A stretch of 64,000 bases of DNA, from the NCBI GenBank assembly GCA_963716175.1, contig OY970296.1, positions 3,008,001 through 3,072,000 of the forward strand, written 5' to 3'. The translations under genes and the position numbers were made by a program. Positions 1 to 64,000 of this stretch are shown one piece after another (the stretch's first letter is position 1; every line of letters starts with the position of its first letter). The notes below the pieces were generated by a model. It had not been told where the DNA came from. It did no database searches and was given only the letters and a program-made list of their open reading frames with translations. The stretch is from an uncultured Armatimonadetes bacterium (GTDB taxonomy: Bacteria > Armatimonadota > Hebobacteria > Hebobacterales > Hebobacteraceae).

Positions 1-1089
1 ATACTGCCCGCGATCCGCCGCGCCGGCGGGGAACTGGCCCGCGCCTCCCTGCAGGTGGTGCATGCTCACTACGATCACAGCCCGGAAGGGCAGGCGAAGA
101 AGACCCAACGGGACCGCCGGCTGCTCGAACTCGACCTGCAGGAGAACCCCGCCCATCCGTTCGTGCATTTCAATGTGGGCATGACCGCGCTCCACGGGCG
201 TGACTTCGATCGCGCCATTGCTCATCTGCGGCGCAGCATAGACCTTTCGGGGCCGCGGGAATCGCATGTTCGGAAGGCCTTCGCGCTGCTCGCCACCGCC
301 TACCGGAGCAAGGCTGATGTGGAAGCCGCCCTGCGGGCCTGCCAAGAGGGCAGGCGCATCTACCCCGACGATCCTGAACTGGTGTTCAACGAAGGCATCT
401 GTCACCAGATGGCCGGAAACCTGCAGCAGGCCGCGGCCGCGTTCCTCTCCATCCTGGAGCAGAGCGGCCGCTCGGACTACCTGGCCAGCATCGACGCGGG
501 CGTTGGCTCGTATAAGGCCCGCCATAACCTGGCCGTGGTATACGACAAGCTAGGCCGGCTGCAGGAGGCCGAAGCCTGCTGGCAACAGGTGATCGATGAG
601 CGGCCCGAATTCCTGCCAGCTTGGCTGGCGCTGGCAGAGCACCTAGCCGGTGCCAGTAGGGAAGACGATCTTACCCCTCTCGCGAGGCGAGCCCGCAGCA
701 GCGGACGTACGCTAGCCGCGGACTTGGTCACTGGCCTGCACGCACTGCGTTGCCGAGACCTGTCGCTGGCTGAGCAGTGTTTCCGTCGGGCGGTCGAAAG
801 CTCTCCAGACGTGGATTTCGGATTCCGTTTCCTCAGCCACGCGCTGCTGCAGCAGGGGGAGAGGGCAGAGGTGGAAGGTGTTCTCCGCCGCCTGATAGAG
901 CTCGCCCCTGATGACGGGGAAGCCCACCACAATCTGGGCAGCCTGCTGATGGAACAGCGCCGCCTAGCGGAGGCCGCATCTGAACTCCGAAAAGCCATCG
1001 AGCTGCGGCCTGGCAACACCAGGTCGCAACACATGCTGGAAGAGGCGTCACGGCGGCTGAGTCAGGGGGTAGGTGTCGAGGGCCTGTAG
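1..1089 (+). CDS. Glycosyltransferase family 2-TPR protein, 5'-truncated at the window edge
   Basis: Frame is open from base 1 (ILPAIRR...VVHAHY, like the C-terminal end of a GT2 domain), followed by many TPR repeats (FNVGMT, HNLAVVY, HNLGSLL). Confidence 0.75.
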   Translation: MLPAIRRAGGELARASLQVVHAHYDHSPEGQAKKTQRDRRLLELDLQENPAHPFVHFNVGMTALHGRDFDRAIAHLRRSIDLSGPRESHVRKAFALLATAYRSKADVEAALRACQEGRRIYPDDPELVFNEGICHQMAGNLQQAAAAFLSILEQSGRSDYLASIDAGVGSYKARHNLAVVYDKLGRLQEAEACWQQVIDERPEFLPAWLALAEHLAGASREDDLTPLARRARSSGRTLAADLVTGLHALRCRDLSLAEQCFRRAVESSPDVDFGFRFLSHALLQQGERAEVEGVLRRLIELAPDDGEAHHNLGSLLMEQRRLAEAASELRKAIELRPGNTRSQHMLEEASRRLSQGVGVEGL

Positions 1090-1528
1090 CCCGCTACGTA
1101 GCACGAGAGGCCGAGGGGGCAGTGCAAAGATACAGAGACAGGAACGCCGGAGGCGTGACTAATCCCAGCCCCCCTTCTGTCCCACTTTCGCTGACGCTCT
1201 ACAATGGCCGCTTTGCGCAACCTCGTGATTGGACTGTTCCGTCTCAGCGGCGTGCGCAACATCGCCGCGGCGCTGCGCACCTAGGCCTGGCACGCCCAAC
1301 GCGCCATCGCCCTCGTCACCGCCCCGCAGGAGATAACGCAGTGACCCTGCCAGACCGTAGCTTGGCCCTTGTCCCAGAAACGCTGAAGACGTACAATAAG
1401 GATGCGGGTGCGCCGACTGAGAGCTGGCAAGCCACCTTGCTCAGCGTTGCTGTCACGCCGCCTGCTCCCGATCACTATAGGGCGAGTGTGACCGGCCAGT
1501 TGATCGTCGGCGCGCCAAGAGGTGGGAA

Positions 1529-2011
1529 ATGGATGATCGGAAATCGCCAAGCCCGATGATCGTGGATCTGGGATGCGGCTCCGCCAAGCGCGGGAATGTC
1601 GGGATCGATCTCACGGCCGTTGGCACCAAGGCCGACATCATCTGCAACCTGGGATTTGAGCCGATCCCGCTGCCGGACAGCGTGGCCGACAGGGTCCTCG
1701 CCTATGACTTCCTGGAGCACATGCCATTCTGCGTCTGGGAGAACGGGAAGCGCCGAACGCCGGTAATAGATCTGTTCAATGAGGTCTGGCGCATTCTTAA
1801 GCCGGACGGGATTTTTGAATCTCTCACGCCCTGTTACCCGGCACGGGAATGCTACCAGGATCCCACGCATGTCAGCGTCTGGACCATGAAGACCATGTCC
1901 TACTTCTCGGATTTCATCGTGCCGCAGTATGGGATAAGAGCGCGATTTCGGGTCTTGCGCAACGAAGTCGAAGGTTCTCACCTGGCGAGTGAGCTGCAAG
2001 CAGTCAAGTAG
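1529..2011 (+). CDS. Class I SAM-dependent methyltransferase (type 11-like)
   Basis: VDLGCG motif I, DFLEH, EVWRILKPDG, DPTH motifs. Confidence 0.85.
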   Translation: MDDRKSPSPMIVDLGCGSAKRGNVGIDLTAVGTKADIICNLGFEPIPLPDSVADRVLAYDFLEHMPFCVWENGKRRTPVIDLFNEVWRILKPDGIFESLTPCYPARECYQDPTHVSVWTMKTMSYFSDFIVPQYGIRARFRVLRNEVEGSHLASELQAVK

Positions 2012-2028
2012 CCCGGACGTGGCGCCAG

Positions 2029-2775
2029 ATGGATCCACCGGAGACAGGGAAGACGCCTGACTCGTTGCGGGCAGCGGTGGTTGCTGAGTACGCACCCGAG
2101 TGGCTTGCCTGTAAGGTGTTCAGGGACTGGTCCAGTGGGGCGGCCTTGGGGACGCCGGAGCGTTACGGGCGTATCTCAAAGCTGCGTCGAGCCCGCGTGA
2201 GCTCACTTGCCAAGGCCCTCTCCCAGTGGACGCAAGGACGCTACGGCGAAGCACAGGCTCGCGCGCTCATCGCAGCCTTCGCGGAAGTCTCTCTCCCTGC
2301 GCAGTTGGAAGAAGCCTACTCTCAGGTGATCTGGTCTCTCGTCTCCCAGATTCGCGGTCTGATCGCGGGGAAAGGGCAACTGCGCGCGCTCGTCGCGGCG
2401 GAGAGCGAATCCCTGCCCGCGGTGGCGGTGCTCCAGTCCGAATTCGGCTACGGCCCGGGAACAGCCGCCGTCATCGTTTCCGAGGTAGGTGACATGGCCG
2501 ACTTCCCCAGAGAAGCAGCCTTCGCTACCTACTGTGGGGTGACTCCGCTCAAACGCAGGTCTGGGGTCTCCCGCGGCGCTGCACGCCTCTCGCGCTTCAC
2601 TAACAAGCGGCTGCTGCGAGCGGTCACGCAGGCGGCGCTGACAGCTGCGACCCACCACGCAGAGTCCCGACTCTACTACCAGAAGAAGCTGGCCGGCCGA
2701 TCCGCGCACCAAGACGCTCGCCCTCATCGCGCTCGCGCGGCATCGTGCCCGGCGGCTCTACAAGGTACTGCGACG
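2029..2775 (+). pseudogene. IS110-family transposase fragment (C-terminal part, frameshifted near 2705)
   Basis: GYGPGTAAVIVSEVGD...FATYCGVTP..RSG...NKRLLRA; the C-terminal ALIALARHRARRLYKVL lies in a shifted frame; no N-terminal DEDD domain. Confidence 0.75.
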
Positions 2776-2814
2776 TGCGTCGTTACCGTCGGCGGAGGTC
2801 GCCGCGTAACGTGA

Positions 2815-3299
2815 GTGTACCTCGTCTTCTTCCTGGAGATCGGCACCCGTCGGATCATCCACTGGAACGCCTCTACCTCCCCGGACGAGGCCTGGGTGCA
2901 CCAACAGTTCCGGAACCTGTCCGTGGTGAACGACGGCCTGCCCAGGTATCTCATCCACGACCGGGACAGCAAGTACACCCGACATGCGGACTCCTTGCTA
3001 GAGGACACGGGCACCAAAGTGATCCGGTTGCCAGCAAGGTCTCCCAATCTAACGGCTATGCGGAACGCTGGATTCGCAGCCTACGGCAAGAGTGCTTGGA
3101 CCGGATCATTATCCTCAACGAAGCCCATCTACGCTGGGTGCTGGCTGAATACGTCCGCTACTACAACCAGCACCGGCCCCATCAATCGCTGCAGCATCTG
3201 CCGCCGGAGGCCCCGGACGCCTATCCGCGTGAGGGCAAGATCGTTGCCCGCCCGGTGCTCGGCGGCCTCATTAACGACTACTGCCGCCTCGCCGCCTGA
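2815..3299 (+). pseudogene. Integrase-core (rve, DDE) transposase fragment, frameshifted near 3050
   Basis: YLIHDRDSKY...RLPARSPNL in one frame continues as NGYAERWIRSLRQECLD...YYNQHRPHQSL in another. Confidence 0.8.
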
Positions 3300-3563
3300 C
3301 GGAGTCCGCAGTCCACTCCACCATCGGGGGCTGCTGCTGCGCGCCCGGCGTGGCCTTCTGACGCGCATCATGGCAGCCCTGGCCGACGCGCGAGCCATCC
3401 GAAACCTGACCAACCAACCACGCGATAGGGCAGGTCCCGCTCTGCACCTGCCGAAGAAACCCTCAGATCAGTTTCGGTACATTACGGGTGCCGAGGCTAG
3501 TGCCACATCACCAGCACGACGTGCATCGTGGCGCGTCATGTGAGGGTGCTCAGTGGAGCGGCG

Positions 3564-6500
3564 CTACTTGCTACCGTTCGCGGAGGATCGGCTCATACGA
3601 CGCTGCTGAAGCCTTGCGCACTCCTCTTGGATGAGCGCGACTTCTGAGCGCGATAGGCCAAGGCCCTCCCGGAGGACCAGCCCATCCAGCTCGCTCCACA
3701 CGTTGGGATGAGCGCCCGGTTTCCTCAGGGCTTTGTCAAGCCGCGCCAGCTTTGCACTGATCCGGTCTACTACTCTCTGCGGGAACTTCTCCAGGTTTGG
3801 AAGGATCGCAGCTCGCGCGTCACGTGGCTCCAGCTTGAGTAGCCCGCCGCCATAGCCGCGCCCAACAAGCTCCAGGCTAAGCCCAGTGAGCGAGGAGTAG
3901 AACGACGCCAGGTAGGGCTTGACGAGGTCGCGGTGCGTCGTGAAGGACACGTGATGCAGTGTGTTGGTACTGTTGACCTTGGCTTCGTTCATGGTCATGC
4001 GGCACCGCCTGCCCGACATGTAGGTCAGAAAAGCATCAGGGGACGGCGGGTACGGCACGGAGTACCAAGGCCATCGCGTACGGCACTTGTACCTAAGGTG
4101 GACCCCCATTCGGTGTCCCTCGTCCAGGTACCTAGCGAGTTCCTCGTCAGCAGCAATGTCTGCGTCAGGCGGAACTCGCAGCAGCAGGTGCTGTGCATCC
4201 GCTTTCCGCAGTCTCGCCAGGTCCTCGCGCGAGAAGACCGCTCCTGCCACGTGGCTGGCGCTGGTGAGGACGGGCTTCAGCCACCCTCTCCTGATGCCTC
4301 TGGCCCGCGCGGCGCTGGGCGCTAGCGTGTAGAACTTAACATCGCCCGTGACGAGCCCGATGCCCACATTCGCCACACTCGCAAAGGGCAGAGCAAGCCC
4401 GCGTTCGATCAGCGACTCAAGGAGATCAAGCACATCCTGGCTGGTGAGCAGCGCCGTCCATTTCGTCGCTTGCCATCCCTGGCGCGCCTCAGGTGCGGCC
4501 GACGCGCGCTCCAGTGATCCTGCAAGGTCATCTGCCCCGCGCACCTCTGTGCGTCTCATCCCAGCCGCATCGGACGCGCTGGCCAGTAGCAGCAGCACAT
4601 CCTGCTGTTTCTCGAATACTCGGCCCTCGAAGAGCACGAACGACAGGCTTCGAAAGCGTTTCCGCAGGAATCTGCGCACAGGTTCAGCATAGTCTGCGGT
4701 TAGCAGCTCTGTCGGCAGTACCATGGCGAGGCGGCCCTGGGGGCGGAGGAAAGCCGTGGCGTGCAGCAGGTATGGCGCCCATGAACTGGCACTCGGCGAG
4801 AGTCGTGCATCCGGCCCAAGAGTGGCATTAAGGACCTTGTTCGCCGCTTCAAGCGCACGGGCGCGATCCGCTCCTTTGAACCGGTGGGCACGGACATACG
4901 GTGGGTTACCCACAACTGCATCAATACCGTGCGAAGGCCCGACGTCGCCAGGGGATACTGAGAAGAAATCGTCGCGGACCATGTGGTTGGCCGGCAGGCG
5001 CTGCCGTCCTCTCCACAGCTCCGCGAACTGGCGCCAAGCCAGTGCGTCCATCTCAACGCCGTAGACGTGCTGCCCGATGGCGTCGCGGCCAGCACCCAAC
5101 GACGACAGCCTGTCACAAGCCTCACGCAGGAACTCTCCGTCACCAGATGCCGGGTCCAGAACGGCATCTGACCGGTTCCTCACCGCCCAGGAGACCAGGA
5201 ACCTAACTATGCCGGTAGGCGTGGCGACCGCGCCGCGGATCTTCGCCGCTGCGCTTGCGAACAGACTCTCTCCGTCTGACGCCATGCTGTCGGCGGGCGA
5301 CGTGCTAGGCAGGGCAGGTATGGAGACGGTGCGAAGCCGCGGTGCCACCGATGGCGGCACAAACACGTCGGCGAACGGCTCGTAGCGGCGACTCGCCTTG
5401 TAGCTCCTCGCAATGTCGTCCAGGGAGATGGAGCCAAAGAGATCGCGGGTGGGCGGCTGGGCGAACCGGAATGACTTGCGAATGGCGGAGTGGATGATCA
5501 CAAGCGCAGGAGGGACTCCCAGGTCGCGCGCGAGAATCTCTTCCAGATACCGGCTCTGCAGTTGAGCGGACTGGTGCCGAGCAACTCTCCCGGAGGACGC
5601 GTCGCCGTTGGCAACCGAGTTCCCCTCACCATGCTGAGAGGACTCGCGTCGGGGGCGACCGCCGGACAGCCGGGCCGTCAGCGACAGGTGAACTAGCGGC
5701 GCTGATTCACTGGCGGACACGAACAGAGTGCCTGTCTCGAGTTGATTCAGGATGTGGCGGGCCGTCTCATGTCCTGCGATGCGCCGGTAGACCTGTGTGT
5801 CGGTCATGCGCAGGAACACCTTGGTCGATCCCAGCCGCAAGGTCGGATCAGACTCACTGGGACTCGATACGTCCCCGGGCCCTGGGAAGGCTAGCTCCAA
5901 CGCGCGGGTTAGCATTGCCTCCGCCGCCATTCCGCGAGGTGAGTAGATAAAGCCCTCGTATATCCTGCGCTCAAGCTCAAAGAAGTCACGGACTAGCGCT
6001 TCCGTATCCGACCCGGCATCCAGCAGAAGGTTCGGGCCGACCTTGCGGAACGCTTGGGCGAGGGCCACCGGCTCGGGGTAGGGCAGGCCAACCGACCTTG
6101 CAGTGCGGGTGACTCCCTCGAGCGCGTCGACTGACAGAGTCCCGTTCACGAGCAGGTTGAGCACTGCCACCTCGTCGCCGGGTGGCATCAAGGCGGAGTC
6201 CGCTCTACCCGCCCGCGATGGCGCTAGCGCCCCCGCCAGAAGGTCCCTCGCCATCGCGATCTGCGACGCCAGCTCCGGCTGTCCTTCCGAGCGCATGTCC
6301 CTGGAGAACTCGGAGGCCAACCTCCGGGCATCGCCTTGGTGGAACCTGCCTAGGCGCTTCCGGAGGAAGACTTCGGCACCATGCGATAGCGCCGTATGGC
6401 CTATGTCATGTAGTAGTGAAGCCAGGACTATCAGGGTAATAGATCGATCGCTTAGGGCGAGGGCCTCCGCTATGGTCCGGCTCAGTTCGGCCACCGCGAG

Positions 6501-6680
6501 CGAGTGCTCGTATCGCGAGTATGAGCGCTGCAACTTGACGACGTACTCCATCGTGCCGAGGAGCCGGATATCTTTGAGGCGCTGCAGGTACCCGCGATCC
6601 AGCACCGGAGCCAGGCCCATTGCCCGCAGCCTGTTCTCGATGGCCTGCACCGAATCGAGTGGGTGCTGCTCTTCAGCCAT
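3564..6680 (-). CDS. Fusion of an HD-domain phosphohydrolase (SAMHD1/dNTPase-like) and an N6-adenine DNA methyltransferase with C-terminal TRD
   Basis: N-terminus LQRLKDIRLLG, SRYEHSL, LLHDIGHTALSH; C-terminus VLDPASGDGEFL, GVEMD, VVGNPPY, GRGYGGGLLKLEP. Start placed at ATG 6680, overlapping the upstream stop. Confidence 0.85.
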   Translation of the reverse strand: MAEEQHPLDSVQAIENRLRAMGLAPVLDRGYLQRLKDIRLLGTMEYVVKLQRSYSRYEHSLAVAELSRTIAEALALSDRSITLIVLASLLHDIGHTALSHGAEVFLRKRLGRFHQGDARRLASEFSRDMRSEGQPELASQIAMARDLLAGALAPSRAGRADSALMPPGDEVAVLNLLVNGTLSVDALEGVTRTARSVGLPYPEPVALAQAFRKVGPNLLLDAGSDTEALVRDFFELERRIYEGFIYSPRGMAAEAMLTRALELAFPGPGDVSSPSESDPTLRLGSTKVFLRMTDTQVYRRIAGHETARHILNQLETGTLFVSASESAPLVHLSLTARLSGGRPRRESSQHGEGNSVANGDASSGRVARHQSAQLQSRYLEEILARDLGVPPALVIIHSAIRKSFRFAQPPTRDLFGSISLDDIARSYKASRRYEPFADVFVPPSVAPRLRTVSIPALPSTSPADSMASDGESLFASAAAKIRGAVATPTGIVRFLVSWAVRNRSDAVLDPASGDGEFLREACDRLSSLGAGRDAIGQHVYGVEMDALAWRQFAELWRGRQRLPANHMVRDDFFSVSPGDVGPSHGIDAVVGNPPYVRAHRFKGADRARALEAANKVLNATLGPDARLSPSASSWAPYLLHATAFLRPQGRLAMVLPTELLTADYAEPVRRFLRKRFRSLSFVLFEGRVFEKQQDVLLLLASASDAAGMRRTEVRGADDLAGSLERASAAPEARQGWQATKWTALLTSQDVLDLLESLIERGLALPFASVANVGIGLVTGDVKFYTLAPSAARARGIRRGWLKPVLTSASHVAGAVFSREDLARLRKADAQHLLLRVPPDADIAADEELARYLDEGHRMGVHLRYKCRTRWPWYSVPYPPSPDAFLTYMSGRRCRMTMNEAKVNSTNTLHHVSFTTHRDLVKPYLASFYSSLTGLSLELVGRGYGGGLLKLEPRDARAAILPNLEKFPQRVVDRISAKLARLDKALRKPGAHPNVWSELDGLVLREGLGLSRSEVALIQEECARLQQRRMSRSSANGSK

Positions 6681-7953
6681 GGGGTGCTTCTGCCTCGCCG
6701 GATGGTGAGGGGGGCATTGCTTGGCCGACCTCAATGTATGCGCGGTGCTGCCACTCGACCCACCGCGTCGGTGCCACCGGATGGAACCCGCCAGGGCGCG
6801 ATTGGTCCGGCATCTCGATCTCCACACCAGGAAACCAGTTGAAGATGCTGAACTGAAAGGAATCGGCGAGCACTCTGTCCTTTAACCTCCTGGCGAATGC
6901 GATGGTCCGCGTCACGCTACCGTCAGTGTCAAACGGGAAGCCGACTATGAACCCGGCGGAGACGCTGATACCCGCATCCCGAAGCACCGCGAGGGCGTCC
7001 TCCGCCTGGCCCAAGTCAACGCGCTTATGTATGCGCTGGAGAATTTCGGGATCGCCCGACTCCAGCCCTACATAGACTCGGTGGCAGCCTGCCCGCGCCA
7101 TCTCGCGAGCAAGGTCGGCGTTGACTGCGTCAACTCGTGCGTTGCAGAACCACGTCACACTCCGCTGCAGCCCGCGGATGCCTTCACAAAGCCGAGCAGC
7201 ATATTCCCGGTCAGCCATGAAGTCGGGATCAACGAACGATAGTTCGCGGATTCCTCGGTCGCCCGTCAAGTACTCTACCTCAATCAGAACACTCTCGGCA
7301 GACCGCACGCGTCGGCGGCTACCGCTGATCGCCGGTACGCTGCAGAAGGCGCAGCGGTACGGACATCCCCGCTGGGCCTCGATGATAGTGACGGGCGTCT
7401 GGACGCAGTCTGGACTCCAGTAGTGTGAGAAGTCCGGAACCAAGTCCCATGCTGGCATCGGCACGCGCGAGAGTTCGGCCGCCTGTCTCCTCGGGTGCAC
7501 CTGATCCCCCCTGCAGAAGACGCCCGGGATACCCGACAGGCTGCCGCCCGATGACAGCCTCTTACACAGGTCTCGCATGATCGGCTCGCCGTCACCTACT
7601 GCCGCCATATCGAACTCTGCACTCTCGAGGGCGACATCCGGCGCCGCTGTTGGGAGCGGCCCTCCCACGATCACCGCCACGCTGTGTGCAGCCTTCGCAG
7701 CCGCGGCAAAGCGCCGGACCGGTGCGACGGTCAATGTTGACAGGGTCATTCCCACCAGGTCCGGCATCCAGCCGTCGAGACCGGCCAGAACTCCGTTGTC
7801 GTCAACTCCGCGCGCATCCGCATCAACAAGTCGCATGTCAGCGATATCTCTGATGCAGGCGGCAATGTAGAGCAGACCCAAAGGAGGCAGCCGGGTCTCA
7901 CACCTGGTGAAGCCGGCCTGCACGCCCTTCGGCTGGACCAACAGCACATTCAT
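6673..7953 (-). CDS. Cobalamin-binding radical SAM protein (class B methyltransferase-like)
   Basis: B12-domain motifs PPLGLLYIAA, VGGP, GDGE; CxxxCxxC in RGCPYRCAFC; GLESG; FIVGFP. Confidence 0.9.
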   Translation of the reverse strand: MNVLLVQPKGVQAGFTRCETRLPPLGLLYIAACIRDIADMRLVDADARGVDDNGVLAGLDGWMPDLVGMTLSTLTVAPVRRFAAAAKAAHSVAVIVGGPLPTAAPDVALESAEFDMAAVGDGEPIMRDLCKRLSSGGSLSGIPGVFCRGDQVHPRRQAAELSRVPMPAWDLVPDFSHYWSPDCVQTPVTIIEAQRGCPYRCAFCSVPAISGSRRRVRSAESVLIEVEYLTGDRGIRELSFVDPDFMADREYAARLCEGIRGLQRSVTWFCNARVDAVNADLAREMARAGCHRVYVGLESGDPEILQRIHKRVDLGQAEDALAVLRDAGISVSAGFIVGFPFDTDGSVTRTIAFARRLKDRVLADSFQFSIFNWFPGVEIEMPDQSRPGGFHPVAPTRWVEWQHRAYIEVGQAMPPSPSGEAEAPHG

Positions 7954-8927
7954 GCCTTCCAGGTCCTCGCCATTATCGTGAACACAAGCGCCGCCGCGAA
8001 TATCGCACCGGGGATGTACAGCGTCTCAACGCCGCTCTTGCCTGAGAACACAGGAGTGACGTTGGAGAGGAGCCACACGGCCATGCCAATGAAAAGCCCT
8101 GACCCAAGCCACGATATCTGGAGCAAACGCCTGCGCGAAGAGCCGCGGCTCTCCTCGTACCTTTCCAGGACCCGCTTAATCTCGGCTGCGTCCGCCGGTG
8201 TGCGCGCGTTTGCGCGCAGAAAACTCATCATGTCCTCTGCCTGCCGATCGCGTTGACTCTGCACCTTCTCAGCCACTGCCTGTCGCACAGACGGGTCTTC
8301 GGCCTTCAGGCCGCTCTGACGCAGTATCCGCTGCACCTCTGAGTCGAGAGCGATCCGTGACGGCGTCATCTGTGACTCGAACAGATACCGAGAGTCATCT
8401 CGGTCCGGGTAGCCGACGGAGGCCGGTCTCGACAGCGCGACTATAATGAGCTGGCAGATGCTCATGTACGGCCGGATCGACACCGGGAAGCTGTTATGGT
8501 TCGCTAGCTGCAGCACCAGGTTACCGTCCTGTCCGGGGTTTATGAAGTCGTTAGCGAAATGCACCGACAGGCCGAGCCGGGCGAAGCTGCTACGAGCTAC
8601 GATCCGGCCTGCCACTGTCTTGGACAGTACGATACGCTCGAGGGTCGGCGCGAACAGCACCTCACCTGGCTCAAGGGTGACCTCTTCCCCGGAACTTGCT
8701 GGCGGCAGGGCTTCGAAGAGCGCTTGTGTCTGTGCCTCTGGTGCCGCCGCATCAGCCTTCCTGACGTCCTTCTTGTACCTGGTGAACCGGTTTCCGACGC
8801 GGATATCGACAGACGCGAAACGAATCTGCTTGTCCGGCTCGAATGGGTGATGCTGCGGGTCCGTGGAGATGATCTTCACATCGCCGGACGTGATGGCCGC
8901 CTTTATGTCTACGTCCGATAGGTACAT
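7950..8927 (-). CDS. dCTP deaminase (Dcd)/trimeric dUTPase-fold protein with two C-terminal transmembrane helices
   Basis: YLSD, ASVD, LEPGE, RSSFARLGL, INPG, ICQL motifs; C-terminal hydrophobic segments LLQISWLGSGLFIGMAVWLL and LYIPGAIFAAALVFTIMA. Confidence 0.85.
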   Translation of the reverse strand: MYLSDVDIKAAITSGDVKIISTDPQHHPFEPDKQIRFASVDIRVGNRFTRYKKDVRKADAAAPEAQTQALFEALPPASSGEEVTLEPGEVLFAPTLERIVLSKTVAGRIVARSSFARLGLSVHFANDFINPGQDGNLVLQLANHNSFPVSIRPYMSICQLIIVALSRPASVGYPDRDDSRYLFESQMTPSRIALDSEVQRILRQSGLKAEDPSVRQAVAEKVQSQRDRQAEDMMSFLRANARTPADAAEIKRVLERYEESRGSSRRRLLQISWLGSGLFIGMAVWLLSNVTPVFSGKSGVETLYIPGAIFAAALVFTIMARTWKA

Positions 8928-9856
8928 GTCACCCCTCCATTACGCGGCATTGTTCTCTCATTCGGCTCATCGTGAAATGTTACCTGCGGCTACGCCCTTG
9001 TGCGGCTCGCGCACGGATGGCTGGGAGAGAACACATGTGCGCAGGGGGCCTCGGCCATAGCACGGTAGAGAAACCTATACCCGTGCTTTCTCGCGGGGAA
9101 CGCGGCTCAGAGAGGCTACAGCGGCGACGGCCAATGGCCGCCGCCGCTGTCTCTTGCATCGCTCGGGCCTAGCCACCAACGCAGGCGTACGCCCCTGTTA
9201 GCTCCTCCTTCGGCACTGGGATCGAAAAGGACAGGAGCATCGGTAGCCCGTCAGGAATGTAGTCCCGTTTTCCCCGGTGTTTCTGCACCGCATACCGCGA
9301 ACATGGTCCCCCCGATTACTATCGGCTTCACGATACCGGGTTTCGGCATGTTCGAGACGTGGCGGCGGCGGCGCATCCGGACATGACCCGCGGAAAGAAG
9401 CCATAGCTGCGTTTCGTGCCTGCTGTAGCGGTTAGTCCCCCGTGGAACCGCCATAGCCTTGCCTTGACCAGCTTTCCCGGTCTATCGTGGGCAACGCCAT
9501 CTTGCTGGGGGATGAACCCACGTGGAAGGCGCTGGGACCTCGATCTGCTTGGTAATGAAGGCGGTGCTGCTCAGTGTAGGTGTCGGGCGCTTGCAGGACC
9601 GCTAGCGTTAGATCTGTGACTCCCTGGGCTGCCTCCTCTGGCTGATCAGGCGACGAGTTTGCCTGTCAAGGCCCTGTAGGGCCGGCGCGAGAGAGCAGGA
9701 GACCTGTCTGTACACGTCGAGCGTGAACGGACTGCGCTCACGAGATGACGAACCTGGTGGCCGACACACAGTTTCTGGGGAAACGGCTGTTTGTCGCGTC
9801 ATAACATTGGGTATGGCGCCAGCCCAGGGCGGGGGGGAGCGCCGAGCGCGTCTACC

Positions 9857-12800
9857 CTAGCCGATCGGCAGTTCCTGGTCGCCCCGCCGACCCCTTCGCC
9901 GCCTGACCGGTTGCTTAGCAGCATGACCCAGGAGGTCCCATACAAGCTCGTCGATCCCGACACGCTCGGAGGTGAGGATGCGTCTGACCTCCGAACGCTG
10001 ACGTCCTATGTCGCCTTGCGTGATCTGCGGGGCCAGCGCGGCGACTGCTCGGTGGCATTCCTTGCTCAGCGTCGCGAGCCTTTCGTGGGTCGCGTTGGCC
10101 GCATCGTAGCGGGGAATAGGGAGCACCTCGAACGGGAGCCGTGTTATGTCACGTTCGCCCCATTGTCCACTTGTTTGGTACGGCTTTATCGCCTGGTTCA
10201 CAGCACTGGAGTTTAGCAGTGAGCAGAGGTAGTGCGCCTCATCTTCGTCCTTCGTCTCGTAGTAGTAGGTGACCATGTCCGCCGCAAATCCGTTCACGCG
10301 CAGTCCGCCAGCATCCAGCGCCCTGTTGGCGTTCACGACGCATGCCGTGAGGTGGGTGCCGGACTTGTTGTACAGAAGCTTATAGCGCCCCTTGAGAACC
10401 TGGCAGGTGAGGGTATGCTGGTAGTCGAGGCGATTGTAGATCGTCCTCTCCGTAGTCGTTTTCTTGTTGTCAGCCCAAGCGGCTTCTGTCTTCGCTAGCC
10501 ACTCGGCCAGGGCCGGGTACCCCGCGGAAAGGGCGGCCTCTCGAGTAAGGAGGCCCATGTTCGTGCCTCTCCTTATGGGCTGCAGCGGGAGGACGACCAG
10601 GTCCAAGGTGAGGTGACCGAACGGCAGCAGATGCTTCCCGAGGAGAGTCGCGTAGAGGAAATCCGCCTCCACCGGGCCCTCGAAGCGCATGTCCCTCCAG
10701 GGCGTCTTGGCGTCCTTCTGAATGTCTGGGGTGGTCTCCACGTATGGTCGTTCCGGGCTAACTGTTCCCCACTCGTCTCTAGCGGCCGGCCGAACAAACC
10801 AGAAGCAACGCGGGAATATCGAGGCGCCTGCCCTGAGCGAACTCCAGTAATGGCTTGCTGCCGTCTGTGGGAGGGGCGAGTAGCTCTCCTGATCCATTCG
10901 AAGGATCGGTCTAGCGAGATCCCATACCAGGTTCCTTGCTGGCAGGCTGCCGGTGGCCCTGAGCATCGGGATGTTGGCGGCAAGCGTCTTGCCTTTCGTC
11001 CGCACAAGCAGGCACGCGGGGACGTTGAACAGAGGGGCGATGCCCTCGAGGTCCACCCCGCGTGTGAAGCCGAGGCGCTGGAAGGTGAGGTGTTGTTTGG
11101 CGCCGGTCAGCGTGCTCTTGGGCATGACGAACGCGAGGGTACCTTTCGGGCCCACGTATCTTCCGAAGGAGAACTCGTAGAAAAGCGTAGAGGTGTCCAT
11201 CACCGTGAACAGCTTCACATCTGACTTATCGAGCAAGCCATGCCGGAAGACAAGCTTCTTGACCTGCGCCTGGTACCGGGCGTCCTGGATGTAACGGTAG
11301 GCCAGCCATGGTGGGTTTCCGACGACGAAGTTGAACCGCCTGTTGGAGAGGTAGATGGGGCGGTAGGCGTTGCGGAGGATGAAACCCCAGACAGTGTCCC
11401 GGTTCTGCCGAACAAGCCGGATCATCAGCTTGAGGTTATCCTGCCAGAGGGCAAGCCCCATGGAATCGCCATGGCGCCACTTCCTCGCCACGTACTCGCG
11501 GAATCCGGGTGTCAAGACTCGTTCGCCCTCGGGCCTGCGTGCGTAATCGCACATCGTGTCAATGACGTCGTCAAGAAGGATGGGCGACTTGGCCATGCTG
11601 GCTGGTATATGAAAGTACTGCTCGACTTCTTCTCTGCGGCGCCCAGTGAAGCGCTCCTCGGTACCGACAAGGATCCTGATGGGCGCGCTACCTTGGCGGC
11701 TCTCCTCCTGCAACAAAGCGTCCGCCATGTAGACGGGGATGGTGATGTTCCCCTTGTGCTGCTTCAGGTCGGGAGCAAGCGCGAGGGCGTAGTTGACCCG
11801 GGAAATCGTGACAGCGAGGGGATGGACGTCCACCCCCATGATGTTCCTCTGGGCGTAGGTCGCAAGAAGCGTGCCGCGCCTGCGAGCCCGCCGCGCTTGT
11901 CGAATAGCCACGAAGAGGAAAGTGCCCGATCCACAGGCGGGGTCCAAGACACTGCCCTTGCCTTTGTAGCCCGCCTCGGTTAAGGTCAGTTCGGCCAGCC
12001 AGTCAGGGGTGTAGAACTCGCCAAGGTCGTGTCGAGTCTCGGGGTCCACTAGACCCTGGTATAGCTCCTTGAGGAGGTCCTCGTTGATCTTGGCCGGGCT
12101 GTAGATGTACAGGTGTTGGAGCATGCCGTTGAGCAACTGGACGGCGTCGTTTCTCACGGCATCGCTCAGCACCCACGCGAAGAAGTCTTCTTCGGCAAGG
12201 TTGAGCAACCCGTTGCGCCGGAACACCTCGCCGTCAACGATCTCCGTGAGGGACCGAGCGCCTCGCGGATGGCGTTTGAACAGGGCCAGGTAGGCCAGCA
12301 CCTTGGCGAGGAGGGAGAGGTAGGTGTGCCGGATGAACAAGTCCTGAGTCCCAACCTCACGGCTGCCGTAGACCTTAGCCAAGAGGCTGTTCCATTCGGC
12401 GAACTTTACCTGGGTAGTCCCATCCTCCTTGAGGTGCTCCAACATGCCAAGCAGGCTGGCGGAGGCGGCTGAGAAGACGGCGCTGTCCGCGCCGAACCTC
12501 CTTAGAACATCGGCGGAGGTGGGCGCGAGGTTCTTTTGCGAGAATAGGAAACTGTCAAACCAGAGGAGAGCTGCGTCCGGAGCGTCAGCTTCGAGGCGCT
12601 GCAGATCAACAGGCTGCCCGACCGGCCGCAGGGTGTCTTCGTGCAGCGCGTATACCTCGAACGTGATTCCATCGGTGATGATGCCGAAGCCGTGTTTCGG
12701 CACCTGAGGTGATCTCAGGTACTTGCTGAGTTCACGCTTGCCTGTATCCCTCTCGGCCTCGAGATCACGCTTGAACTCGAAGACAAGATCGCGATAGAGC

Positions 12801-13000
12801 GCGTCGATCCTGCCACGCAGCTTAAGGGCCTCGACGCCCCTCTCGATGCTGATTTCTTCTGGCTCTATACCAAAGGCACGTTCGATGAACCCAAGGAACA
12901 GATGCCGACGGTAGTCGTGAGCCTGTCTATCCTTCCGCGCTCTTTCGGCGACTCGGACGTACTTCCCCAGTTCCTCAAAGAAGCGGTCGCGTCTCGCCAC
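9857..13000 (-). CDS. Type IIG restriction-modification enzyme (REase-MTase-TRD in one polypeptide)
   Basis: N-terminal PD-(D/E)xK-like IDALYRDLVFEFK; GEFYTPDWLA, DPACGSGTFL, VVGNPPW. Confidence 0.85.
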   Translation of the reverse strand: MARRDRFFEELGKYVRVAERARKDRQAHDYRRHLFLGFIERAFGIEPEEISIERGVEALKLRGRIDALYRDLVFEFKRDLEAERDTGKRELSKYLRSPQVPKHGFGIITDGITFEVYALHEDTLRPVGQPVDLQRLEADAPDAALLWFDSFLFSQKNLAPTSADVLRRFGADSAVFSAASASLLGMLEHLKEDGTTQVKFAEWNSLLAKVYGSREVGTQDLFIRHTYLSLLAKVLAYLALFKRHPRGARSLTEIVDGEVFRRNGLLNLAEEDFFAWVLSDAVRNDAVQLLNGMLQHLYIYSPAKINEDLLKELYQGLVDPETRHDLGEFYTPDWLAELTLTEAGYKGKGSVLDPACGSGTFLFVAIRQARRARRRGTLLATYAQRNIMGVDVHPLAVTISRVNYALALAPDLKQHKGNITIPVYMADALLQEESRQGSAPIRILVGTEERFTGRRREEVEQYFHIPASMAKSPILLDDVIDTMCDYARRPEGERVLTPGFREYVARKWRHGDSMGLALWQDNLKLMIRLVRQNRDTVWGFILRNAYRPIYLSNRRFNFVVGNPPWLAYRYIQDARYQAQVKKLVFRHGLLDKSDVKLFTVMDTSTLFYEFSFGRYVGPKGTLAFVMPKSTLTGAKQHLTFQRLGFTRGVDLEGIAPLFNVPACLLVRTKGKTLAANIPMLRATGSLPARNLVWDLARPILRMDQESYSPLPQTAASHYWSSLRAGASIFPRCFWFVRPAARDEWGTVSPERPYVETTPDIQKDAKTPWRDMRFEGPVEADFLYATLLGKHLLPFGHLTLDLVVLPLQPIRRGTNMGLLTREAALSAGYPALAEWLAKTEAAWADNKKTTTERTIYNRLDYQHTLTCQVLKGRYKLLYNKSGTHLTACVVNANRALDAGGLRVNGFAADMVTYYYETKDEDEAHYLCSLLNSSAVNQAIKPYQTSGQWGERDITRLPFEVLPIPRYDAANATHERLATLSKECHRAVAALAPQITQGDIGRQRSEVRRILTSERVGIDELVWDLLGHAAKQPVRRRRGRRGDQELPIG

Positions 13001-13702
13001 TGCGCTCCCCTCGTATGCGGAGGATACGTTGCGGTATTCACCATGGAAGGCGGTTTCGCCTGCCGCCCGTCCAGGGAATCGCCCCCTGTGCCCGGCCCAA
13101 TCCGTGGTTCGTTTGCGGAGTGAGGCGCATTAGTGGCCCCACCCCTGGCGGGCGTAGGGAGGATGGTAGGCCCGGGGTACGGTCGGGCCCAGTAACGCGC
13201 TCCGTGCGCCTGGGAACGGGTCTCGCCCCTTACGCGGGTTGCGGTTCTTACAGAAGCATCCACTTCCCCACTGACGAGCTACTTATCGAGATCGCTATCG
13301 GCATGGGCCACCAGCTGTTGGAGATCAGGTTCGTCCGATGCCGCGGCCGCAGCGCTCAGCAAATGGGCGACTATGGGCGGCAGCCATCGGGTGAGGCGTG
13401 TCTGCCCATCAGTCGCCGCCGGATCTTCATTGGGCTTGGGTTAGGTGGCGAGGTGGGCATGAGACTGGGGGAGGGAAGGCTCTTGCCCCTGATGCTGGCT
13501 GCCCGGGTTCCTTGGGCGCCAGAGTGGCACTGTGGGTCGCGATCACTCCTTCTGGGCCAACAAAGTCGCGGGCCGGGCGAAGGCATACCACATCACTCCG
13601 CCGACCGCTCTGGGCATTCGAGCGCTGCTGACTAGGGCATGGCGCGGGGCATTCCAGTCTGATGGCGGGGCTGTTCGTGAGGGCTAGGCCTCCGGGTACG
13701 CG

Positions 13703-15895
13703 TCAAGAGCGCCACTGGAGGTACGAGATGATGCCGGCGGCTACTGTGGCGATGCCCATGATCCAGAACCAGATTCGGACGAATCCCAACGGGAGGGCGA
13801 GCGCTAGCCCGCATGCAAGGGCTCCGCCCACCTCATAGAGGCTCTTCGCCCATCGTGGCCAGTGAACCCACGGAAGCAGCAGGTAGCCAATGAGAATACC
13901 ACACGATATGGCTAACCATCCTGCCCATTTGGCAACGCCGAGTGTCCTGGCCAGCCTAAGCTCCGCACTCCTGGCGCGGTCCGCCTCTTTCGTTTCGCCA
14001 CTCTGCGCTTCGGTGAGCATCGTCTCTAGACTCACCTTCTCCGTTGCCAGATCTTCCTGCATTGCCTCCGCTGCCTGCCTTCGCTGGCGCTCATGGGCCA
14101 ACTCGCCTTCGAGTTCCTGTAAGTGCAGATCTCTGACTCTCGTCTGCCCCTTGAGCCGGAGGTACTCCTGCTCCGCCAGTTCCTGGGCCCGTTTCGCGGC
14201 CCATGTCTGCTGCTGCAGTAGACTCAGAGAGCGCGCAATTGCTGCGTCTACCTGGTGATCACGCGCATCTTCAGACGCAGGCGCCCGAAGGCTAGCTGCG
14301 AGGCGCTCATCAACCATCGTGAGAACGGCGGCCTGTGCGGCGACCGCCTCATCTATTCCTGCTTCGATCGCATAGCGGTCGATGCGAGCACAGACGCGTT
14401 GCGCAGCCTCCGACGGAAGGCGAGCGATCGTCCCGATGAAGGGGCAAGCAACCAACTGGGCGAAAGCCCTATCGTAGTCGGCGGTCCTGGGGAGCGCCCA
14501 TCGCGTCATCTGCATGCAGTGGTCCGGATGGATACAGAATGGGATCTCGTTGCCGTCTTCTCGCCGTCGAATCCAATCATACCGTCTGAGTTTCCCGTCA
14601 CATGTTACGAACCATGCGCGAGCTCGCGCAAAGGATGTGGTGTCCCCGCGGAGTCTGAGGATGAGCAGTCGGTGGAATGCATCGTGGGTGATGATCTCGC
14701 CGTGCACGCCCGGGTCGCGTGCCGCCAGGAGCACAGCGCCTTCCTCCTGGGGAAGCGAAGGTGTGGCCATCGCGTCATCGTGCGGGTTATCGTCGACCAT
14801 TACGCCGAGTTGAGGAAGCAGCGCGTCGACGTTCCGAGCTCTGGCTGCAAACTCATCGACGCTGACCCCCGTACGCGCGTACTCGTCATAGTAGAGGCTG
14901 ACGAAGTCTTGCTCCGATGAGGCCCTGGCGGCAAGAGCGGCGAGTGTGCGTGACGCAATAGGATGCGCCCTGATCCGCTCAATGTTCGCCCGCAGCGATG
15001 TCCGCAACTCCTTGAGCGTTCTCTGCGAGACAAGGAGCTTGCCCCCAATCTGTCTGATAACATCTGCGAGCGTCCGGATCTGGAAGAAGTGCTGGGGGCC
15101 CTGCAGGTTGAGCAGACGGTACAGGACGTTCGTGTCAAGGTAGAAGAGGGTGCCCTGGAAAACGCCCCTGACGAGAGATGAGCACTTCGGATCAATGTGA
15201 GCAGTATGTACGATGCAGGCGTTGTCGAGTAAGCGGGTCAAGTAAAGGGCACGGTCACCTTCGGCGTCCAGCCAGAATGCCGTGAGTGTCTCGCGCCGCA
15301 TGCCCATCAGGTGCTGATCCACCGGCGGCAGGGAAGAGAAGATGCCTTCGATCGTTGGTGCCAGCTTCCCTTCGCTCGGCGGCGGCCCCGCGCCTAGCAG
15401 CGCCTGGGTCTGGGCACCGTAGCGGAGTAGCACTTGCCGGTTGAACGCCTGCTGGTCAGTGAGGAGTCGAGACAGTTCCTGGTCAGTGAGCGACGGGTAC
15501 TGCTCCTGCAGGTGGATGTGCCAGGCATCCATGACACGTCCCTCGAGTCGGTCCGCTTCTTCGATTGCCTGCTCGAGAGCACGTCGGTGCTCGGGGGTCA
15601 GGTTGTACTTCGGATCTCGGCGCCCTGAGTGGCTAATGCGCCGTCCTCGCCGCTTGCTGACTGACCTCAGAACGTGGCGGATCTCTGCAGGCTCAAATCG
15701 CAGTCCGAAGTCCGCCTCGATCGCCGAAGAGATCTCGCTTGGGCTGTAGGACTCATCGCTAGGGAGGCTCCAGAGAGCCCTCTCCACGAACCCCATTGTG
15801 ATCTGGTCAGCAAGTGGTGTTCCGGGCTCGAACGCCCCGATGTGGAGAAGCCTGCGAATAGCTTCATAGCGAGCAGGTCCGCCTAAGGCTGTCAT
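13703..15895 (-). CDS. Hypothetical protein: PIN-like domain, coiled coil and C-terminal TM helices
   Basis: FYLDTNVLY, HDAFH, WFVTCD acidic motifs typical of the PIN fold; E/Q/R-rich coiled coil; 2-3 hydrophobic helices at the C-terminus. Confidence 0.6.
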   Translation of the reverse strand: MTALGGPARYEAIRRLLHIGAFEPGTPLADQITMGFVERALWSLPSDESYSPSEISSAIEADFGLRFEPAEIRHVLRSVSKRRGRRISHSGRRDPKYNLTPEHRRALEQAIEEADRLEGRVMDAWHIHLQEQYPSLTDQELSRLLTDQQAFNRQVLLRYGAQTQALLGAGPPPSEGKLAPTIEGIFSSLPPVDQHLMGMRRETLTAFWLDAEGDRALYLTRLLDNACIVHTAHIDPKCSSLVRGVFQGTLFYLDTNVLYRLLNLQGPQHFFQIRTLADVIRQIGGKLLVSQRTLKELRTSLRANIERIRAHPIASRTLAALAARASSEQDFVSLYYDEYARTGVSVDEFAARARNVDALLPQLGVMVDDNPHDDAMATPSLPQEEGAVLLAARDPGVHGEIITHDAFHRLLILRLRGDTTSFARARAWFVTCDGKLRRYDWIRRREDGNEIPFCIHPDHCMQMTRWALPRTADYDRAFAQLVACPFIGTIARLPSEAAQRVCARIDRYAIEAGIDEAVAAQAAVLTMVDERLAASLRAPASEDARDHQVDAAIARSLSLLQQQTWAAKRAQELAEQEYLRLKGQTRVRDLHLQELEGELAHERQRRQAAEAMQEDLATEKVSLETMLTEAQSGETKEADRARSAELRLARTLGVAKWAGWLAISCGILIGYLLLPWVHWPRWAKSLYEVGGALACGLALALPLGFVRIWFWIMGIATVAAGIISYLQWRS

Positions 15896-16228
15896 CCAGG
15901 ATCCCTCTTCCCGGGCTGAGTCTGTTGTGCAGTGACAGCTTCGGCATCGCGCTGGACGGAACCGCGCTATACCGTGCGGTGCCTGAATAGGGCCATCTAC
16001 CTTAATACGCTATTCGACGGCAGCACCGGTCCTTCCTTCACTCCTGGCCTTGTTGACCAGAGGTCCGGGAGGACATCTGCTCATCCCTGCACGGCGAGGT
16101 GCAATACCCGCCCGGCATTGCGTGGAGCGTCGCGGGCCCAGGCGGCACATAAGCGCCGTTCTGTCCCAAGCGCTGCCGCAGTACGTTCGTGTATCGACGC
16201 CGGGCCAGTTCTCGCTACCGGCTGCCAC

Positions 16229-16690
16229 TTAGGATGCCGGTTCCCCGCCGCCCGTGCGGATGTAGGTGCGCATTGCCTCTATCTCCGCGCTGAAGCCCCA
16301 TTCTGCCGCCATACGATCCGCCTCCTGCTCGCACGACTCATCGTCGATCCTGTGGTTGCACACGACGTGGGCGAACTCGTGGGCCACGATCCCCACTCTC
16401 ATCTCCTCCGAATAGCAGGGGAGGCGCGGGTCAAGCCAGATCGCGCGGCTCAGCGCGGCCGGACGTTCCAGTACCTTCGTGCAACTCCGGCCGGGGCAGG
16501 AGACCCATGATACGAGGCAGGTGTCGATCAGCTTATGCGCCTCATCCCTTGGCATCTTGCTGAGGACCTTCACGCACGCTCTGCACACCGACTCGTATTC
16601 CTGTGTGTACTGCGCCGACTGGGTCACGGGGCTGGTGCCGTCCGAGACATACACCCGCGGCGGGTACAGCGTGAACATGGAGAACTGCAT
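16229..16690 (-). CDS. Small zinc metallopeptidase (ImmA/IrrE-like)
   Basis: VAHEFAH plus downstream EQEAD; AGGAG RBS before ATG 16690. Confidence 0.6.
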   Translation of the reverse strand: MQFSMFTLYPPRVYVSDGTSPVTQSAQYTQEYESVCRACVKVLSKMPRDEAHKLIDTCLVSWVSCPGRSCTKVLERPAALSRAIWLDPRLPCYSEEMRVGIVAHEFAHVVCNHRIDDESCEQEADRMAAEWGFSAEIEAMRTYIRTGGGEPAS

Positions 16691-17097
16691 TACCACTCCT
16701 ATTGGCCGTGAAGCAGCGGGGCCACCCGGAGGTCCCCCCTCATGTGCGGTTCCTTCGCATGCCCGACGCCCCTGAGCCTGAGACCCCAGGGCGAGAAGTC
16801 GCGATCTGGCCTCCGGGCATCCCACTCACACGCCGGTGGTGAAGACCCTCTCGAAGTTCCCTGCAAGAGTCATCCGAACCTCCCCCGGCGCTATCTGCTA
16901 CCCGACGATTTGAGTATCTGGGAAGACGCGACGGTTGATGCTCGGCCATCTTCAGTGACGCCGCTCGCCATCTCGGCCTTGGGTGGGCCGCTTTGTGGGT
17001 GGTGACCGGCGGTACAATCGGCTTCGGGCGGCTCAGGAGTGCCGCTATGGGCCTAGCGCTGTCGGTCTTGCGCTCAGGTTGCCGGTAGTCGTATCAG

Positions 17098-20000
17098 CTA
17101 CATCGGCAACTGAAACGCCCTCGCGATGTACACCGCCATCTGGTCGCGGGTGACGGGGTCGGCCGGTTTGTAGGTGCCATCCTCATACCCCTTCACCACG
17201 TTGTGGTCCACGCAGGCCTTGATCGCTACACCTGACCAGTAGCCGGCCGGCACATCCGGGAAGAGCTGCGGGGCGGTGTTGAGGGCGTCGCTGAGCGTGA
17301 CCCATCCCTTGGCGCGGGCGATGAACACCGCCATCTGGCCCCGGTCCACCACCAGCGTGGGCTGGTAGTGAGTGGCGTCATAGCCCTGCACCACACCCTG
17401 GGCCACCGCATACTCGACGTACTTGTAGGCCCACTGATCAGTGGGGACGTCATCGGGGAAGCTGGCGGTGGCCGGACCTGTGGGCACGTTGGCATCGCCC
17501 CCGGCTAGAGCGCGGCTTACGTAAACCGCCATCTGGTCGCGACTGACCGGCTCGGTGGGCTTGTAAGTGCCATCGGAGTAGCCCTGCACGATGCCGGCGT
17601 CAACCAGCGAAGCAATAGCCGATTCGGCCCAGAAACCGGCTGGGACGTCAGTGAACTGGGGTGGGAGCACAAGGTCAACTGTGGTGGTCTGCCCCGCGGT
17701 AATCACCACACCGGTCTGAGTGGCAGCGCCGTGCCCATGCGCAGTCGCCTTGACGGTCGTCCCCGTGGTCTCGGCGACGTCAATGGTGAAGGTCCCATTG
17801 GCATCGGCCGCGGTGTATAGATTCCCGCCGATCCAGATATCGGCGTAAGGAATGGGACCGCCGGTGGTAGCATCGGTCACAGCACCACTGACGGTGCCGA
17901 AGCTGCGTATGTGAGGCTCCCACATGCGGATAGCCCCCACGGAATCGCTTCCCGCCTGACTGGCAGTGACTACGAAACGCCCGTTGGCGCTCATGTCAGG
18001 AGGATCCCCACCTATTCCCCCTTCGACGAAGGCGTTATAGAGCACGACGCTCCCGATGCCCGTACGGTCTCGGACCACGATGTACCCGGTCCCGCCTCCA
18101 TACGTCCCTGGCACTACGTAGTAAAACGCGACCATCTGGCCATCCGCGCTCACCGCGACCGGGTAGGACGGATGGTACAGGCTGTATGGGGTTGCCGGCG
18201 CGTCGCCGGGCATCAGGCTGGCGAACTCCGTGGTCCCGGCCACCCGGTCACGCAGGTAGACATTACCATGACCGATGGGGCTGAAGTACGTATTGTAGAT
18301 GGGGACCAGATCATTGGCGTCAGAGCAAAAGGCCACGAAACGACCATCATGGCTCATCATCGCCACGCCGGACCAGTTGTCAGGCGCGACGATTTGCTGC
18401 GAACCGTCCTCGGCGAGGCTTACGCGTTCAGTTGTCGCTGTGGTCAGGTCGTGGAGGAAGGTGTCGATGATCCCGTTGGTGTCCCCTGCTACCAGGTTCG
18501 TCGCGGCCGATGAGAAGGCTACATAGCGGCCGTCGGCACTGATGCAGGGATCCGTTGATGGGCCGTCGGCCTGGGCCCCGTTGCTGGCCACGCTGACGCG
18601 CACTGTGCGTTTGGTCAGGAGATTGTGCACGAACACATCCGTCTGCCCGTTGGTGTCGTCCGGGACCAGGTTCGTGGCATCAGAACTGAAGCAGACATAG
18701 CGGCCGTTGGCGCTGATCGTGCCGTGGGCAATGCTATCCGCCGGCGTGCCGTCACTGGCAGCGCTGGCCAAGGTTAGGCTGGACGTCTCGCGGTCGTACA
18801 CGTAGGTCTGCCAGACTCCGGGCGGCACGTCAGGAGGCAGGACCACCGGTGAGTACGCCACATACCGCCCGTTAGCGCTGACTGAGGCGGCGGAGCCGCC
18901 GATGGCCTGAGAACCGTCCTCCGTCTTGCTGATCAGTTCGATCTGCCCAGTCGATCGGTCCAGGAGGAAGACGTTTCCCGTCTGCCCCGGTGGCAGCGGG
19001 ACCAAGTCTGTGGCGCTGGAGGCGAAGACAACATAGCGCCCGTCCGGGGTGATCACGGGGCTGTAGGAGTTCCCGTTCGGGAAAGTATTCCCGCTCATGG
19101 AGTGCACGATGATCTCCGGGTGCACGGCCCAATCCGATATAGTCCAGGGCTGCAGCGGGAAGTCAATCCCTGAGGTCGTCTGCTGATCCACGACCTCGAC
19201 GTTCGAGACTTCACCAGCGTCATAGCCTCGCATCACGGCGGTGATGGTCCAGGTCCCCGGCCAGGCGGCAAGGGCATACGTGCCGTCAGCGGCACTTATG
19301 GTCTCACCCTGGCCGCCATAGACGGTAACGCCCCCGAGCGGCTGAAGGGTGACGGCATCTCGGACGGTTCCCGTGACCGTGCCCCTGGCGATCTGGAGTG
19401 CGAAATCCACTGTCGTGGCTGCGCCCGACACCACCACGACGCTGTCCATCGTCAATGATCCGAAACCGGCGCCGCTGGCAGTCACGGAGTAGGTGCCTTC
19501 CGGCACGACCGGCAGCAGATAGCCTCCGCTGCCATCTGTGATCGCCCTCAGGTAGCTATAGGTGACTGACCCGCCAATGACGGGGTTGCCGCTGCCGGCG
19601 TCAGTGACTGTCCCTTGGATCAAGCCGATGCCCTGCGCGACATCGCGCACCTCAATCTGCTGGTTGGCGGCCACCCCGTTCTCGGTGACGATGTGATGGT
19701 TGGGGAAGACCACTTGCACCGCCACCGTAGTGGCGGTGCCGAGGCCGAACTGGCCTATGGGCTCATTCTGGCCCATGAACCCCGACCCCCCGTCAACCAT
19801 GCGCGTGAGGGTACGACCCGGGGGGAAGGAGAGGTCGTTGTCCAGATTCACCAGGATGCGGGCACCCAGCGCGTCCCGCACCGGACTGCCGTCGGTGGCG
19901 TCGCCGGTGGCGCTGGTGAGGGCGCGCACCCGCAGCCAGTGCCCATCGCCAGGCGAACCGAGGTTGTGGTAGAGCAGGGATGTGTCGCTGTCGGAGGCGC

Positions 20001-21117
20001 CGAGGAGATCCATGCTGCCGTCCCGGTCGAAGTCGGCCCAGCAGATAGCCGTGTAGTTCCGACCCGCGCTCACTCCCTCTGCGAGGCTCAGGTCCGTGAA
20101 CGTGCCGTCTCCATTGTTGTGAAAGAGGAAGGGCGCGATGCTGCCGCTGGCGGGACCGACGATGAGATCCAGAAATCCGTCGTTGTCGTAGTCGGCCCAG
20201 GCGGTGCCGCGCGTGGGCATGCTGACTGCTGACATCCCTACGAGGTCCAGCACAGAATCGAAGTGGCCGCCGGTGTTCATGCAGAAGACCGATTCCTCCG
20301 TCCGTCCATTGCCGATGAAAACGTCCAGCCAGCCGTCATTGTTGTAGTCTCCCCAGGCGACGCCGGTGCTGTCGTGTCCGGGGAAGCTGCCCGAGGAGAA
20401 CGTACCGTCTCCCTTGTTCGTGAAGAGATAGGCGTTCGTCTGCTTGGCTGGATCGAAGATGCTTCTCTGCCGCGTCATCGCCACATCCAAGAAGCCGTCA
20501 TTGTTGTAGTCGGCCCAAGCGCACCCCATGCCGTCCATGGGACTGCCCATCCCCGCCGCAGCCGTGACGTTCGAGAATGTGCCATCGCGGTTGTTGTGAT
20601 ACAGGACAGAGGGGCCGTAGTCGTTGTAGGAAACGAAGAGGTCGAGCCAGTTGTCCCCGTCGAAGTCGCCCCAGCTCGCCCCTCGACCGAAGAAGGCGCC
20701 GGTCATCGGTGCGAAACCAGCGGTTGCTCCCACATCCGTGAAATGGTCGCCGTCATTCCGGTACAGGTGCGGAGTGTGGGAGCCGCCGATGATGATGAGA
20801 TCCAGCCTGCCATCGTTGTTGTAGTCACCCCAGGCGCATCCCCATTCGTCATATGAGACCGTGTCAAGTCCCTTGGCAGCGGTGACGTCCGTGAAGGTCC
20901 CATTGCCGTTATTGTGCAGCAGCACACATGGGCCGGTCCCGCCGATATAGAGGTCAGGGTAGCCGTCGTTGTCATAGTCGCCCCAGGCCGCGCCCATGGC
21001 CGCCGGAATGTTCAGAGTGGTACCTAGGTCGGCAAAACGACCGGCGGACGCGCGACCCGAAAGGAGAAGACCGCCCAACAGCAGCACAACGGAGAGCCCC
21101 AGAGTCCGAGATGCCAT
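17098..21117 (-). CDS. Secreted FG-GAP/ASPIC-UnbV protein with carboxypeptidase-regulatory-like repeats, TolB-like propeller and SLH domains
   Basis: Signal peptide; repeated WGDYDNDG; GTVTDA..G.P repeats; ISADGRYVAF repeats; C-terminal GYxDGTYKP..VTRDQMA SLH motifs. Confidence 0.85.
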   Translation of the reverse strand: MASRTLGLSVVLLLGGLLLSGRASAGRFADLGTTLNIPAAMGAAWGDYDNDGYPDLYIGGTGPCVLLHNNGNGTFTDVTAAKGLDTVSYDEWGCAWGDYNNDGRLDLIIIGGSHTPHLYRNDGDHFTDVGATAGFAPMTGAFFGRGASWGDFDGDNWLDLFVSYNDYGPSVLYHNNRDGTFSNVTAAAGMGSPMDGMGCAWADYNNDGFLDVAMTRQRSIFDPAKQTNAYLFTNKGDGTFSSGSFPGHDSTGVAWGDYNNDGWLDVFIGNGRTEESVFCMNTGGHFDSVLDLVGMSAVSMPTRGTAWADYDNDGFLDLIVGPASGSIAPFLFHNNGDGTFTDLSLAEGVSAGRNYTAICWADFDRDGSMDLLGASDSDTSLLYHNLGSPGDGHWLRVRALTSATGDATDGSPVRDALGARILVNLDNDLSFPPGRTLTRMVDGGSGFMGQNEPIGQFGLGTATTVAVQVVFPNHHIVTENGVAANQQIEVRDVAQGIGLIQGTVTDAGSGNPVIGGSVTYSYLRAITDGSGGYLLPVVPEGTYSVTASGAGFGSLTMDSVVVVSGAATTVDFALQIARGTVTGTVRDAVTLQPLGGVTVYGGQGETISAADGTYALAAWPGTWTITAVMRGYDAGEVSNVEVVDQQTTSGIDFPLQPWTISDWAVHPEIIVHSMSGNTFPNGNSYSPVITPDGRYVVFASSATDLVPLPPGQTGNVFLLDRSTGQIELISKTEDGSQAIGGSAASVSANGRYVAYSPVVLPPDVPPGVWQTYVYDRETSSLTLASAASDGTPADSIAHGTISANGRYVCFSSDATNLVPDDTNGQTDVFVHNLLTKRTVRVSVASNGAQADGPSTDPCISADGRYVAFSSAATNLVAGDTNGIIDTFLHDLTTATTERVSLAEDGSQQIVAPDNWSGVAMMSHDGRFVAFCSDANDLVPIYNTYFSPIGHGNVYLRDRVAGTTEFASLMPGDAPATPYSLYHPSYPVAVSADGQMVAFYYVVPGTYGGGTGYIVVRDRTGIGSVVLYNAFVEGGIGGDPPDMSANGRFVVTASQAGSDSVGAIRMWEPHIRSFGTVSGAVTDATTGGPIPYADIWIGGNLYTAADANGTFTIDVAETTGTTVKATAHGHGAATQTGVVITAGQTTTVDLVLPPQFTDVPAGFWAESAIASLVDAGIVQGYSDGTYKPTEPVSRDQMAVYVSRALAGGDANVPTGPATASFPDDVPTDQWAYKYVEYAVAQGVVQGYDATHYQPTLVVDRGQMAVFIARAKGWVTLSDALNTAPQLFPDVPAGYWSGVAIKACVDHNVVKGYEDGTYKPADPVTRDQMAVYIARAFQLPM

Positions 21118-21193
21118 CGCACATTCCCCCTAGTACAGCAGTACCGGGCCCCCTCGAAAGTGACGATGGCCAGAACTAGCGGCCCGTGGTCCG

Positions 21194-21222
21194 ATTGTAC
21201 CTCGGCCCCGGGCTCAATGCAA
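21194..21222 (-). promoter_or_regulatory. Sigma70-type promoter of the first SLH gene
   Basis: TTGCAT-17bp-TACAAT on the minus strand. Confidence 0.5.
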
Positions 21223-21294
21223 CCGCCCAGCCCGCCCTTGCGCCTCGCTGAGACAGGCTGAAGGCTACACTACTCGCCATCTACCCGCAACCGC

Positions 21295-23901
21295 TCACAC
21301 CGGCAACTCGAACGCTCTCGCGATATACACCGCCATCTGGTCGCGAGTCACGGGATTGGTAGGCTGGTAGGTGCCGTTGTCATATCCCTTGACCACGTCG
21401 TGATCCACGCAGGCCTTGATCGCCACGCCCGACCAGTAGCCGGCCGGCACATCTGGGAAGAGCTGCGGGGCGGTGTTGAGGGCGTCGCTGAGCTTGACCC
21501 ATCCCTTCGCCCGGGCGATGAACACCGCCATCTGACCGCGATCCACCACCAGCGTGGGCTCGTAGTGAGTGGCGTCATACCCCTGTACCACGCCCTGGGC
21601 CACCGCGTACTCGACATACTTGTAGGCCCAGAAATCAGTAGGGACATCATCGGGGAAGCTGGCGGTGGCCGGCCCTGTGGGCACGTTGGCATCACCCCCG
21701 GCCAGAGCGCGGGAGATGTAGACCGCCATCTGGTCGCGGGTGACCGCCACTTCAGGATGGTAGGTGCCATCGGGATAGCCTAGCGCGATGCTGGCGTTAG
21801 ACACGGCCTCGATGGCGCCGAAGGCCCAGAACTGATACCCCGCGTCCGTGAACTTGTCCTCCGCAAGCGCCGCCGCCACATCCTTCACTACGATTGTCTG
21901 GTTCACGGCGATGTCGTAGTGAATGACCACCGTGCCGTCCGGGAAGCGCACCCGCACCGCCACTGGCCCATCAGTAGGGATGCCGAACTGCGCCACCTGC
22001 TCGCTCTCAGCGCAGAAGCCGGACCCGCCGTCGATGAGCCGAGTCAGGGTGTGGCCAGGCGGGAAACTGGCGTCGTTGTCCACGTTCAACTCGACCCGTG
22101 CGCCGATGGCGTCACGCGTGGGTTTGCTGGTGTCAGTGGTATCACCGGCGGCACTGGTGATAGCGCGCAGCCGCAGCCAGTTGTCGCTAGTGCCGATGTT
22201 GTGGAAGAGCCAAGATGGCGTATCGTAGAGCGCTTGTACCACATCCACGCGACCGTCAAGATTAACGTCGGCCCACGCAACCCCGCCGCTGGCGCCCTGG
22301 TGATCAACGTCGAGGCCCGACCCGGCCACCATGTTCGTGAATGTGCCATTACCGTTGTTGTGGTAGAGAAACGGCTGCTGACCAAAGTTGCCAACGAACA
22401 GGTCAAGGTAACCGTCGTTATCGTAATCAGCCCAGGCCGCGCCCTGCGCGTTGTAGGCGTCGCCTGCCATGCCGGCAACGTTGGCGACGTCAGTGAACGT
22501 GCCATTGTGGTCGTTGTGGAAGAGCCAGTCGGGCGCTGATTCGCCGCTCGTGAAATAGCAGTCAAGCCAGCCGTCGTTATCGTAGTCTCCCCAGATCGCG
22601 CTTAGTGTGTTCACCGGAATGGTTACTCCGGCCTGAGCACTCACATCGGTGTAGGTTCCGTCACCGTTGTTATGAAAAAGCATGGCTGGTTTGTACATGC
22701 GAGCGAGAAGCAGATCGGGGTGGCCATCGTTGTCGTAGTCGCCCCAGGCGGCCGATTGGACGGCATCAGCTCCCCCCAGACCGGCAGCTGCAGCAATATC
22801 GGTGAAGGTGCCATCACCATTGTTCCGCAGCAGATAGGCGTTCCCGAAAATGTTGCACACAAAAGCATCCAGCAGGCCGTCGCCGTTGAAGTCGCACCAC
22901 GACACGCTGCTGCCGGCATTGAACGCCACATGCAGGCCGGCATCGGCGCCGAGCTCCACGAACTGAGACGGATCGCGACGGAATAGCCACGGGTAGGCAT
23001 CGCCACCAACCAGGACATCAAGGAGGCCGTCGTTGTTGTAGTCGCCCCACGCAACCCCAGAGTCTGGCGCGGGTGCAGTGGGGAGTTTCAGCGTTTGGCT
23101 CACGTCAGCGAATGTGAGATCATGGCCATTGCGAAAGAGCATTGGTCCGTGTTGGGGATGGGAAGTCCCCTGATCGTAGCCCCCAAAGAACAAGTCCGGG
23201 TACCCGCCGCTGTCATAGTCACCCCAGCCAACACCAACCGAGTTTGGGAGGTTAAGCCCGGTGACTTGCTCGAACTGCGGCCCTGCCTTGACTGGCAGTT
23301 GCGCCAGCGAGAAGTCTTGCGTCGCGGTCTGCCCCGACACCACCGCCACACCCGTCGCGCTCCCCCACTTGTGGCCTCCGGCGGCCGCGCCGACGCGATA
23401 GCCCGTGCCCACAGGGACGTTGGCGAGGGTATAGCTGCCATCGACACTAGTGGTCGCGCTCAGCGCGCCGCAGGTGACATGCGCCCACTGGATGGGCAAG
23501 CCGCTGGCCCCGTCCGTGACCCGGCCCACGATAGAGCCAAAGGCGGTCGGCGACAGCGAGAAGTCCACCGTGCTGATCTCGCCCTCGACCACCGCGACGG
23601 TGCTGGCCGAAGACGGGGTGTGATCCGGAGCGCTGGCGGCAACCGTGTAGCTCCCGATGCCCAGGTCTGAGAACCCGTACCGGCCCCTGGCATCCGTGGT
23701 TGCGGTGAGGCTGCCACAGGACATAGCTGCCCCGCCGATGGGCAGTCGGGTAGCCGAATCCGACACCACCCCTGCGATGGCGCCAGTGGGGGTTACCGCC
23801 AGGGCCAGCTTCAGCGCGGCACCGTCGGCCTGGCAGGCCACTGCGAAGAGAGAAATGAGAAACGCCAGCACGATAGCAGGGACAGCCGTTCTTCGGGCCA
23901 T
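21295..23901 (-). CDS. Secreted carboxypeptidase-regulatory-like/FG-GAP/ASPIC-UnbV/SLH protein (paralog of 17098-21117)
   Basis: Signal peptide MARRTAV..., WGDYDNDG repeats, SLH triplet nearly identical to the neighbour; start chosen from the shared 5' leader. Confidence 0.85.
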   Translation of the reverse strand: MARRTAVPAIVLAFLISLFAVACQADGAALKLALAVTPTGAIAGVVSDSATRLPIGGAAMSCGSLTATTDARGRYGFSDLGIGSYTVAASAPDHTPSSASTVAVVEGEISTVDFSLSPTAFGSIVGRVTDGASGLPIQWAHVTCGALSATTSVDGSYTLANVPVGTGYRVGAAAGGHKWGSATGVAVVSGQTATQDFSLAQLPVKAGPQFEQVTGLNLPNSVGVGWGDYDSGGYPDLFFGGYDQGTSHPQHGPMLFRNGHDLTFADVSQTLKLPTAPAPDSGVAWGDYNNDGLLDVLVGGDAYPWLFRRDPSQFVELGADAGLHVAFNAGSSVSWCDFNGDGLLDAFVCNIFGNAYLLRNNGDGTFTDIAAAAGLGGADAVQSAAWGDYDNDGHPDLLLARMYKPAMLFHNNGDGTYTDVSAQAGVTIPVNTLSAIWGDYDNDGWLDCYFTSGESAPDWLFHNDHNGTFTDVANVAGMAGDAYNAQGAAWADYDNDGYLDLFVGNFGQQPFLYHNNGNGTFTNMVAGSGLDVDHQGASGGVAWADVNLDGRVDVVQALYDTPSWLFHNIGTSDNWLRLRAITSAAGDTTDTSKPTRDAIGARVELNVDNDASFPPGHTLTRLIDGGSGFCAESEQVAQFGIPTDGPVAVRVRFPDGTVVIHYDIAVNQTIVVKDVAAALAEDKFTDAGYQFWAFGAIEAVSNASIALGYPDGTYHPEVAVTRDQMAVYISRALAGGDANVPTGPATASFPDDVPTDFWAYKYVEYAVAQGVVQGYDATHYEPTLVVDRGQMAVFIARAKGWVKLSDALNTAPQLFPDVPAGYWSGVAIKACVDHDVVKGYDNGTYQPTNPVTRDQMAVYIARAFELPV

Positions 23902-23956
23902 CGCACACCCCCCTGATGCAGCAATACCGGACCCCCTCGAAGCGGCCCGTGGCGAC

Positions 23957-23985
23957 AGTATAGCGCGGCGCCAGGTGTAGGACAA
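23957..23985 (-). promoter_or_regulatory. Sigma70-type promoter of the second SLH gene
   Basis: TTGTCC-17bp-TATACT on the minus strand. Confidence 0.5.
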
Positions 23986-24169
23986 GCCGAGTCAGGTCGG
24001 GGAAGAAGCTGCCCAGCCCTACGCCCGCACAGGATGCGCAGCCGCTTGTGCCAGAGGCCGTCAGCCGTCTGTGAGACCTCTTCGAGTGGGGACAGAGGTG
24101 CCGTTCTCGCGCCACAAACCTCGTATATTGGAATGAGAAAGGGTTTGTCGGCTGCGAGTGGTCCCGAGG

Positions 24170-25093
24170 CTAGCCTGGCTGATCGCCTGCCGGCCCGAGC
24201 ATCCCCTCCAGCTTCTCGACGGCGGCCAGCTTGGTGCGCACATCCGAGTGCAGGTATCTCGCCGTCGTCCCGATGTCCGCGTGCCCCAGCAGCTCCTGCA
24301 CCGTGCGGATGTCGGCGCCCGAGCGGATGAGGTGGGTGGCAAAGGTATGGCGGAGTTTGTGGGGGGTAATGCCTTTGCCCGCGAGCCCGGCTTTGCCGAG
24401 CGTGCGCGCCAGCATCCGGCTGATGGCTCTGCCGGAGATGGGCTGGCCGAACTGGCTCACAAAGAGCCGGTGGCTGTCCGTCCTCTTGCGCTGGCGCAGG
24501 TACTGCTCGATGGCCGCAACGGCCTGCTCTGCCAGAGGCACCACTCTCTCCTTCGCCCCTTTGCCGTGTACCAGCAGTTGCCGGTTCTCCAGGTCCAGAT
24601 CCTCCAGGCTGATCTGGGCGATCTCGCTGCGCCGCATGCCCGTGGAGAGCAGCAGCACCACCAAGCACTTGTGCCAGGGCCGCTGGGCTGCCTGCAGGAG
24701 TCGCTGGGCATCTGCTTCCGTGAGCGTCACGGGCACCTGCTGTTCCAGTCTGGGCAGAGGCAGCCTGCGGGCGGGATTGCCCGAGACATGGCCCATGTCC
24801 TGGAGGAAGCCAAAGAAGGAGGACAACACCCAGAGCTTCCGTCTCACCGTCAGGGGTGCTCGATCTGCCAGGCTCACCGCGAACTGCATCACCTGCTGGC
24901 GCGTGATCTGATCGGGAGGGGGCGGCTGACCCAGGCGCTGGGAGAGGAACTCCGAGAAGGCCCGCAGGTCGCGGCGGTACGCCTTGACGGAGATGGGAGC
25001 GCAGCTGCGATAGCCCCTCAGGTACTCCAGGAACATCGCCACCGCCTCCTCGAAGGAGAGCGTGCCGGCCTCGGCGTCGTGGGTAGCGGTCAC
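24170..25093 (-). CDS. Tyrosine recombinase, XerC/D-like (copy 2)
   Basis: GMRRSE, HGKGAK, PHKLRHTFAT, LLGH, RY catalytic set; GTG start overlaps the upstream TGA (GTGA). Confidence 0.9.
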   Translation of the reverse strand: MTATHDAEAGTLSFEEAVAMFLEYLRGYRSCAPISVKAYRRDLRAFSEFLSQRLGQPPPPDQITRQQVMQFAVSLADRAPLTVRRKLWVLSSFFGFLQDMGHVSGNPARRLPLPRLEQQVPVTLTEADAQRLLQAAQRPWHKCLVVLLLSTGMRRSEIAQISLEDLDLENRQLLVHGKGAKERVVPLAEQAVAAIEQYLRQRKRTDSHRLFVSQFGQPISGRAISRMLARTLGKAGLAGKGITPHKLRHTFATHLIRSGADIRTVQELLGHADIGTTARYLHSDVRTKLAAVEKLEGMLGPAGDQPG

Positions 25094-26055
25094 GGCTGTG
25101 CTCCCTCCTCTCTCTGCGGAACACTCTCCCCGAGCAGACCCGTCAGCCTTCCTACTGCCGCCAGCTTCGTGCGCACATCCGAGTGCAGGTACCGCGCCGT
25201 CGTCCCCAGATCGGCATGGCCCAGGAGCTCCTGCACGGTGCGCACATCCACGCCCTTGTGGATGAGCTGGGTAGCGAAGGTGTGGCGCAGCTTGTGAGGG
25301 GTAATCCCCTGGCCCGCCAGCCCCGCCTTCTCCAGCACCTGGTCCAGCATGGCGTTGACCACGTGGCCTCGGATGGGCTGTCCACGGGAGTTCACAAAGA
25401 GCCGCCGGCTCTGGGTGCGGGGCCGGTGGGGCAGGTACTGCTGGATGGCCGCCACGGCCTGACGGGTGAGGGGGACGATCCGCTGCTTGGCTCCCTTCCC
25501 GTGCACCAGCAGTTGCCGGTTGGTCAGGTCCACCTCCTCCAGGCTGATCAGCACCGCCTCGCTTCTGCGCAGGCCCGTCGCCAGCAGCAGCATGATGAGG
25601 CACCGATGCCAGGGCAGTTCGGCCGCCGCCAGCAGTTGCTGCGCCTGCTCCTCTGAGAGCGTCACCGGGATGTGCTGCTCCAGCTTCGGGAGGGGTAGTC
25701 TCTTGGCGGGATTGCCCTGGACATAGCCCATATCCTGAAGGAAGCCGAAGAAGGAGGAGAGACAGGCCAGCTTGCTGCGCACCGTGATCGGGGACCAGTG
25801 CGACAAGGAGACCGCGTACTGAATCACCAGCTGGCGGGTGATCGCAGCCGGAGCTGGCAGCGGCCCGGGTTGCGAGGAGAGGAACTGCTGGAAGTTGCGC
25901 AGGGTCGTGGCGTAGGCTCGGACAGAGGCAGGAGCGCAGCTGCGGTAGCTCCGCAGGTACTCCAGGAACATCGGCACCGCCTGCTCCAAGGGGAGCTCGT
26001 CCCCGGTGGAGGGCGGTGCGGCACGGGCCGCTTCGGCCTGGGCGAGAGTGGTCAT
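25090..26055 (-). CDS. Tyrosine recombinase, XerC/D-like (copy 1)
   Basis: GLRRSE, HGKGAK, PHKLRHTFAT, LLGH, RY; GGAGG RBS before ATG 26055. Confidence 0.9.
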   Translation of the reverse strand: MTTLAQAEAARAAPPSTGDELPLEQAVPMFLEYLRSYRSCAPASVRAYATTLRNFQQFLSSQPGPLPAPAAITRQLVIQYAVSLSHWSPITVRSKLACLSSFFGFLQDMGYVQGNPAKRLPLPKLEQHIPVTLSEEQAQQLLAAAELPWHRCLIMLLLATGLRRSEAVLISLEEVDLTNRQLLVHGKGAKQRIVPLTRQAVAAIQQYLPHRPRTQSRRLFVNSRGQPIRGHVVNAMLDQVLEKAGLAGQGITPHKLRHTFATQLIHKGVDVRTVQELLGHADLGTTARYLHSDVRTKLAAVGRLTGLLGESVPQREEGAQP

Positions 26056-26216
26056 GCACGCCTCCTCTGGTGGATGGTTGCGGCATGACATGAATCACTT
26101 CAAGCGGCGAACAAGTCCAGGCCTTTGTGCAAGTATTCTGTGGGGTGGGCCCTAGTGCGGGTATTTCGTATCCCCTCGATTTCGGGCCAGGATGGCTCTA
26201 GGAGCCACGAGAAGAG

Positions 26217-26610
26217 TGGAGTGGGCCGATAAGCCGAGTTTTGGCGCGACATTCGCCCGATACGTCAGGTTATGTCGCGAGCGTCCATCTATCTAGGGCT
26301 GCGATCGCTCGCAGCCTCAAGCGGCCAACCCGGGGCTGATGCGGCGTCGGGCCAACGCTGGTCCCCAACCGGGGACTCGCCCCCTATTTGGCCTTGCTCC
26401 GGGCGGGGTTTGGCCAGCCGGTGTGTCTCCACGCCGCTGGTGCGCTCTTACCGCACCATTTCACCCTTGCCCAGCTCGCGCCGGGCGGTATGTTTCTGTG
26501 CCACTTTCCGTCGGGTCGCCCCGCCTGGGCGTTACCCAGCGCCCTGCCCTGTGGAGCTCGGACTTTCCTCGTTCCGCCATCGGCGAACCGCGGACGCTTG
26601 GCCCACTCCA
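26217..26610 (-). ncRNA. rnpB: RNase P RNA (bacterial type A-like)
   Basis: GAGGAAAGTCCGAGCTCC near the 5' end, GGAAAGTGGCACAGAAA, GGTAAGAGCGCACC, AAAACTCGGCTTAT near the 3' end; P1 TGGAGTGGGCC/GGCCCACTCCA. Confidence 0.95.
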
Positions 26611-26615
26611 TCTCC

Positions 26616-26624
26616 ATTCTACCA
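26616..26624 (-). promoter_or_regulatory. Extended -10 promoter of rnpB
   Basis: TGGTAGAAT (TGn-TAGAAT) just upstream of the P1 start. Confidence 0.55.
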
Positions 26625-27081
26625 CATGCTCGGCGTCTCCGCGCCAACCGGCCGCACTGTCCTCGCCAGAGCATGTCTCACTTCCCGGAGCAGGTGCCAC
26701 GCGCCTCGGATGTGACCGTCTATGGCTGCCCAGGCGGCCTAGCACAGTTGATGCAGGGTATGCGGGGCGTGATTCTCACAGCGGCCACGGAACCGATGCA
26801 GGTGGAGATGTAAGGCCGTTGTCATCCGCGCGCGACATGAATGCTGGCCCGCGTACACCCCGCGCGGACTGATCCCGCCGTCACCACGGGCGAATCATGC
26901 CGGTGGCATTGACCGCGAGTTCCGGCCTGCACATTTCGGTCGACCGGGATGCGAAGGCGGCTAGACTTCTTCACCCATCGAAACTGGTTGATTCCACGAT
27001 CTGCTGAAAGCCGCTGAACAAGTCCGGGTGTGCCCCTCACCCGGCAGCAAGCTGTTTTCGTCGGCAAACATGACAGTCAAT

Positions 27082-27262
27082 CGGTAGGCTGAGTTCTGGC
27101 GCGAACGTCCTGCCCTGTGGACCTCGGACTTTCCTCAGCCGCCTCTCGGCGACCGCGGACGCCTGGCCCACTCCATCTGCATACCACCATGATGCTCGGC
27201 ATGGTCGCGCTGACCAGCCGCACGACCCTTGTTAACATGAGTCTCCCCCGCCCTGGAGCAGG
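27082..27262 (-). repeat. Internally deleted rnpB copy A (mini-rnpB 27082-27175) plus homologous upstream region
   Basis: GGAGTGGGCCAGGCGTCCGCGG...GAGGAAAGTCCGAGGTCCACAGGGCAGG joined directly to a 3'-end-like GCGCCAGAACTCAGCCTACCG; ~85 bp upstream resembles 26611-26695. Confidence 0.85.
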
Positions 27263-27282
27263 ATACGGGTACACAACGTACC

Positions 27283-27311
27283 TTGACAGGTCATGTCGAT
27301 ATGACTATCAT
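27283..27311 (+). promoter_or_regulatory. Promoter and operator of the TA operon
   Basis: TTGACA-17bp-TATCAT with palindrome GTCAT-N6-ATGAC in the spacer. Confidence 0.75.
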
Positions 27312-27340
27312 GGTCTCGTAGGGGAAAGGCAAGGAGCGCC

Positions 27341-27631
27341 ATGAGAACCGCAGCCATCTCCCGTCTGAAGGCCAAGCTTAGCGAGCACATCGCGTGGGTC
27401 AAGCGCGGGGAGGAGGTCCTGGTGACCGAACGCGGGAAGCCGGTCGCGCGCATCGTGCCGGTGGCCCCGGGGACAGCGGGTGACGACCGAATGCCGGGGC
27501 TGATCGCTCGAGGCATCGTGCGATTGGGGAAGAAGCAGCTCCGCAAGGCGCTCTCGGATTTGCCCGTCTGCAGGGTGCCGAAAGGAGCAGTGCTGCGCGC
27601 TCTGGACGACGAAAGGCAGGACCGAGCATGA
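27341..27631 (+). CDS. Phd/YefM-family antitoxin
   Basis: LKAKLSEHIAWVKRGEEVLVTERGKPVARIVP; ATGA overlap with the toxin. Confidence 0.9.
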   Translation: MRTAAISRLKAKLSEHIAWVKRGEEVLVTERGKPVARIVPVAPGTAGDDRMPGLIARGIVRLGKKQLRKALSDLPVCRVPKGAVLRALDDERQDRA

Positions 27632-28059
27632 GGTGGTGGGATACCTCAGCCCTGTTGTCTCTGTTGCTGCAACAGGAGACGACTGACGAGCTCAAGGCGC
27701 TGCTCGCGTCAGACGACACTCTCGTAGTGTGGTGGGGCACAAAGGTGGAGGCAGTCTCTGCCGTGTCCCGGCTGCAGCGCGATGGCTATACTGAGTCCCG
27801 CGTCAGCGCTCGCCTGTTCAAGCACCTAGATGGCCTGCTGTCAGCGGCCTACGAAGTGCAGCCGCTGGAAGAGGTCCGCGCCACGGCCTGCCGAGCGCTT
27901 CGCGTCCATGAACTGCGCGCCGCGGACGCGCTGCAGTTAGCAGCAGCCCTCGTTTGGGCAGAGCACCATCCCACAGGATTAGGCTTCGTGTGCCTGGACC
28001 GCAGGCTTCGCGAGGCAGCCACGCGCGAGGGATTTGAGGTACTGCCCGAATCGTCGTGA
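27628..28059 (+). CDS. vapC: VapC-family PIN toxin
   Basis: WDTSAL, LRAADALQLAAA, FVCLDRRL..AA..EG. Confidence 0.9.
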   Translation: MRWWDTSALLSLLLQQETTDELKALLASDDTLVVWWGTKVEAVSAVSRLQRDGYTESRVSARLFKHLDGLLSAAYEVQPLEEVRATACRALRVHELRAADALQLAAALVWAEHHPTGLGFVCLDRRLREAATREGFEVLPESS

Positions 28060-28127
28060 GCGCACTGCCGCGGGTGGAAGTGAACGCCAACGTAGACAGC
28101 CGGTCTCTCGTCGCTTAGTCGCTGAAT

Positions 28128-28302
28128 CGGTAGGCCGAGTTTCGTCGCGAGCGCCCTGCCCTGTGGAGCTCGGACTCTCCTCGGCTGCCACAAGCGGCGA
28201 CTGCGGACGCTTGGCCCACTCCATTGGGATTGCAGCACATTCCGAGCGCGCGGTCCTCCGCTAACCCGCTGCCAATGGGCCCGTCGCACTCCAGGCGGTG
28301 CC
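28128..28302 (-). repeat. Internally deleted rnpB copy B (mini-rnpB 28128-28223) plus weakly homologous upstream region
   Basis: GGAGTGGGCCAAGCGTCCGC...GAGGAGAGTCCGAGCTCCACAGGGCAGGGCGCT joined to CGCGACGAAACTCGGCCTACCG. Confidence 0.85.
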
Positions 28303-28509
28303 GAAGCACCTACCGGCGATTATGGAACTCAAGTGCATCTGGGGAGACTGGGAGGTTCTCCACTGCCGGGCTCGGCGCCGTCTGACACCCGGAATGTGCT
28401 CCTGTGTGACAGTGGGGGCAGGCACTTGGCCGACGGCAGCGAATCTGCGCGGCAGCGCAATGAAGCTGGGTTTCGTGCGGTTGCGGGTCTCCGGCTGGGA
28501 GGGCCTCCG

Positions 28510-31500
28510 GTGAGCCTGCGCAGGATCGGCGACTACACGATCACCCGAGAGCTGGGACGCGGGGGCATGGGGACGGTCTACCAAGCGCTCTCAGCAGAGG
28601 GCGCAACGGTGGCCGTCAAGACGGTGGTCTGGCCCGACACCGTAGACCCGCGAGCCCGATGGAATGCGATAGAACGCTTTCAGCGCGAGGCGCGTGCGGC
28701 CCGCTCGCTCAGCCATCCCAACATCTGCCAGGTGCTCGACTTCGGCGCGGACGAGAACAGCCTTTTCCTCGTGATGGAGTTCCTGGATGGGGACACTGTC
28801 CGCCAGCTGATTGACTTGGCGGGGAAGATCGAGCTGGGGCGCGCGGTTCAGATCATGCACGCCGTAGGCGAGGCACTTGCGCATGCGCACGGCAAGGGGA
28901 TCATCCACCGGGATATCAAGCCAGGGAACATCATCGTCCTGCGCAACGGCCAGGTGAAGCTGACCGACTTCGGCCTGGCCTTCGTCGTCCACGAGACGCG
29001 CGTCACCGGAACGGGCGAAACCATGGGCACGCTGTTCTACCTGCCTCCTGAGCAAGTGCGGGGAGACAGAGTTGATGCGCGCTCGGACATATTCTCACTG
29101 GGTGCCACCTTCTACGAGATGGCGACCGGCGCCCCTCCCTTCCAGGCCGGGAGCCCCGCCGCGGTGATGCACCAGATCCTGACCAGGGATCCGCCGCCGG
29201 CGAAGGAGCTGCCCGAGAGTGCTTGCCGTATCCTCGAGAAGTGTCTCCGGAAGGATCCGCGGGAGCGATTCCAGAGTGCACGGGAGATGGTCGAGTCCTT
29301 GCGCGTGTTGGAGGGAGACGCCGCCCTCGTCGCCACGGCGGTGTTGCCCAAGGTAGAGTCGAAGGCGGCGGGCCGCCGCTGGCGAGGTCCGCTGCAACTG
29401 CTCCGGGCACTGAGAGGGTGGCGTGCCGTAGCGGCGGCCGCAGCCGTGCTGGCCGTTGGCGCCATAGCGCTGTTTAGAGCTGAGACCAGATCCCGCGGTC
29501 GGCCAATGACTGCCGCGGTCTCAGCTACAGAGCCCGGAGTGGTTGCCAGATTCCCTCCCAGCCTGAGGCCGCTCCGGCGAGGGCTGGTCGCCACCTATCT
29601 ATACGGTGGCGCGGGCCGCGTAGGGGGCATTGCGGTGCGAGCAGATGGCACTGTCCTCGTGACGGTTGGATCCGGCGACTCAGTTCCCCCTGGAGTATAC
29701 GTGGCTCGGGAGGGCGATGGCTGCGACCCAGGCGACGCCTACACAGAGCCGGGGAAGCCCTTTGTCGAGCCGATGGGTATTGCGGTTGGTCCGGATGGCC
29801 GGGTCCTGGTGGCCGACAGGGGGGCCTCGACCGTGTGGATGATCGCCGCGCCCGGCGCTCGTGCACAGGTGCTGACTCAGAGCATCCCCAGCCCTTGTGA
29901 TGTGTTGATTGCGCCTCCTGGTTTCCACGGTCCCAACGTGGACCCGGGAGACCTGCTGGTCTGCGCCAGCCGTTCTGCCCAGCCAGAGCGGTTCGGGCTG
30001 TACGTCGTGGACCGGAAGACCTCGGGCGTTCACCCTCTCGCCGGGCCTCCCGAACTCCAGGACGGGCTGCTTTACGCGGCGTTCGGGCCTGACGGCACCC
30101 TCTACGCCGTCGAAGACGACAGCAGCCAGGACGGCTACACCATCGTGACCATATCTCCCGAGGGCCGCTGCACCCGGATCGTTGGCAACCTGTGGCAGGA
30201 CTTCACCCCCTTCCCGCACACCGGACCCATCGCCGTACAGCCGGTGACGGGTCAGGTGTTCTTTGCCTACCACTCGACCATCTACCGCCTCGCGGCTGAC
30301 CGCGGGACGCCTGAAAAGTACGCCGTCGGGGGCCTGGAGATCACAGCTCTCGAGTTCAGCCCCGATGGCTCTGCTCTTCTTGCCAGCGATGCAAATGCCC
30401 GTGTCGTGGCGAAGATCGGGCCCTATCCGGTTGAAGGCAAACTGCTCGTGGCCGGCTGGTCTCAGACCACCCCCAAGAGAGAGGAGCCGGGGAGCGAGGA
30501 GTTCTGTTACGTGCTGGAGGGGCGGTCGGACAAGAAGGTCGTGGTCCCTGTTCGGCCGGGAGGCGATCTGTCACCTCTAGGCGCCGAGGTGGTCTATGAG
30601 TCCGAGAACGACTACCCCGGTGACAAGCCCTGGCGAAAGCGCTGCCACATCCTGAGGACCGATCTCGGCGGCCACAAGAAGGCCAATCTGACTGAGTCCA
30701 TAGGCGTGCGGGCGATCAACTGCTGTCCGCTGTGGTCACCGGACGGGTACAAGATCTCCTTCCTTCACTGTGATCCGGTCGAGGGTGTCAAGCCTTGTGA
30801 GACAGGCCTGGAAATATGGGTGATGAACGCTGATGGCACGGCACCACGGCGAGTGGCCCGGCCTGATGCCACAGCAGGGTTGGGGTCGCAGTCATTCCCG
30901 GAACGCTGGTGGTCGGTCAACGGGGACCGTGTCATCTACCGGTACGGCCACCAGGGTCAGGTCGTGAGCGTTGACCTGGACGGGACGGGCCGACAGATGC
31001 TGCCGATCTTCTCCGGCAACTTCTCGCCGGATGGATCGAGGATCGTGGACGAACGAACCAAGCCAGACGTCGTGAATGGAGAGCCGGGAGTATGGCGCCA
31101 GCTCTCCCTCACCGATGCCGATGGTGCCCACCCGCGGGTTCTACTTCAGCACTTCGTGAGCGACTCCGATGTGGCGAAGAACCTGCACGTGGCCAACGTT
31201 GACCTGCAGAACCCACGGTGGGCCAATGACGTCCGGGAGTGGGTCGGCCCGAAACGGGTCAAGTGGTCGCCCGATGGCAAACGCGTGGCCTTCCTGGCGG
31301 CGCTGCCCTTCGAGCCAGCCGGCAATACCTACTACTTCCAGGTCGAAGCCTGGATCTACGATCTCGCGACCGGCATCCTCGTCAGGCTCACAGACAACAC
31401 GGACGCAGAGAACAGCCTCAGCTGGCGTGGTCCCAACACCCATCCTGACCGCCCGCGAGTGACCGTTGGCAATACCACTGTGGCCTTCGCCGAAGTCACG

Positions 31501-31809
31501 AAGGCGGGCCTGACGACTGTGACCCAGGATGGCCATCCGCCGGCAGAGCCCGGCGGGTACCGCTTCTGCGGCGACTACTACCACATGAAGACCACCGCGC
31601 GATACCGCGGACCGGTCAAGATAGCTATGGCATATGCGGACAAGGACGTACCAGGTGGCGATGAGCGTGCCCTCGCCATCCTCCGCTACTCTGAGGGAAG
31701 CGGGAAGTGGGAGGACATCACTACCTCACGCGATACCAAGGCCAACGTCGTCACCGGGCAGGTTGACTCGATCGAGACTGGTCCCCCTCCTCGCGGGGGC
31801 CCACCGTGA
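28510..31809 (+). CDS. Membrane Ser/Thr protein kinase with extracellular NHL/TolB-like propellers
   Basis: LGRGGMGTVY, AVK, HRDIKPGN, DFG, YLPPE; one TM segment; WSPDG repeats. Confidence 0.9.
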   Translation: MSLRRIGDYTITRELGRGGMGTVYQALSAEGATVAVKTVVWPDTVDPRARWNAIERFQREARAARSLSHPNICQVLDFGADENSLFLVMEFLDGDTVRQLIDLAGKIELGRAVQIMHAVGEALAHAHGKGIIHRDIKPGNIIVLRNGQVKLTDFGLAFVVHETRVTGTGETMGTLFYLPPEQVRGDRVDARSDIFSLGATFYEMATGAPPFQAGSPAAVMHQILTRDPPPAKELPESACRILEKCLRKDPRERFQSAREMVESLRVLEGDAALVATAVLPKVESKAAGRRWRGPLQLLRALRGWRAVAAAAAVLAVGAIALFRAETRSRGRPMTAAVSATEPGVVARFPPSLRPLRRGLVATYLYGGAGRVGGIAVRADGTVLVTVGSGDSVPPGVYVAREGDGCDPGDAYTEPGKPFVEPMGIAVGPDGRVLVADRGASTVWMIAAPGARAQVLTQSIPSPCDVLIAPPGFHGPNVDPGDLLVCASRSAQPERFGLYVVDRKTSGVHPLAGPPELQDGLLYAAFGPDGTLYAVEDDSSQDGYTIVTISPEGRCTRIVGNLWQDFTPFPHTGPIAVQPVTGQVFFAYHSTIYRLAADRGTPEKYAVGGLEITALEFSPDGSALLASDANARVVAKIGPYPVEGKLLVAGWSQTTPKREEPGSEEFCYVLEGRSDKKVVVPVRPGGDLSPLGAEVVYESENDYPGDKPWRKRCHILRTDLGGHKKANLTESIGVRAINCCPLWSPDGYKISFLHCDPVEGVKPCETGLEIWVMNADGTAPRRVARPDATAGLGSQSFPERWWSVNGDRVIYRYGHQGQVVSVDLDGTGRQMLPIFSGNFSPDGSRIVDERTKPDVVNGEPGVWRQLSLTDADGAHPRVLLQHFVSDSDVAKNLHVANVDLQNPRWANDVREWVGPKRVKWSPDGKRVAFLAALPFEPAGNTYYFQVEAWIYDLATGILVRLTDNTDAENSLSWRGPNTHPDRPRVTVGNTTVAFAEVTKAGLTTVTQDGHPPAEPGGYRFCGDYYHMKTTARYRGPVKIAMAYADKDVPGGDERALAILRYSEGSGKWEDITTSRDTKANVVTGQVDSIETGPPPRGGPP

Positions 31810-31900
31810 GGCTCGCCGCAAACGGCAAGGTAGGTCGCGTTCAGGGGTTCGGCGGCCTATGCCGCCAGTTGGCCCCGGCAAAAGGCGCGCTACCCCATCA

Positions 31901-33022
31901 TTAGGCGAGGATCTCCCTCAACCGCCGCGCTGTACAATGAGCCCAGGGCCCGTGAGGCGGACAGCCCTGGAGAAGCACCGTCGCCAGCCCGTGGTAGACC
32001 AGGTAATCGAAATCGGCGCCGGCGTGTTCCTCTATCTGCTGGTGAATCCCGAACGCGGCCTCCGCAAGGCCCAGCCTGCCGAGCGCGCAAGGCCCGGGAA
32101 CGTCCTCCTGCCCCCCCGGGTATCCCCATAGCTTGCGCGGGCGCTGCGCTATGACGGGTTCCACAGCCAACCACACCTGCTGATTCACGCTCGCCGCATA
32201 CTCTCCACCGTAGTCCCTCAGGGCTCTGAGGCTATGGCCCAACTCGTACAGCGCTCCGTATTGGCGCTCGGCCTTGTCCAGCTTCTCCAGGTCGTCCGGG
32301 CCGATGCCCAGGCTCTCCCGGTAGTCCTCCAGCAGCTCCCTGGCGGCAGCGCTGTTCATGTGGTTGTCGTACTCAGTGGTGTACTGCTCAGCCTTGCTCC
32401 GCACTTGGTACCAGTTAAGGTCTGGCTGCTGTGCGATCAGGTGAAGCTTGTCCACCTCGTCCTTGGTGATAGCGCAGTCGGAGGCGTGGTTCATGAGTTC
32501 ACCTGCCTGCCAGAGCATCATCGCCCAGAGGGGCGGCCGACGCACCTCGGTCGCCTCCTGAGTTCCTCCCATCACCTGACACTGCTGGCTATCATCGAAC
32601 CATTGCGTGAGATCGGCCAGCAAGAGACGACCATGGAGCCTGGTGGTGTGGAATCTGATCAAGAGGTCGGGCTCCCCGCTCTCGCTTGCCCAGCACCGCT
32701 CCACGTAGAATGGCTCGGGGGTCACCGGTATCTTCAGGAGGGCCCTTTTCGCCTGCTGCGGATCCAGAGGGCGACAGCGCCCGGCCTGGGGGGGGTCGTA
32801 CATGGCCGGCACATAGCCTCCTTGATCCATCGCCTGCATGAAAGGATCGAGCTGCTCATGGCGGATCAGCAACTGCAGGTCATCCGAGAGCGTCATCCCC
32901 CATGGTTGCCAGGAGTCAAGCGCTACGTCTCCGACGTACAGCACGTCCACCTTCGCGCGCCTGAGCACGTCAACTAGGCCACGCGCCATCGCGCACTTCA
33001 CCTGCCTCATGTCCGCTGGCAT
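31901..33022 (-). CDS. Hypothetical protein, possibly a divergent nucleotidyltransferase-like fold
   Basis: 373-aa ORF; VLYVGDVAL...SDDLQLLI loosely resembles the G..A...D.D motif of NTP_transf_5 proteins. Confidence 0.45.
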   Translation of the reverse strand: MPADMRQVKCAMARGLVDVLRRAKVDVLYVGDVALDSWQPWGMTLSDDLQLLIRHEQLDPFMQAMDQGGYVPAMYDPPQAGRCRPLDPQQAKRALLKIPVTPEPFYVERCWASESGEPDLLIRFHTTRLHGRLLLADLTQWFDDSQQCQVMGGTQEATEVRRPPLWAMMLWQAGELMNHASDCAITKDEVDKLHLIAQQPDLNWYQVRSKAEQYTTEYDNHMNSAAARELLEDYRESLGIGPDDLEKLDKAERQYGALYELGHSLRALRDYGGEYAASVNQQVWLAVEPVIAQRPRKLWGYPGGQEDVPGPCALGRLGLAEAAFGIHQQIEEHAGADFDYLVYHGLATVLLQGCPPHGPWAHCTARRLREILA

Positions 33023-33592
33023 CTGCGCCTCTTTCGCCTCCGAATTGCATTATGGGTGCACACCCGAGGCGGTGGGTCGGAAACGGGAGCATCGAGGAGG
33101 TCCCATGGCACCAGTGACGGCAGCACGGGATGAGACCTGACCGGACTTGCATCCGCGCCCTCGGGGCGAGCCGTCGGGGGAACACCATCCAGCGAGGAAG
33201 CCGCGCGCGAATCCGGTCCCCGCAGGCCCGCTCGCCTCGGCACGAGCTGAAGACGCATCACGCCCCCCCGCGAGGTGCTCACGAGAGCGATCGGAATGCG
33301 TCAGCGGGATTGGGTTGCACCTCGGCCCGGTAAGTCTACACGGCTTGCCATCCCCAAGTCAAGTGCAAGTCGGCACGGCAGTTGTGTCGCTGGGCAGCAT
33401 GATTCGCCATGGCGAGCATGTCCCACCATGCCGCCTCCGTACACTTGCCCATGCTGGTCAGCAGGTCGCTGAACTGCCTCCCGCCAGGCTGCCCCAGTTC
33501 GCTGTTAGCGAGCGCCTCGCCCCTCGCAGGTCGGCCCAAGCCCCCCGCCCGTCACGGCACCGGAAACGGCGCGGAAATCCCACTGCGCCCTC

Positions 33593-33620
33593 TTGACATG
33601 CCGGCTACCTGTGGTATCAT
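33593..33620 (+). promoter_or_regulatory. Promoter of the padR operon
   Basis: TTGACA-16bp-TATCAT with TG extension; imperfect palindrome ACGA..TCGT downstream. Confidence 0.55.
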
Positions 33621-33659
33621 GTGATACGAGACGATATATTACGCGTCGTTATAGAGCGG

Positions 33660-34352
33660 ATGCGACAGGAACATCCAACAACTCTCGAGTACGCTATCCT
33701 GGGCCTGATCGGGATCTCCCCGGCGACCGGCTACGACATCCATAAGGTCTTCGCCACGACGCCTCTGGCGCACTTCAGCTCCAGTCCCGGGGCGATCTAC
33801 CCCGCACTGCGCCGCCTCGGCCAGCGCGGCTTGCTGGCAGCTCAGTTGGACAGGACGATAGAGGCGCGGCCCCGCCGCGTGTACGCTCTCACCAAGGCCG
33901 GCAGGGAGCATCTCGTCTCCTGGCTTCGGCAGGCTGTCACCCGGGAGGAGCTGATCCGCGGTGCTGGGGCTCCCATCCTTCGTTTCGCTCTGGCCGAGGG
34001 ACGGGTCGCCAAACGGGAGGTCCTCGCATACCTCGGCAGCTATCGGCGCGCGCTTGAGTCCTACCTCGAAGAGCTCCACGAGTACAGTCGGAGAATGCAC
34101 GCCGATGCAGGGCTTCACCCGCGCCTCGCCCTCGAACACGGGATGCGTGGCTACCAGGGCGAGCTAGACTGGGTCGAGTCGGCCATCTTACAGATCAAAC
34201 GCGCACGCCGCAGCTCCTCGCAGCGGCGGGAGTCGCGCCCAAGACCGGAACGCACAGGAGGCGATGATGCTGCAGGGACTGTCGCGAAGCATGCTGAGCA
34301 TTTGTCTCGTGTTGGTGCTGTTCTCCGGCATCGCCGTCGCGGCCGGGGGTGA
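33660..34352 (+). CDS. PadR-family transcriptional regulator
   Basis: LEYAILGL...TGYDI...SPGAIYPALRRL...RRVYALTKAG; the C-terminal tail overlaps the next gene. Confidence 0.85.
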   Translation: MRQEHPTTLEYAILGLIGISPATGYDIHKVFATTPLAHFSSSPGAIYPALRRLGQRGLLAAQLDRTIEARPRRVYALTKAGREHLVSWLRQAVTREELIRGAGAPILRFALAEGRVAKREVLAYLGSYRRALESYLEELHEYSRRMHADAGLHPRLALEHGMRGYQGELDWVESAILQIKRARRSSSQRRESRPRPERTGGDDAAGTVAKHAEHLSRVGAVLRHRRRGRG

Positions 34353-35326
34353 AGGCCAAGTGGCTGCGCCGCAGCCATCCCCGGGCGAGTCGAAGATCTG
34401 GGGCTGGTGGACCCTGGTGCCCTGGGACGGCCGCCCAGTCGGAGCGTCGGCCTGGGCTGATGTCCTCAACCAGGCCTTCGACCTCACGCGCAAAGGGAAG
34501 GCTGGCGAGCAGCACCGTTATCAGATCAAGCGCACCAACCTCACGGTGGACCGCCAAGGGAAGGTCGTCGGCCGCATGACCGCCGAGGCCCAGCTTGCCC
34601 GCACGCTTCTCCGCGAAGCCGAGCCCGGCGTCTGGCTGGAGCGCTGTGAGTGGGAGCGTTTCGCCGTAGCCCAGGGCATGGGCCCGGACGACTACCCGAA
34701 GCCTCAGGAGCTGCCAGGCGGCCGGGGCATCTCCTACGAGTTCTCACCTCGCACCTTCGACTACGTCAACCCGCCCGCCGACTTCGCGCGCGTCGGCGAC
34801 GAGGTCGGCGGCTACCTGCTCAAGGTTCTCACTATGGACGCCATGGGCTGGGACGCGATCCTCCGCGCGCTTGGCGATGAGTTCAGGGGCGGAGTCCGCA
34901 TCGGCGACACCTGGCGCCACACCGAGTTCGAGCCCTGGGATATCACGCGGGTCGGCAGTGAGGGCCTCGATAGGCCGGTACCACGCGGGTGAGATGCAAG
35001 TTGGCGTCGTCGGCCTGACCCGTTTCGGCGGCGAGCCCTGCGTGCTCATCTGGCTCTCGATGGAGGGCAACAAGGTGAGCCAGAATATCGCCACTCCGCA
35101 GTTCTCCATGAACATGCAGAGTACCGAGTACTTCCGCGGCGAGCTTGCCGCCTCTCTTCTCGACGGCCGCCTCGTCTCCATGGAGCTGTGGGGCTCCTTG
35201 CCCTGCGTCATGGAGATGGGCTTCGGGGGCCAGCCTCCCACCGAGCAGCCCATCGGCGCCATCGTCCAGCAGGTTAGCATGTGGGAGATCGCGGCTACTC
35301 CACAGACCAAGACATCCGGGCAGTAG
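34264..35326 (+). CDS. Secreted hypothetical protein, split by a frameshift near 34968
   Basis: Signal peptide; ORF 34264-34992 continues plausibly in the frame ending at 35326. Confidence 0.55.
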
Positions 35327-35358
35327 GATCATAGCGTCACCATCAGTCCGCCGCGCAG

Positions 35359-35472
35359 TGTCGCGACGGCCCATCTCTCCAGGGCGCAGTTGCCTGCAGC
35401 CTCGAGCAGCCTGGAGCTGATTCGGCCCGGGGCCAGCGCCGCGAGAACGCCTCAAGCAGGACTGCTCCGAGC
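35359..35472 (-). repeat. Degenerate fragment of the rnpB 3' region (copy C)
   Basis: tgtcgcga-cggcccatctctccagggc...gcagcctcgagcagcc...gctgattcggc aligns with 26273-26360 (tgtcgcga-gcgtccatctatctagggc...gcagcctcaagcggcc...gctgatgcggc). Confidence 0.7.
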
Positions 35473-35514
35473 CGCGCCGAACCTCGCGCCCGATCGCGGC
35501 CCCGGAGGAAACAC

Positions 35515-36273
35515 ATGAAAGGCGTTGTGCTCGCGGGTGGACTGGGCACCCGGCTCTACCCGCTGACCAAGGCAACCAACAAGCACCTGCTCCCGGTCTA
35601 CGACCGGTGCATGGTGCACTATGCCATTGGCAATCTTGTTCGGGCCGGGATTACCCACGTCATTGTGGTAACTGGTGGCCCCCATGCCGGCGATTTCGTC
35701 CGTGTCCTGGGGAATGGCAAGGGTCTCGGTGTCGAGCACCTGGAATACGGCTATCAGGAGGGGGAGGGCGGGATCGCCGAGGCCCTGGGCGTGACCGAGG
35801 ATTTCGCCGAAGGCGGCCCAGTGATGGTGGTGTTGGGCGACAACTTCACCGACGCCGACCTCGGCCCCGCCGTGCGCGGGTTCAAGTCCGGCGCGCACCT
35901 CTTCTTGAAGCAGGTCCCTGACCCCAGGGACTACGGAGTGGCGGTGTTCGACGAGAACGACCCCTCGCGCATCGTCCGCATCGAGGAAAAGCCGAAGCAG
36001 CCCAAGAGCAACTACGCCGTGACCGGCTTCTACATCTACGACCGCCGCGCCTTCGACTACATCCGCCAGTCCGAGCCCTCCGCCCGCGGCGAGCTTGAGA
36101 TCACCACCGTCAATAACTTCTACATTCGGGATGGCCTTATGACCTGGAGCGAGCTGGATGGCCTCTGGCTCGACTGCGGGTCCTTCGAGGGCCTGTTCGA
36201 GGCCAATCGCGTGGTGGCCGACGCCCGCCGCAAGGGCGAAAAGCGCTTCCTCCCGCAGGTGGAACCAGGGTAG
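35515..36273 (+). CDS. Sugar-phosphate nucleotidyltransferase (RmlA/SpsI-like)
   Basis: GVVLAGGLGTRLYPLT, KHLLPVYD, EEKP, RGELEIT. Confidence 0.9.
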   Translation: MKGVVLAGGLGTRLYPLTKATNKHLLPVYDRCMVHYAIGNLVRAGITHVIVVTGGPHAGDFVRVLGNGKGLGVEHLEYGYQEGEGGIAEALGVTEDFAEGGPVMVVLGDNFTDADLGPAVRGFKSGAHLFLKQVPDPRDYGVAVFDENDPSRIVRIEEKPKQPKSNYAVTGFYIYDRRAFDYIRQSEPSARGELEITTVNNFYIRDGLMTWSELDGLWLDCGSFEGLFEANRVVADARRKGEKRFLPQVEPG

Positions 36274-36278
36274 GCCAG

Positions 36279-37598
36279 CTAGTGCTGCTTGATCAGGCCC
36301 CGATAGGCCAGGTGCATCATATACTGATCCAGCAGCACCAGCGCCACGAACGCCTCTGCCACCGGCCACACCCGGGGCACGATCGTCGGGTCGCGGCGGG
36401 TGACCGCGGCCAGCACGCGGTTCTCCAGTGATACCTTGTCTATGGTGTGTTGTTCCTTGGCGATGGTGGGCGTCGGCTTCACCGTGATCCGCGCCACGAT
36501 GGGCTGCCCGGTGGTCAGTCCCCCGGTGATCCCTCCCGCGTGGTTCGATCGAAACTTGACCTGTCCCCCCTCGACATACATCTCATCATTGAACTGCGAC
36601 CCGCGGCTGTCTTTCGCCGCCACGCCATCACCGATCTCCACTGCCTTCACCGTGCCGATGCTCAGCATCCGCCCTAGCTCCCCATCCAGCTTGCGAAAGA
36701 CGGGCTCGCCCACCCCGGGCGGAACTCCGGTGGCGATCACCTCCACCACACCGCCGCTGGAATCCCCCGCCTCCGCTATCTCCATGATCCTCCGGTACAT
36801 CTCATCCGCCGCCGCTAGGTCGGGGCAGTTCAGCTTCGGGTGGATGCCGTGCTCGGCGCGGATGCCCTCCTCGGCCATTTCTCGCCACTTCAGCCCGGGG
36901 ATCTCCCGCTCGAACTCCGCCAGCACCGCCATCTTCTCCAGAAATCGCATCCCCGGCTTCAGCCGGCCGGAGACGAACATCGCCTCATAGACCGGATCGT
37001 GCTGCCGCCGCACTTCCTTGTACGCCGCGACCTTCTGCTTGATACTCTCCACCGGCAGCTCTGGCGCCCGCACCCCGGCCGCCTCCTTCACATAGCCGAC
37101 CACTTCGATGCCGTGGTCGCGCAGCACGCGCTTCGCCACTGCCCCTGCCGCCACGATAGTCGCGGTGTACCGCCCGCTGAAGAACCCGGCCCCGATCGCG
37201 TCATCCCACATCCCGTACTTCTGATAGGAGGCATACGAGGCGTGCCCCGGCCTCGGCGTGCGGTTGGTCACCTGGTACTGCTCGATATGCTCGAAATGCC
37301 GGTCCAGGTTCGGGATCAGGATCACCAGAGGAGTGCCGTTGGTGCACCCTGCGTTCTCGAACCCTGGCATGGTGTCCGCCGCGTTCACCCCGCTGTAGAT
37401 GATCGGGATGTCCGGCTCTCGGCGGGGCGAGGTCAGCTCTCCCTGCCCTGGCTTCCGCACCAGCAGCTCGCGGTAGATCTCCTCCTCTGTGATCAGCAGC
37501 CCAGGAGGCACCCCTTGCAGGTGGACCGTGAGGCCCTCTTGATAGGAGCCCCCCGCCACCGCCACCTTGAACAGCGTCCCCATATCGCAGCCCAGCAT
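36279..37598 (-). CDS. aroC: Chorismate synthase (divergent, with internal insertion)
   Basis: PRPGHA, GDSSGG, SNHAGGITGG, KPTPTI, RRDP. Confidence 0.9.
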   Translation of the reverse strand: MLGCDMGTLFKVAVAGGSYQEGLTVHLQGVPPGLLITEEEIYRELLVRKPGQGELTSPRREPDIPIIYSGVNAADTMPGFENAGCTNGTPLVILIPNLDRHFEHIEQYQVTNRTPRPGHASYASYQKYGMWDDAIGAGFFSGRYTATIVAAGAVAKRVLRDHGIEVVGYVKEAAGVRAPELPVESIKQKVAAYKEVRRQHDPVYEAMFVSGRLKPGMRFLEKMAVLAEFEREIPGLKWREMAEEGIRAEHGIHPKLNCPDLAAADEMYRRIMEIAEAGDSSGGVVEVIATGVPPGVGEPVFRKLDGELGRMLSIGTVKAVEIGDGVAAKDSRGSQFNDEMYVEGGQVKFRSNHAGGITGGLTTGQPIVARITVKPTPTIAKEQHTIDKVSLENRVLAAVTRRDPTIVPRVWPVAEAFVALVLLDQYMMHLAYRGLIKQH

Positions 37599-37618
37599 TG
37601 CCGCCGCCTCTCGCCCGC

Positions 37619-38959
37619 CTATTCCTCGATGCTGATGTCGGCTCCCAGTGCCTTCATGCAGTCCGCGAACTCCGGGAAGGTCACCGCTGCCGCCTCCGCA
37701 CCGTGCACGACAGTGGTTCCAGAGATGGCGCATCCCGCCACCGCCAGCGCCATTACTATCCGGTGGTCCCCGTGTCCCTCCACTTCCGCGCCGCCCAGCT
37801 CGCTCTCGTGTACGACCAGCCCATCTTCGAGTTCCTCTACCTCCGCCCCCAACTTCCTCAGCTCACATGCCATCACCGCGATCCGGTCAGACTCCTTGAT
37901 CCTTGCCTGCGGCACATTCACCAGCCGCGTCGCGCCCCTGGCGAAACACCCCAGCACGGCCAGGGTGGGCAGCGCGTCCGGTGTCGCGTTCAGGTCCAGT
38001 TCGCACCCCGCCAACTGGTGCGCCTCCACCCCGATCCAGTCGCCCCGCGCGCGCACGTGGGCCCCCATCTGGCTGATGTAATCGGCCACCGCCTTATCGC
38101 CCTGCGTATCCGTCAGATCCAGCCCCCGCAGCACGATCTCATTGTCATTCAGCGCGCCTGCCCCCAGGAAAAACGTCGCCGACGACCAGTCCGCCGGGAT
38201 CGCCCGGTCCACCGGCCGGTACTGCTGCCCCCCGGGCACGCGGAACTCCCGCAGCCCGTCTTGCTGGAACACGATCCCCTGGCGCCGCAGCCAGTCCAAA
38301 GTCATCTCCACATAGGGCGCTTCGTTCAGCTTAGTGACGTGGATCGCGCAGTCTCCATCCGCCAGCGGCGCGTTGATCAGTAGCCCGGTCACGTACTGGC
38401 TGGTGCTGCCCTCGATGGAGGTCTCCCCGCCCCGCAGCCGCCCCTCCACCACAAAGGGCGCGCTGCCTGTGCCCCGCGTGGACCGCACTTTCGCCCCCAG
38501 GTCGTTGAGAGATTCCGCCAGCGGCCCCGCCGGCCGCCGCCGGATCTGCTCGTCCCCGGTCAGCACCGCTATCCCTTCTCGCAGCAGCGCGCAGGTGCCC
38601 AGCGCCGTCCGCAGCGTCACCCCGGAATTGCGCACATCAATCACGTTCTCCGGGACGCGGATCTCGCCCCGCGTCCCGCGCACGCTCCACACCTGTGGGG
38701 CGGGCATGTCGGAGTTTACCCTGAGCGAAGCCGAAGGGCATGCCCGCTGGCCGTTCCCCGCCGCTCCCGTCTCTATCTCCGCGCCCAGCGCCTGATAGGC
38801 CTCCACCGCCGCCAGGGTGTCATTGGAAACCAGTGGCTCCCGGATCGCGCTCTCGCCTTGCGCCAGGCTGGCGATCGCCACCGCCCGGATGGTGTGCGAT
38901 TTCGACCCGGGAATACGCACCTCGCCCCGCAGCCGCGACTGGCGGCACACCAGCTTCAT
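37619..38959 (-). CDS. aroA: EPSP synthase
   Basis: PGSKSH, NSGVTLR, SQY, KESDRI, DHRI. Confidence 0.95.
   Translation of the reverse strand: MKLVCRQSRLRGEVRIPGSKSHTIRAVAIASLAQGESAIREPLVSNDTLAAVEAYQALGAEIETGAAGNGQRACPSASLRVNSDMPAPQVWSVRGTRGEIRVPENVIDVRNSGVTLRTALGTCALLREGIAVLTGDEQIRRRPAGPLAESLNDLGAKVRSTRGTGSAPFVVEGRLRGGETSIEGSTSQYVTGLLINAPLADGDCAIHVTKLNEAPYVEMTLDWLRRQGIVFQQDGLREFRVPGGQQYRPVDRAIPADWSSATFFLGAGALNDNEIVLRGLDLTDTQGDKAVADYISQMGAHVRARGDWIGVEAHQLAGCELDLNATPDALPTLAVLGCFARGATRLVNVPQARIKESDRIAVMACELRKLGAEVEELEDGLVVHESELGGAEVEGHGDHRIVMALAVAGCAISGTTVVHGAEAAAVTFPEFADCMKALGADISIEE
38695..38757 (+). repeat. GTGG-type REP-like palindrome with a nested element, inserted in frame in aroA
   Basis: GTGG-GGCGGGCATG [tcggagtttaccctgagcgaagccgaaggg] CATGCCCGC. 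Confidence 0.65.
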
Positions 38960-39042
38960 GCTCGCACCCCGACTCTCATCCGCGTTTCCCCCGCTGCCTC
39001 CTGCTCGGCGCCAGCGAGTAGGGGAGGAGGCACAGCGGAGAG

Positions 39043-39115
39043 TAGGCCGTCTGGGATTCGAACCCAGGACACCCGGATTAAAAGTCCGGTGCTCTACCGA
39101 CTGAGCTAACGGCCC
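39043..39115 (-). tRNA. tRNA-Lys(UUU), CCA not encoded
   Basis: GGGCCGTTAGCTCAGTCGGTAGAGCACCGGACTTTTAATCCGG...GGTTCGAATCCC..ACGGCCTA cloverleaf. Confidence 0.97.
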
Positions 39116-39123
39116 ACACCCAG

Positions 39124-39152
39124 AATCTACCAACAACCTCCCGCGGTGTCAA
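39124..39152 (-). promoter_or_regulatory. Sigma70 promoter of tRNA-Lys (possibly also aroA-aroC)
   Basis: TTGACA-17bp-TAGATT with TG extension. Confidence 0.7.
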
Positions 39153-39168
39153 TCAGAGGCCTCGTCTT

Positions 39169-39194
39169 GTAGGGCGGGCATTCCCATGCCCGCC
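39169..39194 (+). repeat. GTAG-type REP-like palindrome
   Basis: GTAG-GGCGGGCAT-TCCC-ATGCCCGCC. Confidence 0.7.
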
Positions 39195-39272
39195 GCCTGT
39201 TCTGCAATCCGGTTTGACCTCCGCCGCTCGGGCATGCTAGAATCCCGTGAAAGCCGTCTGGCCGAGGCCTGC

Positions 39273-40026
39273 GTGATCCCTTTCCGCGACGACAACCCGA
39301 CCCGCTCTGTCCCCATCGTCACCATCGGCCTCATCGCCGTCAATGTCGCGGTCTACCTCTACCAGGTGGTCCTACCCGGCCTGAGGCAGGAGCTTTTCAT
39401 CTACACGCACGCCGCCATACCGGCGGTGTTGCTGGGCCAGGTGGGGCTGGAGCAAGTCCTGCCTCACCAGCTTCTGGCCGCCGCCCATCACTACCACATA
39501 CCCATCCTCCCGGTTCAGCCCGCCTGGCTCACCATCTTCACCGCCATGTTCATCCACGGCGGGTTCATGCACATCGCCGGCAATATGCTCTATCTCTGGA
39601 TCTTCGGCAACAACGTCGAGGACCTGCTGGGATCCGTGCGCTTCGTCGTCTTCTACTTCATCTGCGGCACGGTGGCGGCTGCACTTCAGATCGCGTTCAG
39701 CCTGCACTCTCCGGTTCCCATGATCGGCGCCAGCGGCGCCATCGCGGGCGTGCTCGGCGCCTATTACATCAAGTTCCCCCAGGCGCGCGTCCAGTGCCTG
39801 GTGTTCCTTTTCCTCTTCATCACTGTCATCTCGGCTCCCGGCCGGCCTGGTGCTATTGCTCTGGTTCTTGCTGCAGGTCCTCGACAGCCTCGGGACCTTG
39901 GGGCGAAGTGGTGCGCCCGGCGGGGTGGCCGTCTTCGCTCACATCGGTGGCTTTGTTGCCGGCTGGCTTCTCATCCGCCGCTTCGAGCCTCGTCGCCGCC
40001 GTTTCGTCAGGTCCAGCTACTGGTGA
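39273..40026 (+). CDS. Rhomboid intramembrane serine protease (frameshift near 39833)
   Basis: HGGFMHIAGNMLYLWIFG and GASGAIAG; the catalytic AHIGG is in the shifted frame ending at TGA 40026. Confidence 0.85.
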
Positions 40027-40030
40027 CGTG

Positions 40031-40894
40031 CTATTCCTCGGGCGGCGGGCTGGGCGGCACCCCCAGCCGCCTCAACCCATCTTGGGCGTAGACGTTCACC
40101 GGATCGAGCAGGAGCGCAGTCTGATACTCCCGGGTGGCCGCGGCTCGCTCCTGCTTGCGTTCCAGCGCCAGGCCCAGCCAGATGTGGAGCTCCACGCTCT
40201 TGGCATCCAGCGCCACCCCGGACCTCAGCTCCCGCACCGCCTCGGTGAAGTGCCCGCCATCGCGGTAACCCGCCTTGACGAACGCGTCCCCGATATTCAC
40301 GTGGGCCGCGCCAAGTTGGAGGTGAGCATAGGCACGCAGGGCAAGCGGGATCGCGGGCCCGACCTCAGGGGCCGGCGGGGTGGCCGGTTCTACCGGCAGC
40401 GTTCCTGCCACCGCCGCCGCGACGGTCTCGCGAATCGTCGTTGGCACTGTCGGCCCGTAGCCGATGAAGCGAGCCCGGGCGACGCCCTTCCGATCAATCA
40501 CCCACAGGTCGGGCACTCCATTCACGCCGAAGGCGCGCGCGACGCCCCCTTCATCCAGCAGCATACGGTAGGTCAGCTCGTTCTGCTTGGCGAACTCCGC
40601 CACCGTGTCCTGGTCCTCGCGCTCGTTGATCCCCAGTGCCACCAGGCCCCTCTCGCCGAATTCCCGCGATAGCTCTTGGAGCTGCTTCAGCTCCTCCGGG
40701 CAGTGCTTTCCCCAGGTCGCCCAGAAAGAGATCACCACCACGCTACCCGACAGACCCGACAGCGAGATCACCTCTCCTTCGGTAGAGGTCAACGAGAAGC
40801 CGGGCGCCGGCTCCCCTTTCTGCAGAGCCCAGACCGGCCCCGTCGCGAGCGCCACCAGTGTGGCCCAGAGGGCGATCCATCGGCGGATCATCAT
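40031..40894 (-). CDS. Secreted TlpA/redoxin-domain protein with C-terminal TPR
   Basis: APGFSL, FWATWGKHC, FGVNGVP; TPR-like tail. Confidence 0.8.
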   Translation of the reverse strand: MMIRRWIALWATLVALATGPVWALQKGEPAPGFSLTSTEGEVISLSGLSGSVVVISFWATWGKHCPEELKQLQELSREFGERGLVALGINEREDQDTVAEFAKQNELTYRMLLDEGGVARAFGVNGVPDLWVIDRKGVARARFIGYGPTVPTTIRETVAAAVAGTLPVEPATPPAPEVGPAIPLALRAYAHLQLGAAHVNIGDAFVKAGYRDGGHFTEAVRELRSGVALDAKSVELHIWLGLALERKQERAAATREYQTALLLDPVNVYAQDGLRRLGVPPSPPPEE

Positions 40895-41072
40895 TGCTCT
40901 CCCTTCACTCCGGGTAATGCGGACCCGGATGCTCACCACTACCATGGGTGCCCGGTCTGTCAGTCATATTAACACACGTCGCGTCTGCCTTGCAGGCAGC
41001 AGACGCGACGCAGTTGCCAGTCAGTCACGACACCTACATTTCGCGGACCATGCCGGCCGCGACCACTACGAG

Positions 41073-42858
41073 CTAACGAAGGGCCAGCTCCGTAGTCAAC
41101 CTGAACCCATAGTCCAGGCTGGGGGGAATCTGCCGCGGCCCTTGCTCTCCCGGCGCCCGGCCAGCTCCTCTCGCCGCGCCCCCTCGCTGTGCGGTTCTGC
41201 CGCGCGGGCACCGCCCCTCGCGGCACCACCGCGCGTGCCGGCGCCGCCGCGCGCAGCACCTCCGCGCGCGCCGCCACGCATGCCGCCTCGGCCACCGCCT
41301 CCTCGTCCGCCGCCACCACCGCCTCGCATTCCTCCGCCGCCGCGCCTGCCGCCGGTCAGCGCCAGCGCATAGCCCCCATCCGGCCCGAGGCTGGCCCGCT
41401 GGCTTGCCCCGGCCCGGAATTCGACTTTGCCTCGAATGGTATCCTCGGTGTGCACTATGCGCCCGCTCTCGCGGGTGACATAGGTGATGCGCTCACCCTC
41501 CAGGGTGACCAAGCGCGCGCTCTCCAAGGCCTGCGGCGTGATGCGCCCCGCGCCTCCAGGCGCCGCCTGTCCAGTTCGGCCCCGCGCCGCGCCCCGCCGC
41601 GCCCCGCCTCCACGTGCAGTAGCGCCAGCTCGCGCCGCCCCGCCGCGCGTCCCGCCCCTGCCCCCGGCGCCGCCGCGCATGCCCCCACCGGCTCTCATGC
41701 CCCCACCACGCGCCCCCCGCCGCCGCGCATGCCTCCACCTCCCCGCCGGCCTCCGGTCAGCGCCACCTGGAACCCGTCGCCGATCGCGGCTGCGGCGGTC
41801 GTCTGCGGTTGAGCTGCAGGCGCCTTCTCTAACAGCGGCAGTTCCGGCAAAGTATAGCTGGAGCTCACCACCGCGCACTCCCGTCCCCGGAACCAGCGCA
41901 ATCCCTCGAAGGTATGCCGCGCTTGCACGAAGATCGCGCGTCGTGTGTAGAGGTCGTAGACCGCGCCCAGCGGCGACTCCCAGGTGTCCCCAGGGAGGAC
42001 TGGATAGTCGGCGAAGGCCAGCGAAACCTCGCCCAGCCCCAGCCGCGGCCGATTGGTGGCGGAGGAGGCCGGGATGGTCAGCCCGTTGCGCGAGACCTGC
42101 ACCATGGTGTACTGCCCCACCTCTGGCACCGACTGTCTCAGCGCCTCCGCCGTCAGGCTGGCCGTCCGCAGCCGGTTCCGCACCAGGGCCGTGACTCCCT
42201 CGTAATAGGCATCCAGCACCGTCTGGTTCAGCTCCCCACGCAGCTCGCCTGCGAGCACGTCGAACCCCTGCGGCAGCACCTGGTCCGCTCTCAGCGCAGA
42301 CATCTCGCCCCGCCCGGTCACGATCCGGTTGAAGATATCGTGCTCGCCGAACTTCACCGTTAGCAGCACCCCGCCCTCCGGCGTCGGGATGGTGTTCTCC
42401 ACTAGCACCTTGATCGAGCTGCTCCCGGCATAGTTCCCGGAGTTGTCATAGGCGTCGGCCCGGATGATGTGTGAGCCGTCTGCTACAGTGCTCGTATCCC
42501 ACCGCACCTCATAGGGGGAGGTGCTGGCATACACGAACTCCCCGTCCACTCGGAAGACTACATATCCGGAACCGCCCGGCCAGTCCCCTTTCACCACTGC
42601 CACCCCCCGCAGCTTAGCCTCGGATTGGGGGGATACGATCTCGAACCCTGGCAGCGGCGCCGGTTGCTTCGGAGCCGCGGCTGGGCCCGCTGGTTTGGTC
42701 GCGCCACTCTTGGCCGGCTGCTTCTGCCCCTTGCCGGGGACCGGGCTAACGCGGCCTCCTCGCTGCGCCCCCCAGAGCAATCCCACGCTGGCGCTCGCCA
42801 CCAGCGCCGCCAGTGCAATCACCCCTGCCAGCCGCCTGCTCCCATCTCGTCTCGCCAT
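41073..42858 (-). CDS. Secreted Ig-like domain protein with two Gly/Arg-rich tracts (frameshifts near 41715 and 41150)
   Basis: Signal/TM segment; WDTSTVADGSHIIRADAYD (bacterial Ig-like); reading continues across frames to ...LDYGFRLTTELALR-stop. Confidence 0.6.
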
Positions 42859-43074
42859 TACCCGCTCCTCCACATCCGCCCTCACCGGATTAGACTCCCC
42901 CGAATCTCCCGGAGTTCCTCTCCAGCCCTCGCCGGCCCAGCGCCACCTAGTCTCGCCCCACCCAGGCGGCAGAGCCACTGCGCCGCCAGGGCCGGCCGTC
43001 ATTATAGTCCAAACCCAAACTGGCTTCAACCGGTTGCTAGTCGCACGCTTCCGCCGACTGCGCCCATGACAGGC

Positions 43075-43104
43075 TTGACAAAGCCAAACCGCCTCCAGTA
43101 TCAT
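43075..43104 (+). promoter_or_regulatory. Sigma70-like promoter upstream of the HNH gene
   Basis: TTGACA-18bp-TATCAT. Confidence 0.45.
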
Positions 43105-43350
43105 CGCAGCTAGTGAACTGCCGTTGGCGGCAGGCGAGATGGATCTGGGATGAACCAGTACCCACCTATCGAGATACGGACCGGTCGGGACCAGCTAGAG
43201 CCGGTGCTGGTGCTGACCGCTTACTTCTCAGACCGGGCCAGAGGAGCTGTGGAGCCCTCAGGCCCGTCGGCGCGCCCATCGCTGGCGGGTTCTGCCATTT
43301 CGGCACACCTATCCCGGGCCGCCGCCCCCGCCAGACGTGAGGCCTAGCTG

Positions 43351-43881
43351 ATGGACGGAGTTCTAGTACTCAACCACAACTACCAGCCCCTGAACGTCAC
43401 CAACGTGCGCCGCGCCCTGGGCATGCTCTGGCTGGGCAAAGCGCATACGGTGGAGAGGGACTCCAAGGTCTTCCGCGCCGAGCGCCTCGAGATAGAGATG
43501 CCCACCGTAGTGCGTCTGAACCACTATGTGCGCCGGCCCACGCCGGTGCTGCACATTTCGCGGAAGAGCGTGTTCGCGCGCGACCACCACACCTGCCAGT
43601 ACTGCGGCGCCCACAACGTCTCCCTCACCATAGATCATGTCATGCCGAAGGAGAGGGGAGGCGGCACCGACTGGGACAACCTGGTGTGCTGCTGCACCGC
43701 GTGCAACAACAAGAAGGGCAACCGCACCCCGGAGGAAGTCGGCATGCGCCTGCGTCGCCGGCCCTTCCGCCCCAAGTTCATCCCCTATATCAGCTACACC
43801 AAGTTCCTCGCCGCCGCTGCCAATCCCACCTGGCGGCCCTACCTCGCGCCCTACGCCGACCTCCCGTCGCTCTCCCTGTAG
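43351..43881 (+). CDS. HNH endonuclease (McrA-like)
   Basis: RDHHTCQYCG, TIDHVMP..RGG, NLV.CC..CN..KG. Confidence 0.9.
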   Translation: MDGVLVLNHNYQPLNVTNVRRALGMLWLGKAHTVERDSKVFRAERLEIEMPTVVRLNHYVRRPTPVLHISRKSVFARDHHTCQYCGAHNVSLTIDHVMPKERGGGTDWDNLVCCCTACNNKKGNRTPEEVGMRLRRRPFRPKFIPYISYTKFLAAAANPTWRPYLAPYADLPSLSL

Positions 43882-43908
43882 GGCGGGCATGCCGAAGGCA
43901 TCCCCGCC
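43878..43908 (+). repeat. GTAG-type REP-like palindrome between convergent genes
   Basis: GTAG-GGCGGGCATGCC-GAA-GGCATCCCCGCC. Confidence 0.6.
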
Positions 43909-43914
43909 GCTCGT

Positions 43915-45096
43915 CTACGGCCTCATCGCCAATTCCAGCGCCAGCCTCGCCACCTCTTCCGCCGCTCGCGGCCGCCCCAGCGATCTGCTGGCCTGGGCCA
44001 TCCGATTGCGCCTGGCGTCATCCCACAGCAGCTCCTCCAGCACCTGCGCCAGCCGTTCCGCCGTCAGCTGCGCATCAGAGATGATGACCGCGGCCCCGGC
44101 CTTTGCCAGCGGCTCGGCGTTCTGCTGCTGCTCTCCCGTGCTCGCACCAGACCACGGGATGAGCACACTGGGCAGGCCCCGCGCGGTCAGCTCGGCCACT
44201 GTGCTCGCGCCCGCTCGCGACACTACCAGATCGGCGGCCGCCAGGGCCGCCGGTAGCTCTGCTCCCAGATAGGGGAGGGCGCGGTAACTCGGCGCCACCG
44301 CGCGCGCTTCCTCCGGCGCCAGTGAGACCGGATGCTGTCGGCCCGTGACGTGCAGCACCTGGAGTCCATGCAGCCGGCCGCCCTCGGCCATCATCCGGAG
44401 CGCCCCCACCAGCGCCTCGTTGATGGGCCGCGATCCCAGGCTGCCGCCGAGCGCCAGCAGTGTGGTCCACCCCGGGTCGAGCCCCAGCGCCCCCGCCCCC
44501 TCCTGCCGCATGGCCTCCACCACTTCCCGCCGCACCGGCAGCCCGGTTACCACTACTCGCGCCGATGGGCGCACTCGTGCCGCGAAGAAGGCCTCTTGCT
44601 CCGGCCAGGCCACTGCCATCACCTCGACCAACTTGGCCGCCGCGCGGCTGGTCCACCCCGGCGTTCGGTTTCCCTCCAGGGCCAGCGAGGGGATGCCCAG
44701 CAGGCGCGCCGCCAGCAGCACCGGACCCGAGACATAGCCGCCCGCGCCGATCACCACCTGAGGCCAGCAGCCGCGGAGCGCGCCTAGGCTCTGGAACAGC
44801 GGAATCCCCAGCGCCAGTTCCGCCGCTGCCCGCGCCCGCCGGCCCAGACCCCCGAGCCCGCGGCCCGCCAGGCCGTGCGCCGAGATGGCGCGGAACTCGT
44901 AGCCGGCCGCCGGCACCACCTGGGCCTCCATCCGATCGCCCCCGATGAACAGCAGCCGGACCTCCGGCCTCAGCCGCCGCAGTTCCGCCGCCACCGCCAG
45001 CGCCGGGTAGACGTGACCGCCCGTGCCGCCGGCGGCCAGCACCACGGAGCGCGCGGTCGCTCCTGCTGCGCCTTCGCGCGTGCGCGGGGCCTTCAC
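43915..45096 (-). CDS. murG: UDP-GlcNAc:lipid I transferase
   Basis: GGTGGHVYP, GGYVS, GGSLGS, SRAGAST; GTGA overlap with ftsA. Confidence 0.95.
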   Translation of the reverse strand: MKAPRTREGAAGATARSVVLAAGGTGGHVYPALAVAAELRRLRPEVRLLFIGGDRMEAQVVPAAGYEFRAISAHGLAGRGLGGLGRRARAAAELALGIPLFQSLGALRGCWPQVVIGAGGYVSGPVLLAARLLGIPSLALEGNRTPGWTSRAAAKLVEVMAVAWPEQEAFFAARVRPSARVVVTGLPVRREVVEAMRQEGAGALGLDPGWTTLLALGGSLGSRPINEALVGALRMMAEGGRLHGLQVLHVTGRQHPVSLAPEEARAVAPSYRALPYLGAELPAALAAADLVVSRAGASTVAELTARGLPSVLIPWSGASTGEQQQNAEPLAKAGAAVIISDAQLTAERLAQVLEELLWDDARRNRMAQASRSLGRPRAAEEVARLALELAMRP

Positions 45097-46343
45097 GAGC
45101 TGAACAGCTCCCTCACCCAGGCCACCACCCGACCCAGGACGGGCAGCGCCCGCACCCGCCTCCTGGGCCGGGCGCGGCGCGACTCGGCCTCCCGATGGGC
45201 ATAGTAGACCAGTCCCACGCCGGTGGCCAGCGCTGGCGTCTCCAGCATCTCCACCGGCCCCGATGCCACCCGCGGTCTCCCCAGTCTCGCCCGGCAGCCG
45301 AGTGCCTTCTCTGCCACCGAGGTTAGGCCTGGCAGCAGGCTGCCTCCCCCCGTGAGCACCGCTCCCCCTGGAGGCCGCCATCCCTGTCCACCGGCCGTGT
45401 GGCGGGTGCCCTCCAGCCTGGCCACCTCGTGCGCCACCAGGTTGAAGGTCTCTTCCACTCTGGCCTCGATCACCTCCGCTGCCAGCCGCCGGCTCAGGCT
45501 CCGCTCTTCCTCGCCCGGCAGCACGATCATCTCTTCCTCCGGGACCAGTGCCGCCTGGCAGCAGCCGTGGGTCAGCTTCACCTGCTCCGCCTGGGAGTGG
45601 GTGATGCCCAGGGCCACCGCCAGGTCGTGGGTCACGTTGCTCCCGCCCACCGGAACCGCGCCGGTGAACGCGATACTCCCCTCGAGGAAGAGGCCGAGAT
45701 CGGTGGTGCCGCCGCCCACGTCAACCAGCAGCACCCCGAGTTCCTCCTCCTCCGGGGTGAGCACCGCGTCGGCTCCCGCCAGGGGCTCGGCCACCAGTTC
45801 GGCCACCTCCAGGCCGGCCTGCTCCACCGCCTTCACCACATTCGCGACCAGGTTTCGGGAAGCGGTGATGATGTGGGTCTCGACCGCCAGGCGGTTGGCT
45901 GCGAGCCCGACAGGATTGCGCACCCTCGGCTCGGCGTCCGCCCAGAACCCCCGGGAGATGGCGTGAATCATCCGGCGGTCAGAGGACAGCGACACTGCAT
46001 TCACCGCCGCGCTCATCACCCGCTCCACATCATCCCATGTCACCTCGTGATGGGCGCGCGCAATCTGGATCTCACCCCGGGAGTTCAGGCAGGAGATGTG
46101 CTGCCCCGTCACCCCCACCCAGGCCGCCCCCAGCTCCACCCCGGCCATGCGCTGCGCCCTCGCCACCGCCTCCCGCACCCCCCGCGTGGTCTCGGCCACG
46201 TCCACGACAGTTCCCCGCTTCAGCCCCGCGCAGGGCACCGAGGCCGCCCCCAGCAGCGTCACCTCGGCCCCGCGCTGCCCCACCACCGCGGCCACCTTCG
46301 TGGTGCCGATATCCAGACCCAGGAGGGTCTCCGGCCCGGCCAA
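45093..46343 (-). CDS. ftsA: Cell division protein FtsA
   Basis: GLDIGTTK, DVGGGTTD, VLTGGGS. Confidence 0.95.
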   Translation of the reverse strand: MAGPETLLGLDIGTTKVAAVVGQRGAEVTLLGAASVPCAGLKRGTVVDVAETTRGVREAVARAQRMAGVELGAAWVGVTGQHISCLNSRGEIQIARAHHEVTWDDVERVMSAAVNAVSLSSDRRMIHAISRGFWADAEPRVRNPVGLAANRLAVETHIITASRNLVANVVKAVEQAGLEVAELVAEPLAGADAVLTPEEEELGVLLVDVGGGTTDLGLFLEGSIAFTGAVPVGGSNVTHDLAVALGITHSQAEQVKLTHGCCQAALVPEEEMIVLPGEEERSLSRRLAAEVIEARVEETFNLVAHEVARLEGTRHTAGGQGWRPPGGAVLTGGGSLLPGLTSVAEKALGCRARLGRPRVASGPVEMLETPALATGVGLVYYAHREAESRRARPRRRVRALPVLGRVVAWVRELFSS

Positions 46344-46441
46344 TCGCCGCCTCCATCACAGGGAATCACGAACTCAGAGTGACTAGGCGAGTCTGCGGCG
46401 CCAGCACCGCTCGGTCCTGCCGCTCCGCCGCCCCGGGCGGT

Positions 46442-46810
46442 CTAGTGCGAGGGCGTGGCATGCCGCGCTCGGTGCGCCTCCAGCCGCGCCCTCACAAACA
46501 ACCCCCGGATCCGGCCCAGGTTGGTGAAGATCCGTATCCCCAGCGCCACCACCACCGCCAGATAGAGATCCACCCCGAGCTTATCGCCAAGGTAGGCCAA
46601 CAGGATCGCCACTCCCATGTTCACGAAGAAGCCGCTCACGAACACGGCCTCGTCGAACTGGCCTTCCAGCCGCGCCCGCACCGCTCCGATGAGGGCATCC
46701 AGCCCGGCCAGGATGGCGATGGCCGCATAGTCGGCCCAGGAGGAGGGGATGGCGAATCGGTAGACCAGCAGGAAGCCCAGCACCAGCGCGACCACCGGAA
46801 GCAGGATCAC
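46442..46810 (-). CDS. sbp: Small basic protein (DUF1290)
   Basis: AILAGLDALIGAVRA, FVSGFFVN, LGVDLYLA. Confidence 0.85.
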   Translation of the reverse strand: MILLPVVALVLGFLLVYRFAIPSSWADYAAIAILAGLDALIGAVRARLEGQFDEAVFVSGFFVNMGVAILLAYLGDKLGVDLYLAVVVALGIRIFTNLGRIRGLFVRARLEAHRARHATPSH

Positions 46811-47553
46811 GGCGTCTCCTCCGTGACCGGCTTGGCGTACTTGTACTTCGGGGCAATCGCAATCGGCGGGACCACCAGGTCGTCCTTCGCCGTCAGCTTC
46901 ACTCGGAACTTCGCTGACCGCAGCCGATCCAGGAGACCGTCACGAATGCTCAAGGCAGAGGTCAGGTTATCCTTGTTGCCGATCGCCCGGAACGTGAACG
47001 GGCCGGAGATGGTGGTGTTGTTCACCTGGATGAGAGGGCCGGAGCATCTGATCGCCGTCCCCGACACCAGGCGCTGACCGTTCAGCGAGAGCGCCTCCGC
47101 CCCGGCCGCCCACAGCTCATTGGCGAACTGGACCAGGTCGAAATCGTGGATCAAGAAGATGTCCTGACTCCCGATCTCATTGTCCTGCGTGCGCATGGTG
47201 CTGTCGCCCAGCTCCACTTCCACGCCCGGCCCCTTCACCGGCAGCAGGCCGAGCGCCACGCGGCTGGCCTGCAGTTCCTGGTAGACCCGCTGCGTCACCC
47301 CCTTATCGCTCATCGCCTCCTTCTCGAACTTCCCCACCTGGGCGCGCAGATGTGCGATCTCCTTCGACTGCAGCTCTAGCTGCGTCTGGCTGTTGCTCAG
47401 CATGCTGATCAGGGCACTGCTGCGCCGTCCCGCCTCCGCCGCTCCTCGCAGCTTCTGCGTGTGCACCTGCACTCCCAACAGCCCACCCAGCACCAGGCAA
47501 ATCCCGGACACTGGTAGCGTCCAGGTCTTTCCCGCCTCCCAGAATTCGCGCAT
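46807..47553 (-). CDS. DUF881 family protein
   Basis: GPGV, IHDFDL, NELWAAGAEA, NGQR. Confidence 0.85.
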   Translation of the reverse strand: MREFWEAGKTWTLPVSGICLVLGGLLGVQVHTQKLRGAAEAGRRSSALISMLSNSQTQLELQSKEIAHLRAQVGKFEKEAMSDKGVTQRVYQELQASRVALGLLPVKGPGVEVELGDSTMRTQDNEIGSQDIFLIHDFDLVQFANELWAAGAEALSLNGQRLVSGTAIRCSGPLIQVNNTTISGPFTFRAIGNKDNLTSALSIRDGLLDRLRSAKFRVKLTAKDDLVVPPIAIAPKYKYAKPVTEETP

Positions 47554-47586
47554 TCCGACCTCACTCCCCCCGCACTCGCAGCCTGC

Positions 47587-48393
47587 TCATCGCCGTCCCA
47601 CCGCCGCTGCAACATTTCTGGCCAATCGAGGGCGCCAGTAGGGAGCCCGGGGATCACTCAGATCCATGTATGCTATCTGATCCGGCCCCAGGCGATCGAG
47701 CGCCGCAGCCAGCAGCTTGATCTTCGCCTCCATCTGCTCCGCTCCGCCCAGCCGCACTGTCGCGCCCGAGTCCAGCACCGCCTCCACCTCGTTCTCGCCC
47801 ACTCGCTCGAGGCGCGCCACCTGCAGCCGCGGGTCTGGCCCCAGCGCCCGCAGCACCGCCAGCAGTTCCGCCAGCTCCGCTCTGCCAGCCGCAGTGCCCA
47901 CCTCGGCCTTGGTGAGATGAGGAGCCACCAGCTCGGGCAGCCCCCATCCCCACTCATCGCGGATGCCGAACACCACCCCGTCAGGGTTTACCAGCATCGC
48001 TTGGTCCGCCCGCCGCACCACCGCCACTGCTTCTCGCCGCTCCACCGTCACCATCAGGCGGCCGGGGAAGCTTCGCACCACCTCCGCCCGTGCCACCACT
48101 GGCACCCTCTCCGCCCGTTCCTCCAGCAGTCGCACGGGCGCGCGGAAGAAGTTCGTGTCTGCCGGCAGCTTGACGCGAGCCGCTACCTGCTCGGCCACCT
48201 TGGGATCTCCCCGCAGCACTACCTCCCTCACCGCGAAACGGGGCGAGGTGAAGGGAATGCACAGCAGCTCGACGGCCAGCGCGGCCGCCGCCCCCGCGGT
48301 CAGCAGCCGCAGCCGCCTCAGCCCGCGGGCCGCCGGCCGCTCGCGAGAAACCGTCGCGCTCAGCCTGGGCCTATAGGGCGCGCCTTGTGCCAT
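47587..48393 (-). CDS. ftsQ: Cell division protein FtsQ/DivIB
   Basis: TM then POTRA (SPRFAVREV, FPGRL.V.V.ER); position in the dcw cluster. Confidence 0.8.
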   Translation of the reverse strand: MAQGAPYRPRLSATVSRERPAARGLRRLRLLTAGAAAALAVELLCIPFTSPRFAVREVVLRGDPKVAEQVAARVKLPADTNFFRAPVRLLEERAERVPVVARAEVVRSFPGRLMVTVERREAVAVVRRADQAMLVNPDGVVFGIRDEWGWGLPELVAPHLTKAEVGTAAGRAELAELLAVLRALGPDPRLQVARLERVGENEVEAVLDSGATVRLGGAEQMEAKIKLLAAALDRLGPDQIAYMDLSDPRAPYWRPRLARNVAAAVGRR

Positions 48394-49480
48394 CGCTCCC
48401 CCGCTCCTCCAGTGCCAGCTCGATCAGTCTGTCCACCAATCGCGGGAAGCTGATCCCGGCCGCCTCCGCCGCTCGCGGCAGCAGGCTGGTGTCGGTTAGG
48501 CCCGGGATCGTCTGCAGCTCGAGCACGTACACCTCATCGGATGCCACGATCATGTCCACGCGGGACATGCCCCGACATCCCAGCGCCCGGTGCGCGGCCA
48601 GCGTCAGCTCCCGCGCTCGCACCGCCTGGGCCTCGGGGATGCGGGCCGGGACGATCTCCTCCGTCGCGCCCGGGGTGTACTTGGCCTCATAGTCGTAGAA
48701 CTCCCGCGACGGCACGATCTCGATCAGTGGCAGCATCTGGGGATCATCATTGCCCAACACCGGCCCGGTGATCTCAATCCCCGAGATGAATCTCTCGGCC
48801 AGCGCTTCCCGCCCATACTGGAAGGCCAGGTCCAACGCCGGCTCCAGTTGCTCTTGCTCCCTCACGATGGTCACGCCGATGGAGGAGCCTTCGGAAGCCG
48901 GCTTCACCACGCAGGGCAGGCCCACCTGAGATAGCACTTGCGCTCCCGCGCTTCCGCGCTCCGAGGCCCGCAGCGGCACCCACTCCGGCGTGGGTATACC
49001 CTCCCGCTCGAACAGCTTCTTGGCGATGATCTTGTTCAGCGCCATCGCGCTTGCCAGCACCCCGGAGCCGACGTAGGGAATCCCGAACAGGTCGAGCATC
49101 CCCTGCACGGTTCCGTTCTCGCCCGCCCCTCCGTGCAAGGCGATGAACACGACATCGGGTCCGCCCGCAGGCTGCTCCGCCAGACAGGCGTCGCGCCCTG
49201 TCTCCCGCGCCAGCGCGCGCGACGGTCCTGGGTCCCGACCTGTTGCCTCTCTTCCTCCGGAAGTGACCGCGGCCAGCGCTTTGGGATCATAACCCTGGGG
49301 CGACATCAGCGCCCCGGCGAGGTCTGCCGCCCTCTGCCCTGTGATTTCGGCCAAGTCCACGGCCGCCGCGTCATAGCGCGCCGGATCCAGGGCGGCCATC
49401 ACCTTCGTCCCGCTCTTCAGGCAGATCTCCCGCTCGGCCGATGTCCCCCCGGTGAGCACCACCACCTTCAACCGCGCCAT
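48371..49480 (-). CDS. ddl: D-Ala-D-Ala ligase
   Basis: GGTSAERE, LHGGAGENG, GSSIG, YDYEAKY. Confidence 0.95.
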   Translation of the reverse strand: MARLKVVVLTGGTSAEREICLKSGTKVMAALDPARYDAAAVDLAEITGQRAADLAGALMSPQGYDPKALAAVTSGGREATGRDPGPSRALARETGRDACLAEQPAGGPDVVFIALHGGAGENGTVQGMLDLFGIPYVGSGVLASAMALNKIIAKKLFEREGIPTPEWVPLRASERGSAGAQVLSQVGLPCVVKPASEGSSIGVTIVREQEQLEPALDLAFQYGREALAERFISGIEITGPVLGNDDPQMLPLIEIVPSREFYDYEAKYTPGATEEIVPARIPEAQAVRARELTLAAHRALGCRGMSRVDMIVASDEVYVLELQTIPGLTDTSLLPRAAEAAGISFPRLVDRLIELALEERGSDGTRRAL

Positions 49481-49487
49481 ACCCTCA

Positions 49488-50454
49488 CTATTCTCCGACG
49501 ACCTCGATCTCTAGCTCCAGGTCAATCCCATATCGCCGGAGGGCCAGGGCGTGCGCTCGCGCGATCAGCTCTGTCATCTCCGCAGCGGTGGCGTCCCCCC
49601 GGTTGATCAGGAAGTTGGCGTGTTTGGCTGAGATCTGCCGCGTCGCCCAGCCGCGTCCCCTTGGCCCCCGCCCGGTCCAGCACTTTCCCCGCTGCCACCC
49701 CCCGCGGATTCTTGAACACGCTCCCCGCGGACCAGGCCCGCAGCGGCTGCCGGCCGGCCCGCTTCTGACGCAGCCGCTCCATCTTCGCCCTGATCTCTTC
49801 CTTGGGCGCGGGCTGCAGTTTCAGGCGCGCCGAGATCACCACTGCCTTGGCCGCGCAGATGCTGCTGTGGCGGTACCGGTAGGCGAGCTGCGCCGCGCTC
49901 CATTCCCGCAGTTCCCCCTGCTCCTCCAGCACCAGCGCTCCGGTCACCAGGTCGCCGATGCATCCCGTATCGGTGCCCGCGTTCGTGGCCAGCGCGCCCC
50001 CCAGGGTCCCCGGGATCCCCACCGTGGACTCCAGCCCGCTCAGGCCTACCTCCGCCGCCTCCTTCACCAGCCTTCCCAGCTTCACTCCACCTCCCGCCAC
50101 CACTCCCTGCTCCAGCCATTGCACCTCGCTGAAGTTCGGCGCCAGCCGGATCACGATCCCCCTGATCCCGCGGTCGCCCACCAGCAGGTTGCTGCCATTG
50201 CCGATCACCTTGGCCGGCAGCCCCGCCTCTCGGGCGAAGCGAACCGCCTCGGCCAGGTCCGCGATATCAGCTGGCAGCACGAAGATATCAGCGGGTCCCC
50301 CGATGTGAAAGGTGGTGTGCCGCGCCATCGGCTCGCAGAGCTTGACCACGCTGCCGGGTATGCGCTGGCTGAGCGTGAACGCGGCGTGCTCCAGCTCGCG
50401 GCGCTCTGGGGCCATCACTGGTGCTGCAATCAAGGTCTGCTGTCCCGTGCTCAT
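49488..50454 (-). CDS. murB: UDP-N-acetylenolpyruvoylglucosamine reductase (one-base frameshift near 49638)
   Basis: GNGSN, IPGTLGG, SAGSVFKNP; HANFLIN...LELEIEVVGE-stop lies in the shifted frame. Confidence 0.9.
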
Positions 50455-51851
50455 CTCTTCCCGGCGCTCTGCGGCAGTCTCGCGGGCTTCACTCCCAGGC
50501 GGAGCGCCAGCTCCCGCGCCGTCTCCCCGATGTCCCCCGCTCCCATCACCAGGATCACATCACCTGGTCGCGCCAACCTTGCCAACCCGGCCACCAGTGT
50601 CTGCTTCGCCATCTCAAACACGCCGTCCTCTCCTCGGCGCGTCCTCAGTGGGTCCGCGATCAGACGCGAACTCACCCCAGGGAGAGGAGCTTCGCGCGCC
50701 GGGTAGATCTCGGCCAGCGCCACCACATCGGCCGCCTCTAGGGCGCGGGCGAAGCCGCCCGCGAAATCGCGCGTCCGCGAGTACAGGTGGGGCTGAAAGA
50801 CCGCCACCAGACGTCGCCCTGGGAAGGCCGCTCGCGCCGCCGCAATGGTCGCGGTCAGCTCGCTCGGATGGTGTGCGTAGTCGTCCACCACCGTCACTCC
50901 GCCGCTCTCCCCCAACACCTCGAACCGGCGCTCCACACCCGTGAAGCCGGCCAGCGCGCGAAAGCACGAGGCCAGGGAAGCGCCGGCCCGCAGCGCGGTG
51001 GCGGTTGCCCCTAGCGCGTTCAGCACATTGTGCAGCCCCGGTGTCCCCAACCGCAGCTCGCCCTGGTCCCGGTTCTCCACCAGCAGCCGGCACCGTCCCC
51101 CCAGCCCGTCCGTAGTCGGCTCGGCTCCCCGCACCTGCGCGCCTTCGGTGAACCCGTAGCTCACCACCTCGCGCCCCACTCCCGCCGCCAGGGGGCGCAG
51201 CTCCTCCCGATCCGCGCACAGCACCGCGCATCCCCCGGGCACGATCCGGCCCAGGAACTCGGCAAAGCTCGCCCGCAGGTGGGCCTCGGTCTTATGGTGG
51301 TCCAGGTGATCGGCCTCGATGTTGGTCACCACCGCGATCTCGGGCCGCAGATCCAGGTAAGACTCATAGGCCTCGCACGCCTCCACCACCATCCACTCAC
51401 CCTGGCCCACTCGCGCGTTGCCGTCCAGTGCCGCGTGCTCCCCTCCCAGCACCACCGTCGGGTTCATCCCGGCCTCCAGCAGGATCAGGCCCACCATCGC
51501 CGTCACCGTGGTCTTGCCGTGCGTTCCTGCTACCGCTATCCCCCGGGAGCCGGCCATCAGCTTTGCCAGCAGCTCCGAGCGACGCTGCACCTGCAGCCCG
51601 AGTTCCCGCGCGCGCCTGAGCTCCGGGTTATCCTCGTGAATGGCGTCCGAGATCACCACCCGCTCCGCCCCCTGCACCAGCTCGGCCCGGTGTCCGATGG
51701 TCACGGCTGCTCCCCGCGCGGCCAGCTCCCGGGTCATCGCGGAAGCCTGCAGGTCCGATCCCGACACCTGCACTCCTCGCGCCAGCAGCAGCTTCGCCAG
51801 CGCGCTCATGCCGATCCCGCCGATGCCTACCAGGTGCACCCGCGCGCTCAC
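50451..51851 (-). CDS. murC: UDP-MurNAc-L-Ala ligase
   Basis: GIGGIGMS, GTHGKTT, DDYAHHP, FQPH. Confidence 0.95.
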   Translation of the reverse strand: MSARVHLVGIGGIGMSALAKLLLARGVQVSGSDLQASAMTRELAARGAAVTIGHRAELVQGAERVVISDAIHEDNPELRRARELGLQVQRRSELLAKLMAGSRGIAVAGTHGKTTVTAMVGLILLEAGMNPTVVLGGEHAALDGNARVGQGEWMVVEACEAYESYLDLRPEIAVVTNIEADHLDHHKTEAHLRASFAEFLGRIVPGGCAVLCADREELRPLAAGVGREVVSYGFTEGAQVRGAEPTTDGLGGRCRLLVENRDQGELRLGTPGLHNVLNALGATATALRAGASLASCFRALAGFTGVERRFEVLGESGGVTVVDDYAHHPSELTATIAAARAAFPGRRLVAVFQPHLYSRTRDFAGGFARALEAADVVALAEIYPAREAPLPGVSSRLIADPLRTRRGEDGVFEMAKQTLVAGLARLARPGDVILVMGAGDIGETARELALRLGVKPARLPQSAGKR

Positions 51852-53020
51852 GGCGCCTTCCCGACGCTCTCGGGCTCACGGCATTGGCGGGAGATGTTGA
51901 GCAGCAGTCCCATGCCGATCATCGAGAACAGCAGAGATGAACCTCCATAGCTGACGAAGGGGAGCGTCACCCCGGTGGCCGGAATGGAGCCGGTCACCAC
52001 TGCGATGTTCAGCAGCGCTTGCACCGCAATCACCGCGGTCACCCCGGCTGCCATCAGCCCCGAGAACCGATCCGGCGCGCGCCTGGCCACCTGCATCCCT
52101 CGCCACACCAGAAGGCCGAACAGGGCCAGCACCCCCCAGGTCGCGATCATCCCCAGCTCTTCCCCCACCACCGCCAGGATCGAATCCGTGGTGGCCGCCG
52201 GCAGGTAGAAGTACTTCTCCACGCTCCCACAGTAGCCACTCCCGGTGAGACCACCCGACCCCAGGGCGATCAATGACCTCGCCTTCTGGTAGCCTCCGAA
52301 CAGCTCCAGGTCGCGGCCCTTGCCCAGGACCTGGAGCCCGAAATCAACGATGCGGCGCACCTGGTAGGGATGGTGCCACAGCAGCACCCCGGCCGGGATC
52401 GCGGCCAGCGCTCCCGCCGCCAGCAGGTGGCGCATCCTCGCCCCAGCGACATGGAAGTATACCAGCATGGCCCCGAAGGTGACCGCCGCCGTCCCGGCAT
52501 CCGGCTCGATCGCGATCAGACCCACCACCACGAACATCACCAGGAAGGGCGGATAGGCTTCTGCCCGAGCCGACAGCCCCCGCGGGAAGTGCGCGAAGTA
52601 GCGGGCGGTCACGATCACCAGCACCAGCTTCGCCATCTCGCTGGGCTGGAAGCTGAGCGGACCCAGACTATACCAGGAATGCGCTCCATTTCTTCCGGGC
52701 ACAAAGAAGAGTCCCGCCAGCAGCGCCACCGTGAGCAGCAGGAGCGCCCAGGCGCTCTTCGCCAGCCGCTCCAGCCCGATCCGCATCGCCCCCATCATCC
52801 CCAGCACGCCCACTCCCACAAAGGCCACCTCGCGCAGCAGGTAGGAGAGCACGCTTCCGCCCTGCGAGGCCGCCACTGGTATGCTGGCGCTGTACACCAT
52901 CGCCACCCCCAGGCTCACCAGTGCCAGGGTGGGGATGAGCAGCCACAGATCAACGCCGCCGGCTTCCGCCGGTGCGAGGGAGGCCTGTGGCACCTGCAGC
53001 GCGCGGCTGGCCTGCGCCAC
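51848..53020 (-). CDS. ftsW: SEDS peptidoglycan polymerase FtsW
   Basis: FQPSE, EPDAG, LPAATTD, LPFVSYGGSS. Confidence 0.9.
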   Translation of the reverse strand: MAQASRALQVPQASLAPAEAGGVDLWLLIPTLALVSLGVAMVYSASIPVAASQGGSVLSYLLREVAFVGVGVLGMMGAMRIGLERLAKSAWALLLLTVALLAGLFFVPGRNGAHSWYSLGPLSFQPSEMAKLVLVIVTARYFAHFPRGLSARAEAYPPFLVMFVVVGLIAIEPDAGTAAVTFGAMLVYFHVAGARMRHLLAAGALAAIPAGVLLWHHPYQVRRIVDFGLQVLGKGRDLELFGGYQKARSLIALGSGGLTGSGYCGSVEKYFYLPAATTDSILAVVGEELGMIATWGVLALFGLLVWRGMQVARRAPDRFSGLMAAGVTAVIAVQALLNIAVVTGSIPATGVTLPFVSYGGSSLLFSMIGMGLLLNISRQCREPESVGKAP

Positions 53021-54393
53021 TAGCTGATCCCCTCCTTCGCCGTCAGCGCTTGCACCAGTCCCTTGAACCTCCGGCCCCGCTCCGCCATGTTCGCGAACAT
53101 ATCGAAGCTGGCGCAGGCCGGGGACATGAGCACCACCTCCCCGGGCCGCGCCCAACTGCGGGCCAGCTCTACTGCCTCCGCCAGGTCCTGCGCTCGCGCG
53201 ATCTCCCTCACACCTGCCGCCCCTGCTGCCTCTGCGATCTCCTCTGCCGCCTCGCCGATCACCACCAAAGATGCCTTCCGCCGCGCCATCGCCTCCCCCA
53301 GCGATCGGAAGTCGTGCACCTTCGGCCGTCCTCCCGCGATCAGGATCACCCTCTCCGCGAAGGCCTCCAGGCCCGCCACCGCCGCCTCCGGTGTGGTCGC
53401 CTGCGAATCATTCACGAATACCACACCTCCGACCATCCCAACTACCTCCAGCCTGTGCTCCAGACCAGTGAACCGCGCCAGTGTCTCGGACGCCTTCTCC
53501 AGCGATGCGCCGGCCGCCCGCGCCGCTGCCAACGCCGCCAGCACATTCCCGAGGTTGTGCTCTCCGCGAAGCCGCACTGCCGTTCGCCGGCAGATCCTTT
53601 CCCCGGCCACCCGCAGCCAGCCCGCGGCCGTATCCGCGCCGCCGGGCTCCGCTTGCTTGATGCTGTAAGCCATCAGCCGCGCCCGCGTCCAGTCCCGGAG
53701 GGACCAGGCCTCCGCGTCATCGTGGTTGATCACGGCCGTGTCTTCCGGTCCCTGATTCGCGAGTATCCGCGCCTTCGCCTCTCGGTAGGCCGCCACGCTC
53801 CCGTGCCGGTCGAGATGGTCGGGGAACAGGTTCAGTACCACCGCCACCCGGGGACGGAATCCCTGCGTCGCCTCCAGTTGGAAGCTGCTCACCTCGGCCA
53901 CCAGGAGATCGTCTGGCTCGGCCCTGTCGGCCAGCTCGATTAGCGGCCGCCCGATGTTGCCTCCGACCAGGGCCCGTTTGTCCTCAGCTTCGAGCAGCTC
54001 ACCAATCAGCGCGGTGGTGGTAGTCTTCCCCTTGCTCCCGGTGACTGCAACCATGGGGCAGGGCGCAATCCAGTAGGCCACCTCGATCTCGCTCACCACC
54101 GTCGCCCCGCGCTCGCGGGCGCGGAGTAGGGGAGGAATATCCAGCGGCACCCCCGGGCTGGGCACCACCAGCTCCGCCTGCTCGATGCCCTGGTAGGCCC
54201 GGTCTCCGGTGTGGATGGTCACGCCCGTGCCTTCCAGCGCGGCGATCTCGCCAGCCAGCTCTTCTGCCGGCTTGACATCGGACACCGCCACTGCCGCCCC
54301 CCGCGCTGCCAGCACCCGCGCCACCGCCCGGCCCGTGCCTAGACTGCCCAGGCCAATCACATGTACCCGCTTACCCGCGAACCTATCGTTCAT
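53020..54393 (-). CDS. murD: UDP-MurNAc-L-Ala-D-Glu ligase
   Basis: SPGVP, GSKGKTTT, EVSSFQL, HRLE, SPACASFD. Confidence 0.95.
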   Translation of the reverse strand: MNDRFAGKRVHVIGLGSLGTGRAVARVLAARGAAVAVSDVKPAEELAGEIAALEGTGVTIHTGDRAYQGIEQAELVVPSPGVPLDIPPLLRARERGATVVSEIEVAYWIAPCPMVAVTGSKGKTTTTALIGELLEAEDKRALVGGNIGRPLIELADRAEPDDLLVAEVSSFQLEATQGFRPRVAVVLNLFPDHLDRHGSVAAYREAKARILANQGPEDTAVINHDDAEAWSLRDWTRARLMAYSIKQAEPGGADTAAGWLRVAGERICRRTAVRLRGEHNLGNVLAALAAARAAGASLEKASETLARFTGLEHRLEVVGMVGGVVFVNDSQATTPEAAVAGLEAFAERVILIAGGRPKVHDFRSLGEAMARRKASLVVIGEAAEEIAEAAGAAGVREIARAQDLAEAVELARSWARPGEVVLMSPACASFDMFANMAERGRRFKGLVQALTAKEGIS

Positions 54394-54397
54394 CCCT

Positions 54398-54423
54398 GTT
54401 GGGCAGGGGCTTGCCCCTGCCAC
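54398..54423 (-). repeat. GTGG-type REP-like palindrome between mraY and murD
   Basis: GTGGCAGGGGC-AA-GCCCCTGCC on the minus strand. Confidence 0.55.
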
Positions 54424-54447
54424 CTGTTCGTTCTCAATGCCGGCGAG

Positions 54448-55464
54448 TCACAGGGGAGAGGCGAAGACTCCCGTCGTGACCCATGCCGCTACCAGGGCAA
54501 CCGTCCAGAATGTCCAGACCACGCGCCGCTCTGACCATCCGGAAAGCTCGAAGTGATGGTGCAGCGGGCTCATCCTGAAGACCCGCCTACCCGTCGCCTT
54601 GAAAGACACGACTTGCACGATAACTGAAGCTTCCTCGAGAAACGGCACTAGGCACAGCCCAATGAGAGCAACTGGGCTGTCGAGAGACGCGGCCATCGCT
54701 GCCATCGCGCCGCCCAACGCGAGCGAGCCAACATCACCCATGAACACCCGCGCCGGGTACCGGTTGAACCACAGGAACCCAAGGCAACCCCCAGCTATAC
54801 CGAACGCTAGAAGGGTCACATCTGGAGCCGGCCCCGTCACCATGTTCGGCAGAGCTCCGCCAAGCGCAGCGAACCCAAGCGCGCCGATGACCGACAAGCC
54901 CGAGGCGAGTCCATCCAGCCCGTCGGCAAGGTTCATCGCGTTCGACGTGGCAACGACCGCAAGCGCCCAGAACGCTATTCGCCAAGCGTGCCATTCTAAC
55001 GTCGCGGGCAGGGCACTTGGGCGGCCAAACGCCAGAGCAAGCACGAGCGCCGCGGCAACGATGAACTCCAGCGCCATCTTCTGGCGCGCCTTCAGCCCCA
55101 GTGACCGCCCCCTCTTGATCTTCAGCCGGTCGTCGGCGAAGCCGATCCCAGCGAATAGTGCCGTTGCCCCGACCATCGCCGCGAACCGGACTGGCGAAGC
55201 CTGGAGATCAGGCGGTAGAAGGGAATACGCGAGGACCGCGGCGACGAGGGAGGCACTGACTATGAGTATGCCTCCCATGGTGGGTGTGCCCTCCTTCTTC
55301 AGGTGCCTCTGCGGCCCGTCATCTCTCACTCGCTGGCCCGCCCCAGCTCGTTTCAGCCAGCCAATCATGGGGCGACCAAATGCCAGCACTAGCAGTAGGG
55401 AAGCGACTGGTGCTAGCCCCAGGGCTACGGCGACTCTGGTCTGTGGCACGAGAAAGCTAAGCAC
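54448..55464 (-). CDS. mraY: Phospho-MurNAc-pentapeptide translocase
   Basis: KEGTPTMGG, DGLDGL, FMGDVGS, MSPLHHHFE. Confidence 0.95.
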   Translation of the reverse strand: MLSFLVPQTRVAVALGLAPVASLLLVLAFGRPMIGWLKRAGAGQRVRDDGPQRHLKKEGTPTMGGILIVSASLVAAVLAYSLLPPDLQASPVRFAAMVGATALFAGIGFADDRLKIKRGRSLGLKARQKMALEFIVAAALVLALAFGRPSALPATLEWHAWRIAFWALAVVATSNAMNLADGLDGLASGLSVIGALGFAALGGALPNMVTGPAPDVTLLAFGIAGGCLGFLWFNRYPARVFMGDVGSLALGGAMAAMAASLDSPVALIGLCLVPFLEEASVIVQVVSFKATGRRVFRMSPLHHHFELSGWSERRVVWTFWTVALVAAWVTTGVFASPL

Positions 55465-56830
55465 CCGTCGCCTCTCCGAGCAGCACCCTCACGATCTCCT
55501 CCATCCGCATTGCCCGCGAGCCCTTCACCAGCACCACATCTCCGGCCTGGATCCTCTGATCCACCTCCCGCGCCGCGGCCGCGTTGTCCGCCGCCTCGGT
55601 TACATCGCTCAAGCCTGACCTCGCCCCCTCCGCGATGTAATGGCCCAGCTCTCCCACCGTCACCAGCCCCGCCACCCTCAACGCCGCCGCCAGCTCGCCC
55701 ACCTCGCGATGCCACTCCGCGGTCATGGGCCCCAGCTCTTTCATATCCCCCAGCACCGCCCACTTGCGCTTCCCCGGCAGGTCGGCGAGCAACTCCAGCG
55801 CCACCCGCATCGAGTCCGGGGCCGCGTTGTAGCTGTCGTTGATCACCGTGAAGCCACCGGGAGCCGGTACGATCTGGCCCCTCATATCCGCCGCCTCGAA
55901 CGCGGACAGGCCGGCAGCCACCCATTCCGGTTTCCCCCCTGCCGCCATCGCCGCGGCCGCCGCGGCCGCCGCGTTCAGCGCCTGGTGTCGCCCCGCAGCC
56001 TTCAGGTGGATCTCCTGCTCTCCCCCCCAGCCGCGCAGCACGAACCGCACGCTCCCGTCCGCGCTCAGGCTCACATCAGCGGCCCTAACCTGGGCCGCCG
56101 GTCCCTGCCCGAAGGAGACCGTTCGCGCCGGGCTCCGCTGCCGCAGGAAATCGAAGAAATCATCGTCCGCGTTCAGCACCGCAGTCCCGTCCGCCGGCAG
56201 CGCCGTCAGCAACTCCGCCTTGGCTTCCGCGATCGCCTGCCGGCTGCCCAGCAGCTCCAAATGGGACACCCCCACATTCGTGATCACACCCACCTGGGGT
56301 CGTGCCATCGCTGCCAGATAAGCGATCTGCCCCCGCCCCCGCATGGCCAGCTCCACTACCGCCGCTTGCTGCTGCTCGTCCAGCTCCAACAGCGCCAGCG
56401 GCACGCCAATCTCGTTGTTGTAGTTCCCCGGCGTCCGCGCGGTGGGCCCCCCCTGCGAGAGAATCGCCGCCACCATCTCCTTGGTCGTGGTCTTACCAGT
56501 GCTGCCCGTGACTGCGATCACCTGCACCGGCACTGCCGCCCGATGCGCGGCCGCGATCCCGCCCAGGGCCTCGAGCGTATCCTCCACCAGGATCAATGGA
56601 CCCGTGGCGGCTATCCCCAGGGCCACCACCGCCGCACCGGCTCCGCGGCTGAACGCCTCCTCCACGAACGCGTGTCCATCGAACCGCTCTCCCTTGAGCG
56701 CAACGAACAGCGCGCCCACAGATAACCTCCGAGTATCGGTTGAGACCCCATAGAAAGCCGTCGGCGCTGCTCCTCGCAGCACTCTCCCACCCGTTGCTCT
56801 CAGCACCGTGTCCAGGGTGATCTCAGCCAC
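55457..56830 (-). CDS. murF: UDP-MurNAc-tripeptide D-Ala-D-Ala ligase
   Basis: GSTGKTTTKE, NNEIGVP, DSYNA, KGSR. Confidence 0.95.
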   Translation of the reverse strand: MAEITLDTVLRATGGRVLRGAAPTAFYGVSTDTRRLSVGALFVALKGERFDGHAFVEEAFSRGAGAAVVALGIAATGPLILVEDTLEALGGIAAAHRAAVPVQVIAVTGSTGKTTTKEMVAAILSQGGPTARTPGNYNNEIGVPLALLELDEQQQAAVVELAMRGRGQIAYLAAMARPQVGVITNVGVSHLELLGSRQAIAEAKAELLTALPADGTAVLNADDDFFDFLRQRSPARTVSFGQGPAAQVRAADVSLSADGSVRFVLRGWGGEQEIHLKAAGRHQALNAAAAAAAAMAAGGKPEWVAAGLSAFEAADMRGQIVPAPGGFTVINDSYNAAPDSMRVALELLADLPGKRKWAVLGDMKELGPMTAEWHREVGELAAALRVAGLVTVGELGHYIAEGARSGLSDVTEAADNAAAAREVDQRIQAGDVVLVKGSRAMRMEEIVRVLLGEATGA

Positions 56831-58355
56831 CGGGTTCCCCCTCCATCTCCTGGATCACCGCCTCCGCCACTTCCCGGTCATCGAAGTGAATGGTGCGGTC
56901 GGCGAAGATCTGATAGTCCTCGTGCCCCTTGCCGGCGATCAGCACCACATCCTCCGGCCTCGCCTCCTCGATCGCCCGCCGGATTGCCGCTTCCCAATCC
57001 CCCTCCACCAGGCAGCGCCTCCGCGCCTCTTCGGGAATCCCGGCCAGGATCTCCTCGATGATCACCTCCGGCCGCTCGCTGCGGGGGTTGTCCGAAGTCA
57101 CCAGGCAGCGATCTGCCAGCCGGCTCGCGATCTCCCCCATCACCGGCCGCTTGCTGCGATCTCGGTCTCCGCCGCAGCCGAACACGACAATCACCCGGCC
57201 GCGGGCGAGCTGCCGCGCCGCCTCCAGTGACCGGGTCAGGCCGTCCGGGGTGTGCGCATAGTCCACGAGCACGGTATGCGTTCGTGACGGCACTCGCTCC
57301 AATCTCCCCCGCACCGGCTCCATGCTCTCCAGGCCGGCGCGCGCGGCCTCCGCCGGGATCCCCAGTCCAAAGCAGGCCGCTATCGCGCCCAGAGCGTTGG
57401 AGACATTGAACCGGCCCAGCAAGCGCATCCTGATCCGTTCCTGGCCGGAAGGGATCACGGCCACGAAGGTCGTGCCATCCGCTCCCAGTTCCACCTTCTC
57501 TGCCCGGCAGTCCGCCTTGCTCTCCAGCGCGTAGGTCAGGGTCTGCCCCAGAGCCTTCGCGCAGAGCTCTCTCCCGGCCTCGTCATCCACGTTCACCGCG
57601 TTCACGCGCTGCCCATGGGCTGGCAGGTATTGCCGATCCTCGAACAGCCGACGCTTCGCCTCCAGGTAGGCCTTCATATCGCTGTGGAAATCGAGATGCT
57701 CCGGGGTCAGGTTGGTGAACACCGCCGCCCTGAATTGGCAGCCGTCTGCCCGGTGCAGAGAGAGCGCATGGGATGATACCTCCATCGCGGCATGGGTGGC
57801 GCCCTCCGCCACCAGCTCGGCCAGCAGGGCCTGCAGGTCTATCGCTTCCGGGGTGGTGTGCACTGCCTTGCGTCGGGCGGCGCCGATCCGGTACTCCAGG
57901 GTCCCGATCACTCCGCTCTCGTGGCCTGCCGCGCGGAAGATGGCGTCCATCATCAGCGCGGTGGTGGTCTTGCCATTGGTGCCGGTGATGCCAGCCAGGG
58001 TGAGGTGGGACGAAGGCTCGTCGTAGAAAGCACGCGCCACCGCCGCCATTGCCGCCCGGGTATCCGCCACTACTGCGATGGCGCCCCCCGGTGGCGCTGC
58101 CATTCCCAGCTCGCGGCCTGCCTCCACCACCAGTGCTCCCGCCCTTCTCGCCAGCGCCTCGGGGATGAAGCGATGTCCGTCGGTCCGCTCGCCTCGCACG
58201 CAGAAGAACGCAAACCCTGGACCCACCCGCCGCGAATCGTAGGCCAGCCCGGTCACCTCCACCTGACCGTTGCCGATGATGCGGGCCCCTGCTGACGACT
58301 CCACCAGAGCCGCGAGCGACTTCACCCGCCTCGAATCCGCCGCCCTGCCTCCCAC
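56823..58355 (-). CDS. murE: UDP-MurNAc-dipeptide ligase (meso-DAP-type DNPR motif)
   Basis: GTNGKTT, MEVSSH, DYAHTPD, SDNPR, GKGHE. Confidence 0.95.
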   Translation of the reverse strand: MGGRAADSRRVKSLAALVESSAGARIIGNGQVEVTGLAYDSRRVGPGFAFFCVRGERTDGHRFIPEALARRAGALVVEAGRELGMAAPPGGAIAVVADTRAAMAAVARAFYDEPSSHLTLAGITGTNGKTTTALMMDAIFRAAGHESGVIGTLEYRIGAARRKAVHTTPEAIDLQALLAELVAEGATHAAMEVSSHALSLHRADGCQFRAAVFTNLTPEHLDFHSDMKAYLEAKRRLFEDRQYLPAHGQRVNAVNVDDEAGRELCAKALGQTLTYALESKADCRAEKVELGADGTTFVAVIPSGQERIRMRLLGRFNVSNALGAIAACFGLGIPAEAARAGLESMEPVRGRLERVPSRTHTVLVDYAHTPDGLTRSLEAARQLARGRVIVVFGCGGDRDRSKRPVMGEIASRLADRCLVTSDNPRSERPEVIIEEILAGIPEEARRRCLVEGDWEAAIRRAIEEARPEDVVLIAGKGHEDYQIFADRTIHFDDREVAEAVIQEMEGEPGG

Positions 58356-58447
58356 TGCGACACAGATCCCTTTCCAGCTATCATTATACTACAGCAGCAG
58401 ATGCCTCGACTCGCCTGCCTCACCCCAGCATCGCCGCTCCTATACCC

Positions 58448-60259
58448 TCAGTCGGCTCCCAGCGCACGCTGGTTGACCTGAAGGCCGCGGGCCGAGGCCA
58501 TCCGGCGGTCGGGCGCGATCTCATCTGGCGGCACCCGCAGGTAGGCCAGGCTGCGTTCGCAGATCTCTCGGAAGGCGGGCGCGGCCACCACGCCCCCGTA
58601 GTGTCCGCCCTTGGGCTCATCAATCACCACCAGCATTCCCAGCCGGGGCTTGTCCACCGGCGCGAACCCCACGAACGAGCCGATGTACTTGCCGGAATGG
58701 TATCCCGCCTCGGGCGTGGGCTTCTGGGCCGTCCCGGTCTTGCCCGCCACCCGCCGGGCGGGGATGGCCGCCCTCTTGCCGGTCCCCTCTTCCACTGCTT
58801 TCTCCAGCGCCGCCCGCAGCCGCTCGCAGGTCGCCGTAGAGAGCACCGGCTTTGGCTGCGGCGGCGTGGGCCGCTCCACTCTGCCCCCTGGGTCAATCAC
58901 CATCTTCACCAGTCGGGGCGACACCAGTTTCCCGCCGTTCGCTACCGCGCAGTAAGCTCTCAACAACTGCAGCGCGGTGACGCTCACCCCCTGCCCGAAG
59001 CCCACATTCGCCACCTGCACCTGCGACCAGGTCTCCGGCGGCATCAGCAGCCCCGCCGACTCTCCCGCTAGCTCCACACCGGTTTGGTGCCCAAAGCCAA
59101 GCCGGTCGGCCCACCGGTACAGCCGCTTCGCCCCCAGCGCCAGCGCCACCGTCCCCATCCCCACATTGCACGACTCGATGATCATGTGGTCCAGGTCCAG
59201 CGTGCCGTGCGCTCGGCTGCCCGAGTGCAGGGCGCAGCTGATGGTCCGGTTCCCCACGGCCCGGCTCCCGGTGCAGGTATAGGTCTCCCCGTGGCTCATC
59301 ACCCCTTCTTCGATCGCGGCGCAGGCGGTGATCAGCTTGAAGGTGGACCCGGGCTCATACGGACTCACCACCGCGTGGCTCACCCAGCTCTTGGGTCCGT
59401 AGCGCTTGAACTCGTTGGGGTCGAAGCCGGGCTGCGTGGCCAGCGCCAGAATCTCACCGCTCTCGGGATCCATCACGATGGCCGCGCCACCGCTGGCGTT
59501 CGCCGCCTCCACCGCCTTCGCCAGTGCCTCCTCGGCGATCGCCTGGATGTCGAGGTCAATGGTGAGCACGACACTGCTCCCAGGGACCATGTCCTTCACC
59601 ACCACACTGCGCCCGGGGATCTGGTCTCGTGATCGCGCCTGCCGGCCATCCAGCATCACCAGCGTCTCCCCGTCCACCCCCGCAAGGCGCCGGTCCAGGG
59701 CGGCCTCGGTCCCGCCCAGGCCCTTGTGGTCCTTGCCCACGAACCCGAGCAGTGCCGCCGCCGTCTGCTCGTGGGGATAGGCTCTCCTCCACTCCGTGGT
59801 TACGATCAAGCCCGGGCAGTCGAGCTGGCGAATCGCCTCCGCCACCGGCTCATCCACAGTCGCGCGCAGCGGCACGTATCGCACCTTCTTCCCCGGCCCG
59901 GAGTCCTCCCCGAAGCTCAGCTTGCTCTCCAGCTGTGCCACTGGCATGCGCAGCAGCGGCGCCAACTGCTTTGCCGTCGCCGTCGGATCGCCGATCAGCT
60001 TTGGGTCGGCCGCCACCGAGAACAGCTTCAGGTTCAGAGCCAGCGGGTTGCCGTTGCGATCGTAGATCAGGCCTCGGGGGGAGCGGATGGGCCAGGCTCG
60101 GCCGCCCGTCTGCTTTGCTTTCTCCCGGTACGCGGAGTGGAACACCAGCTGTACGAAAAACAGCTTGAGCGCCAGCGCAGCCAGCAGCAGCATTGCCACC
60201 GCCGCCCAGCGGGCGCCCCGGCGGGCGATCTGCCTGCGGCCGTCGTCTTCCATGCCCAT
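58448..60259 (-). CDS. ftsI: Class B penicillin-binding protein (FtsI/SpoVD-like)
   Basis: RGLIYDRNG, EPGSTFK (SxxK), SCN (SxN), KTGTAQ. Confidence 0.9.
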   Translation of the reverse strand: MGMEDDGRRQIARRGARWAAVAMLLLAALALKLFFVQLVFHSAYREKAKQTGGRAWPIRSPRGLIYDRNGNPLALNLKLFSVAADPKLIGDPTATAKQLAPLLRMPVAQLESKLSFGEDSGPGKKVRYVPLRATVDEPVAEAIRQLDCPGLIVTTEWRRAYPHEQTAAALLGFVGKDHKGLGGTEAALDRRLAGVDGETLVMLDGRQARSRDQIPGRSVVVKDMVPGSSVVLTIDLDIQAIAEEALAKAVEAANASGGAAIVMDPESGEILALATQPGFDPNEFKRYGPKSWVSHAVVSPYEPGSTFKLITACAAIEEGVMSHGETYTCTGSRAVGNRTISCALHSGSRAHGTLDLDHMIIESCNVGMGTVALALGAKRLYRWADRLGFGHQTGVELAGESAGLLMPPETWSQVQVANVGFGQGVSVTALQLLRAYCAVANGGKLVSPRLVKMVIDPGGRVERPTPPQPKPVLSTATCERLRAALEKAVEEGTGKRAAIPARRVAGKTGTAQKPTPEAGYHSGKYIGSFVGFAPVDKPRLGMLVVIDEPKGGHYGGVVAAPAFREICERSLAYLRVPPDEIAPDRRMASARGLQVNQRALGAD

Positions 60260-60271
60260 CCCTCTCCTGGG

Positions 60272-60304
60272 AAAAAGAAAGGCCACCGCCTACGGGCGGT
60301 GGCC
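60272..60304 (-). terminator. Intrinsic terminator-like hairpin between the ftsL-like gene and ftsI
   Basis: GGCCACCGCC-CGTA-GGCGGTGGCC followed by TTTCTTTTT on the minus strand. Confidence 0.7.
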
Positions 60305-60820
60305 CTTCACCGTGCTCGCCTCGGCCCGGCCCCTGGCGCTGTCGGCCACCTCTGTCGCCAGTTCCGCCAGCACTGTGGCCAAGCCCCCGGACGCTTGCGC
60401 TGGGCCCCGGGTCGCCAGTTGCACCCCTGCCTCCTGTTCGGAGTAGGGGAGGACCACGTAGTCAACCTCCTGCACCGGGTCGGCCGGGCGCAGCCCCAGA
60501 CTGGTTGCGGCCTGCTGCAGGCGCTGGTTGGACTCCGTCAGGTTGATCTGATAGCGCAGCAGCGCATTCTGTGCCCGCAGATTCTCGATCTCTCGCCGCA
60601 GCCCCATGGCCGCATAGGCGTTGCGCGTGGCGAGAGCACACCCCATGGCGTAGAATAGCATGAAGGATAGCACCAGGGCGGCGAGCACGGTTGCGGCTAA
60701 GCCTGCTTGCATCCCCACCGGCCTTCTCCAAGGCACTCTGCCGGGCTGTTGTTTGGAGGAAATGGGCAGATCCCTGGTTCGGCCTTGCCAAGACATTTGC
60801 TGCGATTGCATCCTGCTCAC
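60290..60820 (-). CDS. ftsL: FtsL-like cell division protein
   Basis: One TM, a coiled coil, then A..LGL; lies between rsmH and ftsI. Confidence 0.6.
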   Translation of the reverse strand: MSRMQSQQMSWQGRTRDLPISSKQQPGRVPWRRPVGMQAGLAATVLAALVLSFMLFYAMGCALATRNAYAAMGLRREIENLRAQNALLRYQINLTESNQRLQQAATSLGLRPADPVQEVDYVVLPYSEQEAGVQLATRGPAQASGGLATVLAELATEVADSARGRAEASTVKGHRP

Positions 60821-60891
60821 CGCCCTGTTTCAGTTTTCGATTATTGGACAGGAGCTTGCCTGCCTGTGGCGGGCCTGCCTCCCTGCCTTTA

Positions 60892-61863
60892 CTACAGCCG
60901 TTCCGCGGCCCGCAGCACCGCGGACCTGGCCCTCGGGTTCTCGCTTGCCTCCTCCGCGGAGGGCTTCACCGCTCGCTTGGTCAAGATCCGCACCTGCGGC
61001 TCCGGTGAAACACCCTCGGACGGGAACGGCGGGCACAAGCTGTGACCACTGGATCGGCGGAACGCCCCCTTGGTTTCCCCGCCTTCAAGACTCTGGTAGG
61101 TCAAGACCACGATTCTGCCGTGACGCCTGGTGCGATGGATGGCTGCGTTCAGGGCTGCGTGAAGCGCTCCGAGTTCATCGTTCACGGCGATTCTCAAGGC
61201 CATAAACGACTTCGTGGCTGCGTGAAGGCGTTTCGGTCGCGCCCGTGCTGGGATAGCTGCTGTGACGATGGCTGCAAGTTGTGCTGTCGTCGTGATCCGT
61301 TGCTGCTGTCGTGCGGTGGCGATTGCTTGTGCGATTTTTCGTGCCCGCCGTTCCCCTCCGTACTCCCAGAGAATGCGTGCTAGCTCTTCCTCTGGCAGTC
61401 GGTTCACCAGGTCGGCTGCGGTGGTGTGCTCCCTCGGATCCATTCTCATGTCCAGCGGCCCCTCCAACCGGAAGCTGAAGCCTCGTCTCGCGGTTGTCAG
61501 TTGCTCCATGGAGGCGCCGCAGTCAATCAGCACTCCATCCACCGCATCCACGCCGAGCTTGTCTAAGATCACCTCCAATCGCGCATAGTTATCATCTACT
61601 AACGTCACCCGGCCCCGGCCGGCTAGTCTGGCTTTCGCTCTCTCGATCGCCTCGGGATCCCGGTCAATCCCGATCAGCCATCCCGCCTTAGCTGAGGCCT
61701 CGGCGGGCAAGCCCCCGGGGGAGATGCAATCCAGAATCGCTCCTGCATGTCCGCCCGACCCTAGCGTTGCATCCACCACCGTCTGCCCTGGCGTACAGGC
61801 CAGGTATGCCAACACCTCCTTCACCATCACCGGCCGGTGTTCGCCCGGCGCCTGCTCCTGCAT
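60892..61863 (-). CDS. rsmH: 16S rRNA m4C1402 methyltransferase
   Basis: HRPVM, DATLGSGGH, RGFSF, PLDMRMD, NPRARSA. Confidence 0.95.
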   Translation of the reverse strand: MQEQAPGEHRPVMVKEVLAYLACTPGQTVVDATLGSGGHAGAILDCISPGGLPAEASAKAGWLIGIDRDPEAIERAKARLAGRGRVTLVDDNYARLEVILDKLGVDAVDGVLIDCGASMEQLTTARRGFSFRLEGPLDMRMDPREHTTAADLVNRLPEEELARILWEYGGERRARKIAQAIATARQQQRITTTAQLAAIVTAAIPARARPKRLHAATKSFMALRIAVNDELGALHAALNAAIHRTRRHGRIVVLTYQSLEGGETKGAFRRSSGHSLCPPFPSEGVSPEPQVRILTKRAVKPSAEEASENPRARSAVLRAAERL

Positions 61864-61873
61864 CCCTGCTCCG

Positions 61874-61939
61874 CCCCTCGACTGCGCTCGGGGTGGCCCT
61901 GATTCCCTTCCTCGGGGCGATCCTGAGCCTGTCGAAGGA
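61874..61939. repeat. Inverted pair of REP-like elements between mraZ and rsmH
   Basis: CCCTCGACTGCGCTCGGGGT ... ATCCTGAGCCTGTCGAAGGA; same family as the element nested in aroA. Confidence 0.6.
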
Positions 61940-61964
61940 CCGCCCCGCCCGGCCAGCCAGGTTG

Positions 61965-62396
61965 TCAGATGTCAAGATTGAGTTCCGCGGCCTCGGCCAT
62001 GATGCGCTCGGGCTGGAAATGCTCCGCCTGGTAGGCGAGCCAGCGGTCTTTAGCCCAGATCTCGATCCGGTTGATCGCCCCTCGCACCGTCACATCCCGG
62101 TGAATGCCGGCCTGCTCTCGCAGCGCCGCGGGCAGCATCAACCTGCCTTGCCGGTCCAGCCACACCTTGCTGCCGCCGCTGAAGAACTGCCTCACCCGGT
62201 CACCTTTCAGGTCGGTCAGGCGCACCTGGCTCAGCTTCTCCTCGAGCTTCAGCCACTGCTCCCAGGGGAAGAGAAAGAGACAGCCATACCAGCCGCGGGT
62301 GACGAAGCCGCCGTGCTCGAGGCTGTCTCGAAACGCTCGGGGAACTGCTACTCGCCCTCGGTCATCCAGTTGATGCTCGACCTCGCCCGTTAGCAT
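61965..62396 (-). CDS. mraZ: Division/cell wall cluster repressor MraZ
   Basis: LDDRGR..VP, LDRQGR, IEIW. Confidence 0.95.
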   Translation of the reverse strand: MLTGEVEHQLDDRGRVAVPRAFRDSLEHGGFVTRGWYGCLFLFPWEQWLKLEEKLSQVRLTDLKGDRVRQFFSGGSKVWLDRQGRLMLPAALREQAGIHRDVTVRGAINRIEIWAKDRWLAYQAEHFQPERIMAEAAELNLDI

Positions 62397-62517
62397 CGCC
62401 GGTGTCCGGTGTCCCTCGTTGCCCTGTCTCGCCTCACGGGGGGAACACTGCTCCCGGCCTCGCCCAAGACCGGGATTTCTCCCCCGCTCTCCCCCGGGCT
62501 AGGGAAGATGCTGCGTG

Positions 62518-62545
62518 ATCTTACCACAATCTTCCACGAAGTCAA
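62518..62545 (-). promoter_or_regulatory. dcw promoter with MraZ boxes
   Basis: TTGACT-16bp-TAAGAT; two GTGG boxes 10 bp apart in the spacer, resembling MraZ-binding repeats. Confidence 0.65.
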
Positions 62546-62805
62546 GTGCCCACGCCCAGGAGCCCCAACTTTTTTGCGCTTGCATGGCGAACGAACAATC
62601 GCAAATACCCGTTTGCGACGAGGGGAAAGGATGATGCGAGGTGGCGCTTCCTAGGGAGAGAAGGATACGCGTCTGGGAAGACGCCTACCACACAGCCGTC
62701 ACATGGTTCGATCGAGCGGGGCAGCAAGACCACGTGCCGCCCGTGGGTCATCAGCCCAGCGGACGGCACGGGTATTGGACGACGCGCTCATTGCTCAGCA
62801 CCGGC

Positions 62806-63912
62806 TCACCTAGCGGCGCCCTGCGGTCCGGAAGGACCCCCTGCAGCTGGGCGTCCACTACCACCCGGCACGGGGAGGGTGACCGGGGCCAGGTACTCGG
62901 GTCTAACGGCCGGGGCCATAGCAAGGAAAGGCTCCCCGCGGCCGTTCTCGTCATAGGCCGTGCCTTGGAACCAGTAGATCGGCTGTACTGTGTCTAGACG
63001 CCACCCCGTCCCGCCCTCGAAGTAGCGCAGCTCGACACTCTCCACCTCCCCACGATACTGGTGATTAGCGCTGTGCGGGCCGGCGATCCTGCCCTCGTCC
63101 GACTGGGCCACGGCCAAGGCCTCTTCCGGCGACAGCAGCGGATACCGGCCGACAAGAGCAAGTTCGCGCATGCATCGGTTCACTGAATAGATCTCCCCGC
63201 GGCCATTGACCATAACAGTGAATTCGCCGTCGGAGATCCCGTCCAGGAAGCGACTGTAGACAACCTTTCGGCTGAGCAATACTGGTCGCTGGGTACTCTC
63301 TCCGGGAAAGGTATAGCCTCTGGATTCTCCTGCGCGCACCTCGACCAGCCGGCACCCATCTGGCAGTAAAGCGGTCTTGGCGAGGAAACTCTCGGCGGCC
63401 GCGGTGGTCTCCTCCTCGGGGACGGCGCCTACCACCGATTCCACGGAAGCCTCCGGCTGCGGCGATCTATCCAACCAGAAGGCGTAGAAGTTGCCATCCG
63501 ATTGGTAAGAGAGATTGAACCCCTCAGGGCCGCCGATATTGTACTCATTCGGGTCCTGCATCGTCTCAGGGGCCTCAGGGTAGTCTTTCGGATTCAGGGA
63601 CACTCCAAGCCGCGCAGCCAGGGCGCAGGCCGCAGTCTTCGTCGCCGGTTCACGCACGACTCCGTAGGCCGCCGCCCTATCCGGCAGGTACATCCTCGCC
63701 GCTTCGACTACTCCGGCCCCCCAGGCCAGCCCCATACTGGAGCCCTGTCCGCCGTGCTGCGGGAGACGGATCCTCTCGAGACGCGGCAGCGAGCGCTTTT
63801 CCGTCGCAGAGGGATGGACTGCCTTAGGGGACAACCCAAATGCCGCGGCCAGCGCCGCAGCACACAGCACAAGAACGATGAGCCCATACTTTGAGAACAG
63901 TCCGTTCTTCAT
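62806..63912 (-). CDS. Secreted or membrane-anchored hypothetical protein
   Basis: AGGAGG RBS, N-terminal hydrophobic helix, ~368-aa ORF. Confidence 0.65.
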   Translation of the reverse strand: MKNGLFSKYGLIVLVLCAAALAAAFGLSPKAVHPSATEKRSLPRLERIRLPQHGGQGSSMGLAWGAGVVEAARMYLPDRAAAYGVVREPATKTAACALAARLGVSLNPKDYPEAPETMQDPNEYNIGGPEGFNLSYQSDGNFYAFWLDRSPQPEASVESVVGAVPEEETTAAAESFLAKTALLPDGCRLVEVRAGESRGYTFPGESTQRPVLLSRKVVYSRFLDGISDGEFTVMVNGRGEIYSVNRCMRELALVGRYPLLSPEEALAVAQSDEGRIAGPHSANHQYRGEVESVELRYFEGGTGWRLDTVQPIYWFQGTAYDENGRGEPFLAMAPAVRPEYLAPVTLPVPGGSGRPAAGGPSGPQGAAR

Positions 63913-64000
63913 GGCGCGCCTCCTGGGCATCCGGCATCAGCGGCGGTCACTTAGGGTAGTCCCACCAAGTGAAAGCGTTTAGGTTGTCATCGCATGCGTG

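What the first reader, a model, noticed from the sequence alone, without database searches (positions are those of the whole stretch)
3564..8927. Candidate new nucleotide-based defence or DNA-modification operon: Dcd-2TM + B12 radical SAM + HD-MTase
Seen: three minus-strand genes are translationally coupled (ATGA overlap at 7950-7953; 8-bp overlap at 6673-6680) and lie between transposase relics and a Type IIG R-M gene. Established: Dcd-fold and HD proteins act on dNTPs, class B radical SAM enzymes methylate unactivated atoms, and 2TM domains are common abortive-infection effectors (CBASS, Pycsar, retrons). I know of no described system with this combination. Inference: the radical SAM and HD domains make or destroy an unusual (methylated) nucleotide that the Dcd-2TM protein senses, giving a suicide backup tied to the DNA methyltransferase. 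An alternative is a new DNA base-hypermodification pathway.
Basis: partly seen in the sequence, partly recalled or inferred. Interest (0 to 1): 0.9.

Follow-up and report, generated by a model that had tools for sequence, protein, structure and literature searches.

The report
Rare three-gene nucleotide-centred candidate defence module
Three overlapping genes (a catalytically dead dCTP-deaminase look-alike anchored in the membrane, a B12-type radical SAM enzyme, and a SAMHD1-like dNTPase fused to a DNA adenine methyltransferase) recur together in a few unrelated microbes and match no described system, so they are a good candidate for a new kind of anti-virus defence, though no function has been shown.

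Summary
Three minus-strand genes overlap (ATGA at 7950-7953; 8 bases at 6673-6680). They encode a Dcd-fold protein with two C-terminal hydrophobic helices, a B12-domain radical SAM enzyme, and an HD + N6-adenine DNA methyltransferase fusion. IS relics and a type IIG R-M gene flank them.

New here:
- The radical SAM gene is followed directly by the HD-MTase gene in 5 of 5 loci that hold an orthologue.
- A Dcd-2TM gene is also present in an archaeal-labelled MAG contig (L001), but downstream instead of upstream. Equal contig lengths in the protein database suggest three more triads.
- The module is very rare: 13 to 15 relatives of each protein among 5.8 billion. It is sporadic: no orthologue in 40 relatives, 1 of 401 genomes in L001's class.
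- The Dcd domain lacks the catalytic Glu (Gln here, Ala in the L001 type), so it is not a deaminase and is more likely a nucleotide binder.
- The HD domain belongs to the SAMHD1/EF1143 dNTP-triphosphohydrolase family.
- The radical SAM enzyme's closest solved relatives include non-methylating enzymes (AprD4, OxsB).

No PADLOC model and none of 10 literature searches describes this combination. A defence role is inferred, not shown.

The parts
7950..8927 (-). Gene 1: pseudo-dCTP-deaminase with helical stalk and two C-terminal transmembrane helices (Dcd-2TM, P0001, 325 aa)
   Evidence: Pfam DCD 6.3e-34. The AF2 model's top Foldseek hits are E. coli Dcd (TM-score 0.8-0.9 normalised by target length). 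Gln140 stands where E. coli Dcd has Glu138.
8418..8927 (-). Dcd/dUTPase-fold domain of gene 1 (residues 1-170)
   Evidence: pLDDT is mostly 88-96, with a dip to 62-64 at residues 51-70. The 'RSSFARLG' motif is kept. IDPG has become INPG (Asn130) and Glu has become Gln140.
7965..8126 (-). Two hydrophobic helices of gene 1 (residues 268-321)
   Evidence: Kyte-Doolittle 19-mers of at least 1.6 at 268-287 and 300-321. Model helices at 247-294 and 301-324.
6673..7953 (-). Gene 2: radical SAM enzyme with N-terminal B12-binding domain (P0002, 426 aa)
   Evidence: Pfam Radical_SAM and B12-binding, both above their cut-offs. The CxxxCxxC motif is invariant in 11 of 11 orthologues. PDB profile hits: AprD4 8e-36, 9ccb 4.4e-25, OxsB 1e-17.
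3564..6680 (-). Gene 3: HD-MTase fusion (P0125, 1038 aa, ATG start at 6680)
   Evidence: Four Pfam domains. Thirteen homologues share the same architecture (A4).
5661..6680 (-). SAMHD1/EF1143-type HD dNTP-triphosphohydrolase-like domain of gene 3 (about residues 1-340)
   Evidence: Profile A4 against PDB: 2hek 1.7e-26 over profile positions 21-330, 9mr6 9.6e-24, 2q14 1.4e-19, EF1143 (2o6i) 2.9e-14, SAMHD1 5.4e-12. The motifs 'RYEH' and 'HDIGHTALSH' align with SAMHD1 'RFEH' and 'HDLGHGPFSH'.
3567..5261 (-). N6-adenine DNA methyltransferase with Eco57I-type C-terminal (target recognition) domain of gene 3 (residues 474-1038)
   Evidence: PADLOC MTase_II PDLC03267 6.5e-102, residues 477-1031 against model positions 8-538 of 539. 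PDB: M.BseCI 3.6e-18, CamA 2.1e-16, M.TaqI. NPPY is invariant.
8928..9856 (.). 929-base spacer upstream of gene 1, presumably holding the operon's promoter or regulatory region
   Evidence: Only short ORFs of 45-68 aa lie within it, and larger ORFs merely reach in from either end; one (9198-9404) was scanned against Pfam without a match, the others were not. No Rfam match. No sigma-70-like site in the scan.

Best explanation
This is a rare, horizontally spread three-gene conflict (most likely anti-phage) module built around deoxynucleotides.

Shown:
(a) Gene 3 is a complete type II-like N6-adenine DNA methyltransferase with a target-recognition domain. A complete SAMHD1/EF1143-type dNTP-triphosphohydrolase domain is fused to its N-terminus, the position where type IIG enzymes carry their nuclease (that layout is recalled).
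(b) A B12-domain radical SAM enzyme is always encoded directly upstream of it.
(c) Gene 1 has the dCTP-deaminase fold but has lost the catalytic Glu. The window type keeps the Arg-Ser-Ser...Arg motif. The protein ends in two membrane helices.

Inferred working:
1. The methyltransferase marks the cell's own DNA.
2. When the fusion protein meets unmethylated foreign DNA, or when methylation fails, its HD domain and the radical SAM enzyme change the deoxynucleotide pool. They would deplete it and/or convert a (deoxy)nucleotide into an abnormal one.
3. The Dcd-like head reads the pyrimidine-nucleotide state. Solved Dcd and dUTPase enzymes are trimers (recalled), so the head is presumably trimeric.
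4. The head then switches its membrane helices to collapse membrane integrity, arresting or killing the infected cell.

My odds are about 0.6 that the module is a defence or conflict system at all, and about 0.25 for this particular chain of events.
For: Conserved linkage:
- HD-MTase lies immediately downstream of the radical SAM orthologue on the same strand in 5 of 5 loci: window, L001, L022, L023, L035.
- A Dcd+2TM gene is upstream in the window and downstream in L001. Its fold and two long terminal helices are confirmed by a model.
- Equal 'longest contig' lengths link all three proteins on contigs of 29379, 11073 and 162332 bases. Two of the three are linked on contigs of 7464 and 6868 bases.
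- An AU test does not reject one origin for the two operon-linked Dcd clades. The constrained tree has a log-likelihood 17.35 higher, p-AU 0.837.

Accessory, mobile character:
- No orthologue in 40 relatives.
- 1 of 401 genomes in L001's class.
- A full-length Dcd-2TM in 1 of 401 genomes of the window's phylum.
- Record titles put relatives in a Bathyarchaeia MAG, while the window is bacterial (bacterial RNase P RNA).

Context:
- IS relics and a type IIG R-M gene are adjacent in the window.
- A Gp49/HTH pair lies beside the module in L001. Reading it as HigBA-like is my own.

Pseudo-enzyme:
- Glu138 of E. coli Dcd aligns with Gln140. The PDB entry titles 'E138A' and 'E138D' fix the residue number.
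- The column holds Gln in 4 of 4 window-type and Ala in 11 of 11 L001-type proteins.
- Of 120 long Dcd-like relatives, 104 lack the Glu and 79 have C-terminal hydrophobic segments. The Dcd-2TM protein is therefore a recurrent module that also occurs without these partners.

HD domain: SAMHD1-family match with catalytic motifs intact.

Precedents in print:
- dGTPase (a SAMHD1 homologue), dCTP deaminase and viperin defences (review PMC13276650, passages).
- The Ophion defence system of radical SAM + phosphatase + PRTase (bioRxiv 10.1101/2025.09.30.679545, passages).
- The B12 radical SAM enzyme OxsB working with the HD phosphohydrolase OxsA (PMC9204698, passage).
Against: - There is no experimental datum of any kind.
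- Only two complete neighbourhoods could be read (window, L001). The other triads rest on equal contig lengths, which are a fingerprint and not a reading of the DNA.
- L022 carries the radical SAM + HD-MTase pair with no Dcd gene in the 324 bases upstream or 1.7 kb downstream.
- Seven more distant HD-MTases (P0132-P0138) share no contig length with any listed radical SAM or Dcd hit. The fusion protein may therefore work alone.
- The L001-type Dcd proteins have also lost the 'RSS..R' motif ('KVASHAMG'). This weakens a dNTP-sensor reading for that clade.
- The substrate and chemistry of the radical SAM enzyme are unknown. Its best NCBIfam score is 129 bits, against family cut-offs of 251 to 775 among the ten best-scoring families.
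- No PADLOC defence model matches genes 1 or 2, apart from a partial match of the radical SAM core to candidate family PDC-M51A (1.7e-11).
- No relative was found in viral contigs, plasmids or phages. Carriage on mobile elements is therefore not shown.
Confidence: 0.45

Rival explanations
1. DNA hypermodification or restriction-modification-like system. The methyltransferase domain finds its site and makes m6A. The B12 radical SAM enzyme adds a further, chemically hard modification to DNA, for example C-methylation or extension of the methyl group. The HD domain acts on nucleic acid as the restriction arm, in the place where type IIG enzymes carry a nuclease. The Dcd-2TM protein is an accessory or a toxin.
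For: - The C-terminal 555 residues are a full-length match to a type II MTase model, and a target-recognition domain is present.
- With an N-terminal catalytic domain followed by the MTase and the recognition domain, the architecture mirrors type IIG enzymes. There are weak matches to BpuSI and RM.BsaXI.
- The radical SAM and HD-MTase genes overlap or abut in all 5 loci.
- Several class B radical SAM families are C- or P-methyltransferases (NCBIfam names).
- The search listing and abstract of PMC8989533 hold 'radical SAM' 13 times in a paper on phage thymidine hypermodification. The paper itself was not read.
Against: - The HD domain is of the SAMHD1/EF1143 dNTPase family over about 310 positions, not a known HD nuclease family. 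The Pfam HD-CE match is only 0.0034 and below its cut-off.
- This reading gives the membrane pseudo-Dcd no role, yet that protein is kept in both module types.
- No radical SAM enzyme is known to me to modify DNA bases after m6A (recalled, not searched specifically).
Confidence: 0.2
2. Maker of an antiviral nucleotide analogue. As with viperin, or with OxsB and OxsA, the radical SAM enzyme and the HD phosphohydrolase convert a (deoxy)nucleotide into a chain terminator or polymerase poison. The Dcd-like membrane protein binds the product for immunity, export or feedback. The methyltransferase part only regulates or targets.
For: - OxsB (5ul2) is the third-best solved relative and aligns across both the B12 and radical SAM domains (profile 39-344, 1e-17).
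- OxsB needs the HD phosphohydrolase OxsA (PMC9204698, passage).
- The best solved relative, AprD4, belongs to a family NCBIfam names 'radical SAM diol-dehydratase'. That dehydration is also what viperin does is my recollection.
- Radical SAM plus phosphoesterase defence systems exist (Ophion; viperin).
Against: - OxsA is not among the 65 PDB matches of the HD-MTase profile at E up to 1, of which the best 60 were shown.
- The HD domain here is a large SAMHD1-type domain covalently tied to a DNA MTase, which this model does not need.
- There is no viperin-family hit in PADLOC.
- No kinase or other tailoring gene lies in the operon.
Confidence: 0.15
3. Selfish addiction module. The membrane pseudo-Dcd is a toxin held in check by the activity of the other two proteins, much as a methyltransferase protects against its restriction partner. 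The unit would persist by post-segregational killing rather than by defending the host.
For: - Sporadic, patchy distribution with IS relics beside it.
- Translational coupling of all three genes.
- A toxin-antitoxin-like pair as neighbour in L001.
Against: - The pair exists without a Dcd gene on L022.
- Long Dcd-2TM relatives are far more numerous than the pair, so they are not generally controlled by it.
- Addiction and defence are not exclusive.
Confidence: 0.1
4. Ordinary metabolism or chance adjacency. The genes would be a housekeeping dCTP deaminase, a cofactor or lipid radical SAM enzyme and an orphan methyltransferase that happen to lie together.
For: - NCBIfam would name gene 1 'dCTP deaminase' (131.8 bits against a cut-off of 92.8).
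- JGI names relatives 'deoxycytidine triphosphate deaminase' and 'anaerobic Mg-protoporphyrin IX monomethyl ester cyclase'.
Against: - The catalytic Glu is absent.
- Membrane helices are present.
- The genes overlap.
- The same set recurs in an unrelated genome in another order.
- No orthologue occurs in 14 of 14 genomes of the same family.
Confidence: 0.03

Closest known systems
Nucleotide-depletion defence: bacterial dGTPase (SAMHD1 homologue) and defence dCTP deaminase (Tal et al. 2022, as summarised in review PMC13276650; passages seen)
   Same: An HD domain of the SAMHD1/dNTP-triphosphohydrolase family with intact catalytic motifs. A deoxypyrimidine-nucleotide-binding fold sits in the same operon.
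   Different: - The HD domain is fused to a DNA methyltransferase.
- It misses all NCBIfam dGTPase cut-offs (at most 30 bits). It gives only a partial PADLOC dGTPase match (2.7e-08 over 55 residues).
- The 'deaminase' is of the Dcd/dUTPase fold, lacks its catalytic Glu and is membrane-bound.
- The defence dCTP deaminase has no match here (0 PADLOC families for P0001).
Radical SAM defence systems: prokaryotic viperins (review PMC13276650) and Ophion (rSAM + PHP phosphatase + PRTase; bioRxiv 10.1101/2025.09.30.679545, passages)
   Same: A radical SAM enzyme is encoded with a phosphohydrolase in a small operon of accessory genes. The likely target is nucleotides or nucleic acids.
   Different: - This radical SAM enzyme carries a B12-binding domain and is not a viperin (no such PADLOC hit).
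- The partners are an HD-MTase and a Dcd-2TM protein, not PHP and PRTase.
OxsB/OxsA of oxetanocin-A biosynthesis (PMC9204698, passage; PDB 5ul2)
   Same: A B12-domain radical SAM enzyme works with an HD phosphohydrolase on deoxyadenosine phosphates. OxsB aligns over both domains (1e-17).
   Different: - Only distant similarity.
- OxsA is absent from the HD matches.
- No MTase and no membrane protein occur in that pathway.
- The context here is R-M and IS elements, not a plasmid-borne antibiotic cluster (the last point is recalled).
Type IIG restriction-modification enzymes (Eco57I, BpuSI, MmeI type)
   Same: One polypeptide carries an N-terminal catalytic domain, a gamma-class N6-adenine MTase with NPPY, and a C-terminal recognition domain (Pfam Eco57I, M_Eco57I_C; BpuSI 3s1s 7e-4).
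   Different: The N-terminal domain is a SAMHD1-type HD domain instead of a PD-(D/E)XK nuclease. No nuclease family was found.
Ligand-gated transmembrane effectors of CBASS, Pycsar and type III CRISPR (e.g. Cam1, CARF-TM; search listing and abstracts only)
   Same: A soluble nucleotide-binding head is joined to a short C-terminal membrane segment. The proposed outcome is membrane disruption.
   Different: - The head is a dUTPase/Dcd fold, not SAVED, CARF or a cNMP-binding domain.
- No cyclase or other signal synthase of those systems is present in the operon.
Signalling dUTPases of staphylococcal phages (PDB titles 3zf3, 3zf4 'Phage dUTPases control transfer of virulence genes by a proto-oncogenic G protein-like mechanism')
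   Same: This is a precedent for a dUTPase-fold protein used as a nucleotide-controlled switch rather than only as an enzyme.
   Different: - Those proteins are soluble, active dUTPases that bind a repressor.
- They are only weak structural matches (TM-score about 0.3-0.55).

Membership tests
dCTP deaminase (Dcd, TIGR02274) | Dcd/dUTPase beta-barrel fold and family-level sequence score | tested here: met
   Pfam DCD 6.3e-34. TIGR02274 131.8 bits against a cut-off of 92.8. Foldseek top hits are E. coli Dcd, E 5e-17.
dCTP deaminase (Dcd, TIGR02274) | Catalytic glutamate (Glu138 in E. coli; its catalytic role is recalled, its position is fixed by the PDB variant titles) | tested here: not met
   Gln140 in P0001 ('VLQLAN' against 'VLEFYN'). 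Gln in 4 of 4 window-type and Ala in 11 of 11 L001-type proteins. The 'IDPG' Asp is also Asn130 in the window type.
Class B (cobalamin-dependent) radical SAM enzymes | CxxxCxxC [4Fe-4S] motif in a radical SAM core | tested here: met
   C197, C201 and C204 are invariant in 11 of 11 orthologues. Pfam Radical_SAM 91.7 bits against a cut-off of 29.5.
Class B (cobalamin-dependent) radical SAM enzymes | N-terminal B12-binding (Rossmann-like) domain | tested here: met
   Pfam B12-binding 52.4 bits against a cut-off of 32.1, residues 19-128. OxsB, TsrM and TokK are among the PDB matches.
Class B (cobalamin-dependent) radical SAM enzymes | Cobalamin actually bound and used; methyl transfer | not testable with these tools
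   The best solved relative, AprD4, belongs to a family NCBIfam names 'diol-dehydratase'. OxsB is a ring-contraction enzyme.
Any named NCBIfam radical SAM family (HpnJ, AprD4, ApyD, BchE, PhpK ...) | Score above the family's curated cut-off | tested here: not met
   The best score is 129 bits (HpnJ, cut-off 577.6). The ten best-scoring families have cut-offs of 251 to 750, and all 25 listed matches are below their cut-off.
SAMHD1/EF1143-type dNTP triphosphohydrolases | HD-domain metal and catalytic residues (R..H, HD..H....H, later D) | tested here: met
   R56, H59, H91, D92, H95, H100, H114 and D185 are invariant in 14 of 14 and align with the SAMHD1 motifs. The numbering of the SAMHD1 catalytic residues is recalled.
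SAMHD1/EF1143-type dNTP triphosphohydrolases | Homology across the whole catalytic domain | tested here: met
   Profile A4: 2hek 1.7e-26 (positions 21-330), 2q14 1.4e-19 (23-354), EF1143 2.9e-14 (24-289). HD_assoc_2 is present in relative P0135.
SAMHD1/EF1143-type dNTP triphosphohydrolases | Membership of curated dGTPase families; dNTPase activity | tested here: not met
   NCBIfam dGTPase models give at most 30.2 bits against cut-offs of 152-511. Activity is not testable here.
Type II / type IIG restriction-modification | Gamma-class N6-adenine MTase motifs and a target-recognition domain | tested here: met
   PADLOC MTase_II 6.5e-102, full length. NPPY and the DPxxGxG motif are invariant. M_Eco57I_C 43.2 bits against a cut-off of 27.
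Type II / type IIG restriction-modification | A recognised endonuclease domain or a partner nuclease gene | tested here: not met
   No nuclease family appears in Pfam, NCBIfam or PADLOC for any of the three proteins. The adjacent type IIG gene is a separate complete enzyme that is not conserved with the unit.
CBASS / Pycsar / other cyclic-nucleotide signalling defence | A nucleotide cyclase (CD-NTase, PycC) encoded with the TM effector | tested here: not met
   No such domain occurs in the operon or in L001.
Prokaryotic viperin (pVip) | Viperin-family radical SAM protein | tested here: not met
   PADLOC gives only a partial match of the radical SAM core to candidate family PDC-M51A (1.7e-11, residues 191-356) and no pVip model.
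OxsB/OxsA pair | OxsB-like B12 radical SAM enzyme together with an OxsA-like small HD phosphohydrolase | tested here: inconclusive
   OxsB scores 1e-17 but ranks behind AprD4 and 9ccb. OxsA is not among the HD matches listed.

The most novel reading that the evidence does not exclude
The B12-domain radical SAM enzyme and the SAMHD1-like HD-methyltransferase together create a chemical species not yet known in biology. It would be either a modified deoxynucleotide used as an alarm signal or a new C-alkylated DNA base. The membrane pseudo-Dcd would be its dedicated receptor. That would define a new class of immune signalling in which a dead dCTP deaminase is the sensor domain. Long Dcd-like proteins without the catalytic Glu fill at least 104 sequence clusters (50% identity), and 79 of the 120 long ones have hydrophobic tails. 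This receptor type would then be used well beyond this operon.
Probability: 0.15. Interest if true: 0.9.

Novelty: new variant of a known kind. Interest (0 to 1): 0.68.

Why it matters
If the module defends against viruses, it would join three ideas that are so far known separately:
- marking self DNA by methylation;
- starving or poisoning viral DNA synthesis through the nucleotide pool (the SAMHD1 or dGTPase logic, and the viperin logic);
- killing the cell through a ligand-gated membrane protein.

It would also give a first function to a sizeable family of 'dCTP deaminases' that cannot deaminate and that automatic annotation currently mislabels. NCBIfam scores gene 1 above the dCTP deaminase cut-off.

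For enzymology, it offers a B12-domain radical SAM enzyme whose substrate is probably a nucleotide or DNA. OxsB is the only example of that kind I know of (recalled).

The module's rarity limits its ecological weight but not its mechanistic interest.

Tried and rejected
1. Physical contact between the radical SAM enzyme and the HD domain (residues 1-460) was tried with complex prediction. The result was no verdict (score 0.00, mark 0.32). It counts neither for nor against binding.

2. Expression: the look-up of sequencing runs listed no RNA holder. It listed only two DNA runs, with small shares of the words (0.14, 0.12), from one study. Nothing was laid and no conclusion was drawn.

3. Independent recruitment of two Dcd lineages. 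The free tree put the L001-type clade on a very long branch, apart from the window clade (65 rows). The rows were 4 window-type, 9 of the 12 L001-type, P0154-P0157, P0160, and every third of P0162-P0307. Only the first 170-205 residues of each were used. The AU test did not reject one clade (constrained tree better by 17.35 lnL, p-AU 0.837). I dropped that claim.

4. Island borders. There is no direct repeat of the RNase P RNA 3' end or other att-like repeat around the region, and only one tRNA, far away at 39042-39115. The borders are left undefined.

5. Riboswitch or other RNA upstream of the operon: no Rfam match. The promoter and terminator scans were uninformative.

6. Mobile-element carriage:
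- No relative of the radical SAM enzyme or HD-MTase in viral contigs.
- Plasmids gave one weak partial HD match (24% of the query covered), only ordinary dcd genes, and radical SAM matches of 27-32% identity in the 8 rows shown.
- In phages, 0 of 71 matching records cover at least 80% of P0001.

7. ESM Atlas look-up of the C-terminal 141 residues of P0001: no usable hit.

8. The listing of cluster members returned no accession numbers, so gene order on the 29379-, 162332- and 11073-base contigs could not be read.

9. Literature. All ten full-text searches found no description of this gene combination or of membrane-bound Dcd-like proteins. The catalytic role of Glu138 could not be confirmed from an open paper and is recalled.

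Full report
WHAT IS THERE

Three minus-strand ORFs lie at 7950-8927, 6673-7953 and 3564-6827. The third gene most likely starts at the ATG at 6680, giving 1038 aa, because all 13 homologues begin at the aligned position.

The stop of gene 1 overlaps the start of gene 2 in ATGA. Genes 2 and 3 overlap by the 8 bases ATGGCTGA.

A 929-base spacer lies upstream of gene 1. Only short ORFs lie within it, and the one that was scanned (9198-9404) gave no family match. It has no Rfam match and no consensus promoter.

Neighbours:
- To the left are relics of an IS110-family transposase and of an rve-type integrase core.
- To the right is a complete MmeI-like type IIG enzyme (PADLOC 1.8e-86).
- Next comes a 730-aa ORF with no family match.

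G+C is 0.60-0.64 across the region, like its surroundings.

GENE 1 (P0001, 325 aa)

Residues 1-170 are a Dcd/dUTPase fold:
- Pfam DCD 6.3e-34.
- NCBIfam dCTP deaminase 131.8 bits, above the cut-off of 92.8.
- The AlphaFold2 model has mean pLDDT 78.9, mostly 88-96 in the core with a dip at residues 51-70. Its best Foldseek matches are E. coli Dcd.

The phmmer alignment to E. coli Dcd puts Gln140 ('VLQLAN') opposite Glu138 ('VLEFYN'). The PDB holds E138A and E138D variants at exactly that column, and E145A/E145Q variants of the M. jannaschii enzyme. That this Glu is the catalytic residue is my recollection, and an open paper could not be found.

The Asp of the 'IDPG' motif is Asn130 in P0001, while 'RSSFARLG' is kept.

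The rest of the protein is helical and ends in two hydrophobic helices.

GENE 2 (P0002, 426 aa)

- It has a B12-binding domain and a radical SAM core, both above the Pfam cut-offs.
- CxxxCxxC is invariant in 11 of 11 orthologues.
- It reaches no NCBIfam family cut-off. The best score is HpnJ at 129 bits against 577.6.
- Among solved structures, a profile of the orthologues finds AprD4 (8e-36, core only), an unnamed protein 9ccb (4.4e-25), OxsB (1e-17, both domains), TsrM and TokK.
- Methylation is therefore only one of several possible chemistries.

GENE 3 (P0125, 1038 aa)

- Residues 477-1031 match a PADLOC type II methyltransferase model from end to end (6.5e-102).
- They carry Pfam N6_Mtase, Eco57I and M_Eco57I_C, and NPPY is invariant.
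- The closest solved enzymes are M.BseCI, CamA and M.TaqI.
- The N-terminal part of about 340 residues is homologous to SAMHD1/EF1143-type dNTP triphosphohydrolases across the whole catalytic domain. The hits are 2hek 1.7e-26, 9mr6 9.6e-24, 2q14 1.4e-19, EF1143 2.9e-14 and SAMHD1 5.4e-12.
- The signature motifs align with SAMHD1 and are invariant in 14 of 14 family members.
- A relative also scores for Pfam HD_assoc_2.
- The order of catalytic domain, MTase and recognition domain is that of type IIG enzymes (recalled), with an HD domain in place of the nuclease.

IS THE SET CONSERVED?

Numbers of relatives among 5.8 billion clustered proteins:
- The radical SAM enzyme has 13 orthologue-level relatives (52-58% identity). 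The next hit has 35%.
- The HD-MTase has 13 relatives, all with the same four domains.
- The Dcd-2TM search returned 24 proteins: the window's own, 3 of the window type (48-63% identity, about 326 aa), 12 of a second type (about 277 aa, 18-23% identity), and more distant ones.

Loci with readable DNA:
- DNA could be fetched for four loci with a radical SAM orthologue.
- In all five, counting the window, the HD-MTase gene follows the radical SAM gene directly on the same strand.
- L001 is a 9.4-kb contig whose record title names a Bathyarchaeia MAG. There the HD-MTase gene is followed by a 277-aa gene with Pfam DCD (1.2e-08) and two strongly hydrophobic C-terminal segments.
- The model of that protein (mean pLDDT 69) has a dUTPase/Dcd-fold head (Foldseek 7e-12, TM-score 0.84 normalised by target) and two long terminal helices.
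- The same three parts therefore occur in another order in a distant genome.
- L022 (6.3 kb) has the pair but no Dcd gene on the contig.
- L023 and L035 are too short to tell. The L035 copy is broken over several frames.

Contig-length fingerprints. For contigs I could not fetch, the 'longest contig' lengths coincide across the three searches:
- 29379, 11073 and 162332 bases for all three proteins;
- 7464 bases for the radical SAM and Dcd proteins;
- 6868 bases for the HD-MTase and Dcd proteins.
This is a fingerprint, not proof of adjacency.

One origin or two? A tree of the Dcd heads could not place the long-branched second type. The AU test did not reject a single clade of both operon-linked types (p-AU 0.837). 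One origin followed by rearrangement is compatible, and I make no claim of independent recruitment.

DISTRIBUTION

- No orthologue of the radical SAM gene was found in 40 relatives of the window's genome, including 14 of 14 of the same family. The single other hit has 34% identity.
- In 401 genomes of L001's class, only L001's own genome has an orthologue (796.7 bits; next best 277.7).
- In 401 genomes of the window's phylum, only the window's genome has a full-length Dcd-2TM. The other 37 matches are ordinary Dcd, or end by profile position 237.
- Nothing was found in viral contigs, plasmids or phage records.
- The module is thus accessory, rare and patchily spread. If the MAG label is right, it spans both prokaryotic domains.

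A WIDER FAMILY OF DEAD Dcd PROTEINS

- An exhaustive profile search found 599 cluster representatives at E up to 1e-30.
- I analysed 153 rows: the 150 listed hits plus P0001, P0124 and P0160.
- Of these, 120 are long (260 aa or more).
- Of the 120 long ones, 104 lack Glu at the catalytic column. Gln accounts for 77.
- Of the 120 long ones, 79 have a hydrophobic 19-mer after residue 170, by my simple hydropathy scan.
- These proteins far outnumber the HD-MTase family, so the Dcd-2TM protein is a module with other partners or none.

HOW IT MOST LIKELY WORKS

Shown: the domain identities, the missing catalytic residue, the intact HD, radical SAM and MTase motifs, the gene coupling, the recurrence and the patchy distribution.

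Inferred: the methyltransferase marks self DNA. The HD domain and the radical SAM enzyme alter the deoxynucleotide pool when foreign or unmethylated DNA is met. The pseudo-Dcd head reads the pyrimidine-nucleotide state and drives its membrane helices to arrest the cell. The head is presumed trimeric, like solved Dcd and dUTPase enzymes (recalled).

Published precedents for the separate pieces:
- dGTPase, dCTP deaminase and viperin defences (review PMC13276650, passages).
- The radical SAM system Ophion (bioRxiv 10.1101/2025.09.30.679545, passages).
- OxsB with the HD enzyme OxsA (PMC9204698, passage).

Points against:
- L022 has no Dcd gene.
- Seven distant HD-MTases show no sign of the partners.
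- The second Dcd type has also lost the 'RSS..R' motif.
- The chemistry of the radical SAM enzyme is unknown.
- There are only two full neighbourhoods.

The rivals are DNA hypermodification with an HD restriction arm, an analogue-making pathway, an addiction module, and plain metabolism. Their odds are given in the report sections.

COMPARISON WITH WHAT IS KNOWN

- PADLOC has no model for either Dcd-2TM type.
- For the radical SAM enzyme it gives only a partial core match to candidate family PDC-M51A.
- An automatic annotation would call the locus an orphan type II methyltransferase next to a type IIG enzyme, plus a 'dCTP deaminase' and a 'radical SAM protein'.
- Ten full-text searches found no description (calls listed under Tried and rejected). 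Supplements were closed and may hold candidate lists that I could not see.
- I file it as a new variant of known kinds of system (nucleotide-pool and membrane-effector defences), not as a member of any named one.

VERDICT

This is a real, conserved, rare and undescribed gene module whose function remains inferred. Interest is 0.68.

Noticed in passing
protein ids P0162-P0307; no window coordinates: There is a large family of long (260-400 aa) Dcd-like proteins. In 104 of the 120 examined the catalytic Glu is replaced (mostly by Gln), and 79 of the 120 have C-terminal hydrophobic segments. They are probably annotated as dCTP deaminases. Their gene neighbourhoods could not be read.
   Followed up: partly
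proteins P0132-P0138: A second, more distant group of HD-MTase fusions (about 975 aa, 29-36% identity in the HD part; some with Pfam HD_assoc_2) shares no contig length with any listed radical SAM or Dcd hit. The fusion may therefore also exist on its own.
   Followed up: partly
window 24170-26609: Two tandem, about 72% identical tyrosine-recombinase gene copies (repeats D4 and D5, spacing 935 bases) lie directly beside a bacterial class A RNase P RNA gene (26214-26609, minus strand, 282.9 bits). No att-like direct repeat was found.
   Followed up: partly
window 17098-21117 and 21295-23985 (minus strand): Two paralogous giant surface proteins carry FG-GAP, CarboxypepD_reg and three SLH domains. 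Their 3' 300 bases are 89% identical (repeat D3).
   Followed up: no
window 13703-15895 (minus strand): A 730-aa ORF lies between the type IIG gene and the surface-protein genes. It has no Pfam, NCBIfam or PADLOC match except a sub-threshold PIN hit (E 0.0057).
   Followed up: partly
window 28333-31809 (plus strand): An 1158-aa Ser/Thr protein kinase with beta-propeller repeats. Its kinase domain matches the PADLOC PD-T4-6 and mad6 models strongly (2.8e-82). This may only reflect the generic kinase fold.
   Followed up: no
L035 828-2468; L023 329-1255: In L035 the radical SAM and HD-MTase genes are split over several reading frames, either a pseudogene or a poor assembly. In L023 the radical SAM ORF begins at the position of residue 109, so it lacks most of the B12-binding domain.
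   Followed up: no
L001 926-1990 (minus) and 8492-9217 (plus): The archaeal-labelled module is flanked by a ClpP-like SDH-type serine protease gene and by a Gp49 (DUF891) + HTH_3 gene pair of toxin-antitoxin type.
   Followed up: no
G000:C1:835472-835720 (outside the window): The genome holds a second DCD-family match (50.8 bits, profile positions 69-150 only). Whether it is the housekeeping Dcd or a dUTPase was not examined.
   Followed up: no

Follow-up and report, generated by a model that had tools for sequence, protein, structure and literature searches.

A Dcd-fold protein with replaced catalytic residues and a hydrophobic helical tail, encoded with a radical SAM enzyme and an HD-methylase fusion

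The best explanation of the Dcd-like gene in the window (the whole 64,000-nucleotide stretch of Armatimonadetes DNA that was analyzed), to which we assign a probability of about 45%, is that it encodes a catalytically dead, membrane-tethered subunit that binds pyrimidine nucleotides and belongs to a new three-gene cassette. The protein is probably the nucleotide-sensing or anchoring part of an undescribed conflict or DNA-marking system and not a housekeeping protein, because its catalytic residues are lost, it has a membrane-anchoring tail and it is encoded in a rare cassette with a radical SAM enzyme and a fusion of a dNTPase-like domain to a methylase (Table 1).

Table 1. Features of the Dcd-like gene, its operon partners and a neighboring gene in the window.
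Feature	Coordinates	Strand	Basis
Putative pseudo-enzyme of Dcd fold with C-terminal helical linker and 2TM hairpin, 325 aa	7950..8927	-	ORF list, Pfam, PDB phmmer, Foldseek
Dcd (dUTPase-superfamily) beta-fold domain, aa 1 to ~175	8403..8927	-	AF2 pLDDT ~90 over most
RSSFARLGL nucleotide-binding motif, aa 112-120, kept	8568..8594	-	phmmer against E. coli RSSLARLGL
INPGQDGNLVLQLAN, aa 129-143, site of replaced catalytic residues	8499..8543	-	phmmer alignment and clade counts
Shine-Dalgarno-like GGAGGGG, 4 nt ahead of the Dcd-like ATG	8932..8938	-	sequence read
C-terminal lid segment, Dcd core to linker helices, aa 173-195	8343..8411	-	clade conservation; AF2 pLDDT <50 at 178-190
Helical linker, aa 192-268	8124..8354	-	AF2 helices 192-205, 212-240 and start of 247-294
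Hydrophobic helix 1, aa ~269-291, RRR before	8055..8123	-	Kyte-Doolittle (KD); inside AF2 helix 247-294
Hydrophobic helix 2, aa ~302-322	7962..8024	-	KD; AF2 helix 301-324
Radical SAM enzyme with B12-binding domain, 426 aa	6673..7953	-	Pfam Radical_SAM 7.5e-26, B12-binding 5.8e-14
SAMHD1/dGTPase-like HD region, aa 1-460 of fusion protein	5301..6680	-	Pfam HD 1.9e-09
Gamma-type N6-adenine DNA methyltransferase with Eco57I-like C-terminal domain, aa 461-1038	3564..5300	-	Pfam N6_Mtase, Eco57I, M_Eco57I_C
MmeI-like type IIG restriction-modification enzyme, neighbor (context only)	9857..13000	-	PADLOC REase_MTase_IIG 1.8e-86; Pfam MmeI_N, MmeI_Mtase

The Dcd-like ORF matched the Pfam family DCD (PF22769) with E = 6.3e-34, and phmmer aligned its product to E. 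coli Dcd (1xs1) with E = 1.7e-22 and ~33% identity across 190 residues. The top Foldseek matches of the AF2 model were the Dcd structures of M. tuberculosis and E. coli (E ~1e-17, TM scores to target of 0.77-0.91). Alignments and models were made with the sequence P0001, whose sole difference from the ORF in the window is S instead of L at residue 165. As a preliminary description had claimed, the motif RSSFARLGL is kept and both acidic residues are replaced within a Dcd fold: INPGQDGNLVLQLAN occupies the place of IDPGWSGCIVLEFYN in E. coli Dcd, pairing N130 with D128 of the IDPG motif, Q133 with W131 and Q140 with the catalytic E138. This residue numbering is consistent with the PDB titles of the E138A, E138D and H121A variants of Dcd. 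Among 80 genome loci, all 58 canonical short Dcd genes had D and E at the two columns. The Dcd-like protein scored 131.8 bits against TIGR02274 (dCTP_deam, EC 3.5.4.13), which exceeds the cut-off of 92.8, so annotation pipelines would label it a dCTP deaminase; no PADLOC model matched it.

Dcd is a soluble protein of ~190 aa that ends at the lid, whereas the window protein continues into a helical and hydrophobic extension of 130 aa. In the AF2 monomer (mean pLDDT 77.6), the Dcd fold reached residue ~172 and was followed by a low-confidence lid (178-190) and by helices at residues 192-205, 212-240, 247-294 and 301-324. Kyte-Doolittle averages over 19 residues had maxima of 1.61 (269-287), which is borderline for the first hydrophobic helix, and 1.95 (302-320). 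Hydropathy by itself discriminates weakly, with at least two such windows in 139 of 2,000 composition-preserving shuffles. Paired segments were nonetheless conserved, two or more with KD of at least 1.3 being present in 86 of 113 long proteins of the NW/NY type and in 4 of 6 of the window type. The modeled helices, the hydropathy and this conserved pairing support the earlier proposal that a helical linker and two TM helices follow the Dcd core. Searching the ESM Atlas with the tail (190-325) gave no usable match.

Complex modeling supported the trimer that had also been proposed, through the Dcd core only: ipSAE was 0.91 (0.89, 0.91 and 0.91 in individual runs) compared to 0.00 for the best control, and 20 of 30 solved pairs attained the mark in calibration, as did 1 of 23 single chains. 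Contact agreement was at least 58%, pLDDT of the partner at least 68, and Q140 of one copy lay against A116, R117 and G119 of the next. Confident contacts were all within residues 1-173, with none for residues 190-325, and the pass may reflect memory of, or likeness to, Dcd trimers because these have already been solved. Most likely, the protein forms the usual cytoplasmic Dcd trimer, anchored in the inner membrane through its C-terminal helical hairpin.

Homologs with Asn in place of the Asp (the Asn-type clade) formed one cluster in the tree, separate from canonical Dcd, and accounted for 146 of the best 150 matches in an exhaustive profile search. The change from Asp to Asn is fixed (N130 in 158 of 158 members), and the Glu column at position 140 was Q in 113, E in 18 and another residue in 27, including T (10), M (5), P (4) and I (3), with V and A also tolerated. 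Nucleotide-contacting residues were still conserved across the clade; counts of conserved residues out of 158 were 158 for P131 and for N143, 156 for R117, 155 for Q159, 155 for R or K at position 112 and 147 for S113, and in the lid region 148 for Y173, 140 for Y181, 133 for S190 and 121 for D195. Judged from these sequences, the catalytic Glu is dispensable in the clade while the residues that would hold a pyrimidine nucleotide, and the lid, are conserved, a pattern that fits the binding-only domain suggested earlier. The window protein has the residues that mark the clade (Asn, R117, N143, Q159, Y173 and Y181) as well as the extension after the lid, and it groups with P0002-P0005, L081 and P0097 (Asn, Gln133, Gln140). 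Position 133 was W, Y or F in 147 of 158 members and Q in only 6, which make up the window's subclade. L081, a 43%-identical relative, is cut off by a contig end, and its upstream genes were uninformative.

The preliminary description further held that acid loss goes with the tail. Counts agree with this: among the 80 genome loci, 58 were short D/E forms and 22 were of the Asn type, 21 of these long, and among 246 sequences the D/E proteins were short in 61 of 61 cases and the Asn-type proteins had at least 260 aa in 154 of 181. Essentially one clade is involved, however, and the association would reflect a single ancestral change, not repeated co-segregation. Tailed homologs that keep Glu, which had been named as evidence against a pseudo-enzyme, were found in part, in that 17 long tailed proteins retain it, all of them with Asn at the Asp position. 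Tails vary within the clade between 2TM, long helical, EAD11 (P0144, 2.5e-10) and PNP nucleosidase (P0155, PNP_UDP_1, 4.3e-15) forms. Taken with the fixed Asn, the dispensable Glu and the conserved pocket and lid, such variation is expected if the domain binds a ligand as an input and is coupled to interchangeable modules for output or docking.

Dcd enzymes lose activity when the Glu is changed to Ala or Gln, and hydrolysis of the dUTPase type needs the Asp. We consider it very improbable that the window protein is still an enzyme, in which Asn and Gln support a slow or different reaction (for example, on the product of the radical SAM enzyme), or a nucleotide-depleting toxin. T, M, P, I, V and A all occur at position 140, the Asp is Asn in all 158 members, and the PDB titles of 1xs4, 2hxd and 3gf0 describe Glu-to-Ala or Glu-to-Gln variants made for crystal complexes, although Glu is kept in 18 of the 158, TIGR02274 scores above its cut-off and defense by nucleotide depletion has a precedent (bioRxiv 10.1101/2021.04.26.441389).

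The operon with the radical SAM and HD-methylase genes is the most informative context of the gene and was missed by the preliminary description. Gene order is Dcd-like, radical SAM, HD-methylase: the radical SAM ATG overlaps the Dcd-like stop codon by 4 nt (ATGA), and the HD-methylase ATG, chosen by alignment to the orthologue in an archaeal MAG contig (L118), overlaps the radical SAM stop by 8 nt. By this arrangement, the three genes are translationally coupled. A scan for promoters and terminators gave no promoter candidate, and its single terminator-like hit, located within the HD-methylase gene, was in the range of shuffles.

The second gene is predicted to encode a class B radical SAM enzyme, with an N-terminal B12-binding domain and a CxxxCxxC core motif that reads CPYRCAFC. 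Its best PDB match was AprD4 (6fd2, 1e-33), annotated in NCBIfam as belonging to the radical SAM diol-dehydratase family, and OxsB (5ul2) matched at 1.3e-8 (37 bits); none of the NCBIfam equivalogs compared (HpnJ, AprD4, ApyD, BchE, OxsB and others) reached its cut-off, the best scoring 129 bits against 577.6. The HD region of the third gene carries the RYEHSL, LLHDIGH..SH and D..G..R motifs of SAMHD1-type dNTP triphosphohydrolases and matched 2hek (7.7e-10), 9mr6 (1.3e-9) and SAMHD1 (~2e-5) by phmmer against the PDB. NCBIfam dGTPase models gave 15-30 bits on this gene compared to cut-offs of 152-511, with 30.1 against 393 for the best and 15.2 against 400 for antiphage_dGTPase. The PADLOC model MTase_II matched aa 526-1080 of the longer GTG reading with 7.4e-102. 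Both the H..HD..D metal-site motifs and the DPxxGxG and NPPY motifs of a gamma N6-adenine methyltransferase were present in 14 of 14 fusion homologues, and with these motifs intact the HD-methylase partner looks active.

Oxetanocin is made from deoxyadenosine phosphates by OxsB, a B12-type radical SAM enzyme, and OxsA, an HD phosphohydrolase. By analogy, the cassette may be a nucleotide or DNA modification pathway and not an immune system, with the radical SAM enzyme altering a nucleotide or base, the HD domain trimming phosphates, the methylase marking DNA and the Dcd-fold protein holding or channeling substrate at the membrane. The parallel gene pair, the match to OxsB, the diol-dehydratase family of AprD4 and the intact HD and methylase motifs are consistent with such a pathway. 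Nonetheless, we regard it as unlikely: OxsB is weakly similar, a membrane hairpin would be superfluous in a substrate carrier, relatives lack the gene, and the cassette lies on a mobile island that also contains an integrase and an IS110 transposase and borders a type IIG restriction enzyme. In L118, the cassette adjoins genes for a ClpP-like SDH protease and a HigB/HigA-like pair.

L118 carries the same cassette with its genes rearranged. Its radical SAM protein is 57% identical and its HD-methylase 46% identical to those of the window, but its Dcd-fold 2TM protein, which also lacks the Glu, is a different one. That protein has 277 aa, a Pfam DCD score of 35.6 bits (cut-off 27), Ala at the Glu position and two strong hydrophobic helices (KD 2.64 and 2.02); it shares 22% identity with the window protein, and its AF2 model was of low confidence (pLDDT 57.9). 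Its clade has K, V, A, A and T at positions 112, 113, 114, 117 and 159 and is thus without the RSS, Arg and Gln contacts, so canonical nucleotide binding is not a shared requirement of the cassette. Both types have the same fold, lack the Glu and carry a helical linker and a 2TM hairpin. That two such different proteins serve one cassette, sharing these features, points to a ligand-independent anchor or scaffold, a dead, stable trimeric platform that would hold both partner enzymes at the inner membrane (for example, at entry sites of foreign DNA) without sensing or membrane damage. A mere scaffold, however, has no need of the nucleotide contacts and lid that are strongly conserved in the window's clade; the L118 type also retains a conserved pocket-region sequence of its own, and the clade includes PNP nucleosidase and EAD11 fusions without a membrane anchor. 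We therefore rate the scaffold as rather unlikely and prefer a nucleotide-binding subunit.

L118-type relatives and HD-methylase relatives were found on contigs of identical size and source in five cases (9445, 29379, 6868, 11073 and 162332). These coinciding sizes suggest four more cassettes, with two cassettes verified by sequence. Tailed relatives of ~30% identity in the 80 genome loci had no radical SAM or HD-methylase neighbors, so the link to the cassette is specific to small subclades. Radical SAM relatives at 23-38% identity (L119-L126) lay in unrelated contexts according to their ORF lists, and tblastn found no HD-methylase there.

The cassette is located in a low-GC island (GC 0.61-0.64, compared to 0.65-0.73 at 36-60 kb) that contains the integrase and the IS110 transposase and adjoins the type IIG enzyme; no homologue of that MmeI-like enzyme was found beside the cassette in L118. 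The Dcd-like gene is the sole Dcd-family match in its 4.56-Mb genome. Among 60 relatives searched there was no full-length match, with same-family and same-class matches only at E of at least 1e-5; in the same family, 3 of 14 relatives had matches, all weak (E of at least 8.7e-5). An ordinary housekeeping dCTP deaminase with an odd extension, as automatic names and the TIGR02274 score would have it, is hardly credible given the replacement of both catalytic acids, the lack of the gene in same-family relatives, the island location and the coupling to non-housekeeping genes.

In viral contigs, the Dcd profile found only short canonical Dcd- or dUTPase-like matches (five loci), and a search for the HD-methylase found none. 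Plasmids contained the full-length HD-methylase fusion (at least 80% coverage) in 0 of 84 records and the tailed Dcd-like protein in 0 of 83. A PADLOC tally of neighboring genes was unspecific, because neighbors of the canonical Dcd control shared the top families (mad3, mad8, AriA and PD-T4-6); the only differences were Type I methylase matches and the number of matched families (355 compared to 55). A DUF1653 search of the window's own genome gave no match, as did its control search. Among sequencing runs, none of RNA was listed as containing the sequence, and two DNA runs from a single study contained small shares (0.13-0.14).

For the nucleotide-binding subunit that we prefer, we infer ligand binding, gating, a membrane effect and an immune role. 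The sites between subunits of the trimer would accommodate a pyrimidine (deoxy)nucleotide, normal or altered, and there the window's subclade would place Gln instead of an aromatic residue beside the sugar. Closure of the lid could be relayed along the continuous linker helix into the hairpin in the membrane, which might either perturb the membrane or control the radical SAM and HD-methylase partners there. A broader proposal, which we consider a long shot, is that Asn-type proteins are widespread, overlooked pyrimidine-nucleotide receptors of prokaryotic conflict systems and that the window encodes a new three-component system. Its radical SAM enzyme would alter the sugar or base of a nucleotide, much as viperin or OxsB does, the HD-m6A methylase would couple DNA methylation state to nucleotide hydrolysis, and the dead Dcd trimer would read the altered nucleotide through its remodeled sugar pocket (Gln for Trp, Tyr or Phe), with lid closure leading to a membrane event.

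Public sources that name clade members call them either 'deoxycytidine triphosphate deaminase' or 'dCTP deaminase'. Counting only the Asn-type sequences in the best 150 matches, no fewer than 146 clusters at 50% identity cannot be ordinary dCTP deaminases, and their misnaming distorts metabolic reconstructions of dTTP synthesis. The cassette could reveal new nucleotide chemistry or a new coupling of DNA methylation state to nucleotide pools.

Compared to Dcd and bifunctional Dcd:dUTPase (1xs1 of E. coli, 2qlp/4a6a of M. tuberculosis and 1ogh of M. jannaschii), the window protein has the same fold, RSSxARLG motif, His, Asn, Gln, lid and predicted inter-subunit sites. It differs in the changes from Asp to Asn and Glu to Gln, in Gln for the aromatic residue after the DPG motif, in its 130-residue helical and 2TM extension, in its operon with radical SAM and HD-methylase genes and in not being conserved among the host's relatives. 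Effectors of CBASS and Pycsar have nucleotide-binding domains fused to transmembrane helices. The likeness lies in a cytoplasmic nucleotide-binding domain followed by TM helices and in exchangeable effector modules on one sensor, but the sensor fold here is Dcd and not SAVED or a cNMP-binding domain; Pfam found no cyclase gene in the operon, and PADLOC had no match for the Dcd-like protein. The cassette resembles OxsB/OxsA and AprD4 in that a radical SAM enzyme with a B12-binding domain co-occurs with an HD phosphohydrolase, and it differs from OxsB/OxsA in adding a methylase fusion and a Dcd-fold membrane protein, with no equivalog cut-off reached. With SAMHD1/dGTPase defense by dNTP depletion (bioRxiv 10.1101/2021.04.26.441389), it shares the HD motifs of the third gene, whereas the similarity is limited to ~100 residues and the HD region is fused to a predicted complete N6-adenine methylase.

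The combination of radical SAM enzyme, dNTPase-like HD/m6A-methylase and membrane Dcd matched none of the defense models searched. A literature search found no paper on a Dcd-fold protein with TM helices, on inactive Dcd in defense or on a radical SAM/HD/methylase defense cassette; neither dUTPase nor dCTP appears in the main text of PMC7159879 or PMC8195603, whose supplements on domain architectures may bear on the EAD11 fusion. A related case is that of KomB, a HAM1-like nucleotide-binding subunit of the Kongming defense that acts together with a SIR2 NADase as a soluble filament, in an immune complex that responds to an unusual deoxynucleotide, dITP (PMC13454610; bioRxiv 10.1101/2024.12.20.629578). 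The likening to KomB made at the outset holds as an analogy but not in its particulars: KomB has a HAM1/ITPase fold and not that of Dcd/dUTPase, the window protein has a membrane hairpin, and there are no KomA- or KomC-like genes in the operon, Pfam finding no HAM1, SIR2 or adenosine deaminase in the four genes (DCD, radical SAM/B12, HD with N6_Mtase, and MmeI-like). What the two would share is the reuse of a house-cleaning nucleotide-enzyme fold, with ligand sensing by the window protein as our inference. The fixed Asn, free Glu position, conserved pocket and swappable tails point to the dUTPase-superfamily fold as a new input domain of conflict systems, which would extend the idea, shown for KomB, that immune receptors can be derived from house-cleaning nucleotide enzymes.

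The Dcd-like protein clearly belongs to the Dcd/dUTPase fold. Its ATG lies 4 nt behind a GGAGGGG site, and the product matches Pfam DCD (E = 6.3e-34), scores 131.8 bits against TIGR02274 (curated cut-off, 92.8) and aligns with E. coli Dcd 1xs1 (phmmer, E = 1.7e-22). The AF2 model has a mean pLDDT of 77.6 (core, ~90), with M. tuberculosis and E. coli Dcd as top Foldseek matches (E ~1e-17); alignments and models have as their first row the database sequence P0001, which matches the window ORF except at residue 165. The preliminary description had reported an intact substrate-binding motif followed by a segment with both acidic residues amidated, and the phmmer alignment confirmed this: RSSFARLGL pairs with RSSLARLGL of 1xs1 and INPGQDGNLVLQLAN with IDPGWSGCIVLEFYN, placing Asn130 on D128, Gln133 on W131 and Gln140 on E138, in a numbering consistent with the PDB titles of the E138A, E138D and H121A variants. 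The protein is not a housekeeping deaminase. Past the core, the model contains a low-confidence lid (residues 178-190) and four helices (192-205, 212-240, 247-294 and 301-324), the last two of which hold hydrophobic stretches (Kyte-Doolittle maxima, 1.61 and 1.95). Hydropathy alone is weak evidence for a two-TM tail because 139 of 2000 shuffles also yield two such windows; the paired segments are seen again in relatives of the protein.

A word-indexed search returned four full-length relatives (48-63% identity) and a group at ~30% identity that is likewise tailed, and an exhaustive profile search covering 1.84 billion representatives gave 12479 matches at E ≤ 1e-3, of which 541 reached E ≤ 1e-30. 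The Asp column is occupied by Asn in 146 of the best 150 profile matches. Across 158 Asn-type sequences, Asn130, Pro131 and Asn143 are invariant, Arg117 (156/158) and Gln159 (155/158) are nearly so, and Ser113 (147/158), Tyr173 (148/158) and Tyr181 (140/158) are strongly conserved. The Glu column varies freely (Q, 113; E, 18; T, 10; M, 5; P, 4; I, 3). With pocket and lid conserved and this column variable, selection therefore retains the pocket and lid, not the catalytic acid.

The expected co-segregation of residue loss with the tail was borne out as an association: among 246 sequences, all 61 canonical proteins with Asp and Glu were short and 154 of 181 Asn-type proteins were at least 260 aa long, in a sample biased by the Asn-type profile and the patterns (including the NPG motif) with which it was drawn, outside which tailed Asp/Glu proteins could exist. 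It was not borne out as repeated events, as a core-domain FastTree placed the canonical proteins in one cluster and the Asn-type in another, and the co-segregation therefore mirrors essentially one ancestral change. Some Asn-type proteins are of canonical length, for example that at locus L032 (187 aa, Asn plus Glu), and 27 database entries of this type are short; these may be truncated sequences, members without a tail, or forms between canonical Dcd and the tailed clade. Many of the short entries originate on metagenome contigs that are themselves short.

The proposed trimer was supported by a three-copy complex model, which scored 0.91 (runs, 0.89, 0.91 and 0.91), whereas none of three controls exceeded 0.00, with a partner pLDDT of at least 68 and contact agreement of at least 58%; 20 of 30 solved pairs attained the mark in the calibration, as did 1 of 23 single chains. 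All confident contacts fall within residues 1-173, so that the model bears on the core and not on the packing of the tails. Because Dcd trimers have already been solved, the pass indicates likeness to them and may reflect memorised structures. In the model, Gln140 of one copy adjoins Ala116, Arg117 and Gly119 of another, predicted contacts that correspond to the Dcd arrangement of inter-subunit sites.

Within the cassette, the Dcd-like stop and the start of a 426-aa protein share an ATGA overlap, and the stop of the latter overlaps the ATG of a 1038-aa protein by 8 nt. The 426-aa protein, which has a B12-binding domain at its N terminus and a CxxxCxxC motif, is a radical SAM enzyme; its nearest solved relatives are AprD4 (1e-33), then 9ccb, TsrM, OxsB and TokK, and no named NCBIfam equivalog came near its cut-off. 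The third product fuses an HD domain to a complete gamma-type N6-adenine methylase (DPxxGxG, NPPY and an Eco57I-like C-terminal domain). The HD motifs (RYEHSL, LLHDIGH..SH and D..G..R) are those of SAMHD1/dGTPase-type phosphohydrolases, the PDB matches (2hek, 9mr6 and SAMHD1) being confined to ~100 residues, and both motif sets are intact in all 14 fusion homologues.

At slightly below even odds (roughly 0.45), we favour the reading that a catalytically dead, membrane-tethered Dcd trimer with predicted pyrimidine-nucleotide binding acts as the input or control subunit of this three-gene cassette. In Dcd enzymes the lid closes over the nucleotide; here it runs straight into the linker helix, which would offer a simple route from nucleotide binding to the membrane hairpin. 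In dUTPases the aromatic residue at the Gln133 position packs on the deoxyribose; it is Gln in 6 of the 158 Asn-type sequences, namely the window's subclade. This replacement of a sugar-contacting aromatic may point to another sugar or to an altered nucleotide, perhaps the radical SAM product.

Used to scan species-representative genomes, the radical SAM protein recovered a single orthologue (57% identity), carried by L118, a Bathyarchaeia MAG contig of 9.4 kb, where it is followed by an HD-methylase, 46% identical to the window's across its whole length, and by a 277-aa protein. The latter is a Pfam DCD member (35.6 bits; cut-off, 27) with two strongly hydrophobic terminal helices (KD, 2.64 and 2.02), only 22% identical to the window's protein. 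In it the Asp is retained, the Glu column holds Ala, and the equivalents of RSS, Arg117 and Gln159 are missing; the 12 sequences of its own family are well conserved over this region. Because these canonical nucleotide contacts are gone, L118 favours the alternative that the trimer is a membrane scaffold that does no nucleotide sensing; this is the main evidence against a sensing role, and we nonetheless regard the scaffold as rather unlikely. Flanking the cassette in L118 are a gene for a ClpP-like serine protease of the SDH type and a Gp49/HigB-like gene paired with an HTH (HigA-like) one.

The HD-methylase fusion has 13 homologues in a collection of 5.8 billion proteins. For five, a relative of the L118 Dcd-like protein has the same source and exact contig size (9445, 29379, 6868, 11073 and 162332), which we take as co-location of the two genes, verified in sequence only in L118, where the radical SAM gene was also seen. 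No partner was found for the other eight with the queries used, the ~30%-identical tailed relatives had no radical SAM or HD-methylase neighbours in their genomes, and the cassette was not found in the viral contigs and plasmids searched. The window's genome held no other Dcd-family match, and none of 60 relatives gave a full-length match to the Dcd-like protein.

The cassette region is mobile-looking. The gene for an MmeI-like type IIG enzyme, perhaps a separate defence gene of this island, lies ~930 nt upstream of the cassette, an IS110-type transposase is nearby, and the GC content here is 0.61-0.64 compared to 0.65-0.73 further along the window. A tyrosine integrase beside rnpB, together with the lower GC in 1-24 kb, suggests an integrated island with its boundary at rnpB. 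A 730-aa ORF that lacks Pfam matches at E ≤ 0.001 separates the type IIG enzyme from the S-layer proteins, two large paralogous surface proteins that each combine FG-GAP/VCBS repeats and carboxypeptidase-regulatory-like domains with three SLH domains.

Coordinates of the cassette, its surroundings and related loci (window positions unless a contig is named)
Feature	Position	Strand	Remark
ORF with IS110/IS116/IS902-family transposase C-terminal domain	2029-2814	+	just past the cassette's last gene, opposite strand
HD-methylase fusion	3564-6680	-	
B12-type radical SAM enzyme	6673-7953	-	
Dcd-like ORF	7950-8927	-	325 residues
MmeI-like type IIG restriction-modification enzyme	9857-13000	-	1047 aa; directly upstream of cassette
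730-aa ORF	13703-15895	-	
Surface protein	17098-21117	-	
Surface protein	21295-23985	-	
Tyrosine integrase ORF	24170-26098	-	~115 nt from RNase P RNA gene
Class A RNase P RNA gene	26214-26609	-	282.9 bits
Cassette-flanking gene	L118:926-1990	-	
Cassette-flanking gene	L118:8492-9217	+	
DUF1653 gene	L007:9032-9430		adjoins Dcd-like gene; Pfam 1.7e-22
DUF1653 gene	L132:565-897	+	27 nt upstream of helical-tail Dcd-like gene (L132:924-2030), Dorea MAG; 1.5e-18

Most Asn-type members carry a helical linker and two hydrophobic segments. In one subclade (Asn, Phe, Gln) the tails are helical, ~170 residues long and without a clear TM segment, and single representatives fuse the domain to a PNP_UDP_1 phosphorylase/nucleosidase domain (P0155, 551 aa; 4.3e-15) or to an EAD11 effector-associated domain (P0144; 2.5e-10). 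A small DUF1653 (PF07866) gene adjoins the Dcd-like gene in 6 of 23 clustered tailed loci (L001, L002, L004, L006, L007 and L066; Pfam-verified in L007 only) and is fused to it in P0119. Such neighbours span distant phyla (Solirubrobacterales, Tautonia, Treponema and Dorea), which suggests a conserved two-gene module; the window's genome gave no DUF1653 match in a search run without a positive control. The combination of one constant domain that looks ligand-binding, C-terminal modules that can be exchanged and a small recurrent partner is, we infer, typical of conflict systems. The cassette could also be a modification pathway and not an immune system, a reading that we hold to be rather unlikely. 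A crude PADLOC neighbour tally was discarded as a defence signal, as the neighbours of canonical Dcd gave identical top families.

The literature searched, which did not extend to the supplements of EAD papers, held no description of such Dcd-like proteins, and public sources naming clade members use 'dCTP deaminase'. KomB of the Kongming system has a HAM1-like fold and serves as the subunit that makes an effector complex respond to dITP (PMC13454610). It is the closest known case in concept to the Dcd-like protein, although the two differ in fold, partners and membrane tail.

Follow-up and report, generated by a model that had tools for sequence, protein, structure and literature searches.

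Mobile DNA appears to accrete on both sides of rnpB, which encodes the RNase P RNA of this bacterium, as integrase-carrying islands downstream and as small blocks upstream. The window (the whole 64,000-nt stretch of DNA analysed) contains an intact class A rnpB of 396 nt at 26214-26609 on the minus strand (Rfam RF00010, 282.9 bits), and a genome search showed that this is the only full-length copy. The rnpA gene is also present, and no protein-only RNase P scored above the cut-off in the genome; RNase P is essential. Recombinase genes lie downstream of rnpB and three rnpB relics, designated mini A, mini B and fragment C, lie upstream of it, all on the minus strand like rnpB, confirming the gene order and orientation (recombinases, rnpB, minis, cargo, fragment C) given in the first-pass annotation. 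Public runs belonging to different studies yielded contigs across two of the relics: X1 (27867-28477), possibly from the source sample, spans mini B with 0 differences, X4 (27771-28334) spans mini B with 17 differences and X3 (34999-35621) spans fragment C with 19 differences. Because independent contigs span mini B and fragment C, the layout is not an assembly artefact.

The site involved lies at the 3′ end of rnpB. A 23-bp core (26216-26238, minus strand) is the left attachment site of a 72-kb island, E1, and is composed of the putative overlap CTCGGC (26233-26238), placed by where identity starts and by arm register, and a right arm, B′. In the catalytic helix P4 the overlap supplies the 3′ strand, as B′ does in P1. 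Exact copies of the core were found at genome positions 2961801, 2877111 and 2843633, with no others at three or fewer mismatches, and the spacing between the exact cores is 72,437, 84,690 and 33,478 bp. E1 is the first island of a downstream tandem chain, E1-E3, that copies the last 23 bp of rnpB; these classical partial target duplications lie downstream of the locus, outside the array first noted. Each island (33-85 kb) contains one or more integrases and a TerS/ParB-methylase/TerL module, and no match to a capsid or portal protein was found among the 50 proteins of the E1-E3 region scanned with PHROGs (of 170 proteins called in 2.76-3.01 Mb, 50 were scanned by PHROGs and 111 by Pfam). PICI-like phage satellites have packaging genes without capsid genes and depend on a helper for excision, replication and packaging. 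E1-E3 resemble them in having an integrase and a terminase module, but differ in their large size, in the presence of both terminase subunits and in that no replication module was identified in the part of the ORFs scanned.

With a tyrosine integrase inside the island, a restored gene and a same-orientation 3′ fragment downstream within the 2-200 kb range, E1-E3 act like Islander 3′-fragment islands but fall outside the database definition, the target being rnpB and not a tRNA or tmRNA gene. The available text of the Islander paper counts 3760 of 3919 islands with a 3′ fragment and 125 tandems of two or more, and 'RNase P' has 0 occurrences in it (PMC4383910). Such islands, like E1-E3, have the integrase beside the restored gene and the displaced 3′ fragment at the far end, and their tandem arrays have one integrase and one fragment per member; E1-E3 differ in the rnpB target, in an integrase pair duplicated in one subclade and in Xer-like simple sites.

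The left end of E1 is formed by two tandem Xer-like tyrosine recombinase genes on the minus strand, at 25090-26055 and 24170-25093 (Pfam Phage_integrase, E 6e-44 and 1e-48 for the two; PF00589 and PF02899 in the latter). The two proteins are 69% identical to each other, and no arm-binding domain was found in them by Pfam. Copies 92% identical to the 24170-25093 recombinase occur at genome positions 2960659 and 2842490, and copies 94-95% identical to the 25090-26055 recombinase at 2961618 and 2843449, with a 61% identical single copy at 2876768. The pair recurs (92-95%) at two more junctions, 72 and 190 kb off, and in another genus at 90% identity, and a stationary intI-attI-Pc platform was rejected on this ground. 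XerC/XerD dif-type sites have an 11-6-11 layout. The clade of these recombinases is similar to XerC/XerD-dif in the 6-bp overlap between inverted arms, in the R-K-H-R-H-Y catalytic residues, present in both proteins, and in its best NCBIfam matches, which are XerC and XerD. It differs in that both matches are below cut-off (236 bits for 24170-25093 against the XerC cut-off of 335, and 214 against 330), and in being mobile and multi-copy with no single site at the terminus.

In a survey of 26 integrase loci, two of them untestable, the 23-bp core lay in front of the integrase at 16 of 16 testable loci of this clade, which come from seven genomes of the family, and at none of eight sister-clade loci. 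The results bear out the first-pass proposals that rnpB is an integration target at which DNA accretes and that the recombinases are linked to rnpB in relatives, where the clade sits at the rnpB 3′ end. Most relatives have a single integrase and not a pair. Core matches numbered 29 in 13 of 15 family genomes, six being intact rnpB ends and 23 having a non-rnpB left arm. Sister-clade integrases adjoin palindromes whose right half resembles the rnpB end; those in this genome lie a long way from the GC-skew maximum and so may not be dif (the four cores lie at 2.84-3.03 Mb and the cumulative skew maximum near 3.58 Mb).

Mini A (27074-27174, minus strand; blastn E 7e-24 against the whole genome, profile 22.3 bits) and mini B (28120-28222, minus strand; E 6.5e-19 against the whole genome, 16.6 bits) are displaced rnpB copies with the same internal deletion. 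They are not end fragments; each consists of the 5′ end of rnpB (P1 5′ strand, P2, P3 and P4 5′ strand) fused to its 3′ end (P2 and P4 3′ strands) over a deletion of about 290 nt. The P1 3′ strand is absent from both. In mini A it is replaced by a 14-bp element arm at 27074-27087, next to a mutated overlap at 27088-27093; the arm and overlap of mini B are at 28120-28133 and 28134-28139, all on the minus strand. Fragment C (about 35341-35441, minus strand), at the outer end of the upstream array, is the most decayed displaced copy and retains the 3′ part and a damaged arm. Its match to rnpB alone is weak (blastn E 1e-4, 72% over 86 columns; nhmmer E 0.059). With a profile built from 15 broken copies of other genomes and contigs, it scored 30.8 bits at 35342-35441 (E 7e-7 genome-wide), against a top score of 10.0 in 30 shuffled 64-kb windows, showing that fragment C is significant against shuffled sequence.

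Relics here and in relatives end at the overlap CTCGGC, followed by a conserved 14-bp non-rnpB arm, P′ (consensus TTACCGATTGACTG), which is an in-register inverted repeat of the arm at the far end of the islands, P. Together with B (rnpB body) and B′ (rnpB 3′ end) this makes four arms, and all four junction types, B-O-B′, P-O-B′, B-O-P′ and P-O-P′, exist in sequence. Among broken copies chosen by rnpB homology alone, 12 of 13 break off at the overlap; the following columns 1-14 are conserved, with G at column 14 in all 12 copies that reach it, and column 15 falls to 0.04 bits. Reverse-complemented P arms agreed with the P′ consensus at 8.05 of 14 positions in register, compared to 4.5 or fewer at ten other shifts and 3.5 in shuffles (maximum 4.95 of 2000), for 21 distinct arms among which kin are not independent. 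A metagenome scan gave 15 matches: nine of rnpB plus P′, one P-O-P′ (contig L145) and five chance hits in coding DNA. The upstream relics are not short duplications: they are entire displaced genes with an element arm at the end.

Near-full displaced copies, in the same orientation and upstream of a restored gene, were found in G011, G007, L147, L151, L152 and L153, the last having two with P′ in tandem; the copies form a putative decay series from these in relatives through minis A and B to fragment C. The displaced full-length copies score 238-272 Rfam bits against 279-289 for intact rnpB. With the arm in place, P1 is down from 10 pairs to 4-8, and in half of the arms a P4 pair is lost as well. 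Where the arm keeps TT and 8 of 10 P1 pairs, the displaced gene may work at first. The empty site of G006 is flanked by an M20 peptidase; in G011 the same peptidase stands beside the near-full displaced copy, and the working rnpB, with different cargo and a different promoter before it, lies 6.6 kb further in. Of the two G011 copies, it is the displaced one, next to the native gene, whose P3 departs more from the P3 of G006. As the two bodies are near-identical (281/287) and differ only in promoter and P3 (5′ part 63/73), local duplication or gene conversion is possible in G011. Most relatives are fragmented assemblies that break at rnpB repeats, and the relics of G001, G002 and G013 were not assembled next to intact rnpB.

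The upstream DNA is divided by the relics into three units. Unit 1 (26610-27073, no strand) is a spacer without genes that runs from the mini A arm to the rnpB promoter, for which TAGAAT at 26616-26621 is the likely -10 box, although the consensus scan did not pick it up. Its first 42 bp are homologous to post-arm sequence of contig L154 and its last ~110 bp to DNA upstream of mini A. Unit 2 carries, on the plus strand, a Phd/YefM antitoxin gene (27341-27631, PF02604) and a PIN-domain toxin gene (27628-28059, PF01850), whose 72% and 71% homologs lie upstream of the intact rnpB of G008, the antitoxin directly so; toxin fragments also follow the arm in L154. Unit 3 carries a Ser/Thr kinase gene with NHL and PD40 repeats (28510-31809, plus strand, PF00069), an ORF without Pfam or PHROG match (31901-33022, minus strand) and padR with a downstream gene in two ORFs (33660-35326, plus strand, PF03551; the two ORFs at 34264-34992 and 34994-35326). 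In G014, the DNA upstream of a decayed 5′ piece of rnpB is homologous to the start of the kinase gene (75% over 328 bp), and the padR region has 72% and 69% homologs on a G014 contig with rnpB relics, ~10 kb from the nearest relic. Beyond fragment C lie an rmlA-like gene and then aroC. Cargo at rnpB varies among relatives, as the first-pass annotation would have it. Toxin-antitoxin cargo precedes the working rnpB in G008 but a displaced copy (mini A) here, and a BlaI-type repressor gene precedes intact rnpB in G011 and a displaced copy in L147. No tyrosine recombinase was found from any of 23 arms to the next rnpB or sequence end (29 to 8000 bp); L154 has one large serine recombinase after the arm.

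The model to which we incline, on the strength of these sequence comparisons, is that integrase-less units insert at the rnpB overlap and take over from the working gene; the old gene would be pushed aside, and its decay would make excision lethal. As part of this model, one Xer-like integrase clade would recombine simple sites in which the 6-bp overlap CTCGGC lies between two ~14-bp arms, any of the four kinds of arm being exchangeable for another. Downstream, islands with the site P-O-B′ would integrate classically, rebuild the rnpB end and stack in tandem. Upstream, the predicted units are integrase-less circles of P′, cargo, promoter and rnpB body (site B-O-P′), which would insert at the same overlap through a neighbouring integrase acting in trans. 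The resident gene would keep P′ instead of its own 3′ end, the incoming copy would gain the host 3′ end to become the working gene, and every round would shift older copies outward, where they would decay. Because excision after the displaced copy loses its middle would leave only a dead mini gene, the cargo would be locked in by an essential function. Units are probably moved and shuffled by RecA crossovers within the 370-bp repeats as well. The data showed no free circle, no excision joint and no pair of strains with the site empty in one and filled in the other, and none of the 15 joints listed out of 48 (contigs, four runs) is at the overlap. A bolder reading, held tentatively, is a two-sided gene-capture platform on an essential ribozyme, in which one Xer-like integrase family would use P4 as its overlap from either side and integrase-less cassettes with a promoter and 95% of the RNase P RNA would become the working gene, irreversibly once the displaced copy decays. 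Since such cassettes would take over as the working gene, rnpB alleles and promoters would move between genera with the cargo. If true, this would be addiction by gene replacement, with no toxin needed.

It is unlikely, in our estimate, that the upstream and downstream arrays are instead two halves of the same nested elements. One large element with a symmetric site P-O-P′ would then carry cargo, a complete rnpB, an integrase and the terminase module; each integration would break the resident rnpB, giving a relic upstream and a P-O-B′ junction downstream, and the element's own rnpB would be the next target. P-O-P′ followed by cargo and rnpB does exist in L145 (rnpB 5.7 kb on); it was seen once, and more than one route can produce such a junction. 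Relics and exact junctions number three each in this genome, and relic genomes (G000, G001, G002, G005, G011, G013 and G014) also have junctions or clade integrases; beside the intact rnpB of G006 there is no relic and no integrase. However, cargo and integrase type are unlinked: in G008 the toxin-antitoxin unit is accompanied by a single integrase from a different subclade, and in G014 the kinase unit goes with another integrase subclade. The nested arm pairing is a poorer fit than a shifted one (10 and 8 of 14 against 11 and 10, hand count), relics and junctions number one and three in G011 and three and one in G014 (in incomplete assemblies), and post-arm DNA is unrelated in most units.

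Somewhat less probable again is that one or a few ancient integrase events made B-O-P′ and that homologous recombination alone, by RecA crossovers in the 370-bp rnpB repeats, has copied, spread and exchanged the units since. The absence of integrases from the upstream units is consistent with this, as are the 98% identical bodies in G011, the promoter-side DNA shared by units 1 and 2 and the post-arm DNA that unit 1 shares with the toxin-antitoxin unit of L154. In addition, L147 and L152 are identical from mid-rnpB through 1210 bp past the arm and differ 5′ of that, a mosaic that points to a homologous crossover inside rnpB or a chimeric assembly. However, arm conservation ends at base 14, beyond which most units have unrelated bases; this would be the pattern of a binding site that is still used or of junctions formed independently many times. 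The arm is also still in register with present-day P arms.

We regard as improbable that a foreign rnpB supplied the arm as its P1 3′ strand, brought in by elements of another lineage as an imperfect substitute, or that the relics function as RNAs, either as second RNase P RNAs or as P1-P4 mini RNAs. The rnpB of another family in the class ends in a similar string and many arms keep 7-8 of 10 P1 pairs. However, in a scan of 185,579 species genomes that covered genes with this overlap, 70 arm-pattern loci were found; only four have rnpB context, and an intact gene whose 5′ strand matches is not among them. As to function, minis A and B share one deletion and mini A folds better than shuffles (z -2.6), but the folds of mini B (z -1.6) and fragment C (z -0.1) are not unusual, both minis have a mispaired P4, and deletion end points vary between genomes, the shared one being at a 10-nt near-direct repeat.

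A true integron, with a stationary recombinase pair and attC-like sites derived from rnpB at which it would take up cassettes, can practically be set aside: integrase-less units in one orientation, with age rising outward, do adjoin recombinase genes, but the pair is mobile, multi-copy and part of the 72-kb island, most relatives have a single integrase, the cargo is multi-gene with its own promoter, each unit ends in an rnpB copy, and the sites would be double-stranded simple ones. Integron-integrase models align only to the C-terminal part of the recombinases and score below cut-off (TIGR02249, 128 and 105 bits against 265; NF011946, 91 and 71 against 435), and 0 attC-like R-box pairs were found in 26600-35520, with 0.5 expected (simple R″/R′ pattern, not an attC covariance model). 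Of the suggestion that repeated integration built an integron-like, cassette-like array, accretion at rnpB is supported and the integron-like layout is not; the relics are displaced genes.

A closer likeness to the upstream units is found in islands with a 5′ tDNA fragment, which make up 159 of 3919 in the available Islander text (PMC4383910). In both, the 5′ part of the target comes from the element, which is located upstream of the restored gene with the displaced 5′ part at its far end. The upstream units differ in that ~370 of 396 nt and the promoter of an essential single-copy ribozyme gene are replaced, in that they contain no integrase (Islander requires one) and several are stacked, in the use of one overlap from both sides and in the decay of displaced copies by internal deletion. 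Phage phiEf11, reported as one prophage, has its attB with a 27-nt core in the SRP RNA gene ffs, also a housekeeping non-coding RNA gene outside tRNA/tmRNA; the introduction of that paper lists tRNA, tmRNA and csRNA as known RNA targets, and its available text does not mention rnpB and, unlike the case here, describes no whole-gene replacement or two-sided array (PMC12540744). No report of rnpB as an attachment site was found in the literature searched.

Through these findings rnpB joins the RNA genes that serve as attachment sites, with exact sites and across a whole bacterial family. They suggest a form of cargo fixation other than toxin-antitoxin addiction, in which the cassette holds the only working copy of an essential gene. 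Both arrays are missed by island finders that are limited to tRNA/tmRNA fragments or need an integrase inside. Although rnpB is used as a single-copy phylogenetic marker (PMC4524478, in the part available), it can be multi-copy, mosaic and mobile, and a second rnpB that Rfam calls in these genomes, at 240-270 bits, is one of the displaced copies. Those that keep 4-8 of 10 P1 pairs are natural tests of the need for P1 and P4 in the cell.

The window, positions 3,008,001-3,072,000 on a single contig of 4.56 Mb, carries one class A RNase P RNA gene (rnpB; 26214-26609, minus strand) that is intact, the only such gene by Rfam. Downstream of it lie two tyrosine recombinases with complete catalytic motifs and 69% mutual identity, nearest to XerC/XerD at scores below the cut-offs. 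Upstream, the order is mini A (27074-27174), a Phd/PIN pair, mini B (28120-28222), a kinase gene, an ORF without known family, padR with two ORFs, and fragment C; the three displaced rnpB copies (relics) are all on the minus strand, and outside fragment C are an rmlA-like gene and then aroC. Minis A and B consist of the rnpB 5′ end joined to the 3′ end over a deletion at a 10-nt near-direct repeat; circular permutation was ruled out, as in each mini the 5′ part comes first and the 3′ part follows across an internal deletion. Fragment C matched rnpB alone weakly, and a profile built from 15 broken copies in other DNA gave 30.8 bits (E 7e-7) against a maximum of 10.0 in 30 shuffled windows, showing that this piece, reported in the first-pass annotation, is significant against shuffled sequence. 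Mini B and fragment C were each spanned by contigs of other studies, indicating that the array of relics and cargo described there is real.

Before its P4 3′ strand, the intact rnpB carries an additional hairpin (26244-26278, minus strand) that is missing from most family alleles in the alignment. The ORFs following padR (34264-35326, plus strand) match in position one 359-aa ORF of a relative, G014 (L097:13210-14286), and the window gene was probably split by a frameshift. A 10-bp motif in the gene-less upstream unit 1 (27016-27025) recurs before the first recombinase gene (26109-26118, minus strand) and is possibly a relic of an integrase promoter. A 642-aa ORF (24170-26098) was rejected as a gene: it reflects just the frame that stays open ahead of the second recombinase. 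GC skew is strongly negative past about 36 kb (36000-64000), just outside fragment C, and near zero over the arrays.

Exact copies of the 23-base 3′ end of rnpB (the core) were also found at genome positions 2961801, 2877111 and 2843633, giving core-to-core intervals of 72,437, 84,690 and 33,478 bp; a genome search that allowed up to 3 mismatches found no others. Two of these further cores are followed by the same recombinase pair (92-95% identical) and one by a single 61% relative. The pair in the window therefore forms the left end of an island. Each downstream interval ends with TerS, a ParB-methylase and TerL, and the remaining cargo varies, with examples such as glycosyltransferases, RHS proteins and insertion sequences; of 170 proteins called, 111 were scanned with Pfam and 50 with PHROGs. 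Two large FG-GAP/SLH surface proteins (17098-23985, minus strand) are the first cargo of E1, the first of the tandem islands, and have a near-identical 500-bp stretch (87%) in common. No fifth core, and hence no end junction of the fourth island, was found at up to 3 mismatches in the whole genome. At genome position 2797394, 46 kb past the last exact core, is an inverted far-end arm with overlap and a degenerate right half (2797340-2797410, plus strand, outside the window), possibly the end of the fourth island after inversion or decay. Five relatives searched at E 1e-30 gave no match to the island TerL, and TerS and methylase homologues adjoin junctions in the relative G011. Two junctions of G011 (L110 and L118), one at either end of the contig and on opposite strands, carry identical 110-bp left arms.

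The downstream chain shows the same classical signature as the Islander islands in the available part of their description (PMC4383910), on a new target: the mechanism is known and the target unreported. No report of rnpB as an attachment site was found in a search of main texts drawn mostly from open-access papers, and the TIGER database may list such sites unlabelled. In the accessible text of PMC12540744, ffs is presented as a new RNA target and the known ones named are tRNA, tmRNA and csRNA; in that of PMC4524478 and PMC2516327 rnpB is used as a marker only, and that of PMC12884075 makes no mention of it.

Close relatives of the integrase were present in 11 of 15 family genomes and, among 301 genomes of the phylum, in one more outside the family. 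Among 26 integrase loci examined, the rnpB core lay 163-706 bp upstream of 16 (at least 59.7% identity; seven genomes), eight more distant loci had no core (one with just 39 bp of upstream DNA) and two were not testable. Dif-like palindromes, the right half resembling the rnpB end, were found at five of these eight distant loci and on the viral contig L160, whose integrase (54%, in a sister clade) was the best relative among viral contigs. In a quick integrase tree, the rnpB-linked proteins did not form one side of a branch: four changes were needed, two of them forced by strong branches. The arm-pattern scan of viral contigs gave one match, a chance one, and the phage and plasmid collections gave conserved-core rnpB matches only (70-78%), none from this lineage. 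One Microcystis phage record (MW495066.1, 274 kb) has an unannotated rnpB-like match at 115323-115518 (70% over 45% of the query). On L160, the palindrome (position 6145) lies between the terminase large subunit and the integrase, and palindromic sites of the sister-clade type occur three times in the genome (794796, 809850 and 2113226). In G013, behind the intact rnpB come a second half-site-like string and an ORF start (L040:5320-5464), cut by the contig end, which by eye resembles a different XerC-like recombinase. In G008, a HicA gene with its partner (L047:6595-7064) separates rnpB from an integrase that has an internal stop. In G036, of another family, the rnpB 3′ end is repeated 526 bp downstream with two short genes between and no integrase match (L043).

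The relics of relatives range from near-full copies to short remains and their deletion ends differ; their common feature is that rnpB identity ends at the 6-bp overlap CTCGGC (O), after which a non-rnpB string (the P′ arm) continues. Of 13 broken copies chosen by rnpB homology alone, 12 anchor at CTCGGC, the exception being a second profile match in contig L151. Conservation extends over the following 14 columns (consensus TTACCGATTGACTG) and is lost at column 15. When the islands' far-end (P) arms from 23 junctions, with related genomes not independent of one another, were reverse-complemented and compared with this consensus, the in-register match was 8.05 of 14 positions; other shifts gave no more than 4.5, and shuffles gave 3.5. 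The match was weaker (6-8) for arms of one genus. Relics thus end in what is, by alignment, the inverted partner of the P arm around the overlap. Such an inverted pair predicts an arm-overlap-arm (P-O-P′) junction. A metagenome scan for the arm pattern gave 15 matches on 14 contigs: nine rnpB copies with the arm, five chance matches and one P-O-P′, in L145, where an rnpB cut by the contig end lies 5.7 kb further. In the species-genome collection, four of 70 arm-pattern loci had an rnpB context. In G002, a plus-strand relic with arm faces a minus-strand island junction (P-O-B′, B′ being the rnpB 3′ end) 11 kb off, the arrangement that an inversion between two such sites would give.

In none of 23 cases did the DNA from the arm towards the following rnpB (29 to 8000 bp after the arm) contain a tyrosine recombinase; among the cargo there were repressors, IS21, oxidoreductases, a glycoside hydrolase and, in one case, a serine recombinase. 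The displaced copy of G011 adjoins an M20 peptidase, which is found beside the unoccupied rnpB of G006 as well (67.5% over 1120 bp). The working rnpB of G011, with another promoter, lies 6.6 kb inward. The Phd/PIN pair before mini A also precedes the intact rnpB of G008 at equal distance and in equal orientation; the beginning of the kinase gene, which stands before mini B, also precedes a decayed rnpB 5′ piece in G014, on a contig that has the padR genes too; and a BlaI-type gene stands before the working copy in G011 and before the displaced copy in L147. Over its first 72 columns, the working rnpB of the window shares 98.6% identity with the working rnpB of G011, from another genus, and 81-82% with its own minis. 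The G006 gene downstream of rnpB matched in one of five relatives searched, without synteny, and no rmlA or aroC homologues were found in the family loci compared.

Four junction types around one overlap are present, as are the integrase linkage and variable units devoid of an integrase, and relic decay rises outward in this genome. We slightly favour a reading in which each unit, made up of arm, cargo, promoter and rnpB body, would insert at the overlap through the neighbouring integrase, supplied in trans; the resident rnpB would lose its P1 3′ strand and keep four to eight of ten P1 pairs, the incoming copy would take over, and the unit would become locked in. Ten of 21 anchored arms also alter a P4 base, and full-length displaced copies score 238-272 bits by Rfam against 279-289 for intact genes. 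RNase P is established as essential. The genome encodes rnpA, and no protein-only RNase P scored above the cut-off, so rnpB is essential here, and excision after the displaced copy had lost about 290 nt would be lethal. This upstream array of putative whole-gene replacements would be what is new here; its nearest analogue is the 5′-fragment islands (159 in the available part of PMC4383910).

Some observations count against this reading. P-O-P′ turned up a single time, and the joints listed for contigs of four DNA runs included no circle or excision joint at the overlap. No RNA run was among the sequencing-run matches listed. The displaced and working copies of G011 are identical at 281 of 287 body positions, which local duplication or conversion would also give, and contigs L147 and L152 have the 3′ half and 1210 bp beyond in common with a different 5′ part, a mosaic that points to crossovers inside rnpB or a chimeric assembly. 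An alternative, that the locus is a nested composite element, is unlikely but deserves weight, and spread by homologous recombination alone is somewhat less probable still. That the relic arm is a foreign P1 strand, or that the relics are functional, is improbable. A true integron, in keeping with the integron-like layout of the first-pass annotation, can hardly be maintained, as the IntI models were not matched, no R-box pairs were found between the cargo blocks, and the recombinase pair is the left end of a mobile island with copies at other island junctions.
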